Of a DNA stretch of 64,000 nt, positions 1-64,000 are shown piece by piece; position 1 is the stretch's first letter, and the number at the start of each line of letters is the position of its first letter. A model generated the notes under the pieces. That model was given only the letters and a program-made list of their open reading frames with translations. It did no database searches and was not told the origin of the DNA. The stretch covers positions 26,756,150 to 26,820,149 of the forward strand of contig NC_134026.1 in NCBI RefSeq assembly GCF_964204645.1. The letters run 5' to 3'. Both the position numbers and the translations under genes were made by a program. This stretch comes from Tubulanus polymorphus. Lineage: Eukaryota > Animalia > Nemertea.

Positions 1-717
1 AATATAATAACTTTCTACGAGATCAGTTGTCAACAGTAGATGAACTGATCAAAGAGGAAAGAAAACACATCAAAGAGCACGCTCCATCAAACTTCATAGA
101 TCTCAACGATACGGAATTAAAGAAAGAAATAATCAGACTAAACAGGGAGAAAAACAGCTTGGAAAGTAATGGAAAATGATTCAGTAATATCTGGGGTTCA
201 ATTCGCACAATGAAATAAACAATAATCATTAGATAGTTTCACATTACAATTTAAGGATATCTAATTCGTGTAAATTCTCAAAAATTACGTAAACATTTCA
301 GGCCAATTAAAAGATTACGTTTGGCGAACAGATCAAGAATCGAAAACATTTCACAGAATCGACGAAAAACGTCGTGAGATGCTAATAGATGTTTCAACGG
401 CCAGGCTTTCAGCATTCGAAAGCGAACTTAATGAAAGTTTAGAGGCTGAATCACGTGCTTTACGGAATATCGAGAGGAATTTCACGATAAAACACCAGCA
501 TAATGCAAGCGTTGGTAGCGGCCAAGGTAGCAGTCGAAGAATGTCGATGCATCAGCAACCCGCAAATACCAGACGATCCAGTGTCACTGGTTACGCCGCC
601 AGAGCACAAAAATACGGTTTACGTAATATTCCATCCCATAAAAGAATCTTCGATCCAAGTATGGGTCCGGTGAGACAAGAGGTGATGAAAACTCTCCCAA
701 AATTGAAGAATGATTAA
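1..717 (+). CDS. 3' end of an uncharacterised coiled-coil protein gene (exons <1-165 and 302-717)
   Basis: Open frame YNNFLRDQLSTVDELIKEE...KNSLE ends at donor GTAATG (166). It joins in phase 1 to acceptor CATTTCAG (301), giving SQLKDYVWRTDQESKTFHRIDEKRREMLID...LPKLKND-stop, in frame with ORF 379-717. Confidence 0.7.
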
Positions 718-1400
718 ATTGGTTGCAAAATCATCGATTTATTAAGAGTTTCATAAAATCAAGATCTATATATATATATATATTCTGATTGATAATATAT
801 TTTTCATCTCAAGAATGCGTATACCGATACGTTTCTTCTCACATGGACTATAAAACGATTTAGAGTCCATCGTTTTCATAAGGAATCCTATTCGACTTAA
901 CTCAATTATCTTGCCCCCCGAATTGCATAATCTACGTGAATGCATTCTTGTTATTTATCGCGTATTATGGCTTAGTGTAAATATATATAAGTTCCAGGAG
1001 ACATCAACCCAAGGAAACAATTTGCAGACTGCTTTGTATGACATGTTCCATTCAAACCAGTACTTCGTCTTAGTACCTGAAGTAGTTAAACGAAAAATAC
1101 GTCATAGCTATGATAAATTTAACCAACATTCAGGATATTATGAATACATGGCGATTACGAATGTCTTTTTGAAACATTAAATCGAAAAAAGCTTATCATT
1201 GGCTTGTACATGATATCTAGTCATCGTACATAATTCGATTAAAAAGCCATACACACGCTACCAAATTATGCCTGATTATTAAGTGCTAAATTCATATATA
1301 TATACAAAGCAAATGTCGTAGCAGTTAAAGTCAATTCTTTAGTGCTGAGTTATCCACCAGAAGCAGCAAACGAGTCTGTTTAAGCTTGGTTACGTGTAAG

Positions 1401-3787
<2,387 letters not shown>

Positions 3788-3818
3788 TTTTAACGTTTCA
3801 TTCTAAAAGACCAAGTTG

Positions 3819-3888
3819 TTATCGTTGGTATACCCACAGAGAATTTTAAACAAGGTCTTATCGTCGGTATATACAACAGAGAATTTTC
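3819..3888. repeat. Two-copy ~39-bp imperfect tandem duplication
   Basis: TTATCGTTGGTATACCCACAGAGAATTTT followed by TTATCGTCGGTATATACAACAGAGAATTTT. Confidence 0.7.
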
Positions 3889-6800
3889 AATTTTGATTAA
3901 TCTTGTTCATGAGTCATATTTGGAGTTTTGTTGGCCTTTATCGCTACGAGGCATATGAAATGCTGTCTATCATGAATAAACCCGGTAGTTCAATTAAACT
4001 CTTCATGAATATAATGTCTGTGCGCCGTCTAAAATAAAAATTGTTCAATAGAATCGTGCATTTTGTGCAAGTAGCCATTTTTTTCTCAAAAAGTTATCCT
4101 TCTTAGAATAATGAATTTTCATACGAAAAATCTCAACTAACCAGTTTTTAGATTATTTGTTTGTCACTCGAAACTCAATATCACATATAAGTATACCAGT
4201 AAATTCATAGTAACGTATATTTCTGACCATCAAAGTGAAATCATAGTTTTCTAATATGAATTCTAATATGAAATCAAAGCAAAAAGCTGATTCATCCTTA
4301 TAAGATACTCATTACTTAGATCGGTCAATTCGATAGTGATTTTAAAACATGGTTTCGGAAACGCTTCGATCCATTTCCCACAATCTCAACTCGGCATCCG
4401 ATCAACACAACTGAGTTGCGTTTGAGTGAAGTCAAGTCGTCTGCACGTAGGCCTACCGTGAGAATGTGAACTTTAAACACGATGGAAAATAACTACTTGA
4501 TTGAAATTTGAATCGGCTGCGTTCTTCTTATTCGAAAGTTTTTTATTACTTCGATTGATTTTCCTCTTAAAGAGAGAATACGTTGTGATATTAGCAAGTT
4601 ACCGGAACTCACCTTCAGTTATAGCATATAATCATATAATGCACGCGCGGGCACAACATTTATAACGTATATATATCTTTACTTACAAAATTCCAACCAG
4701 GAACAAATAATTGAAAGCCAAAAAACTTCCTTGTTGCTGACCTAGATCTATACGAACCATAAAATTCAGTAATCTATATTTAAGGTTCAGCAGATTTGAT
4801 CAGACAAAGCTAAAAAAAAATACTTGTCGAAAAACATTTTCTAGCGAAAGGTGCATCCACTCCGTATAATTAGATATACCTGTATATAGTGTCTAAACAA
4901 AAGTTATAGTGTTGATTTTAATTCAATAATGGTGGTGAAGCAGAAACATGTTTGTTCAAGTCTAACGATGTTGTACTGGGTTTCCCCGATTCAAAACTGG
5001 TTTTCGCATTAACCTAGTACCCCTTCGGTCTTACATATCAAGGGATAAGGTTCCACCATGATTTTGATTACTCCCTCTGTTTATCTAAATGATTTAGTAC
5101 TATTCGCTCATCTGGGTATTGACGCCGAAGAAGAACGAAATCTTTTTTCAAAAGAATGAATGTCAGGTCGAGTCACCATTGGAGAAAATACGATGTAAAA
5201 GCGGAAAAAGGCACCGGAATTCACCAGAAATATAAGCTACAGGCACTACACAAAAGTGTATAAGTAAGTAATTATATTTATTGTAAAATTATGTTATATA
5301 AAATCTCAAATGCAAAATTTACAAAACAAAGGTTCTATAAGTGAAGTTCATACGCAATCACGATATTTTACTATTAGATGTTTCGTTTGTACTACAAACC
5401 CACACATGGTTTAACTAATTTAGACGCAAAATGCAGTAAAAATCCTAGTATGAACTTGCCAATTGTATATCGTACAAATAACCATCATGTTTTTAATGCA
5501 AACAGTCATTAACTAGATCAGTAGAAGATTCTTCTTGTCACCATAAAATGAAAAAGACCACTGAATAATGATCGTTAATATACATTGTCACTTAATGTTC
5601 CAGACTCAGGAGAGGTTTTTAAAATAAACTACTTTTAAGCATTGAGAAAAATTATAATGATTTACACGGAGACACAGTATTCACTACAACAATATATACA
5701 TCGTTTATATTATCCATGTTTTTACGAAGACATTTCACCCCAGCCACCAACATGCAATGTACGCTAAATTTCAAGCTGCAAGGATTTTCAGCAGACTGAA
5801 TCTATACAGGAAAGATTGAAATAAAAAAATATATTTAGGAGAATGTAAATCCTATTCAATATTTGTGCTGCTGTCACCTATTATGTAATGTCCAGTAATT
5901 TGGATAAATCCATTATAAAATACAAAACCAATATCAGAAAATGATTTACAAATGAAAAATTCGTAGTTTACAGAAGCGATTTTACATTCTTAGGCACATT
6001 TTCTGGTCCCATAAAAATGAATAAATGCCTCGTACATTGTCATTTATTTCTTGACCGATGACAATGATGTATGTATAGCATCCGATATCTATTCTCTAGT
6101 TTCTCACAAAATGATATCGAAGATCTGATTCTGATTCAAAATTGTCCTTTGAGATGAGAAATATATCATTATTGAAAACATATAAAAATCAAAGTCAGCA
6201 GAATAGAAGAACAACTTGCATCATTTCAAAAAGGAATCACAAAAGGTGTAGCTATATACAGACAGTCTACTAAATCAGTACACTGTCCTTCAACGAATCA
6301 AAATGCTGCTATCAAATACTGTTGAGTTTCATTAATCATTAAAAAAAACGAGAGTCAGGAATACCGGTATGTAAAGCTCCTTTCTTGTGTACATAGACTA
6401 TTCTATGTAAAATTTGGATCAAAAATGGTTACAAAATCATAAAAGAATAAAATCGTGCAACTACAATCTACAGCGCTCTACAAAAATTATCTACAAGTAA
6501 AATAAGATTTTTCTTCTGGTATCACTTACAATTAACAGCACCAATATTGATAATCTCATTTTCGTTGGTCAGTATCCGGCAGATTTTCTTCATAAAGGCC
6601 ATCTCCTCATAAAAATATCAATTGTAATTGATATTTCACATTCATTTTTATGTACACAATTATTACTAGATTGAAACATACCGGTAATTGACATTTGCTT
6701 GTCTTTTACCAAATTTGTTTGTTTATAGGTGTATTTCAACTGTTACTTTCAGTTATCAATTATCATCAATTACTAAGATTTCCCATTTGCAAACACAAAG

Positions 6801-7381
6801 AGCTATTTTGAACAATCATTGTATATTAAGAGGACAACATGTCAACAACTAACATTTCCTGCTACATGTATATTACTTTGAGTAAGGTACAGTAACTCAA
6901 AGAGTCCACTTCGAGTATTGTGAATTTTTTTTTCTTACAACATGTATATACTACTAGAGAAAAAGCACCAAAGATACATTTGACAGTGAAATAAAATATT
7001 CAGCACATTATGCCAATAACAGGTAACTCAGAAAGATAAGATGACCCATCTCATAATATCATACATTTTGTACATGTATTTACAGATTATCAATGGAACT
7101 CATAAAATTGCATAAATTACTTCTTAAAGTGAATGAAAATTAAAGATTAATCGAAACTAAATCGTTTTTAATGACTATCTGTAAAGCAAGGTAAAGCATG
7201 TCATATCATAAATATATTAACTTTGTGATAAGCCATCTGTATTATACCACAATATAATATTAAACTCAGGGTAACTCGGTATGTTATGTACATTATAGAT
7301 GATTTGATGATACGGTTTAAAGCATGATGAAAAACTTGCTCCGAAGAAATAAATATCTCAAAATTTATCGTGACGAGTTCA

Positions 7382-10209
<2,828 letters not shown>

Positions 10210-10799
10210 CTTTCTTCAATCTTTATACATGAATGTACAACAATTAAGTACAGCCTCTTTAATTTATCCTTTTATCTGCAACAGTGACTCATTCTAAAAA
10301 TGAATAAACAATCCACTACATGCAGTCTTGTGAATGCATACTGGCAAAACCAGTTTTGAGGATCGACATTACGAAAATCAAAATACCCTCAGTAATTATT
10401 ACTAAATAAATTAGTTTCTATGTGGTATTTAGTGCGATCGCCCGTTAAAAAAACTTCATTTTTCGATCTATGTACAATTTTGAGCTATTAATTTACGGCT
10501 TACGTCAAAGAGGTGAACAATCTAAGGGCTTCTGCAATCTAGGGAATGATTTATTACGAACGTTTTCGAGATATAACATGTTGAATCGTAGTACTTACTT
10601 AATAAACTTAAAAAGCAGGAAGTAAATCAGCCCAGATATTACTCTCGCTGTAAGGGTAAAGGAAAAGAAAAATATACCTCACTCATTAGAGCTTATACTC
10701 GATATGATAGTATTTAATATTGAATCGTTCTTATCCGATCTAATTAATGAGTAATTTCTTTGGAAATAATGTTAAATCTTGAAAACTGGATATTTTGTG

Positions 10800-11100
10800 A
10801 GGCTATTCTAATTCTGACGTAACCGCAAGATGGCGTTAATGTGCTGAAGCCATTTTCGTTCAGTTGGAGAGAATTTACGATTTTGGGAGTGTTTTTACCG
10901 GTTACTCGTCGGATAATGATATACTTACCTTGCCAGTAGGCTAATCGGTGAGTACAGTGAATCTAGTGATTTGAAATAATGTTACCTTTGCGTTGTGTGA
11001 GTGAGGCCTGGGGGGAAAATGTGCGAGAATTCGACCACACATCCCAGAAACCGAACCAGGCAGAAGCAGCCCACACAGTAACACACGACTACTACACTAC
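10800..11100. promoter_or_regulatory. Probable bidirectional promoter and non-coding first exons of kinase 2 (-) and kinase 3 (+)
   Basis: Genes are head-to-head; locally higher GC; YY1-like CAAGATGGCG at ~10826; minus-strand donor AG|GTAAGTAT (10930-10921); plus-strand donor CG|GTGAGT (10948). Confidence 0.45.
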
Positions 11101-11256
11101 TGCTGACTGATTTGACTCTTTAGTTGCCCACTTTTTCAGACCGTCTTTAAGACTAATCAGCTGATGCCAGATAATATTCTATATATAGGGTTATATGCTA
11201 CAGACGTTTTACTTTCTCATTGCACTACCATTTTCTTCGATTTTCAGGTTTTTAAA

Positions 11257-13698
<2,442 letters not shown>

Positions 13699-16600
13699 AT
13701 GAAGGTAATTCTTATACCGTATATCTCTTAATTTCTACTTTGTTTCTTGTCAACTATTTATTATTAACTATTTACTGCCAATTCTTGCTTGTATGCTGTT
13801 TGTGTTCATTTTGGTTTTCCAATTTCTCTTTTCAGGTCAGTTAATGTATGCTCAATGTGTTTAAACTTTTGTGCTGCTGGAGGATCAGTTTCAAGTTCTG
13901 CTGGACAATCAGTCATTGTTTGTATGTTGCGAATGTATCTGTATCTGTGATTTACTACTGTTTGTATGGAAAATGTGCTTCAATCTTTTGATGACAGTGT
14001 CCTTGACTACTTAAATGAACTGTGTGTCAAAAGTATCATGAACCTAGAATTTTGATTTCAAGAATTTTGATTGGATACAGAATTTTCAGCATGATGCTGC
14101 AAACTCGTTTGTCTTTTGTCCAGCAGCGGAAAGTGAATGTTTTATATTTGTCTACTAAACGTGAATGATACTGAAAAACTCCCCGGTAAAATTAGATTTA
14201 TTTTTGCAATGATTTTCTATGTTTTCTAAATGATGAGCAATTGCAGTACATTTCATTCATGATTCACGAACTAATTTTCAGTTCTAAAATATATAAAACT
14301 TTTTCACCGAGGAATTATTGTTGGTATGAATGATAGTCTGGTGAATTTTGAGCATTTTGAATCAGTTCAAAATCTTTACTCGAAGGCTTGAAATAAACAT
14401 TGATCTGTATATTCTAATATGTTTTTAAATGATTTTACTGTTTATAAGTTTAGAATAAGTGCTTAACGTTCATCTGAAGTGCTGGATAGCTAATTATTAT
14501 GGTATGATAAGTAAAATATCTCTGAAAGATAGTATTTATCCGTATCTGTTGTTTACCTTTGGCAACAGAGGCTCTTTCTAGTAGGATAAGTTTGTTCTAG
14601 CTGTATATATTATACATGTGATTCTACTGTCTACTCGATGATTCAGCGATGATAAAATGTAATCTTGTTACAATTATCTTTTATAACAATTTAATATAAG
14701 ATCTTGAACCGAAACGTCCAACGAAGTAGGATCATTCTCTTTTATCATACAATGTATGTGTATGAATGATAAACAATAAACTTGCTAACATTTTTCGTAG
14801 TTCTCCTCATGGGCTTAAAACGAATTCCACCTAGTGTAAGTTTCATACTGATAATCGGCAATTTGAATTTTTCCAGGGCTGTCCATAAGGTAAATACACA
14901 GCTCTTTGTTGAGGGTCCAAAAATGAATAGGCTGAGAGAGTTGCTGTATGTTATCACTATGAAGTAATAGAACGTAACTGCATGGAATTGGTTACATTAT
15001 TATTGAAATATTGTAATTTACTTCGGTAAGTTTGATGTACAGAGGTTGAGAGATTCACAAGAAAGTCGTGAATCGGCATTTCATATTATTGTATGCTCTA
15101 TGGACAGCTGTTTTGACAACTAGTATAGTACCTACATTGTACTTTATTGCCTGATATATTACAACGATTTGTGTTTTCTGCATAGAGTAATACAAAATTA
15201 AGATATAAATTTTAAGATTTGTAATTTGGCAATATAAATTTTGTGCGAATCTCAATTTGTCGATCACGGTGCCTGTTTAAAGCTTAGATAATTTATTGTA
15301 TAACAATTTTAAAGTGAATGATATAAAATACATAGTTATAGTTAATTAGTGTTTATTACCTTTGAATGAATTTATTAAAGCGCAGAAGAGACCCGATATT
15401 GCTTCTTTGCATAAAGGGTACATTATGAACCCTGTTTAGGTAACTGAATTTAGGACTGATTTATATAATATATTATATAGCTTATGTTTTATGGACTATG
15501 CTGGAAATATGTCTAAAACATACTAGTATTCTGTACCCTCTCTATATATACTGGACTGCTGCTGTGGCCAGTATTCTTTTTTGTTTCGTTTTCTGTTATT
15601 ACTGTTCAAAAGAGTATCATTTACTGAAAGAATTTTGTAGATAGGTGAGTATCATAAGAAAATGCGGTCAGTCAGACAAATTAAGGTAACCTTACTAGAG
15701 TTCTGAAAATATGTGTCTGCTACCGGTAATTATCAGTAAATTGAAAATTGCCATTCACTTCTAACCAAAAAAGAAAACCTGTTATCATTTCAATCAACAA
15801 CTTGTTGCATTTATTTATCATTTAGTTCGAAATCATTGATTCATGTAATATTGTGTAAATATCTCTAAATGTAGTAAACTTAATGAAAATAAGAATTACA
15901 TTACCTTTTCGATTCTACGAGACATGAACTGCACTTGTTAATGGAATTGATCATCATTACAGGGCTTAATGATACGTCTCAAGTTGGCGCTTGCATAATG
16001 TGGATTTACTTATAGAATACGAATGAAAACTCATTCTAGAAGTGAATCGTATTTGAATGAAATATTCTAAATGAATGAAGATAAATTTCCTCAGATGAAC
16101 AGATGCTTTCTCAGTTATCAGTAATAAGAGCTGTGATGCTGTGGTGCTTTGGGATAGCCTGATATTTCTGTGCAATAGAACGTTATTTAGGCAGACGTTT
16201 TGTTGTCTAATTTCGTGGAACTGCACACGTAATTGCGTGTGCATAAGATTTGTACAGGAAACATCGAGCCATTTTTTTTTGTTTAGTTTTTTTGCATGAA
16301 TTGTACTCGACAGATTTATGAAGAAATGGGTATTCCGCTAATTTTTAATTTCTGTATTTGCCGGGGAATGTGAGACATTCATCTGGAAAATTATCATGCA
16401 CGCAATTTTTTAATTTGTCGGGGTGACTGAAAAATTGAAAAATAAAATTCGTGTCTCTTCCAAAAAATAAATGACATGTGAATTGGACAGTGTCGTGTAT
16501 TGATGAAATTGACGAATAGTAATTATTATGTGTACAGTATTTTTTAAGTCCTTACTACATGTTTGCTTACTCTATGATGATGTAGATAAGTATATTGTAT

Positions 16601-16865
16601 TTTTATTTGCAGCCATACATCATCATCGATATGCTAAAAGATGATAAATGAAAATTAATAAAATTGATATCAATATTGAAAACTTCTGGTTTATCTTGAA
16701 TGACTTACATTGCACTTGTTTTTGTCCCCAAACTGGAGTTTTACCCTATCATGTTTTTCACAAAGTTTTATTGATAAAAAGATAGCAAATGGCATACCTG
16801 GTAGTATGAAAGGTCAAAATTCTTATAGGAGAGTCACTTTTCGGAATGATATAGGCTCAAAGACA

Positions 16866-18551
16866 ATGGCTTCGAAAGTAGCTATACCGGCTCCCTTTGT
16901 GACTGTTCCTACAGATATTTCGTATGGTAAACCAGGCCAATTATCAGAAGAACAAATCAAACATTATTTCGAGGAGGTAAGAAAAATAGAAACGATCGGT
17001 TGTATGTCAAAATGTATAGTATTATAGGTTTGGTGTTAATTTGGTACTTCGGGTTACTGCAGGGTTATGTCATCGTGCGCGACTACCTTACCCCAGATGA
17101 ATTAGAGCCGTGTAAACGAGGAATCGCCGAAATCGTTGATGGTTTGGCCAAAAAATTATTTAGACATGGAAAAATCAGCGGTTTGTATACACACAAAAAG
17201 CTTGAGCCATGTGAAAAAGTGCCATGAACTGATGTGACCAAACATTCTTCGCATTCACATTTTAGAATTACACGAAGAAGCTGGAGTATTCCATAGACTT
17301 ACACTGCTCGAGCAAGATTTCCCTGGGGCTTTTGCTCTAATCTTCAAAGCTGGTGAATTACATCAGGTATACGATTGAATTTACCACCCCTTACCCTACC
17401 TTATGTTTATATATGAGATGGGTTCAAATATCTCTTAGCCGTTTTGTATTTTCTATAGTCATTCCGAGATCTCTGGGAAAATGAGAAACTCCTCAACATG
17501 GTGGAACAGCTTATTGGACCGGAAGTTTCTGGGCATCCTGTTTGGAATCTTAGACCAAAGGTTCCACAAAATAGTGCAACAACGGTTCCGTGGCATCAAG
17601 GTTCGTGACAAATGTTAGTTAATCTCTTTATCTTTGACCCGACCATTTGTGTTTCAGTATCGTTTGAAATATCTAATACTTTCGTTTTCAGACTCAGCAT
17701 ATTTCAGTGAAGATTCGTACGGTCATCTTATTCCAACGACATGGATTCCTTTCCTTGATACTGATTCCCGCAATGGAGGCATGCAGGTTGAAGAATTCAT
17801 AATTTTTGAGCACATACTATGACTCTGTTTGAAACCTTATAAGTGCCGTTATTTTCGTATATTCATTAGGTTTTAAAACGAGGACACCAAAAAGGAATAG
17901 TTGTTGATCATACGTGTTGTTGGGAGGACACTTGGTACCTGGAAACATCCGAACAGGAAATGAAAGCAAACATTGACGCTAAGTTTCCTGATGATGTTAT
18001 CACTTGCGAAGTACCGTACGGTGGATTCCTGCTTTTCAATAACATTATACCCCATAGAAGGTAATATTGAGTAAGGTGTATCCGACTGTTTTTTTTTAAA
18101 GATTGTCAAATAATTTCTTGTCTCTTAGTCTTCCAAATAACTCAAATGATGTCCGTTGGAGTATTGACTTACGCTGGCAATCGCCAAAGAAGCCATGGGG
18201 CTTTTACAATATCCAAGAAGGAGCCGCTATGAGGGATAAAAATGGAAAGAAAATTGCAGTTGACTGGAAAAAATTCATGTCCGTTAACAGGAAAGAGGTT
18301 TGGCAACAAAGATACAATAAACAAATGGTGCGTAATCCAGCCAATCCCACGATGTGAATAGATAGCAAGTCTTTCAATACAAAACAATAAAGATAAATTA
18401 CGAACACAATAAAGTTCTTTATTTTCAGGTGGTATCATCAGAAGACGATCAATTTAGTACGATTGTAACTGGTCCTTGGATTGGAAGGTGGAAAATAAGT
18501 CACGAAAATCGCCATACGAATGCCTTTGAAAATTTTACGAAATCATCTTAA
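16866..18551 (+). CDS. Phytanoyl-CoA dioxygenase (PhyH)-family Fe(II)/2-oxoglutarate dioxygenase, multi-exon
   Basis: PGQLSEEQIKHYFEEGYVIVRDYL; GHPVWNLRPK; PWHQD|SAY (HxD); WIPFLD...NGGMQ; FNNIIPHRS...N.S..VRWSIDLRWQ (distal His and 2OG-binding Arg); stop TAA 18549-18551. Confidence 0.9.
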
Positions 18552-19993
18552 GCCTCAAATCAGAAAGAAATCTTTGTTTTTGAGGCAACTGTATTTTGGA
18601 AATTATGTCCGCATCCCAAAATTTACTCTCATCGCTGAGTGCACTCTGTCTGTACGGATCATACTACATAAGATCTATGAATCTTCAAATCGATCATTAG
18701 ACGGGTTAAGGGCTTGACGACAAATTGACGCACATATAATCAAATGATAATTGTTCAATAAATCCTGTCAATAAGATGTATTTACTCAAGTCGTTGTTCA
18801 GAACGCCCTCCCTAGATGTGACAACCCTTGCGATCCATGCACCGGGTTGCGTCTGGGTGTATGGGGACTTCCCAGCCTCGAACCCGGAGTTTTGATATCG
18901 CTTTAGCGATCTCGATTGCTGAATGAGAGACGTCGATCTCACATCTTTTTGTGGAATGTGCTGATCATTGGTGTCCCAGGTTCGAACCCGATATCCAGAT
19001 AGACTTTGTTGTTTCTGTTAAAAACTAAATGCGTTTAATAAAGAATGGTTGATTTTCAAATCGTTTTTTTTTAAATCATCAAACGCAGTTATCAGTAGTT
19101 ATAATATTTCGTAGATGTTCCACTTTTGCTTGTCGACTCTTGGTCAGTGGCGAGTGTATTATGGGGATAGTCAGTGATAGTTGGAAATGAATGGTATCCC
19201 GTGCATATCGCCAACCGAAATCACTAGCCTTTCCTCCTAGATCGCCGAATTCAAATAGGATTTACCAGTGTCATCAATTTTCCTGCAGTCTTCATCTAGG
19301 ACACCATGCTTGATGCTGTATCAGTATTCGTCGGGTCCGTGCCGTCCGTCAGCGCGGCCACCAAATACGGACCAGAACTGGCGGTTCGCCCAACCTACGA
19401 GGACGGGATCGGGACTTCAGTGATGTCACGTGGGTTTTTCCAAGATCGAGGATCACAATGGCTACTTCCTGCCCGGTTGCCAGTCGTGAAAACAATTGCC
19501 AATTGCCCTCCCTGCATGCAAACGCCCGCAGGACCCTGCGATTTGGTGGAGTACTCCTTGACTGGTCATCTAGGCGAACGGTACCTACGGTTAGGGTGTT
19601 GTTGGAGCCTTCCTTTAAATGGGTTAGGATTAGCACTACATTCTGGTTTTGGACTAAAGATTGTGGGCTGTGATCCTCATTTTAGTAACTAAGTAAAATA
19701 CTATGTATAGAAACAATACAAAACAATAAAGACAAACAATAAGAGCAAGCAACTGACAATTGACATGTCCCTCCTCCAGAACTCAATAAAAATGAACTTG
19801 ACATACATTTTTTTATCAGGCATACATGTCATGTGCTTCTATTATTCTATGTATGCTTTATCTATAACGACTGAATCAATTATGTGACATATGTGACAAC
19901 TACAAGCAAGAACTGGACGTTCAAAGGCTTTGACGAGATAGGATACTGCAAGAATTCCTCAATCGACGATAGTATAGTTATTAAATCAGGACG

Positions 19994-21787
19994 ATGATGA
20001 TGTTTTCCGTGTTATTGCTACTGATGTCACTGTTTGGAATTCAAAGTGCAGTGATAAAGCGCGGTGATGCTGAATCAAGAAATCTAAACAAAACTCAATG
20101 TAGGCCTATATATCATATTTAGTTTGTTCGATATATGATGTATTGGTAAAAGTGCAGATCCGCACCTCTCGTGATTGACGCAATCTGCTGAATGACAGAA
20201 TCCAGGCTAAAATCTTTCTAGTGGAGATATCTTAAAGTTAACCCAATGATATTTAATGTAATTGATTGAACCGTTTACGCGGAGAGGTGCGGATCTGCAC
20301 TTTTGCCGATTTGTTTTTCGAGATCCTCTTTCAGATAATATGTTGTTTCTGGTCTGTTTTAGATTTCCATAGTGGTTCCTCACTTAGTAACAGCGTGCGA
20401 TTTATGACAGTAGCTGACTGGGGTGGACTTCCATATACACCGTTCACTACTCAAATTGAATTAGCAATGGCTACTCAAATGGGAAAACTTGCTCAGTCAA
20501 TCCAGTCAGAATTTACACTTGCACTTGGAGATAATTTCTACTATGATGGGGTTCAAGATATTCACGATAAACGTTTTCAGGTAGGCATGCCATAATCTAG
20601 TTAGTTACCCAATCGTTGGTGCATGGTAAGCATTTTATAATCGGATGGGCTTATACCATGTGGTTTGTGAAAATATCCGATCGTGAAACTAAACCACAGT
20701 CAGGTTACTGACTAGCCATAATCATATCACGGCAACAATTTTTTATGGTATCTATCGATCGAACATAGAGAACTTTATATAAGAAGGAAGTTTAAAAAAC
20801 GAATACCGTGTATTTCGAATTACAGGAAACATTTGAACAGGTCTTCACAGCTCCAGCTCTTTATAAACCATGGTATTTCGTGGCTGGGAATCATGACCAT
20901 TATGGAAATGCCTCGGCACAGATTGCTTACACAAAATTATCAGATCGATGGTAAATATCTCATTAGATCAAACAATTTAAGAAAACATACCCTCATTCTA
21001 TAAAGCTCTCCAAACTTCTGAAATAGGCATTTTCCAGACTACAACTACACATTGATGTATAGAGTACCTGGTACAAATGTTGTCGCTGAATTTATCATGA
21101 TAGACACAATTATCATCTGTGGTTTAGGAGAACCACAGCCTACAGGACCAAAAGATGAATTGAAGTCCAAATCTGTCTTAAACTGGTTAGAAGATAAATT
21201 GAAAAACAGCAGGTAGATATTTTGATGCAAGTCATGATACCTTTTGAGTTCAGTGTAATACATGAATTTAGTATTCAAACTAATTCAATTTAAATTTCAG
21301 GGCCGATTACTTATTTGTTGCTGGTCATTATCCAATTTACTCAGTTGCTGAACATGGGCCGACTGCCTGTCTTTTACCAAAAATAGAACCATTGCTTCAT
21401 AAATACAATGTTACAGCATACCTCAGTGGACATGATCATAATCTTCAGGTATACATTTAAACCAGTTAAAACTAAATTTTATATTAAATAAACAGAGATC
21501 ATAATTCTTATGTATTCTGATTTTAGCATCTACAATACACGGATAAGATTTACAAGACGCTAGTCAATTATTTTATAATTGGTGCTGGAGCTTTTATTGA
21601 TCCGTCCCTCAAACATAAGCACAGTGTACCACCCGGCACTCTTAAATTTCATTGGGCTGATGTTACAAGTTTTGGAGGATTCGCGTCAGGATTGATCACC
21701 GCTAATCAAACAACATTTACATTTCATTGTTCTAATGGAAAAATCTTGTATCGAGCAAGTCTTTTACCGCGTCGATCTGGAAAGTGA
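19994..21787 (+). CDS. ACP5: Tartrate-resistant (purple) acid phosphatase type 5, multi-exon
   Basis: Signal-peptide exon [19 protein letters not shown]; metal-binding motifs DWG, GDNFY, GNHD, GHYP and GHDH in order; stop TGA 21785-21787. Confidence 0.93.
20145..20307. mobile_element. ~160-bp MITE with 26-bp terminal inverted repeats in ACP5 intron 1
   Basis: GGTAAAAGTGCAGATCCGCACCTCTC (20145-20170) vs GAGAGGTGCGGATCTGCACTTTTGCC (20282-20307), one mismatch. Confidence 0.75.
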
Positions 21788-23227
21788 GATTTAACATTAA
21801 ATATGCGTTCGTATTGTATTATGGCGCTGTGATATTCAGAATATCTATAACTTTATAAACTGAAACAGCTTTCAGCAGAGTTCAAGGTAGCGTACCGTGT
21901 CCTGTATATCACGTGATAACAAACATGCAATTCGGTGCTTTACAAATATAGAACTGTAATCAGGATGTAAATTTATATAAATCTAAATACTTATATACAG
22001 ATTATTTTATGAATTTTAATTTTTACACAAAGTTGTTTGAGTCAGGTCTAAACTCAGTAAGTGCAATAATTTGTGCTGATGTCTTAAATATGAATACACA
22101 TGCATGCATACCGAATATTGCATTTTTCTTTTTTTCGCGTTTGAATTGGTCTTCTCGGTTTTGAGTGAAGCTTCAGCATTCATTCGGCAGACTAGTTTAT
22201 TCATCGGAGACAGCCATCACATTCAAAAACACAATTATCAATTGTAATTATTAGATATAACTAGAGATGAATATTTATTATTGAGAATTATCACAAAACG
22301 TTTTCACACATTAATATCGTTACATCGTAAGTACATGTACCTACACAATATAATGCTCTTTTCACATCCAAGCAGTTCAATAATTCATCTCAGATCTTGC
22401 CTGTCATGCCACAAACGATGGACCATGACTATTAATTTTAACTGTTATCAAAGCCTCACACATCAAGAGCAGTGACAATGATTATAATGGGATGAACAGA
22501 ATTCTATACCTATGCCCACATTTATATACATTTAGTGTCGGGGATACCTCCTTTAATCATATTTCATGTCATCACAATAGAATATCCTTTTCCATAGTAC
22601 AGATAGTCACATTTATCAATTAGAACATAGCCCCTCATGGAACTGAAAATTCTATCACATTATTTTTCCATCATCGGAACTTAGCGGAATACACTGGTAT
22701 AAAACCAAAGATATTAATATTTACAGATGTATTCGAAGAAAATTTCAATACATACTGCTGCTGTATATACTGATATAGCCACCAGATTTGTACATAGCCT
22801 ATTACTAAGAATTATGCTACATTACTCCAGCTGTAGTGAATGATACAATACAATTTTAGAAATCAATAAGAGGTATGTACCATATACATATTAGTATAAA
22901 TATTATTCAATTTTGCAGTAAAATAACTGATTTAATGAGATGACATAATTATAAGCAAAACTCTAAAAAGTGTAACGTTTAACATCATAGACTCTGAGCA
23001 ATATTTGATAATGCTTGGAATGCTAAAAATCAAAGGAACCTGACATGAAAATAATTTCAATGATGCCAACCCAGTTGAACTACTGTCACAGCCTGGAGAA
23101 ACCTTTCTCGGATAACTAAATGAAAATAAAAATACCTCGAAGCGTAATAGAATAAAGTTTGTGTAAATGTGTAAACAGGCAGATATTCTCCTTTCACACG
23201 TTACTGTATACTGCACACAATTATTGA

Positions 23228-24956
23228 CTAGTTAGAAGCAGGTGTATATGCTGGTGGTGGTGGCATATTCTGCAATGGAGGATATTTGATAGCATCCTCA
23301 TATTTGGGCGGCAACAACATCTGAAATGAAGAAAACAATACGATATTCACCCTATTCAAAAGGGATCCACTCTAGATGATAAGGAAGTAGGATTTCTTAC
23401 TGCTGCAACGAAAGCTGACCAAAGAAAGTAAAGATATCATGTATCTAGAAAAATACCTCAGAATCCGGTCCATCCTCCATGAAATGAGATACTGCTTCGT
23501 TCAACAGCCTCTTACTCAAGTACTTGTAGCAAGCCCAAACAACACCAATGAAATACGCCTGAAAACATTATACATTGATTGTCCATAATCCACATCTAAA
23601 TGTTCTGAATATCTGCTTCACAGCAACAGAGTTTACTCACCTTAAGAGACATGATAAGAACGAACACAGTGACAACAACCAACATCAACCATTGTTCATC
23701 GTAGTCAACTAATCGTTCTTTGAATGGTAAGTTATCCTATAACATCAGAAAGATAACGAAACCAAACATATATTTTGTGTAGGATAGATAATGCGACGAA
23801 ATACTTAGATCAAAATTTACTGATAGAATTGAGTATCTTACCTGGTCAGTGATCCACTCCTTTATATTAGGCATATATGAGAAATAGCATACGACACTTA
23901 GACAGGTTATACAGAAGTCAAAAACTTGAAGACAGAAAAACGGCATCAAATAACCAGGACGACCCTACGACAGAAAACACAATTCAATCCAATATAATAT
24001 CTTTTTTATCTTGAGTTTGATGAATAATTCAAATATTTAACAATTGACTAAACGTACTCGTAGTGTTCCATAGACCAGCATTACAGTAATCATGAATGAA
24101 CAGAACGTTATGAGGAAACCAACAAATTTGTCTTCTGTAATATAAAATTTTAAATAATGATAATGTCAGTATTTCACATGACCACAGCAGCTGATACTGA
24201 TAATTTTTTTAACCTTTCGTCCATTTTCTGTCTTGGAACCAGTTAAAAGTAGCGTCTTCAGAACGGTCATCGTAACCACTGAGATAAACGTTCATTGTAT
24301 CTGCAGCCACAGCATCAGCTGTTTTATTCGGGAATTGTAACAGCTGAGGATGAATCATCATTATAGTAAATAATGATAACACTACCAGATGAGCAACCTG
24401 AAATAAAAAAACATTCTCTGATTATTGTTCATAAACCATAGCCTGCTAAATAAAATGGAAATGGACATTTTGCTACAGTAGCATTCTTGTAGACTATTTT
24501 GCCTTCTAGATTATTCCGATTGCGCACTGATGATGTGCCTTGAAAGTCTAGAAGATGCTGTACTACGATTATGCTTTGCCCAGATTCAATCCTGAATTTT
24601 TTAAGCCACGCACCCTAGTGTGCATGTGGGATGTGAATAAGCCTGTGCCAGGATGAGTTATCAAATATCTGCATATGCCGAGTAGGCAAAATATCCATTC
24701 CTTTTCCTAATTCCTGAATGTCCCGAACAATCATTGTAAAAAATATGCCATGGTTATCTGAAGAATGTGACATTATGAACACTAAGACGAGGCAGGTGAT
24801 TCTTCATTCAGCCTTATCCAATTCACTAAAAATAGCTTATCAAATAAACCAACTTACCAAATGCCATAGGCCCAGAAACATGGTGCCCGTACGAACATGG
24901 CAGCAAAAGCAACACCTGTATTCATTTGCATCTTCTCGGCCTAATTTCATCCTCAT
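23228..24956 (-). CDS. LAPTM4: Lysosomal-associated transmembrane protein 4, multi-exon
   Basis: N-terminal RCCFCCHVRTGTMFLGLWHL; hydrophobic exons (MPFFCLQVFDFCITCL; AYFIGVVWACYKYL); C-terminal PY motifs LPPKYEDA and PPPPAY, then TAG. Confidence 0.92.
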
Positions 24957-25059
24957 GTTGACTCTTATCTTTGTCTACAGTAACGAGATTTGTGCTCGAT
25001 ATTAATATGAATTAGAGCAATGCGTCGTTTTTCGACACAACGGTCGACGTATACGAAAT

Positions 25060-25145
25060 TTCGAGCCTTATTTCGCAAAATTCTAAACCAGGAAGTGAAA
25101 TTCGCTATACAGTAAATGATAACAAATATGGCCGACTCGTGGTAT
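25060..25145. promoter_or_regulatory. Likely promoter region between divergent LAPTM4 and the C8orf89-like locus
   Basis: ETS-like CAGGAAGTG (~25089) and YY1-like AATATGGCCG (~25125) about 130-180 nt upstream of the LAPTM4 ATG. Confidence 0.35.
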
Positions 25146-25381
25146 TACTACGCAAAGTTGACATCATTCACGCTGAATTTAATTTGGATGATAGTTTACT
25201 GCTTTATTCAAACTAACACTAAATAATAAAGAGATGTATGACTTTTACGATCATAAGAAATACGGGAAATGGTATATATATTGCGCGATAGCACATTCAA
25301 TTCCGTACTATTTCTACAGTATTAGGGGTATTCAAAAATGCAAAAACGTAAAATAAATGTATATCAAGTCAATTCATTATC

Positions 25382-25430
25382 AGAGAACATACCCCGGGAA
25401 GCGAGGAGAGAACATGCCCTGGTAAGCGAG
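25382..25430. repeat. Two-copy ~25-bp imperfect direct repeat
   Basis: AGAGAACATACCCCGGGAAGCGAG then AGAGAACATGCCCTGGTAAGCGAG. Confidence 0.6.
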
Positions 25431-26006
25431 TGAACTACTTAGCAGACGCGCTTTGTTACTCTGCTTCGATGCCAGTGCTATTTTGGGTGTTTACTGTCCC
25501 CTGACTTCCATAGATGAAAAAATATTCAAAAATGTATAGAAAACAATATCAATATAAGTTTCAATATGATTAACTTCGGATCAGGCGGGAATATTTCAAC
25601 GCGTCAGTCCATTATTATCAATCGATTGCTGTTCGGCTCACGGTGGGTATTTTAAAAGAACTATCGCCAGTGTTCTTTTTCGCCCATCGCCTCACAAGTA
25701 TGGAATTAAATCGACATTTAATGCCCTTATCAACAAACCACATGCAGGGACACCAAGGGGCCTTGTTAAGGGAATTAAATATTCAAGAATTTTTCAAAAA
25801 CAGGCAAAAAGTAGGGTTGCAGCAAATTAAGGAACGAATTACAAATGTACCAGCTTGGACGCCGGCAGCGGGTCGGTAGATTACGGATTATGCCACTTTT
25901 ACCCGATCATGACTATAAGAATTAAAAGATAAAACTATTACTTTCTTTTTCAGTTAATGAAATGCCAATTGATCGAATCGAGTGAGACGAACTGCTGATT
26001 TGATCA

Positions 26007-26571
26007 ATGATGAAAAATAAAAGTCGTGCAAAGTCTGGGCCTCTTCCCAAAAGAAAAGTAAAACACCATGAAAAATCTGACAAGTCACAAATCAGCACCA
26101 GCAGCCAAATCATCAGCAAAAATCACACGACAATTCTCCAAAAAATTCCTGGGAACCAAATAGAAACGACAGCTTGCAATGAATTAACCCTATTGGAACA
26201 ACAACACCCGGCAGCCTGCAAAATAATTGATGATGCAGTTGAAAATAAATGCCAAAAGAAAACTATTGACCAAATCCTCCTGTCAGGAGGTCCTCAAGAT
26301 TCACCAACAAAATCCTCAACCCCAGAATCAGTTGTTTGTCCTACAACTGTTACCCTGTCATACACAACTGGTGCACCTTCCTGGGTTTCAACTGTTCCAA
26401 CTGTAATTACATTAAACTATGAATCGATTGCTTCGAATTTGCGCTGCCGCCGGCCAAATTCTGCTTCAAGAAAATCACTAGCACTTTCGGCAATTGGAGA
26501 TGAGAGGGTTTATGAAGAAATAGAACCGTCATTAGAACACGCAGTTCCACCACCGAGAACCATCCATCTTC
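26007..26571 (+). CDS. Variable unit V1, first exon (phase-1 donor)
   Basis: ATG 26007, 188 open codons, ends C|GTAAGT at 26572; joins TTAG|GTCCT (27916) to give RPIPPDTRRYDGTGFS. Confidence 0.6.
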
Positions 26572-29500
26572 GTAAGTTAATGACAAAATGTTTATCTCTA
26601 TTATCTAAATACATTGGAATCTCGTCAATACAAATCTTGAAGTCAAAATTAAAATTGCAGGGTCCGATCTAAGCACTTGTCCGATTGCCCAGGATAAGTA
26701 TATTCTCATCAGGGCAAGTAGGTTATCATTATCACTTGTCCCCCCGGGCTAGTGCAATTTTATGTCACAAAGCTTTTTTCCCACTCGATACAACAGATGA
26801 TAGTACCCCCAATCGGACTGCCTGTGTAGGGCAAGTAGCTTTTGGAGCGGGCAAGCGAAATTTCAGATATGCTTGCCCCACGGGCAAGTGGCTTTTATTC
26901 CTTAGATCGGACCCTGAAATTGTTGTATTAAACAGTTTTCGTATTATCCAAATCTTGATTCTTAGCTGCGGACATGCTGGAAATCATCGTACTGATCGCG
27001 TTTTGTCTTAAATGGAATTGTATTAACGAGGTTCAACTCGAGTAAGAATTATTACTCCAAAGGGAGCATATAGGCATGAGTGAAGCAAAATTAAAATAAT
27101 TCTCCTGACTTATTAAGAAAACGATTTATGGTAATTTTCGTAGTTTTTGTGTTATAGAATTTAGACTAATTAAGCAATCCATCTTGGTAGGCTAATTCTG
27201 AGGAATGGTTGGAAAGCAGGCTTTGCTACATTTCATTTTGCAAACATTCCCTGTCAAGTGCATGCACTCCTCCATTGAATGTTTAGGATACTAAATATTG
27301 CATATGGTAAAAGAGAACTGGAATCATAAAATGTCCAATTGTAACACATTCCACTAAATTTATGTATTTCACACTAATGCGTTCTTCTCTTTTCTATTCA
27401 ACACCTTACTGTAACAAAACAATAGTGCATATAGTAAAGGAACTTATTAATGATTTATGTTAGACTGGGTGTTTCCTTACCACTTCATGAATATACAAAA
27501 ATCAATACACGTTGTATATTTCTCTCATGCAGTTAACATCACATATAAATAACCGACGAAGCTTACACGCTGTGTAATTATCATCAATGTTAAAAGATAT
27601 TTGGATTTTATCACGTATCTATGCATAATCATCAGTTACCTGTATGTGAGTTGTCTGTACCAGCTTATATGCTTTACCTATGGAGAAAGAATATTCCTTC
27701 GGGGTCTGTTTTATCAGTTAATGGTACCACCTGCCTGCAAGGTATGTTGATGACATCCTCATAATCTTATATTAGCTGGATTTCCCTTCATAAAAAAGAT
27801 ATCTTGATGTCTCATATACTGGTACAAGGTACTGGAATTGTTATATTTTTGGTCTGGAGATGTTATTTTTTCCTGTTTTACAAATCACATAGTAATAGTC
27901 TGAATTTATATTTAGGTCCTATCCCTCCTGATACAAGAAGATATGATGGAACTGGATTTTCAAGGTATCTAGAACGTCAGTCTTTGTTTGAGTAAGTTAT
28001 TTGATATGAATTATCTTGAGACTGACTAGGCCTATATTTCACTTAGTTTCTATTGTAGGCTAATGTATTTCACAGCGTTGTGGTTGACAACAAATCACTT
28101 ATTTGCCTATTGCATGTTTCAATCTATAAATCATTCAGTTGATTTTTGTATTCAATAAACATCACACATAAATTTTATTTTCAAAAGAACCTGCGATTCG
28201 GTTTCTGATGCTGGTTACCAGTTACTAGTTATTAGATAAAGTTATGACATGTCTACAGAAAATCATCTTCAGTCTACAGGAAAGTTGGTGGACTGAGGAA
28301 TCCCTTGATATAAAGACAAGGTCCACTGAATGAGTGTTCAAAGCTTTTAAAAATCCACATTCCATTACGTATGAATACAGGTTCTACTAAATTTAACACG
28401 GATCATAATCACCTACATAAAAACTTACATTTCCATGACGGAAACAAAACCCTACTTTGAGGGATTTAAGGACAGAATTCAAGAGAATCTAACAATCATT
28501 TAGAATTATGTTTAATTTGCAGTCGATGGAGAGACAGTTATAAAGAGCTTAAAGAACATAAGATGATTCAGAGGTGAGTTTTAACATTGTTCATGCAACA
28601 ATAACAAACACTTTCTGCATTTTTGGTTTTGGTGTCAATTAGTTCAGGTCTTCTTTGGATCTCATTTTTGACATGACATGATTATGGTCTATTAGTCACA
28701 TAAACACCGATTAATGTTGTTGTATAGAGTCATTTATCAAAAGTTTTTGCACTACGCATTCGTTGTAATTGTTTAAATCTTTTCAATGTAGACTTCATTA
28801 CCTATAATCTACAGGGGTTCTCACGATATTCTTCATGTAAATGTAATAACTTTTATTTGCTATAGATTTCTTGACCTCGTCGTAATATTTGTTGAGCATT
28901 GCTACAGTATATGTTAGCTTAGAACAATCGTTCTGTCTGACTTTCCATGTTTAGTGGTCATTGTGGATTTTTATGGCTCAGTATTCTAATATCACAATTT
29001 TTTTAGGAATGTGATATAAACGACAGATATGAATGGAGCTAGGATTGACTTCTTGTATTAGGAGCTGACTTGTTAATCTTTGTCTTCATAACTTGTGACA
29101 CACTCTTGGATTAAGGTGTCAATAACATAAACAGATGCTGTTTTTATTTTTATGGTGGCACTGTTTGTATTGAAATGCACTAGCATTGTTATGAATAATT
29201 GTTACCTGAACAGTAAAGGACTTTCTGACGAATGGTTTAGTTGTGTTACAGTACAAATATGTATTAAAGTGCATTGCCCATTAGTTATTATCTTATTTAA
29301 TACATCTGAGTAATTGATTTCTGCTACAAAGTCTAATTGAAGGTGAGTGTCTGATATTAGGACTTAAAAGTCATTAATGAGGATATCAAGATTTTTTAAC
29401 TCAAATCAATTTCTATAAATCCGGATTTGTTAATCTACTCTATTCGCTTTTGGGGGAAAATTAGCTGACATATCACCGTATCATCAGTGAATTGAGTTTT

Positions 29501-32500
29501 ATTCGATAACAAAGTCTCAATTGCTACATTGATCTAACATTGAAACAAGATCTGTTATGTTTAGAGGCTGATGCTATTATTCTTGTGCAGTCATAGTGGT
29601 CTGAATCTAATGAAAAGCTTTTAGTGGATCTTGTTCTAAACAATTACGCGACTGGATCTCTCATTCATACCCAGTATCTGCTTCTGTATCAGTTGAAATA
29701 TTTCCCATTCTATTCGCTGGGATTAATCATCGTAGTTGAGCAATTCTTAACGCTACATTTTGAATCAGTTATTTTCCCGGATCATGGAAATTAGGCATGA
29801 ATTTTTCACAAACAGTAATGAGAAATGTGTTCTTGTGCAGATGGAAGGTCATGATGTATCCTTTACAAGAATCTATGGACATAACGGGCTCCGAGTTAGA
29901 TTAGATACGGGACATCGATTGGACAAACTTCCTACTGTACAACAATTGATAAGCCAGCTTACGAAAAAACATGAACAAATCCACCTTCACCGTGTGATGG
30001 GAAAAACTGCAAGAGAAGAAGGACTTAAAACGCGTGATAGCCATTATCAGTCTTATGTGGAGAAAATCGGTCCATTTTATTCACTGACTCCACCTCCGAA
30101 ATTTAGTAAAATCTCGAGTAGAGCTCCTTTATCTGATCGATCACACGCGAAAAAAGTTCGGAAATTCGGACGCATGCAAAGTAAGAAAGACGTCATTGTA
30201 ACGACAGCAGAATTAGCAAAACTCAAACTCAGGGAATTAATGGCTGAAATTCAACCAAACAGGTAAAATGAAATGTCTTAAATTATGAATGTAGGATATC
30301 AGAGGTTAGTATTCATAGCAGCAGTTGTTGAACAATCGTTTTTCCAGCTTAAACAAAAAATGCTGAATGATTTGAGTTACGGGTATTTTCCAACGTACAG
30401 AGCAGAAAAAACTTAAGAGCAGTTTTTTCAGAAATGGAAAAATAAGTTATTTGGCTATTGATGATATTCTATTAGATAAATCATGATTATTTTCTTTTTA
30501 ATTACAAATTTTTGATATAAATGATGATATTTTCATCAATCCAAACACACAGAACTTGAGAAAAGAATATACATATTGTTATTTCAGTTGGTTTCACAAG
30601 CAGATGTTATGTTTGCAATTAATTTCTTCATGTTATGTTTGTTTCCTAGGAGACATTTTTATATAACAAAATCTCGGCGACGACTAATGGCATATTTGAT
30701 CGACCGTCTGTGTTGTCATGAATGTTTGAATACCGGTCTGATTTAATGATGATACTGATTACAAGTTTTCAGCGTATTAAAGTAAAAAATGGTATACTAG
30801 ACATTTGTTCAAACACTATATTTCTCCACATGCCAATATGCTCTTATACCTGTATGCATTATTTTCGATGTGGAGATATAGTATGACTGATTTAAACATG
30901 GGCAGTAATGCAAGGTAAATTCATTTAGATTGTAGATAAGAAAAAGGAAAATTTCATGCACGCATACCCCGTATTAAGCGGTTTAGACTAGAAGAACTAC
31001 CTAATAAAAACATGATTTTTAATTTAAACGTCAATGTTCTATTCTGTCAGCGAGTATAACCACCTATCTGGAGAGTGATAAATGTTTCAGATATCTATAT
31101 AGGGACAATTATTGATATGGGAAAATGTCTTCGTTTTCACATGGTAAACGTATTTCACGGTTGGTTTGTCGCAAATGGTCTTATAAGGGCTATAAATATT
31201 AAATCTTCTGTTAAGTAAGTTTAATCTTGTGCAAGTCAATAAGTCCTTGGTTGATCATATTATTTTTACTGAAATATTAATCGGTTGGACATGTTAGTGA
31301 CATGAAAACCTCATGACTAAGACAACACTGATATATTAAACATAATGGCTACAATGCTATGTACACATGGGAAGTATGAGATAGTGTTGTTATTGGATTG
31401 AAACAAAGTGGACTTTAGCTGCATAGCTGATCATTTCATTGTCAACATTAATTAATATTTCAATGATTTGTTCACCTATTATGGGACATCGATCAGGTTA
31501 TATGCTAGTTATATGATTTTGGTGTCTGAAATGACCAAATATTTGTTCAATTTTAGCGATAAGATGTTATTATCGTGGTTACTTTGGTAAAACTTAATCG
31601 TGGATTGTATAATTACCAAAGGGCAGAATAGAATACTTGTTCTTGGAATATGACATAGCGATCATAGTGCTGTGGAGAGGATAATCGGTATGGATATAAA
31701 AGGAGTTGATCAAGAAACTGAGGTGAAACAAAGCAGTCATCCGATAGGAAATATCAATTCTCAGAAGAATAAAGATATGACGGCTCTACTCGCGAATAAA
31801 ATGATACGTTTGAGATTAATGCATGGAAAAAATCCCTATCATAGTTCATTACCGATTTATCTAGATAACTTGGGGTTATCTTTCAAGAAATCGTACAGAA
31901 AAAAGCCATTCAAGGCTCCGACTACAGCAGTGTTTAGATCACCGGCAACTGTTGTAGGTAAAAAATATAAGATAACCTGTTCAGCGCCTCCGACGTTAAA
32001 AGTGAAATTTGATTTGAAAGACTCGGTGAAGTTTCTAAATGATTTTGTTGTCAAAGCTAAATTAGAACGGTAAGTTATCAATACCTATAGACATTATCAG
32101 ATTTTATGTATTCATTTTTGGTCTAATCATAGATTATAGAAAGTTTCTATATAGTCTATGGCGCAAATTAATCAACTAATTACTGTACTCGTTTAACCTT
32201 TATCGATTATGTCCTGTCTTTGTTATATAAAATTGCTTCTTCAATTTTGCATGTGTTGTATTGATGAACAGGGAAATAATCAACTAGTTTTTTAGTTTGT
32301 GGTCATGGTGAATTTATTTCATTTGGTTTGTTCATTAGCTGCTCTGCCTTCAGTATATTTACTATTCTATCATTGTTTTGCTGCTCGTAGATTTAAAACA
32401 TGGACTTTTGGATTACTACGATATATGTTATTATCAGGCTTCAGGTTTATCTCTACAAATCTCGGTGAAAGATTAGCTTATTTTTTATAATAACAATTTT

Positions 32501-35500
32501 TGTGATCCATTATCATCTAAGGGAATTGTGATTCAATTTCATTTTCTCTTTGCACTGAATTATTTCTAGGTGTATCATGAATTAATTGTTACAAAATTAT
32601 ATGAAAACATTGATTCAACAAAGAGTCCATTAGATATTGCTGGTATACGCCATGCTGTGAAAAAACCTTCGAGCAAAAAATAACTAGGTACACGAAATTG
32701 TGTCATTGATATTGCTTTAAAACCATGCAACTTTTATTATTCCGTAAAATGTGGTATTGTACAAACATAAGAATCTCAGTTTTGAGTAGTAACAGTACCT
32801 AGCTCAGTATAGAGAGCTTACCTTATGAAATAGATTTGCTAAATGCAAGACATTTTATGTGGTATGGACAAGACAGCTTATTGATTGAAGACGCTTTGTA
32901 ATTTTATGCGTTGATAATTGGAACGTGATAAATCAACATGACATCTAATCAATAGACCATTAGGATACATCTTGTCTTTAGATATTAGCTTTGGAATGTA
33001 ATTTCTTTTGCCAAGTTCAATGATAACAAATATGACATACAGAGCTGATTTTTTGTTGAGGAATATTTTGCGAAGAGGATAATATATTCGTGAAGCATAG
33101 GAAATTCTAAGTTGAGTTAGTGCTATGTGGAACTGTAAATATTTGGAAAAGTGATTTATTTGTTAGTGACCAAGGCTTCATTGATTGATGTGTACATTGC
33201 ACAGAAATGTTGATATGGATTTAAGACTCTATGTTTGGAAAATGAATGCATTCTCCGTTATATGGTCGTCAGTTTTGGAGATTTACGCTGTTTCCGACGT
33301 AATTCTGTGAAATTCTGTGATATGTCAAACTTATATCTAAGAAAGAGAGTTGTAAGATTAGCTTCATTTCCTAATTATTTGGAACGTTTCAATAATGCTC
33401 TAGTGAAAGTTCGTTCGAAATATCGGAATTATAGGCTGCCTGCATATAATAGTGATTGCAGCAGGTATGTACTACACATTTATTTTTGAATTAAGTACAG
33501 TAATAATATATGATGAATAGATCTGGACCTATGATGGTACCTTGTCAGATATCAGTCATTTTACAGTAGATGTCGTATTGATCTTGCAATTAAGGGCTGA
33601 TGATCTGGTTGTAAGGCAGGTTTCAATTAAATGTATTCTGGCTAATGAAAAGTAATAGGGAAATTAGGACAGTGCTACAGGCCTCATATCAGGTTAACCA
33701 TGGACGTATAAACTTGACGTACGTATAAACTAGTTTATACGTCCATGGGTTAACAGATTATGCTTTTCTAGCATTTTATGGCCCAAAGAAATAGGTCCAA
33801 CAACGGAAGAGAGTATTCCAGACCTGTTTATTATATGTAACAGCTTAGAATGATCATTCTGAATGATTACTCCAAGATAAATTGTCGATATCACTATGGT
33901 GATTTGTTGCTCCAAATATAAAATTTGAAAACATCCAACCACAGTTGGGTTAAGTGCTTTCCATATGAATTGCCAGGACATCTTCATTTGGTAATGTCTT
34001 TAATTATGTCAGTGTCATACCTTGTCTTTTATATGTGTGTCAATGTAAATTTTATTTATAAATAGTGTCATTCATGTTGCGAACAGTTAGAGACTCTCAC
34101 TGGGGTAAAATATTCCAAAGCCAACCAACTAGAGCGTAGTAAATTGAAAATTAACATGTACAGAATATAGCATAGCTCGTTACTCGCGTCTACAGTTATA
34201 TAGAATAGTTCGAAAATAGTTTACTAATAAAAAGAATGAATCGTTATCTTTGTCTTCCACCGGTTCATTCTCCAGGACCGTACATGGAGAGATATCTGTG
34301 GTAAGTTCATCTTCATTCACTTAATGTTGTTGACCTGAAATCAGAAATTATCGTTTTCAATACTTTTTGTCGATAAATATAGTATTTTTGTTTTGATAAT
34401 GAAATCAACTGTAATACAGGTATACACTCTTATCAGTTGCTGGACATATCTGTATAAGCGCTCATTGAAATATTGACCATACTTCTATACGGAGCTCATA
34501 TTCTTATTTTCCACTCAATCAGTTCTATTCAGGGGCAATCAAGGCATTTGATTTACAAATAATGTGACATGAAAAGAAAGTGATTTTTTAACGGTTAGCT
34601 GTAAAATGAATCGCTTTGAATGTCAAGGAGTCGGGAATCTATTATATAAGCATTTTAGGCATTGACGTCGTTTACAAAGAGAAAGCTTATTTCATGTTTG
34701 TGCAAGGTGCATACGACTAGTAGATCTACATGTAGTTGGGATGGATTAATCAGTGTTTTATATGAGTTTGAGGTGACACAAATATTATTCATCTGAAATA
34801 TGGCGTCACAAACAACATATAGCCAAGATGTTTGTCATCAACATGATTAGCCGTGTACTTTGTGACATTCTTGAAATTCCGTGCTATGTTTCTACTACGG
34901 ACGTACTGTCTTAACCATCGAGCTATTAAATGCAGCATTAGACCGGTGCGATGCAAGATTAATGATTTTCTGTTCGTATAGCAACAGTTAGTTTGAGAGA
35001 CCTGTACAGTTCATCTTAACAATAATCTTCTACCAGCTAATGAATGGATAAATTCAAAGGAATGGAACTATAAGACCGAATCAAAGATAATCGACTAGCT
35101 TTTATCACTAGACGACTAGATGAACGTGTGAGCGATATGAATTTTCGTTTGCCAGATTTAAAACAATCTAAATTTGTAGCTGCATCTATGGTCATTCCGT
35201 ATGACAGTCTAAAACTAAGGTTTCGTTCTGACCCAACACCAGCTGAATTATTCATAGAATATCACCTACGTACAAGGTAAGATTTTACGATAAAGATTTG
35301 CACTTAGTGCTTGCGGTACACTATTCAGAAGTATAAAGCAGATAGTATAGGGTCTTAGAATTAAGATATTATTTCACAATGTAGATTCTAAAGGCAAGAT
35401 GGATTTCTAATGTTAGAAATAGGAAGACTCGATAGAACGTTTATTGTTTGTGAACTTACTCATAGAGGGCAGGTCTGTGTTTAACCAGAGCTCAAAGCTG

Positions 35501-38500
35501 TCCTCATAACTCAAAGATATGAATGTTACTCTCTCATTTTTTCTTACCTTGTTTCATTAATTCACAGTTTTCTTAAGTCAGGTTTTCTCAAATTCAGGTG
35601 AAGTGTACTTTGTGAAGTGTACCATTTACTTTGCTGAATGGGAATTTTAAAAATCTTCATCATCAACTTCAAAGATACAACCAGTAGATGTCTTAAAGTC
35701 AATTTCATTCAGCTGTTACTGTATTCTATTTAGTAATAACTGCTGCAAGTTCATCGACTAATGTACACTGTTCTACTGCGTCTTTTAGATCCTTCTCAAC
35801 ATCGCTACAAAGTTTCTGTAAGGATTCTGTCACGTTTTTCAATGTATTTATTTCCAATCTCATCTGTTTGGTCAATGCTCGTTCCACGGCTAATTCATTC
35901 TCACTTACTTCCAGTTTTGTAACTAAAACCTCATTTTCTTTTTTCAGCATTTTGATGAATTCTGTATTGCTTATCTCTTCCATATTTTCAAACTGTATTG
36001 ATGGGGTAAAATCCGTTTACAGTTCCGCTCATTGCTGTATCCAGTCTACTAATGGCGTGCTTTATGAAGAAATTCTACCTGATTTAATTTTGTTGTTCAG
36101 TCAAGCTTGAACCTCAAGAGATTTCGATAAGATCTTATTTTGAGGACATGTATTTCAGATAATTGCTAGATTGCTTATGATTTAACAATAATTTACTCAT
36201 TCTTTTCCACTTTCTTAAGCATGCCTCAAGGTTTGGATCACTGCAATAGTGAAATGCATGATTACATATCTTTTTTTAACTGATATTCTATACAAAATGA
36301 TAAGTTCAATGAATTATTAATGAATTAATCATCTAATGGTATTATGTTCGACATGGTTGAGGGCAGGTAGGAGTATCGATACAATACAATTTGACATACC
36401 GGGTAACTACAATACCAGTACTTGTTTTATGTGTCTATCATTTGCAGCACTTTCAGATTAATGGATTTCATTCATTACTGATGACAGATTATGGCTATGT
36501 TATATCGCTTATGTTCTGCAGTCTTTCATTCTTTATGTTCGTCGTTACTTGTCATAATTTACACAACATATAATATTAACTGTGAGAAAAGTTTTTCTAT
36601 CCTGATATAATGCGCTGATCAGAAGAATCGATTTGCGTGTGACACTGACCAATTTATTTATTCCGCATGCCGAGAAATCTCTGAGTAAAACAGCTTTCAA
36701 TGTTCAGACATGAAATATCTACTGTATGTGGTGTGTGTGCGTTGTATTCAGTAATCATTTCGAAAAAAGTAGTCGGAACTTGTACATGGATTAATCAAAC
36801 CACGGATTATACGGTCGGGTTTTATGGATTATGGATTATCTTTTTGTTCTACTCTCATTTAGTTGAGCTGCAACAGTGCCGCCTACTGGATGCCTATAGA
36901 ATATTATAAATCCTGGCATTTCATGACTTTGTGACCTACGTGATTTGAGCTATGTTCGTCATGAACCTTAATACAATGGGTATTAAGTTACCTGATAATT
37001 GTTGCCAGTACAATCAGTCAAGCAAACAGTGAACAGTTGATATTTCAACCGCTGACAGCCAATTATCAATAATAATTCGATTCTGCAACTTGATGCTGTG
37101 CGTAGACATGGACTTTAATACGATGCTTAGATTTGAAAGCCTGAAAGTTTTTGGAGAATTTGCTGGCAATGATAGAAGATTTTGTATGAAATTATACCAG
37201 ATCTCTAGTTTATTGTGATAATAGTGAAAGGATTTATTTGCTATAACGTGGAATTATTTGATGTGTATATTATGGCTTGGCGGTAAAAGGCCTATCAAAT
37301 GAAAGTGTTTGCCTTGTGTGGAGCTTTTGGGATATTTGTTTTACGACTGATTATAATCTAGAACTTGGATATTAGATAATAGTTTGTTGTGTATGAAAAG
37401 CATAGGTTCATCATCACAAAAAATTCGTTTCATTGTGGATTGGAGTTCAGTTATTTCTATTGGTGACCTGACTTTTTCTCAAAATAATGACAGCTTTTAG
37501 GATTGAATAGTCGTATTCTGTTCACAATAGTTGTATAGATTTGATTTCAAAGAAATTGCATCGAGCGTTATTGTAAATACGTCTTCGTTTTCAATATGAC
37601 GCCTTTGAAGCGGTATTTGAGACTATATGCCAGTCGAGACAGGACAGTTGTCACTAAATTACCGACAATAAACAACTGTACAGATACGAATTCTACTTTT
37701 CGTAAGGATAAAATGCAATCATTAGCAATGGATGAAATAGTCAAACGAATGAAACGTAGACAGGATCATGAACGAAAGTGGATTCCGATTAGTGTTTGTA
37801 CGGTTTAGTAAGTATTCCACTTGTTCATTGAAAATGGAAGTTTTTTTTTGTATCGGGTTAGACTCGGGTCATCTAATTTATCATGTATTGTACCATTGAA
37901 ATATGTTTGAAATCACTTTTTGTTCATTATTCATTGTGTGAACATGTTGTAGAACTTTGAAATTTGTGCAGGTGGTTTTTTTTAGCATAACAATGATACC
38001 GGCCGGTAGAACAAGCTGCGTTAAACATCTGTGCGTTATTTTAAGAATTTTTGAAGAGCGAGCGTGTTCTCTGAGAACGATCGGACCCCGATATTTTAGC
38101 TATTTCGTGACATGGCTGTACCCTGCTGTCACATTCTTCAAGTGTCAACTGAATAACCCTCTTTTTGTAAATTTCTAATTATGAAGTAAAGAACTCCTAG
38201 GGAGGGTCACCTAGTAGCATTTAGTGAGGACTCGGATTTCGCTCAGAAATGTTTTTGGAGTCATGTAGTTAGTCACGTTATCACGCTATTTTTGGTCACA
38301 GACACTGGGAACCTGCTTGAAAAAGTTTTATTTCAATCGCATAAAGTATTAATTTGTAGGTAATTGATTGAGCCCTGAGAATTTATCTTGCATGCATTTC
38401 CATGTTTACGTATTTCAATGTGTATTAAATATCTATACAAAAGCCAGTTGCGTTCAGAATAAAACATGAAATGTCTAAACAAGGTTTTAATTATAAAATC

Positions 38501-41500
38501 TTGTAGCAAAAAGGACACTATATTTACCTATCATTTATCTGATATTTGAATTAAGTTTAAGCCGGTTAAACTTCAATGAACAAATACAATTTGCTGGATT
38601 ATCTGAATACTGGTATATATGTAAGTGTTTGATCGAAACGAGATGGATTAATCATTTCCATTTAAACAGGAGGGGAATATTAAGAAAGACCAATTTTTAT
38701 GATGACTGAAATACATAAAGTTTCGTGTCACGTGAAAAGGAGAACTAGGATGTTTAAAACTATTTATGGACAACAGAGTAATTCAGTATTCTTTATCAAT
38801 CCATTTTTGCGGTATTTGGCAAATCGTCCAAAATCAAGTCCAAATCTTCGGTTCTTTCGCAGGTATGTAAAGTTCGATACTTATGGAGCGATGAAAAAGT
38901 CTAAAAGTTGGTTAAAGTTAGGACTTCTTATCTTTTTTTGTTTTGAAAACATTCGCATTTTTCTCTGTTACACTTAAACAGACATGTTAGAAAAAAGCGA
39001 TTCCATTTTTGTGAGAAGTTTTTATAGAAACAGTCTTCTGAAGGTAGACGTTACACTTGAAACCTGTTCTTATTTCTGACAATAATTAGTTTAGTTTTTT
39101 TTTCTCCATTTACAGACGACTTCATTAGAATATGGGCAACTAGTACTGTAGGTTATGAATCACGACTGTATAGTAATATAAATGTTATTGATAGACCATA
39201 TTGCGTGATAAATCACCCATAAACCACTGTGAATGGTATGGACTACCATTAGTGATTCAATTTCACTAGAAGAAGATGCAAGGAAATTATGATGACAATT
39301 CAAGTAATTGTAAACCGATGATTGATTGTTCTTGCAATACTTTCACTTGTTCCATTTCAACCTCTGAGATCATACTTGCAGAAGTATTAATTGCCAGTAG
39401 ATTTAGTCAAAACTGCTTATATAGAAAGGACTCTGATAGTTCATTCTATTGAACAGATCCAGATTTAGATTCTGTTTACGCTATATTATGATTGTCACGC
39501 AGGCTTAATGAATTCAAATTTATTCTTTCATTTGAGTGGATACATTGTTCAGATTATTGACAACTACGTATATCACCTAACTAAATCTGTTTATAATATA
39601 CGTAGATTTAATAGAGTTCGTTGTGGATATATTCACTCCGTGTTAAATATGGATATACCTTCGCTAAGAGCTCCTCGATATTTACAAAAAGTAATAAACC
39701 CAGAATTTCCCTGGATTTATAGATTGCGTATTGAATCCAGCTTTCAGTAAGTAATTTTTAATAGCTATTCTGACATTTTCTTGCGCTTTTATTCTTCAAT
39801 TTAGTATGCAAAAGTAAAATAAAGAAAAGAAACTTTTTTGACTTTTGACAAATTGCAAGCCATTTGTCAAGTAGTATTTTGTGTGAGTTTCAATGATAGG
39901 AGGCTACAGTTGTACTGTTGGGTGATTAATAATTCCAAAAATGGTTTTAAATCCTTAGACTGGTTAAATTGCAGAACCAGAGTAGTAGCGATATCTTGAC
40001 AACGAGATTGGCCCCTGGGTTTTGGTTTTGTTCTGTGTTGATTTCGGTAAATCAATGAACAATAATACTAGCGCAAGACCTGGATTTTCTTGAGTTTTTT
40101 TATCAATTCTTTATATTATTATTCAACGTGACGTATTTCTAGGAGGCATCGTATTGAAATCAATGACAGTCATGAGAAATACTGAGATGATAATGACATT
40201 TACTTTGTTTACTTTCCAAATTTGACCTTGCCATAATTCAATATACCTGTCTATATAGACATATTTTTTCACAGCGGAATAAAGCTTATTACCGATAATG
40301 TTTTATTGCTAGTTGTGGGTCACCCGTCAATGCTTCGTGATTATATAGGCCCTCTCATATCACAGGTCTGGCCATTTAAAAGGGATTTATGATCTATCCA
40401 CTATATTTCGTTGCTAAAATGTTACAAGAGCAGAACGAATATTAAATCGTAAAACCGTGTTAATCGTCCAGACCTAAAAGCATTTGTATAGCAACTACTA
40501 ATTCAAATAACCTGTAGGAACTTACTGTAAAGGATTTAGTTAAAGGATCTACGTAGACAGATTCTCGCATATCGGAAGAAATTTGGAACGATTGGTTATC
40601 GTTCTTTAAAATCTACAATGTTGCATGTAGGATGCACTGCCGGGATAACTAGACGTCATTTTCATAAAGGCAAATTGCCACAGATTTTGTTTATCAGGTA
40701 TGACTTAGCCTAGGGTATTTGAAAAAAGTTTCGATGTGACAATTTGTTGGTGAATTTAGGAGATTTCCCACACTATACTGAATTATCAATATACGTAATT
40801 GCATAACTATTTGGACTGAGTAAGGATGTATAAAGTGAGAATTTTGAATTGATAAGTGTTGTGTCCTACGTCTCATATTTCATTATTGGTCGTCAGGGAG
40901 TTGTTGCTATTGCCGTGTAATGCTTCATGCCTTGATTATAATGCAATCTATAATTCAACCTGTATCTGGATACCTGCAAGCGTTGCATCGAGCTCTAATC
41001 CATTTCTATACTGTTCGGATAGGAAACGTAGTTGCCATGGCACTTGGACATGTTTTATTGCCTCCATTAACGTAAGATTTGGATTAAGTTTTATTATCCT
41101 CTATAATGTTCAGGTATTTGCGTGAGTTGTTTTTTGTAGATACATGTTTTGTAGTAATCGATGATCTAGTTATTGGACGCAGGAAGCAGCAGCCCTTACT
41201 GAGCTGTCCTCAAAACTAAGCTTTTCAATGCAAATACCGGTATATACTCTTGCAGCATCCTTTTGAATTATGATTTGATATATGTATACAAATGTGTTAT
41301 ACATGTACAATACTGAATCCCTAATTCGACATGATTGCAGCATCCTCCCTGTAAAATTTACTTTTTCCACTTCAAATATCATCTATGAATTGTACTTTCA
41401 GTTCAACTTCTGCAGCTAATGGATATCCACCAGCCGAACTTGTAACTCCTCCATCGTATAACAATGAATTCAGCAAACGACATAGTATACCAGCAGAAGA

Positions 41501-42517
41501 GTTTAGACACAGCGGTGAACCATCAGACCGGGAACGTAGACGCTCTTCGAAGGACTCTGATCATCGTCCGAGTAGTCGCAATAATAAATCTCCTAAACAC
41601 GATACTAAAGGTAATAGACACCTATAAAACAGTTGAATGTGCTGAATGTAGGTGAAATTTTGTTTTCATAACATCTTGTTGTATGTTTTTTCATTCCAGT
41701 TTTAAATTCTCTTGAGAAAGTGACGCCGAGAGACAAAGAACGCGACAATCGCGACCGAGATAAACCTGAAAAGCCTCTCAGCATCGATCGTACCTGTGCA
41801 GAAGATGGTGAAAGTACCGGCAAAGAAACTGTAAAACCTTCGAAACGTGGCGGATATCAAAATAACTATTTCAAACCTTTAGGAATGAGAAACAACCTTT
41901 CATCTGGAAATGGTGGGAAAGAAGTTCAAACAAAAGCCACAACCAATCATTCTACCAGTAAGTTTGATTATTTTACACATTCTCATTCTTTCCTTTTTGT
42001 TCTTGCCTGTTTTTCTCCTTGCTGCCAATTGCCAATACTTTTTTAGTAACACACCGGTCATTTTTCTCTGCCTTCAGATCGAGAGCAGGATGACCTAGTA
42101 GCCATGGGAACTCTGTGGAAGTCCACTCCCGGAAATAAGACTAATGGTAATATTGGTCGTTCTTTTTCTATAGGGAGCAATAACGGACCATCACAGTCTC
42201 TATCTAATGGATATACTGGTGGAACATTGACATCTCAGCGAAGATTTTCTAATAAATTTGGGCAGCAACCTCGCCAACAGAAAGATAGTAAGAAATTAAT
42301 CTATAAATTCTTTATCGTCAAGTCTCAAAATGACTTTCGTCGTAATAATGTGATGTTTTATGTTTCAGCTGAACCGCGGTATCCAGACCCATTATCCGGT
42401 GCTTCAGCATCATTTCAGCAAAGATTAGCCGAATTAGCAGCTTTAGAATCGGAGACTATACGGTGGGAGAGGACTAGAAAACTTAAAAAACGTTCTAAAC
42501 AAGAGACTTCGTCTTGA
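26007..42517 (+). CDS. C8orf89: C8orf89-like gene with an array of alternative first coding exons and a shared constant region
   Basis: The C-terminus YPDPLSGASASFQQRLAELAALESETIRWERTRKLKK resembles, from memory, the conserved C-terminal block of vertebrate C8orf89 (SDPLTGA...RL..IA.LE.DTIR.E). Longest path 26007-26571, 27916-27964, 28523-28573, 41402-41610, 41700-41957, 42078-42287, 42369-42517 is phase-consistent and stop-free. Confidence 0.6.
26658..26916. mobile_element. 259-bp MITE with 16-bp perfect TIRs and 6-bp target-site duplication
   Basis: CAGGGTCCGATCTAAG ... CTTAGATCGGACCCTG, flanked on both sides by AAATTG; internal GGGCAAGT-like motif repeated about 5 times. Confidence 0.85.
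27669..27741 (+). CDS. Candidate alternative first exon feeding exon 27916 (phase 1)
   Basis: MLYLWRKNIPSGSVLSVNGTTCLQ, then G|GTATGT; 73 nt = 24 codons + 1. Confidence 0.35.
27916..28573 (+). CDS. Two small internal exons of V1 (27916-27964 and 28523-28573)
   Basis: 49-nt exon (phase 1 to 2, donor AG|GTATCT) and 51-nt exon (TTTGCAG acceptor, SRWRDSYKELKEHKMIQ, donor AG|GTGAGT, phase 2). Confidence 0.7.
29784..30262 (+). CDS. Variable first exon V2 (159 codons + 2 nt)
   Basis: MEIRHEFF...AEIQPN then AG|GTAAAA, phase 2; the ORF stop is the TAA inside the donor. Confidence 0.7.
30838..30914 (+). CDS. Candidate variable first exon V3
   Basis: MLLYLYALFSMWRYSMTDLNMGSNA then AG|GTAAAT, 77 nt, phase 2. 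Confidence 0.4.
31117..31214 (+). CDS. Candidate variable first exon V4
   Basis: MGKCLRFHMVNVFHGWFVANGLIRAINIKSSV then AA|GTAAGT, 98 nt, phase 2. Confidence 0.45.
31690..32069 (+). CDS. Variable first exon V5 (126 codons + 2 nt)
   Basis: MDIKGVDQ...VVKAKLE then CG|GTAAGT, phase 2. Confidence 0.7.
32305..32444 (+). CDS. Candidate variable first exon V6 (hydrophobic)
   Basis: MVNLFHLVCSLAALPSVYLLFYHCFAARRFKTWTFGLLRYMLLSGF then AG|GTTTAT, phase 2; weaker donor. Confidence 0.35.
33262..33464 (+). CDS. Variable first exon V7
   Basis: MVVSFGDL...(MSNLYLRKR)...YRLPAYNSDCS then AG|GTATGT, 203 nt, phase 2. Confidence 0.6.
33698..33748. mobile_element. 51-bp palindromic mini-element with a 5-bp flanking duplication
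   Basis: CCATGGACGTATAAACT ... AGTTTATACGTCCATGG with GTTAA directly on both sides. Confidence 0.7.
34236..34300 (+). CDS. Variable first exon V8
   Basis: MNRYLCLPPVHSPGPYMERYL then TG|GTAAGT, 65 nt, phase 2. Confidence 0.6.
35137..35276 (+). CDS. Variable first exon V9
   Basis: MNFRLPDLKQSKFVAASMVIPYDSLKLRFRSDPTPAELFIEYHLRT then AG|GTAAGA, 140 nt, phase 2. Confidence 0.65.
35726..35983 (-). CDS. Antisense nested ORF encoding an 85-aa coiled-coil peptide
   Basis: ATG-initiated, E/K/L-rich heptad-like MEEISNTEFIKMLKKENEVLVTKLEVSENELAVER...; minus-strand donors AG|GTAAG (~35548) and GA|GTAAGT (~35459) lie downstream. Confidence 0.4.
   Translation of the reverse strand: MEEISNTEFIKMLKKENEVLVTKLEVSENELAVERALTKQMRLEINTLKNVTESLQKLCSDVEKDLKDAVEQCTLVDELAAVITK
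37596..37807 (+). CDS. Variable first exon V11
   Basis: MTPLKRYLRLY...TKLPTIN...WIPISVCTV then TA|GTAAGT, phase 2; splicing would turn the apparent TAG stop into TAT. Confidence 0.65.
38699..38862 (+). CDS. Variable first exon V12
   Basis: MMTEIH...(MFKTIYGQ)...PFLRYLANRPKSSPNLRFFR then AG|GTATGT, 164 nt, phase 2. Confidence 0.6.
39508..39746 (+). CDS. Variable first exon V13
   Basis: ...MDIPSLRAPRYLQKVINPEFPWIYRLRIESSF then CA|GTAAGT, phase 2. Confidence 0.6.
40618..40697 (+). CDS. Variable first exon V14
   Basis: MLHVGCTAGITRRHFHKGKLPQILFI then AG|GTATGA, 80 nt, phase 2. Confidence 0.55.
40920..41071 (+). CDS. Variable first exon V15 (alternative ATG at 41037 in GCCATGG context)
   Basis: MLHALIIMQ...MALGHVLLPPL then AC|GTAAGA, phase 2. 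Confidence 0.55.
41402..42517 (+). CDS. Constant region of the C8orf89-like gene: exons 41402-41610, 41700-41957, 42078-42287, 42369-42517
   Basis: The first exon opens with a phase-2 acceptor (TACTTTCAG|T TCA ACT) and has no internal Met. The remaining exons join in phase 1. S/R/K-rich disordered sequence ends in a conserved-looking helical C-terminus. Confidence 0.85.
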
Positions 42518-43504
42518 AATCTGTGATATTTTAGATTAATGTGCTGTGTTAGTTACTGCTCAAACGATCCTCTGCTGCACACAATGATGAGGATTAACAG
42601 ACTTTAAAGTGACGTATGTTTTACCTCAGACAGTGAACGCTATCAAAATATTTCATGTAAATTCCATGTCTGTTGACTACTTTATCTATGTACTAATGAC
42701 AGTAGATTTACGACAAAAATAAAGAATTGTTATCAATTCTAGTCAGCCAAAATATATATTCATGTGTAACATTGACTAGTTGATGCATGATAGTTACGTC
42801 ACTGCTGTTCAACAGGAAAAATCATTGAACAAAATACTGCAAACTATGCTTTCGCGGGTTCATCTTCAATTTTACAAAAATTGGAACAATTTTGACAGGT
42901 TTGTAATCGGTGACACCTGAATATTGTATATAGAACAGTTTCAGTAAAGTCTCAACTCCCGTTTTAGAGAGTTTCTTGTAAATAGTGTTAGTCTTTCTAA
43001 TTAACAAAATTGTATTCCTTGTTCCTGCTAATACAAGCCAGTGTTTTTACGGAAGATTTTAAGGCTGTTGGATCTATAGGAAATTACAAATTTACAATAC
43101 TTTATAATTATATTCTGTAGGTTATATCTTGAAGTAATTGTAGATGGGTTCAAACTTTCATTGTACAGAAATCAGATTATATTATAACATTGTTCCGTTT
43201 GAAAGAGAAATTTCTATTGTTTTTTCACTTGTTTTCCACCTTTATGAATTGCATTAAATATATATATATATATGTATACGGAATATCCATTTGAAAATAG
43301 AGTTTGCTTTATTTCGTGTTCTCTGTTCACGTCTCTGGGTGGAATTCACGCGGAGGATAGCTGAAATGAGATCCTTTTAGAAACCGATTAACACGAAGTC
43401 AAGCTGATTTAATATGCTTATAATATACGAATTTCTTATTTTATTCTTTGGACAATATATATGTATATATATACATAAGTTCTCATAGCACCGTTTTAGT
43501 TCAT

Positions 43505-44082
43505 TTAGAATAATGAGTTGAGGTGGGATCCACCAAAATTATCTTCAAACATCGTCGTTCCTGTGAATTGTTCATAATCAAAATTTTCGATCGATTGATT
43601 TCGTACGATGTTATGATTACTATTGCGACCATCAACTGGGGCACAGTTTGTACCTGCGCAACCATTCATATGGCTCCAAAAGCGTGTAGTATCCGTATAA
43701 GCCATATGATTTGAAAATAGATGTCCAGATACAGATGAAGTTTCAGTGGTTGGAAGAGATCGACCACTACAGGCTGAATTATCGCAATCGGTATACGATC
43801 CAATGTCATCAGAACTGTAGTTACAGAAGTTTTCAGGTTCATCCTCGATTTCCCGCTGGAGCTGTTTAATATAACACAGTGCGCTGTGTAAGATTTCCCC
43901 TTTTGAAGGTTTCACGTAGTGCTGCAATGTTGGGATATGTTGTTCCAGTTGAGTGAACGCTTGGTTGATGAGACTCACGCGTTGACGTTCCCGCTGATTA
44001 CGTCGATGAACACTTTCCGGTGCTCGTTCACTATGTGGGATGTGACGACGCTTTCTTCGTTTCTTCACTTTTTCTCCGTTTC
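43505..44082 (-). CDS. Achaete-scute-like (group A) bHLH transcription factor; start codon not resolved
   Basis: HIPHSERAPESVHRRNQRERQRVSLINQAFTQLEQHIP...SKGEILHSALCYIKQL. No in-frame ATG upstream; acceptor TTTTAG at ~44083 implies an upstream exon. Confidence 0.85.
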
Positions 44083-45735
44083 TAAAATACGTACATCAAA
44101 ATACATCATTTAATTTCAATCAACCAAAACGTTTTTATTTCTATTTAGAAATCAACCATGAAAATCAGTAAGAAATCACTACTTAGTATCAAAAGACAGC
44201 TTTCGATTGAATGTGGCCGATTGTAGAATAAAATTTCCGGATTGCAAACTCTCCACCGGTGTTTTCCGAAATTACGGAAAGCGTATGCCTGGTGGAGACG
44301 AAACATCCCAGAAGAGAATCCCGGAATCGATTGAAACCTGCCCAAGTTCAGTTTACGAAATTTTTTATAATTTCAAAATGGTGATATCATCATTATACTT
44401 ACAATTTATTATCACCTTGAGTTGCGCTGATAGCAGTTGAATTGATAAAGGAAACCATGATGTTGAATGTTTGAGAACGAATCTGGATTTGAGGGATTTT
44501 TGCCTACCTGGGATTATATATATCAGGGTATGACCCCCCTCCTGTGAAGGGGGCTGTAGTGGTCCCCAATTATCCGAGGTTGGATGAATTCGCGTGGCCG
44601 TCTAAGTACATGGTGATCAGCGTGTGCGAGATTCACACCTTTAGTGCAGCAATACACACCATATTAGATTAGATAATTACCTCTGATTGTCTTTTCCTAT
44701 CGAACATCAAAAGATAATCTCCATCTAAACAAGGCATTCGGATGTTGTAGTATTTTTATTTACGGGACTCAGTAGGACCGATTTGTTTCATGCATTTATC
44801 CACTTGAAGAATCACGTTACGACGAGAATGACCAGATCAAAGGGTACGTTCAAAATCGGGCGCAGGTGATGAAGAGGAGATTTTAACATTTATTTTCTTA
44901 GTTATCGTCCGTTGGCGCTGAAATATACTCTAAGAAAGATATCAGATGCACAACTACGCGATAATATTATACATCTTTTGAACATGACAAACATAATTTT
45001 CAACATACAAACCAAGTATTCAATCTATCCGAGGAAAATTTGTCTCACATCAGTCAACTGCCACAGATACACGGAAGCTTCCTTTTCTGAATAAAGTTTT
45101 GTTTCGTTCTTATTGTGTCCACTGATTACTTAATTAGATGTTTGGGTTGATATCAATTGCAAATGATCAATTGGATTTTGTGATTATTCACTACATGTAT
45201 TTGCTGCAACGACGCTTTTTTCTCAGGTTTTCCACGCAAAAACTCATATTGACGCTTTTAAATATTAAGTTCGAAATATACATGTTTATGAAATGATAAA
45301 CTGGAGCGGATCGGAATAAAAATGGCACAATAGTTTCTGTTTGTTTCGGATTGTATGGTGTCGTGTCTTTATAAACAAAAAGTTCCTCCAATAATTCAAA
45401 ACCCGGTTGATGATTTCTTGCTGACGTTTCTAATTATCGTCATATTCATTACCATCTGCCTGGATACATTATTTCTCTCTTTGAAGTAACCGGTTTAATA
45501 AAGATAAATTACCGTCTTCATTGATCAATTGTCTATGATTATTTAAATGCATAAATCGATATTCAACAACTCGGTTGGAATGAACACCTGTTGTTTGATA
45601 CACGTGGGGTTCAATAATTAGACAAACACATTCATAAATCTTCTCTGCATTTTTTTTAATGAAATAAATAATGATCTATATTCAACGTGCGCTATTACAA
45701 AACAAACATTACAAGTATATAATTTGAATCAGTGA

Positions 45736-46161
45736 TTACAGTCCTTTGCTTCGAAGAAAATCCGCCAAAAGCATCACATTTCTGTTGCATTCCTCTGCAT
45801 TCATGGATCCCGAATGAACTCCTACGATAATAACTTTAAAAGTTTGACACACAGTGAAGCCGCTGGTTCCCGTATCCACGTCGAAATGTTTTGCGAAAAT
45901 GCCTTGTCCGTCTGCTATGGTGACCCTGTAGTTTTTACCTTGTATGAAGAGGTTATCTTTATAAATAGAATTCGGGCAGTTAATACCTTTTCGTATAGCT
46001 TCTAACTCGTCTGGATTTACCCAAAAACCGTCACTTGCACTTAGTTTTCGGTGTCGGTCTCTCGTATATATCGCTGCTCCAGAAATGTGACCACATCCAA
46101 TAAGAATATCTCTGATATATGTATCCCACGATTCTAAATGAATATTTGGTGTTACTGCCAT
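45736..46161 (-). CDS. Profilin-family protein, intronless, divergent copy A
   Basis: SWDTYIRDILIGCGHISGAAIY...LFIQGKNY...VIIVGVH...CNRNVMLLADFLRSKGL matches the profilin fold pattern. Confidence 0.88.
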   Translation of the reverse strand: MAVTPNIHLESWDTYIRDILIGCGHISGAAIYTRDRHRKLSASDGFWVNPDELEAIRKGINCPNSIYKDNLFIQGKNYRVTIADGQGIFAKHFDVDTGTSGFTVCQTFKVIIVGVHSGSMNAEECNRNVMLLADFLRSKGL

Positions 46162-46793
46162 CTTTTATGCCCCCGTAAAACAGTTTTCTATTGGCTTAAT
46201 GCCTGCGTATGTTTTACCACTTGTCTCAAATGTTCTGTTGTCAATGGTACGTATGTTTAACAAACATTTTATGCAGCTCACAGTGACACTTGACCTGCCT
46301 TTCAAAGCACAGTCAAATCCTGCAAATCGAGCCCCTTAACGTATATAAATATCGCGTAAAAGGCGATCAAGCGTCCATTTAATCAACACCGTGGCTTTTC
46401 TAATAATACCGCATTAATTAGGATAAAATTGATCCATGAAATACGCTGTCACAATAAATCGCAACTACGCAGAATTTTGTCCCGTGCCGATACACCTTGT
46501 ATTTCCCATAAATATCAATGTATTAACACGATTTGTTACTTACTTAATTATTGAATGATTAGGTGAGTTGCGCCGAGCATATATTAAATGATTTATCGTG
46601 TTGGGCCTTTTTCATTAGAATACTTATAGTTATGTCTCGACTTCTGTCCCATTCGATGACAAGCTACAAGAGGATGGCATTTTACCACTCCGACTTGGAG
46701 AGGAATCTCACAAAGTATAAACAGACGACAAAATATCACGGAAAGTTATGAAATTGATATCATTTTTTGATAATAACCTTTCATAAAGTATTA

Positions 46794-47013
46794 GGCCAAA
46801 AAAAATTGATACCTTGTTTCTCCGCTCTGCTGAGCTTAAATGTTGACCCGGCCGGCCGCCTATCTACCCTATACATTACTTTTTTTTAAATCGTGATCAA
46901 TTTCACCATAACAGACCCGGCCGCTATAGAAATGAACTGTTTATAAATTTTATCATACTTTACAAAAATGACCCGGCCGCTGCGGAGAAACAAGGTATCA
47001 TTTTTGTTTAGCC
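46794..47013. mobile_element. 220-bp MITE with ~32-bp TIRs and TTA/TAA flanks (Zator- or PIF/Harbinger-like)
   Basis: GGCCAAAAAAAATTGATACCTTGTTTCTCCGC vs GCGGAGAAACAAGGTATCATTTTTGTTTAGCC; internal GACCCGGCCG three times. Confidence 0.8.
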
Positions 47014-47545
47014 TAATCATAATCATTCTACATGTGTAATAAGCATTTTGAACCATTTTTATCAGACAATATCATAGCTTGGTTTTTTATAGTAAAAGTG
47101 ATTATGACTTTACAAATAACATTTTGATTGTATATACTTTAACACTGGATGAATAGCACGTACAATTAATTGCATTTACAAAATTCATGTGAGAGTCGGT
47201 CTCAAAAGAATCATTATTCAACGCTGCTGATTCACACACAACAGTTCAAGTTTTTATTCACCAATTTACCCATATTTGTGAAAATATTTATATTTAGGTA
47301 CAGATTGAAAGCCTTTGAGCCTATATTTGTGTATCATATAAAGACGTACATTTAAGCCTGAAAATTCAGCGCAATTATTACTGTGTTTGCGGGCGGTCAA
47401 TGAATAAATTTTGAATGGACGCTACTCGTAATTCGTCCATGAAATTTAATCTTTTGGTTCAACAAAACGATGTCAAAACAACAGTACTAGTAGCAAGAGG
47501 TTATAATCTATATACGAATGTATTCAGAATCAAACTTTATGAAAC

Positions 47546-47959
47546 TCAAAAATATTTGTCTCTCAAAAAGTCCCCTAATCTTACGACGGCATTGCCACAA
47601 TTAGTGATGTGATATGGTTCTTCGTATGTTCCAACGATGAGACAGGTTTTACATCTTGAGATTGTGCATCCCGTGTTGAATGATTTGGCAACCATCACAT
47701 CTGGTAAAATCCTGATAACTGTGTAATGTACACCATTCACAAAAATACCGGTACGAAAAACTTCCTCAGAATCTAAAAATCCGCTTCCAATGTGTTTGAT
47801 TTCCTCGTGGCTAAGCCCAAATCCATCAGTAGATGCCCACTTCTGACCTCTGATGCTGTAAATGGCACACTTTGTAACATAACCAGTAGATGTAAGACAC
47901 TGGTCTAAAATATCCAACCAAGATGTAATTTTTGACATGATGGCCTCAGCCAGTACCAT
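47546..47959 (-). CDS. Profilin-family protein, intronless, divergent copy B
   Basis: SWLDILDQCLTSTGYVTKCAIYSIRGQKWAST...GIFVNGVHY...CLIVGTY...CGNAVVRLGDFLRDKYF; first ATG at 47959. Confidence 0.9.
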   Translation of the reverse strand: MVLAEAIMSKITSWLDILDQCLTSTGYVTKCAIYSIRGQKWASTDGFGLSHEEIKHIGSGFLDSEEVFRTGIFVNGVHYTVIRILPDVMVAKSFNTGCTISRCKTCLIVGTYEEPYHITNCGNAVVRLGDFLRDKYF

Positions 47960-48049
47960 CGCCCGCTCGACGCAAAAAAAACGACCAATATATATGTATT
48001 CCAACTAGTGTTCGTGTACTTCTGTTATTTGAGTTAAGAAACAGCCACT

Positions 48050-48190
48050 TAACCGATAAAAAGGTCCGACCAGAAATTGAAAACCGATGTCGGCTTTTTT
48101 TTTGCTGTAAAATGACGTCAATCACAAATGAATGAGATCAAGAGTCGATTTAAGCCTCTTCGAGGACGCGCGCGTAGAAATCGTGTGAGT
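48050..48190. promoter_or_regulatory. Probable bidirectional promoter (profilin B / CSE1L) with CRE and CSE1L non-coding first exon
   Basis: Palindromic TGACGTCA at 48113-48120, CpG cluster CGCGCGCG, plus-strand donor GTGAGT at ~48186, acceptor TTATAG just before the CSE1L ATG. Confidence 0.45.
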
Positions 48191-49082
48191 GCTATTTTCT
48201 ATATTTTCATATGCGTTCATAATTTTAGAAACAAATTTGTTTCGCAACATTAATCTTGGCTTTCATTAGTTTTAAACACTAATCAGAAACTTAATGAGAG
48301 TTTGGCAATGAAGTTGGTTACAATCGAACTATACTCCATACTGTAATTGAAAATGCAATAATATGGGATTCGACCATCCACAGTACATTAGTAGACCGGG
48401 CAATATGCAATAGAATCTAATCACCACCCCGTTAGTACAGGCGCCATATTCCTAATTCAGGAACCGGCACGAAGAATTAATTTTGAATTAAGTGGCGTAT
48501 TTTCTCGGGTAAAATTTGTGTTGAAAAGATCTGCTTCAAATTCTGAAATTTGAGAAAATATATATCGATATTTGTAACTGTTATGTGGTGCAATTCCGGG
48601 TTTATTGCGCAGACTCTTAATGAGTAACGTTCGTTCACCACTCACCACCCGTCTTTTTTACTAAATTCAATACAATTTTATTGTCAATTAGTATATGCTT
48701 GGAGTAATCAGACTTCAGTCCAAGTCGAAGTGACTGCAGTAAAGGTGTCCCTGATTGAAAAGTCGAAAATACCTAAGCTAAACATTTATTCCTAATCCTC
48801 AGTGATAAGAATTACAGTTACTACTTAACAATACAAAATATTCACTTGTTTCGGTGACCAGCACCAGCCCACGTCAAAAAGTGGCTTGCAATACCTCTGC
48901 ACCAGTGCTCTTGTTGCGCCATCAATATGCTTGTCTGGGTTTATATCTTGAATTTTGCTCCACTTGAGCTCTGTGATGCATGGGGCCATGTGAATTAAAA
49001 CCAATTAGAATAGATAATCAGTTGTAATAATCCACTTCCCATTTATTAATTAATGAAATGTTTTATTATAGCTTTGAAAGAA

Positions 49083-52000
49083 ATGGATTTTAATGAAGCA
49101 AATTTGCTAGTTCTGGTTGACTATTTAGGGAAAACTCTGTCCCCGAATTTGGAAGAAAGAAAATCTGGTACGTTGACTCTCTATCTCTGTGATTATTGCC
49201 GATCAAGACTCATTATTTCGACCAGTGATCACGCTAATGTACATGTATCTACTTGCAGCTGAGAAGTTTCTTGAATCTGTTGAAGGCTATAAGAATTATC
49301 CATTGCTTTTGCTCGAATTATTATCTAAGGATGGCCTCGAAGACGTTATTAGAGTTAGCGCAGCTGTCATGTTTAAAAACTACACAAAGAGAAATTGGAG
49401 AGTGGTGAGTAGAGAGATCTCTTTTAGTGCCCACTTGTACCCTCAAGTGCTGATGATTATTTTAAAATTTTGAAAAATTTCACCCCAGTGTGTCGCATGA
49501 CGGGCATACCACTAGTGCATCAACCTTGCAGTGCGGTGTATCATTAGTTACTATCATTAGCAGTGCGGTGTAGATACATGAAAAGGGTTAACGATGGGGT
49601 TTTCTACATTTTTGTACAGGTTGAAGATTCGCTTGATAAAATTCATGCGGACGATCGAGCCATCATCAAAGAGAGAATTGTTGATTTAATGCTTAAAAGT
49701 CCCGAAAAAATCCAAAGACAATTAAGTGATGCTATCAGCATAATAGGTCGAGAAGATTTCCCTAAAGATTGGCCTAATCTTATTGGAGAAATGGTTACCA
49801 AATTTCAAAGTGGTGACTTTCACATGATAAATGGTGTTTTGCGCACAGCTCATTCTATTTTCAAAAGGTATAATTGATTCTTTATGGTTAAAAAGTGCAC
49901 TTTTCATTTCTTGTTCATAATGATTTGACCATTTTTCGTTCAGATATCGTCATGAATTTAAGTCTCAAGAATTATGGACTGAAATAAAGTTCGTCCTCGA
50001 CAATTTTGCTGCACCTTTAACTATTCTTTTCGAGGTAACTTATCGTTCTTAGCGGTATTTGTAATTGAAGAGAGACAAAGAAAAGTCCATACTGGTGATT
50101 GTTTTATATTTCAGGCCACAATGCAGCTTGCCCAAACAAATGCTAACGATCCATCAGCGTTGAAAGTAATTTTTAGTTCACTTGTGCTTATTTGCAAGAT
50201 ATTCTACAGCTTAAACTTCCAGGTTTGTCGTCTTTCATCTTACCAACTGTTATTGGATTAACTTTTATGTGATTTGTGACTTAAGTTATTATGTTTACAG
50301 GATTTACCTGAACATTTTGAAGATAATATGGACAAATGGATGACTCATTTTCTAGCCCTTCTTACCGTTGATTATCAACTGCTCAAGACAGAGGTGAGTA
50401 AAGACTTTCGTCAACATACCTGACGGCAAATGATTGAAAATCTATATTCTTGAATTGTTTGGATTTTGGTAGGATGAAGATGAAGCAGGCCTTCTCGAAC
50501 AAGTTCGTTCTCAAGTTTGTGATAACGTCGGGCTTTATACTCAGAAATATGATGAAGAATTCTCACCACATTTGAAAAAGTTTGTTGAAGCTGTTTGGCA
50601 TTTGCTCGTTAACACCGGACCTCAACCTAAATATGATCTGGTCAGTGTTCTTTGTTATTACATGTTTGTGAAAAAAGTCCGTGAAATGAAGAAACTGGAT
50701 TTCGTACCGTACAAACTATATCAACTTTTTTTTAAATTTGTTTTTCAGTTAGTGAGTAATGCCATCCAGTTTTTGGCTTCAGTTGCTGATCGACCTCGCA
50801 ATAAAGAATTGTTTGCTTCACCAGATACATTACAGGGAATTTGTGAGAAAGTTATAGTGCCTAATATGAACTTCAGAAGTAAGATCTGTTTGCAGGAAAT
50901 AGATATGTAGCTGAACCATGTAATGATGTTGAGGTAACATAATAACAGCCTGTTACTTTCGTATAAATTTTCTTCAGAAGCTGATGGAGAACTATTCGAA
51001 GATAATCCCGATGAGTATATAAGAAAGGACATGGAAGGCTCAGGTATGTTGAGAGAATAGTCATTTGGTTGAAAACGTTAATAAAACTGAAATGATGTTC
51101 AATTGATATTGTTTTATTTTCACCTCATCAGATGTAGATACAAGGCGTCGTTCTGCTTGTGATTTAGTGAAGTCATTATCAAAACTGTTTGAAGGTCCGG
51201 TGATTGAAATTTTCTCAAAATATGTCAAACAGCTGTTAGATGTGTGTATTGTTGATTTCTCGTCATTTATCGTCGTATGTTTGTTTCATAATTCAGATGT
51301 TCGTAATGAGAACTTTTTACTTACAGGAATACAGCCAAAATCCAGCTGAAAACTGGGCAAAGAAAGACGCCGCTATTTATCTTGTTACTTCTTTAGCAGC
51401 TAAAGCAAAAACACAAAAAGTAAGTTACATAGTTGATGTAACAATGACCTCTCCAGCATGACGTACTTTAAAGATTTATGTTTTATGATTTCAGCTTGGT
51501 ATAACCCAAACGAGTGAACTTGTAAATATCACAGATTTCTTTAATTCTCACATTGTTCCTGATCTGACATCACCTAATGGTACTGTGTGTGTTTCTTATA
51601 GTAATCAACCCTTGCTGCGCATTATACAAATGCTTGAAAATACGATCATACTTTTGTAGTTGATGATTTGCCCGTCTTAAAAGCTGATGCTATGAAATAC
51701 GTGATGATATTTCGAAATCAGCTGTCCACCGATATCCTCATAGCTAGTGTACCTCTCCTCGTTAAACATCTGCCGGCTAAGAGTCACGTTGTTCATAGTT
51801 ATGCGGCATATGCATTGGAAAGATTGCTCACTGTTAAAGGTGCACACGGTGGCCCTGCGTAAGTAGATTTACTTCCTCCGTAAGCTGGGGTTTCGAACCT
51901 GATAGTATCAAGACACTGCCACTATAAAAATCCGGCTTGAATTTTCGCAGTGTGCATTAAGATGCTCAGCTTCCCAGCCACGGTAGATTCCAGCCACGGG

Positions 52001-54524
52001 AGATTGTACATTAGCCACGTTTGTGTTCATTGAATTGTTACTGCGAATAGTCCATTATTTTCTGCACTGACTGTAAACTGGTATTCTTTTGTTCGTATTA
52101 GTGTTTCAAAGCAGACAATATTGGATGGAAACATTAAGGAGCTCTTGCAGAACCTTTTCAGTGTAATGGATCAATCTGGATCTGAAGAAAATGAATACGC
52201 AATGAAAGGTTAGCAGCATGCTTTTCAAAAGTCGGTTTTGTATTTCGGAAAGGTGTTGAGATGTTTTAAGCTTTACTTTCTGATTTGTTCAGCTTTGATG
52301 AGAACATTTTCATTGCTCCAAGAAAGTGTTTTGCCTTATGTGTCGATCATAATGGAAAATTTGGCTCAGAAGTTGATTGTCGTTAGCAAGGTGAGTTAGT
52401 AATTAGATTTTCTCTAAATATTTGATTTGATATATACTGACATTGTCTCAGAAGACTATAACGTCTGTTTACAATGACATTTTTATTTTGTATATTCAAA
52501 TCATTCAAAGTATTCAAATTGTATATGTTTCTGTTACAGAACCCAAGCAAACCGCATTTCAACCACTATCTATTTGAGTCATTGTGTGTTGTTATTCGAA
52601 GTACTTGTAAAGTACAACCTACAGCCGTTTCAACATTTGAAGGCGTACTTTTCTCTTCATTTGAAAAGATTATACAGGAAGATGTACAAGGTATGATGTA
52701 ATGTGCCGATATGGATGAATTTCAACTGAATTCAGTATCGGTATGTACATGGGTGATTTGTTTTTCAGAATTTATACCGTATGTGTTCCAAATAATGTCT
52801 CTGTTACTGGAAATGCATTGTGTTGGTGTACCTGATGTATATATGACTATATTCCCATTCTTGCTGACACCAGACCTTTGGGAGAGATTGGGCAATATAC
52901 CTCCATTGGTGCGACTCCTACAAGCATTTATTGAAAAAGGCGCAAATCAGATACCTGCAGACAAAGTGGTATGTCATAGACTTCATGTTTTGATCCGTTT
53001 TGATGATATCGACCCTATTTGTGGTTTTCTTTTCCAGAGTGGTCTCCTTGGAGTGTTTCAAAAACTACTTGCTTCTAAATCTAATGATCATGAAGGGTTC
53101 TATCTGATTAATGCAATGATTGAACACTTGCCGCAGTAAGCACCATTTTAATTTGATATCCATGCTTTTGTAAGTTTTCAATCAAGTACCATTCTCTAAT
53201 CTTCAATACTATTTTTTTTGCAGAAATATCATGGGTCAGTACTTGAAGCAGGTCTTCATTCTACTGTTTAAGAGGCTAATGGGTTCCAAGACAACTAAAT
53301 TTGTGAAAAGTAAGTCGCCCACTTGCCATAATTTTCAACCAATCCAGTTGGTGATCCATTTTGAAATGAATTTTAATTAATTTCAGGTTTAATTGTATTT
53401 TTCTGCCTGTATTCGATTACATATGGAGGCTCATCTTTGATAGAAATGATTGATGGGATACAAGAAAAGTATGTCTTAAATCGCTTTAACTGCATCAACA
53501 ACAATGTGCTCAACCAGTCTGGTGTTAATTTGAATTTCTCATTTTCTAGTTTCTTTGGAACAGTTATTGAAAAAGTATTGATTAGCGATGTACAGAAAAT
53601 TTCTGGACGTATAGAAAAGAAAATATGTGCTGTTGGCCTGACAAAAATTCTTACAGAAGCCCCAGTGATGTTACAGTCTTATGACAAATTTTGGTATAGA
53701 ATTTCTATGAGTCGTGAATATGTGAAAATATAGCATAATTAGAGTTCTTAACCATTTTATGGTAAATATGGATTTCAGGGCACCACTTCTACAAACTCTG
53801 ATTGGTCTCTTTGAATTACCAGAAGATACAACAATTCCAGACGATGAACATTTTATTGAGATTGAAGATACATCGGGTTTGTTTAAGAAATATTCTATCA
53901 TTACAATTTGTTTACTATTTTTGAAAGCAAATGCAAGTACCGCATATGTCTATATTGAACAGGATATCAGACCTCATATTCGAGACTAATGTTTGCTGGA
54001 AAATCAGAACGGGATCCTTGCCATGCAGTTGCCGATATGAAATTAAACTTAGCCAAGTCTTTAGAAAAACTTTCTATTGGTAATCCAGGAAAGGTTAGTT
54101 GAAAACTTTGTACAATTTCTTTACAATTTCTTCTTATTTTTGGTCGACCTCAGTAAATCCATCCTTGGATGTTGAACCTCATTGTAGTGAACCCGTTTAT
54201 TACAATGATTTCCAGCATGTCTTAACTATGATATCAGTCAATCAAGCTTTGACTAATACAAAACCAATTTAATACGACAATTACACTTTTGCAATATTTG
54301 TGAGGTTCCACTAGTTTATATGGATTATTATCTGTTAAACCACTTTAAAAAACTTGGTCGGGAGTGATACAGGTTAAGCGAGGTACCACTTTGGTGATGA
54401 GGTTTATTATGCCAATTTCTGTTTTCTTTTTTAGCTGCAGCCTCTTATTTCATCCAGTTTACAACCAGAAGCTTTCAATTTCTTACAACACTATCTGAAT
54501 GCGGCAAGTGTCACTCTTGCATGA
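49083..54524 (+). CDS. CSE1L: Exportin-2 / CAS (importin-alpha re-exporter), ~20 small introns
   Basis: [110 protein letters not shown]; stop TGA 54522-54524. Confidence 0.97.
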
Positions 54525-54685
54525 TGAATATACCTGCTAAAACACATTGTGCTGAACGATATTGAACATTTCGCGATAGCATGTGATGCTTTTGCTAAAT
54601 ACATTGTATCCCGCTAATTTTTTACAACATACAGTGTATCTTGACTGGTTACAGAATCGTGAAGGAAAAAATTGACTAAGCATTA

Positions 54686-54829
54686 CAGTGGAACGTTGTA
54701 ACGACTACAGCTATAAAGCCAGAATTTCGTCCCAAATAGAACAACTTCAATAATCTGATACTGAATATAACGGACTATCGGCCATAATGAACAGATTCGT
54801 TGGTCCCCTAGTTCACTGAGGTTCCACTG
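54686..54829. mobile_element. Degenerate Tc1/mariner (pogo/Tigger-like) MITE downstream of the CSE1L stop
   Basis: TA|CAGTGGAAC ... GTTCCACTG termini; similar GAGGTTCCACT remnants lie in the last CSE1L intron (~54303). Confidence 0.5.
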
Positions 54830-55983
54830 TTTTGTCAAACAGCATTGTATTCCATTTGTATATCAGTGACTTGTTCCGAATCTTAGATATGGGAATAGAT
54901 TGGTCTTTATTAATGTTCATTGTTTATCTAAAGTCAATAAATACCCATTCTGCAAAGTATTGAGTTCTTGTTGTTGATATCGTGTTCGAGTATACAAAAT
55001 TTGGAAGTTTTGAATGACTAAAGGATCCAAAATCAGATTGGTTTAATTTCATGATTGTATACCTTCATAATCTCTGTATCGAGACAATCTATCCAGTATC
55101 ATTAGCAATCTGTATTCTTAGGCACTGATTTGTGCTTGCTTTTCGCCAAAGTAGATCAAGTTTCTACGTCGATACAATTATACATTTAAAAAGAATGAAA
55201 GATGTTATAGAAAAACTGCCAGTTGAGTATTTTCAGTGCTGTTTTAAGGGAATTTTTTTGGAACCCGGCCCGCAAGTCGGTAAGATACAGCTACAGCTGT
55301 TCAAAGACTCTGGCAAGTGAGTACTTGGTTAGTTCACGTTTCCTCCGCTATCGTTATACATAGGGGCAGCACTAGACGGTTCAGATCGCAATTCTTAATC
55401 GACTAATGCTTTATTTAATGAAATCATTCTCTTGGTTAATTGAAACTTTGAAGCTTTCTAAATAAAACGGATTCTTCATTTTTTTATAATTTGGTAAAAT
55501 AGCTTAGAATTAAATCAATGCGCATCCAGTCTGTTCATGCATAGAACTAGTTATAAAGTTAGTATGATGAGCAGTTACAATGTCAAGCATCGGCACATAC
55601 TTCTTTTGCAGCACTAAGTGTTAACTTTTGCTGAAGCCTACTATGAAAACCCTTGCAGTAAAAATCACTGCTCTTCTATCTTGATATCTCCAAACATTTC
55701 TGAGAAATAATTTCACGAAAAATTCAATTTATCTTAAAGATTTATTCTTATAAATAAATTATACAATGATAATATTTGAATGTAAGTAATGAAGTTATTT
55801 TCAAAAATGCAGAGGGAACATTAATGGAGATTGGAGGCTTGCACTTCATCTTGGCCGTGTCCTCTTTTATGATCTGAAAGTAGAAGTTGGAAGCTATTTA
55901 TAAAATATTGCTATCACATACAAGGACAGGACCCATGAAGAATTTGAAGGTTGATATGACAGGTTATCCACCTTTTTAGCAGC

Positions 55984-56094
55984 CTATTGCAGTTTAGGGT
56001 TGTTGACCGATACATAGTGATAGAGTACCACCAGCAAGAACAGGCTCACACCCAGAATATTGGCGAATACAGCTAGTTGCACATCGGTAATCAT
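55984..56094 (-). CDS. OST4: Oligosaccharyltransferase subunit 4 (36-aa microprotein)
   Basis: [36 protein letters not shown]-stop, near-identical to metazoan OST4. Acceptor immediately upstream of the ATG, donor 12 nt after the stop, 3' UTR exon from ~55873 with AATAAA. Confidence 0.95.
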
Positions 56095-56193
56095 TCTAAA
56101 ACGAAAAAGAGTAACAAAACTAGATACATTAGGTACCATAAAGAACAACAAGGCTACAGTCAGTGCGCCCGGGCAGTGGCATGCAACTAACTG

Positions 56194-56740
56194 CTAATGT
56201 CTATTTATTAATTGATGAGACCTGTTTTTCTTGGATATTTTGCTTACTTTTTGGGGTACATACCTCATTTATGTCTTAACAGAATGCCAAAAATCGCGGA
56301 CAACAACTGAATATCCGATATATTTCCAGTTCTGTACCAATTAGATCGATTGGCAAAAAGACTCCTTAAGTCCAGTTGAATGAGAGAGAAAATCCTCCAT
56401 TTTGTCAAATTTCTTGGATTTGAACATTGTTACCATGCCTACGCCACCCTGATTTAGTTGTTGAGACCCACAAGAAAAATAACTTCATTTAGTAGGCATG
56501 GTGACAATGTAAAAATTCAAGAAATTTCACAAAATGGAGGATTTTCTCTCTCATTCAACTGGACTTAAGGAGTCTTTTTGCCAATCCATCTAATTGGTAC
56601 AGAACTGGAAATATATCGGATATTCAGTTGTTGTCCGCGATTTTTGGCATTCTGTTAAGACATAAATGAGGTATGTACCCCAAAAAGTAAGCAAAATATC
56701 CAAGAAAAACAGGTCTCATCAATTAATAAATAGACATTAG
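56194..56740. repeat. 547-bp foldback (long inverted repeat): ~249-bp arms, 49-bp spacer
   Basis: 56194-56442 is the near-perfect reverse complement of 56492-56740, with few mismatches, mostly near the spacer. Confidence 0.95.
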
Positions 56741-57109
56741 TCAAGACGAATGCAGAGCGCATTTGTTTGAAATCGGAATTATTCCAAATAAACCTAATAC
56801 GCTCAATCAAAAGGACGCAGCTCCCCACTAAAATTAATAAAAGTGTAAAATTTCATTTCTGCTGGGCCTACCTCCTCGACCTCAGCTCAATTCTCAGAAT
56901 TGAATTGAGTGAGTTTATTTAGAAATTTCTACCTCACTCAATATCTGACTGTAATTCGTACACAGTATTGAATTAATGAACATGCACTCTAGAAAAATAG
57001 TTCTCGTCATTTTTACCTTGTTGCTTTTACAGTGTTTTAACGTCCGAAATCTTAAAATATATTCAGTAGACCTGTGTACACCGCCGGTACGATTTTTGTA
57101 CAATTTTAG

Positions 57110-57190
57110 CTTGTACGTGTAACAAAATGGCGTCGTGTCACATGATCAACACAAAATAGGTCACATGGTTTGAAAATGGCCGCTGGTCAT
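57110..57190. promoter_or_regulatory. Likely OST4 promoter, possibly bidirectional
   Basis: Two YY1-like AAAATGGC(G/C) and two E-box-like GTCACATG motifs clustered upstream of minus-strand donors (~56871, ~56931). Confidence 0.45.
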
Positions 57191-59369
57191 GATAGACAGC
57201 GCTCGTTCGTTCAAGCATTGCAAGGTTGGTCAAATTCAATGATAGCTACTGCCTTTTATTTGGATACGTAAATATATACGCTTTACACGCCCACCACATG
57301 ACCATACACCCATGTCCACCAGTAAACCCAACAACACTGTCCACGACCACTGCGTTGTCACTCAGTCGAGTCGAAGTCACTCAGTATAGTCTGCTGAATC
57401 TCTGAGCATGCGGAGTGACGGTAGCACTATCCCGTCCCCATATCACTATCATCATCAATGTCAAAATGTACTAATTACACACACAATTAAGAATTAGATC
57501 GCTTGGTATACCGACTAATACCCAGTTAATACAGTGCACCATCCTCTGAGTCCAAGTTTTTGACAAAGGAGTTTGCGCATCCCAGTCATGATAAATCATT
57601 AAATGAGATATTTTTGCCCAACAAAATAGATTTTGGAGATTGAAAAATAAACTTTGAGCTTTTTTTTCACATGGCTAATTAATTGAAGTTCATGATCATG
57701 GATATTTGATTATAGTACAAAATAAGTTAAAGCCATGTAGAGAAATGCTAAGAACATTATCTACCTTTTAAAAAAAAATCATGCAGTTTCGCATTGTGAG
57801 CACCAGATGGAAATACTGTAGATTTTTTACCACTCTTCATTGAGGCATTGAAAAATCTCCATCAATTATCATGTGTGAAACTTCGTTATATGAGATCTGT
57901 CCTTATATCTTTATCTTGTATTTTTGTTTGAAGATCTGATATGTAGACATGTGGAAAAAAGTCCACACTAAAGGGAAATTGAATATTTTAAATCATGTTA
58001 TTTTTAGTATAAGGCTTTTTTCGACAGCCCAAACATTACTGATTACTGATAACTGGCGGTTAAATACCATATTAACTGACATTTTAATTGTCACTATGTC
58101 AACTTTCCAATGCTTAAACTGTAATCAACTTAAAAGCAACGTGACCCCTGGTTTAAATCAACTTTATAAACTATTTCAATGTTTTACACTGGATTAGATC
58201 ATTTGATAGTTCCATCGTTTTTTTTTGCATAGAATATGATATTTCCTTACATGTTCGAATATACCTGATCATCATAGTGTGAATTTATTTCATATTTTCG
58301 AAACCAATTTACCGTTAGTTATCCATGTTTAGAAACCCAATACTGTTTATGAGTTTACTGTGGAGGTGGCTCAATTAATTGTAAACCTGTCATATGCAGG
58401 CATACAAAAATCTGGTTTGCAGTTCAATGGTCCCCAATTCTGGTGGGCTTAGTTTATAAACAACGCTATCTGTATTTAGACCATTAAGACTTATCTCCTG
58501 ATGAGTATCAGTTTTAGTCTGGCTAGGTTTCTAAGAAATCTTGTATACTGATGGGCTGCACTAAGCTCCAGGTGTGTTGAGTTGATTAAATCTGGTGATA
58601 TATAGGTTACCTCACAGTACCTGGAGCTAGGAGGCTGAGACACATGGCAAATATCTATTAAAAGTTATTGAAGTTTCAGTGGGTTGCTATATTTAGAAAC
58701 TTGAGAGCTCTTACACATCTGTTTAACTGTCATGGTATTTATCCTCTGCCTAAGCAGGGTCATTATTTATTCTAGTGAAAAGTTCATGTGTGGTTTCTGA
58801 ACTGGACCCATGCCTATTCTTGTCTCCAAAATTGAATTTTTACTTCTTTTGTGATTTTGATATAATTAAAAGTTCATGACCAGTGTTCACGTTGAGTAGC
58901 TGTTTACTCGAGCCAGACATTGATTTCAATGGAAAAAATGTTGAATTGAAAAAAATTTCAAAGCCCTGAAGACCCTGAACTGTAGTTAGCTTCAGGGGTC
59001 ATATTGGACCTGGACGTAGGCCAAATGCCTTGATTTGATATTTTAAAGATATCATAAAACTTGGGTGAATAAACTATGGAAGAATGGTATGAATGGTTGA
59101 TTAACTACAGTTTGTTTAGAAAGTGTGTGTAGCAGTGAGGTTGTAAAGGCCATAAGTATCATGACCTGGTCATTTGTGTAGCTTATTAGAGTTGGTAGTA
59201 AAGCGTGTAGTATTTTGTCCAGTCTTGTCAATGAAAATTATTCAGGCGCATTTCTCGGAAATTAGATATCATATTAGGGTCAATAATTTGATGATTTTTT
59301 TATGCTTATAAAACCGTTACATAACCCTTATTTTTTTTTTGATGAATTTCGATAATTATTTTTGACAGC

Positions 59370-60855
59370 ACTACGTCATCAATATATCCGGGGTGGACTG
59401 GTTGCTCATCAATTCAATTCAATTATCGACATACTTAAATCCAAAATAACTTCATTAAATTACGCAATATATGTATTATTTTTCAAGGCTCCAATAAACT
59501 TTCAAGTTAATTTTCTTGTTTGGTTCATGCCTTATAACATATCTATCTGTTTGGTGTGTGGGAGGCAACCAAACTCTTGCAAGCGATGAAACATCATGAG
59601 CCTGCATCTGTCGGCTTATAGAATTATTTTGATTGACCTACATGTCAAAATGCTACTATATTCAATTCTGTTTATAAAGTGGGGTTTTTTATTTAACATG
59701 AGACTCGACTTGTGAGTCATGTTTATTATCTGTTATCGTGTTACCTGGTTTGGTACTTTTTCATCATTACAATGTTTGCTTGGGTCTAAAAAATCAATTT
59801 CATTGGGATCTATTAACGTATTCGAGCTACATTTAATCACCATGCTTCCTTGGCCAATCTGGATCCCCTGAGACAAGCGAATGACAAATCACTAGTGGAA
59901 AGATTGTCAGTGCTGATCAAAATAACATTTGCATATGAAAGGCATGTGTTATTTTATGATACGAACTGATGGTGTAAAGCGCCATTATTACCTTTCTCAA
60001 AGCTTCCAATTAACTTAAAATATGGGCGAGATTTATATTATAATGTCTGTCAGTAGCAGTTAGAAATAATGGTCATAGAAATTTAATGCATACAATTCAA
60101 TGGATGCGCAATTCAACCTGTAAGCCTAGGAAATTAGTTGAGATATAAGCAAATTTTAATTGCCCGTTTTGGAAAAAAGCCACACCCTGAAGGAAACATT
60201 TTTTAGCTGAAAGAGGGGTGTGTCCAGCATTTATTTGTTTGATCAATTAACGACTTTGAAAGGACATTAAGCCTTTAATTCGTATAGCTTCCATGCAGAT
60301 CACTGAATGAAATCAATGAGTTTTCATTTTTTGTTCGAATCTTTGCTATTCATTTTCTGGCTATGATATAGAGACATCTGTCGGTAAATGTTTGAACTAA
60401 AAAACATGCATTTGTTTACATGTTGGGCAGATATTCTTACATATCGGCTGAACTGCCTTAGATATTGATAACTGCGTGTACCTTGCACTATTTGAGGGGT
60501 TCTGTGTGAGTTGATGTACACTACCTCAAAAATAACAATTACAATTGTGAATATTGGCATCAAGTAATTGATTAAATTTCATGACTCTAAATTTCTATTT
60601 AATGAATTTCTATGTCTCTTTGATAATGAATTTTAATGGTAATTAGGATATTGTGTGAGTGGATATGTACTACGTCATCAATGTTGAGGCTAGTCTGGTC
60701 AATTGAATTGAATTCAATTGTCAAAATATTCAAAGTCAAAATAACTTAACCGATCCTTAAAATTATTATTCATATTGTATTTATTCATTGTCAGCAATAT
60801 AAAAGCGGCGTGTATGCGATATTTTTCAGTGAACTTTCAAGTTAGTTTTCTGTTT
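59370..60855. repeat. Diverged direct duplication (~59370-59520 and ~60669-60855)
   Basis: Collinear shared blocks ACTACGTCATCAAT, AATT(C/G)AATTCAATT, CAAAATAACTT and AACTTTCAAGTTA. Confidence 0.6.
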
Positions 60856-63800
60856 TAAATTGTTCATATATCAATAGTGAGACTGTATTTGGGTAGTTCA
60901 TCGTAATCAATGGAATATCTATTGATTATCATCACGAACGAGTACGATTTATTAAATCAGTTTGAAATTATATCTGGTTTATTCTGTCGAGGTGCATTCT
61001 CAAAAGAATTGTATTACCAATGACTAATTATTCAGATTATTCATAAATTCATTTACTGTCATACGCGCGCAGCGGGGGTTTGTGGGCTCAGTTCTGTTTA
61101 ACTTCCTGTAACTTGCGTGACACGATGCATTATAAACGCCGCTATCTTTACACAACAGGTTTATCCATCTATCAGAATAGCCGGTGATATTTGATAAATC
61201 AATCTTGATTTCCTCGATGTCATTACTCGATGCACTGTCTATAGTAATCGATCTTTTTCTCTTGATTATCACGGAAAACAATACTCGCGATCAATTACAT
61301 TTTCTCTACTGAAAATTCTGTTTAGCTTGGATGGAGTTTGGATATATATATACAAAAAAAGAATTTTAAATGCAGCTGTTATTTTATGATTTTTGTAAAT
61401 AGACACACCTGTATGATACATGGACTTGTCAATGAAAAATGTATCACAAACAAATACATATATATTCATGTAGACTCTTGTTTATATTCTTGTGCGCAGT
61501 TTTTGATATAGTACTAACCGCATAATGCTGCCATTCAGTTAAGATAAATTTTAGTTAATGGAAAATTTTTTATATTCTAGTCCAGCATATGTTTTTGCGC
61601 ATGTTGTCAGTGGGTGTTCAATTGATTTAGGATTTCGCAATATATGTACATGATTGCCTGATAATTATCATATCCAAACATCTGTGACATGAAGTGTGTT
61701 CTTATTTCCACATAAAATGGGAACAAACTGCATGAAGTTAATTGATCAGGCTTTTTAGAATTATAAAATGCTTAGAGTGCATCTGGAATAAACTGTGAAA
61801 AACGCAAAGCGCATAGCTTTCATTGGAGGTCATGTTTTCTTGTTACTTCCACCAAATGATATTGAAATATTCCTAATAGAATGAATAATTTTATTGTTTA
61901 AAGTTTTATATGATCCTCAAGCTAATGATGGTGGGCCCAGTTTATGGAAGGAACCATGGGGAACACTTTAAATTTATTTTCTTCATTTCTGTTCGTTTAT
62001 GGTTGAAACAACTGTCGAATTCACAAGGATGTGGTTTAAGGTAGTATTTCTGTATAAAATAGGGCCTATGGAAAGATGAATAAGGAATTCAGCGATAGAT
62101 ATGTCACATTTCTTAGAAAACTATTCAATTTATAATGCAGGAACTTGTAGTACAGGGCCTTTATTACCATGAATTAAATAGAGTAGGTGTCTTGATATTC
62201 ATTCCGATCTAAGAAATCTATTAAAACTGGTGGGTGGAAAAAGGAAGTATATGTTAGTACTAAAGTGTTTACCGATATCAAGGCTTTTGATAAGGGATCA
62301 ATAAATGACAGATTCTGCTTACTCGAATCCCTAAGGTTATCTTTTCCTGTACTTGTCGCAACCATAAACAAATTGAACCTGTGAGATTGTAGCTCGACAT
62401 CAGATATGTTTCGTATTCATAATCCACTATTTCATGGCATCTTTATTTCTTGGTAACTATGAAATCGCTCTGACAGAGTTTTATCCATGAGTGGGTTTTG
62501 CAGCACTGCACTGGGTGGCACTTTGTCAATGTACATTCTACGTGGGTCAAATGCTGGTCATAGTTCAGAGAGTGTCTATGATAATGATTTGTCGTAAAAC
62601 CGGATCTGACTTGATACGACCTTCTCTCCCTCAGGGAACCTTCATGGCAGGGATTTCGCCTATCAACCCTTGCTGGCCAGTTAAGAGCTATATACACATT
62701 TTCTCTCTCATTAAGTTTTATATCCTAAGTGCTCATGGAGTTTTAGTACATAGTAGATAATCAGATAATTCCAGCACTCGGTGCCCTTTTCTTCATCATA
62801 AACCAACTACCGGTAACTGCTAGCATTCTCAAGATGTGGCTATGCTGTTTTTGGGACAAATATTTTCAGAATTCATACATTCATAGCATAAGAACATGTG
62901 GATTCTGTAGGCATTCAAATTAATCGTTAGGATAGTGCAGAATAGCAATGTATATATAATGATCCTGGGAATGTCATAAATCGTACATTCCCTGTATTAT
63001 ATATTTGCCTTTTTCAACTTGGAGAATTAATTGGGCATGCAATGTAGCTCACTAACATGTATTTGGGCAATGGGCTCAATTGGAAATTTAAGTGACTGAC
63101 AATCTTAAACCTTGGGTATTACATGGTTGCTTACACTTAATATTGTGAACGCTACATTAGAGTGTGGGAAAATAATCCAGATTTTCTGTTAAAATGAAAG
63201 TAATTAGCAAAAAAAGAAATTTCACAGATTTGTATTAGATGATAATGATACAGTCAAACACATAAGTCGTCATGTTACAAGTCATATAATCACCTAGGTT
63301 ATAATCCAGTTTTTCTGACTTAAGTAGCACTAGCTCATGGAAGTCATAAAAAGTCATTACGTCCCAAGCTCTACGACAAACAAAAGTCTGAATGTAAAAT
63401 TGGATGAAATATAGGCTGTCCCCATTACGATACCTTAAATCTATGTTCTTTTCTAGACCAGTAAAACAGTTAAATATCGTGTAAAAGTTATGATTGTTAC
63501 CAGATTTTGAAAAAAAATATCAGCATGCAAATTGAACAGTTTAATCAGTATAACCTGCTGGATTATTCATGTAATCTGAAACTAACCATTGAACTATAAA
63601 AATGTATGATCCATTGCACTATCAGTATCAGCACTGATTAATCTGAACTAATGACATGTATTATTTTAATCTGTTATGGATGATGATGATGAGGATTATT
63701 ACACTGCTGGTTATTGAATAAATTTAACAGGTGTATAGTGCCCTGACAGGTGGCATTAGACACACATGCGAATATCTACAGCGGGGAGGAAACTGATGAC

Positions 63801-64000
63801 TAGAATAGCCAGGTGAATAAACTATACCATTCACTTCGCTTTTCAATCCATTCATGAATTAAACAACAGTATTGCACAATTAAACAACATCTGGCATGAT
63901 TTCCTTCCTCCTACTTTTGATAATAGTTGACCAATCTCTAAAGCGTGCAACCTATATTTGTTTTTCCCATCCCTGTAGTATTAGAACTAATATATTTGGA

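Follow-up and report, generated by a model that had tools for sequence, protein, structure and literature searches.

An array of alternative first coding exons in frame with one C8orf89-like constant tail in the nemertean Tubulanus polymorphus

The locus described here lies in a window of 64,000 nucleotides of the Tubulanus polymorphus genome. The first-pass annotation had proposed 12 to 16 unrelated first coding exons, all splice-compatible with one constant region. That interpretation of a swappable first-exon array is supported: the variable-start layout is almost certainly real, and no fewer than six distinct first coding exons read in frame into a single constant tail (Table 1). The array and its phase-2 layout stood; the count of 12 to 16 is provisional at the level of single exons, since neither RNA joints nor significant homologues were found for those at 30838, 31117, 32305, 34236, 36344, 40920 and 26974.

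Table 1. Features of the variable-start locus (positions in the window)
Feature	Position	Strand	Codons	Remarks
Distal first coding exon	26007..26571	+	188	phase-1 donor; start of long upstream chain; sequence only
Candidate first exon	26974..27041	+	22	phase 2; frame and donor alone, unsupported; no homologue
Candidate first exon	27621..27741	+		ATG 27621 or 27669; phase-1 donor fits exon 27916; no homologue
Internal exon	27916..27991	+		phase 1 in, phase 2 out
Internal exon	28523..28573	+		phase 2 to 2; start of single RefSeq model P0001 inside
Variable first coding exon A	29784..30262	+	159	
Candidate variable exon	30838..30914	+	25	frame and donor alone
Candidate variable exon	31117..31214	+	32	frame and donor
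Variable first coding exon B	31690..32069	+	126	RNA joint to 41402; transcript back to at least 31557
Candidate variable exon	32305..32444	+	46	weak donor; frame alone, no homologue
Variable first coding exon C	33262..33464	+	67	
Candidate variable exon	34236..34300	+	21	strong donor, score 5.7; no N-terminal homologue
Variable first coding exon D	35137..35276	+	46	
Candidate variable exon	36344..36366	+	7	strong donor, score 5.8; too short for homology test
Variable first coding exon E	37596..37807	+	70	
Probable variable exon G	38699..38862	+	54	borderline
Probable variable exon H	39508..39746	+	79	borderline
Variable first coding exon	40618..40697	+	26	RNA joint to 41402; transcript back to at least 40317
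Candidate variable exon	40920..41071	+	50	frame alone, no homologue
Constant exon 1	41402..41610	+		phase-2 acceptor; RNA joints, P0001
Constant exon 2	41700..41957	+		RNA joints
Constant exon 3	42078..42287	+		conserved short middle motif; alternative acceptor 42174
Constant exon 4	42369..42517	+		DUF5537 C-terminal segment (one helix and basic tail), stop; 3′ UTR to at least 43061 (extent from contig)

All 15 ATG-to-donor frames listed earlier (13 main ones plus those at 26974 and 36344) were confirmed to start with ATG, to be free of stops, to end at GT and to have a length of 2 modulo 3, and all run in frame into constant exon 1. The phase-2 end claimed for exon 28523–28573, which is 51 nt long, was also borne out. 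The frame at 26007 joins this layout indirectly: donor 26571 is phase 1, and phase 2 is reached by way of exon 27916–27991. An additional candidate ATG exon, absent from the first-pass annotation, was found at 27621/27669–27741, with a strong phase-1 donor (score 5.0) and a 40-codon frame. The constant exon had been described as lacking a start codon; an in-frame ATG is present at 41385, 17 nt upstream of the 41402 acceptor, and a contig of RNA run X3 (40839–41427) crosses this ATG unspliced.

Such frames might be chance frames in a long intron, found by seeking the pattern. A fixed donor rule applied to 28.58–41.40 kb gave 43 plus-strand and 27 minus-strand donors. Upstream of the plus-strand donors, ATG frames of 20 or more codons were distributed over phases 0, 1 and 2 as 2, 5 and 13, and those of 40 or more codons as 0, 2 and 8; the corresponding figures for the minus-strand control were 4, 3 and 1, and 1, 0 and 0. 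Dinucleotide shuffling (300 shuffles) produced means of about 2.2 and 0.5 frames per phase for the two length classes, the best phase never exceeding 8 and 4, respectively, and five other non-coding stretches showed no comparable phase excess. The phase-2 enrichment therefore holds against shuffles, the minus strand and other stretches. A weight-matrix version, with generic donor values, agreed (1, 2 and 8 by phase; 14 donors scoring 3 or more). GC content was higher in the exon than in the 150 nt past its donor for 18 of 18 exons examined; the same held for 17 of 30 decoys. When 191 plus-strand and 192 minus-strand frames were scanned without bias, the top five were all exons of the C8orf89-like gene, the match of 26007 being to a constant-region stretch. 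About two phase-2 frames of 20 or more codons are expected by chance, which may explain some short frames without independent support (26974, 30838, 32305, 36344 and 40920). For the array as a whole, chance is excluded by the rule-based excess together with the RNA joints and cross-phylum matches given below, and it is already refuted for six exons; we give it hardly any credence.

The RNA evidence derives from run X3, which was classed as RNA on account of its GT..AG joints; runs X1, X2 and X4 show none of them. Splicing other than 28573 to 41402 was found, as donors 32069 and 40697 are both joined to 41402 by GT..AG joints. Direct splicing of a variable exon to the common exon, as in protocadherin-type clusters, was thus seen for 2 of 14 donors, in contigs of one run of one study that has no library record; contigs cannot show a start site, and the missing X3 cover at the other 12 donors was not counted as evidence. 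The donor of the 40920 exon is crossed unspliced by an X3 contig.

Comparison with other animals revealed counterparts of exons A to E among the alternative N-termini that this gene has in molluscs or in a second nemertean, and coding-type conservation is present for these five. Orthologue HMMs detected exon A (E=6e-12 with orthologues only; BLASTP to a snail isoform E=9e-9), B (E=1e-4), C (E=1e-11) and D (E=4e-10), each with 0/200 shuffles as good and C also with 0/100, and HMMs built from relatives alone ranked these four first among 3512 six-frame fragments. No second copy of exon A was found in the genome. The last residues of exon E are in exact register with the ends of mussel and scallop isoforms (0/2000 shuffles); its local test gave 6/200 shuffles. 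Two further exons are borderline in homology tests, namely G, compared with snail and abalone isoforms (5/200 shuffles; HMM E=3.5), and H (5/200 and 2/100 shuffles; E=0.39); orthologue HMMs for types E, G, H and J were not significant. Exon 31117 faintly resembles one N-terminal type of molluscs (35/200 shuffles, HMM E=1.1), the end-anchored p=0.02 of exon 30838 is not significant among 15 tests, and no significant homologue turned up for the RNA-supported exon 40618. For 6 of the 14 exons, and for 26974 and 27621, no evidence other than frame, donor and composition was found. Pfam gave no family above cut-off in those variable peptides that were scanned, and the ESM Atlas no match for exon A. 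The conserved stretches are short blocks in the variable peptides and two blocks in the tail.

The layout itself is also found in relatives. Counted by eye, mussel has 12 unrelated N-terminal types among 16 of its 19 isoforms and abalone 7 among 8 of 11; records of amphioxus, sea urchin and hemichordate and of the annelid Dimorphilus each show three unrelated starts. The variable-start layout is present in protein records from annelids, echinoderms, hemichordates and amphioxus. Among 57 distinct mollusc ends the junction residue was never K, Q, E, M or W, against a background of 23%, with 12 other residues present, as is predicted from a phase-2 joint into a pyrimidine; in the annelid and deuterostome sets, 1 of 17 had one of these residues. 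In Lineus, three starts pass through an extra common linker, and the phase may therefore differ there.

For the chain of exons upstream of the array, whole-protein alignments gave only E=0.1 and E=0.047, and the orthologue HMM was not significant. A profile of 12 relatives' long forms matched exon 26007 weakly (residues 128–141, E=0.1), and this exon has no cover in X3. The peptide of exon 27916 matches record P0209, hemichordate P0163 and amphioxus P0186 (0/100 shuffles); against amphioxus alone, the result was 2/300 shuffles. A profile gave E=0.047 for this exon.

The constant tail, suggested earlier to be disordered and basic, is predicted to form such a linker, which ends in a single helix (residues 243–271 of P0001, the sole confident element) and a lysine/arginine-rich end. 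An abalone type-A isoform was modelled by AlphaFold with a pTM of 0.17, which implies that start and tail do not fold compactly together. Modelled as a homodimer, the C-terminal segment scored 0.02, giving no answer either way; searches of PDB sequences yielded 0 matches, and the ESM Atlas only sub-threshold Dendrin matches at 0.77 for the tail. The C-terminal segment passes Pfam PF17690 (30.1 bits, cut-off 28.4), the match covering only profile positions 114–156 of 160; in 29 relatives it begins at position 66 or later. The gene is filed as C8orf89-like on this segment, the rest of the model being unmatched. The genome search returned one DUF5537-segment match at E<=1, a lower bound as only the best candidates were scored, consistent with single copy and orthology. 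Use of acceptor 42174 in constant exon 3 skips 96 nt in frame and removes 32 codons including the middle motif, whose columns are near-invariant; both joints occur in X3.

Taken as a whole, the locus is probably best explained as a first-exon array with promoter choice and docking or targeting peptides. Separate promoters would pick the first coding exon of one gene, every choice being joined to the same constant tail, and we consider it likely that the exons are mostly under separate promoters. Alternatively, the exons could be internal cassettes that exclude one another, preceded by one or a few non-coding leaders and chosen by splicing. This would fit donor 29342 (score 7.9), which has no ATG frame, with acceptor 29769 immediately ahead of exon A, the acceptor at 31659, which shares the frame of exon B, and the molluscan isoforms that chain some exons (snail X1–X3; mussel X1, X4, X5 and X9). 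However, X3 contigs continue 133 and 301 nt upstream of ATGs 31690 and 40618 with no joint or loose end, one of them across 31659, and 10 of 14 exons have no acceptor of any phase in the open frame upstream of the ATG; choice by splicing is quite improbable. Judged from the nucleotide sequence, chaining within the nemertean array is also unlikely; an in-frame phase-2 acceptor upstream of the ATG is missing from 13 of 14 exons when judged by a filter that recovers 7 of 7 real acceptors (it replaced a stricter one, which missed 3 of 7 on its pyrimidine threshold). A blastn comparison of the 300-nt regions upstream of the exons found chance-level matches only and no common promoter motif. A ciliary-gene reading gained no support: near-matches to the RFX X-box consensus were scattered, and none lay systematically upstream of exons.

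Under promoter choice, each cell type would receive its own short peptide for docking or targeting, attached to an otherwise identical protein. The C-terminal helix may bind one common partner and the variable peptides, several with an alternating hydrophobic-basic strand, different partners or sites; the optional middle motif of constant exon 3 would add a second switch, and one locus would yield an adaptor family, by analogy with plectin N-termini. The strand motif occurs in 3 of 16 exons (p=0.01) and was defined after seeing the data, and some variable peptides may resemble PP1, calcineurin or HP1 docking motifs. We lean slightly towards variable peptides that serve as address or docking labels. 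The exons might instead be mainly promoter modules for the constant tail, with most N-terminal peptides passengers or stability tuners, as is suggested by the half of the exons that lack a detectable homologue, RNA-supported 40618 included, and by forms consisting of little but the tail (the 3-residue start of the RefSeq model, 2–3 residues in relatives P0038 and P0039, and ATG 41385). Against this, five peptides are recognisable between nemertean and molluscs and that of exon 27916 out to deuterostomes, and conserved peptides are unlikely to be mere passengers; we regard such a role as unlikely, and address or docking labels remain our preferred reading.

Textbook variable/constant clusters are vertebrate and are built from duplicated exons. 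In the window, the best of 120 peptide pairs among the variable exons reached 1/200 shuffles, which is chance level, and no DNA duplication was found; of 36 exon pairs compared by profile, just A-B (E=0.0014) and B-J (E=0.0002) gave any hint of relatedness. The exons are thus unrelated in pairwise comparison, as previously claimed, but profiles hint at a common short strand motif in some of them. Tandem variable first exons of one phase before common constant exons are a likeness to the protocadherin, UGT1A and GCNT2 clusters; in these, the variable exons are paralogous, similar in length and encode a folded domain (PMC1885805), whereas those of the window range from 7 to 188 codons with no pairwise or DNA paralogy. 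The Ugt1, Gcnt2 and Ugt2a layouts are described as vertebrate-specific in that paper, unlike the present layout, which spans protostomes and invertebrate deuterostomes (PMC1885805). Plectin (PLEC) has nine coding variable first exons, each of which is spliced on its own to one shared exon, and its N-termini have been shown to set localisation (PMC3695321). Many short dissimilar first coding exons leading to one common exon are a likeness to plectin, a 500-kDa multidomain protein, whereas the constant chain here has 274 residues and is disordered with one helix, and individual exons of the array are traceable from one phylum to another. The array resembles the plectin type, with unrelated starts, not the protocadherin/UGT1A type, with paralogous ones.

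The 5′ exons of TCF4 enter at several internal exons, whereas most first exons of the window converge on one acceptor. The number of N-termini is comparable, 18 being reported for human TCF4, a transcription factor with known domains, from alternative 5′ exons (PMC3137626).

The present array is made of dissimilar exons and appears in records from nemerteans, molluscs, annelids, echinoderms, hemichordates and amphioxus. The phyla between which single exons are traceable split more than 540 million years ago, and retention over such a span implies a separate job for every start. Tentatively, the first-exon system may predate the protostome-deuterostome split and have been kept exon by exon, with a dozen non-paralogous docking peptides promoter-coupled to one small conserved helix, as a cell-type address code for a common partner; the vertebrate descendant of this system would be C8orf89. 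With so little folded content, the variable peptides and the helix are directly testable, and the array offers a first handle on human C8orf89.

The layout had been thought undescribed. Isoforms do stand in automated annotations of relatives, namely Mytilus galloprovincialis LOC143067591 (X1–X19), Gigantopelta LOC121374232, Haliotis rufescens LOC124149403, Lineus LOC135486260, Branchiostoma LOC109480907, Diadema and Patiria; these orthologues have the layout of variable starts and constant tail in common with the window gene, all are named 'uncharacterized', and several of their starts are homologous to window exons. For T. polymorphus itself, the single RefSeq model P0001 misses the array. 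No publication on these isoforms was found: DUF5537, PF17690 and three locus ids were absent from the main texts searched, and the matches listed for alternative first exons conserved between molluscs and annelids included none of relevance. Human C8orf89 appeared only in association-type mentions among the matches listed; one listed paper mentions both C8orf89 and cilia. Vertebrate C8orf89 (DUF5537) has a C-terminal segment of about 45 residues in common with the window gene, and the profile of relatives reaches the gecko 'C8orf89 homolog' with E=5e-11. Two gecko C8orf89 isoforms differ by one residue near the start.

All 15 ATG-to-GT frames that the first-pass annotation had listed upstream of the acceptor at 41402 were found to end in phase 2, each open into the first constant exon. 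To avoid selection by eye, donors between 28.58 and 41.40 kb were called by a fixed rule and the ATG frames upstream of them were counted. The plus strand (43 donors) gave 2/5/13 frames in phases 0/1/2 at 20 or more codons and 0/2/8 at 40 or more, versus 4/3/1 and 1/0/0 on the minus strand (27 donors). In 300 shuffles the best phase never exceeded 8 and 4, respectively, so the proposed phase-2 enrichment (13 and 8) held. About two phase-2 frames of 20 or more codons are expected by chance, and one or two short exons may therefore be false. GC content was higher in the exon than in the start of the intron behind it for 18 of 18 exons examined, versus 17 of 30 decoys. The layout itself is shown and has two tiers: phase-1 starts (26007 and candidate 27621) lead through exon 27916 to exon 28523; as many as 14 starts in phase 2 lead directly to 41402. 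A further ATG frame upstream of 26007 (25700-25875), with a weak GT at its end and neither Pfam match nor homologue, may be an additional start.

Isoform sets of the same gene were found in gastropods, bivalves, a chiton and the nemertean Lineus, already present in automated annotations. Counted by eye, 12 unrelated N-terminal types occur in 16 of 19 isoforms of Mytilus galloprovincialis and seven in 8 of 11 of Haliotis rufescens; in Lineus, three starts run through an extra shared linker. Compared with 106 distinct N-terminal parts, exons 29784 (A), 31690 (B), 33262 and 35137 scored above 200 of 200 shuffles; for exons 37596, 38699 and 39508, respectively, 6, 5 and 5 of the 200 shuffles scored as high. 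The remaining testable exons, three upstream exons not counted, showed no significance. HMMs built from relatives only ranked the same four exons top among 3512 fragments (E=6e-12, 1e-4, 1e-11 and 4e-10, in that order), and the other 14 such profiles had no significant match there. The end of exon 37596 is exactly in register with that of a type from mussel and scallop (0/2000 shuffles), the sole clear match among 15 tested. Coding-type conservation in relatives is borne out for these five exons. The array is real and ancient.

K, Q, E, M and W, which together account for 23% of nearby residues, were all absent from the position before the constant block in 57 distinct mollusc ends, where 12 other residues occurred. 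A phase-2 joint into a pyrimidine would give this pattern; the phase in molluscs is inferred from protein rather than DNA.

Four sequencing runs of one study cover the stretch, none recorded as RNA; one of them, X3, was taken as RNA from its GT..AG joints. In X3 the constant introns were removed and two joints from variable exons (32069>41402 and 40697>41402) were present, so splicing to 41402 is not confined to donor 28573. The contigs begin at 31557 (133 nt 5′ of the ATG of exon 31690) and 40317 (301 nt 5′ of that of exon 40618), free of any further joint or loose end; such contigs are unable to show a start site, and X3 reaches these two donors, not the other 12. Another X3 contig, from 40839, is unspliced over 41402, with an in-frame ATG at 41385. 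In a second run, X2, a contig goes back 330 nt at 40055-40384, suggesting a tandem duplication allele.

The favoured reading follows plectin, in which short N-terminal sequences determine localisation according to a review (PMC3695321): promoter choice would equip a common helical effector with docking peptides that differ by cell type, with separate promoters, partners and a targeting role. Alternatively, the exons might be promoter modules and their N-terminal peptides passengers. Cassette choice behind one shared leader is another reading, since some exons are chained in molluscan isoforms and leader exons are possible ahead of A and B; however, 13 of 14 exons have no in-frame phase-2 acceptor upstream of the ATG, which argues against a chain of exons in one transcript. 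A very strong donor at 29332-29342 (score 7.9), which lacks an upstream ATG frame, and an acceptor at 29769 precede exon 29784; the former may mark its non-coding leader or a micro-exon.

The exons had been called unrelated, and pairwise protein and DNA tests found no paralogy among those of the window, but when the types of relatives were compared as profiles, A, B and a third type gave hints of a common strand of alternating hydrophobic and basic residues (E=0.0014 and 0.0002 in 36 pairs). The array differs from protocadherin/UGT1A-type clusters, whose variable exons are paralogous (PMC1885805), fits the plectin type in layout (PMC3695321) and resembles TCF4 in its number of N-termini (PMC3137626). 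Searches by family name, Pfam accession and three relatives' locus ids found no paper, and none of the C8orf89 papers examined describes such an array.

A profile run against 1.84 billion representatives had 301 matches, 150 of them listed. Of the ten looked up, four came from a sea star, crinoid, sea urchin and hemichordate, two from annelids, one each from amphioxus, a coral and a gecko ('C8orf89 homolog'), and one was unnamed. An orthologue in the annelid Owenia was confirmed. Different parts precede a shared constant start in amphioxus (3 types among 13 proteins), Diadema (3), Dimorphilus (3), hemichordate-like records (3, two unnamed) and the sea-star and crinoid sets. One of 17 annelid/deuterostome junction residues was of the forbidden kind, from a two-member set with an ambiguous boundary. 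Exon 27916-27991 matched protein P0209 and hemichordate and amphioxus long forms (0/100 shuffles), and exon 26007 reached only E=0.1 against the profile of these long forms. Exons A-H had no clear match in amphioxus (best 8/300 and 10/300 shuffles); exon-level orthology is thus shown among spiralians and, beyond them, for the upstream chain only.

The window is animal DNA with about 35% GC. Pfam DUF5537 scored above cut-off in the last exon of the locus, and this segment has one match genome-wide among the best candidates scored. The nearest named protein is P0001 of the ribbon worm Tubulanus polymorphus (98% identity to a 49-residue query), the single RefSeq model, which starts inside exon 28523-28573 and matches the four constant exons by eye. 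The constant part opens with a 224-residue linker, half S/T/N/G/Q/P and net basic; after it come a single helix, predicted with confidence, and a basic end. Invariant columns across 23 relatives fall in the helix and basic-end segment, and a second near-invariant block lies in exon 3. There, an alternative acceptor at 42174 in X3 removes 32 codons in frame (42078-42174), the conserved middle motif among them; both forms are present. A mussel-like record, P0143, lacks the whole exon carrying this motif. Unnamed proteins P0204, P0206, P0212 and P0213 (767-1465 residues) share this C-terminal segment, preceded in them by long basic N-termini.

Features in and around the array
Feature	Position	Strand	Remark
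Src-type tyrosine-kinase gene cluster, several genes	1-13700	both	one exon confirmed by Pfam
Neighbours: bHLH gene, two single-frame profilins, two further genes	43505-44095, 45736-47959, 20266-21787, 49237-53989	-, -, +, +	
High-copy MITE-like element	26653-26921		21-nt terminal inverted repeats; intron directly after exon 26007; covered very deeply by 4/4 runs
Short hairpin-type repeat	33688-33758		27-nt arms; high-copy in runs too
85-codon frame inside array	35726-35983	-	weak coiled-coil Pfam matches below cut-off

The same set of neighbours presumably includes a purple-acid-phosphatase-like and an exportin-2-like gene. Two X-box-like sites, both near-palindromic, lie in candidate exon 40920 (41031-41044) and over the middle motif (42098-42111).
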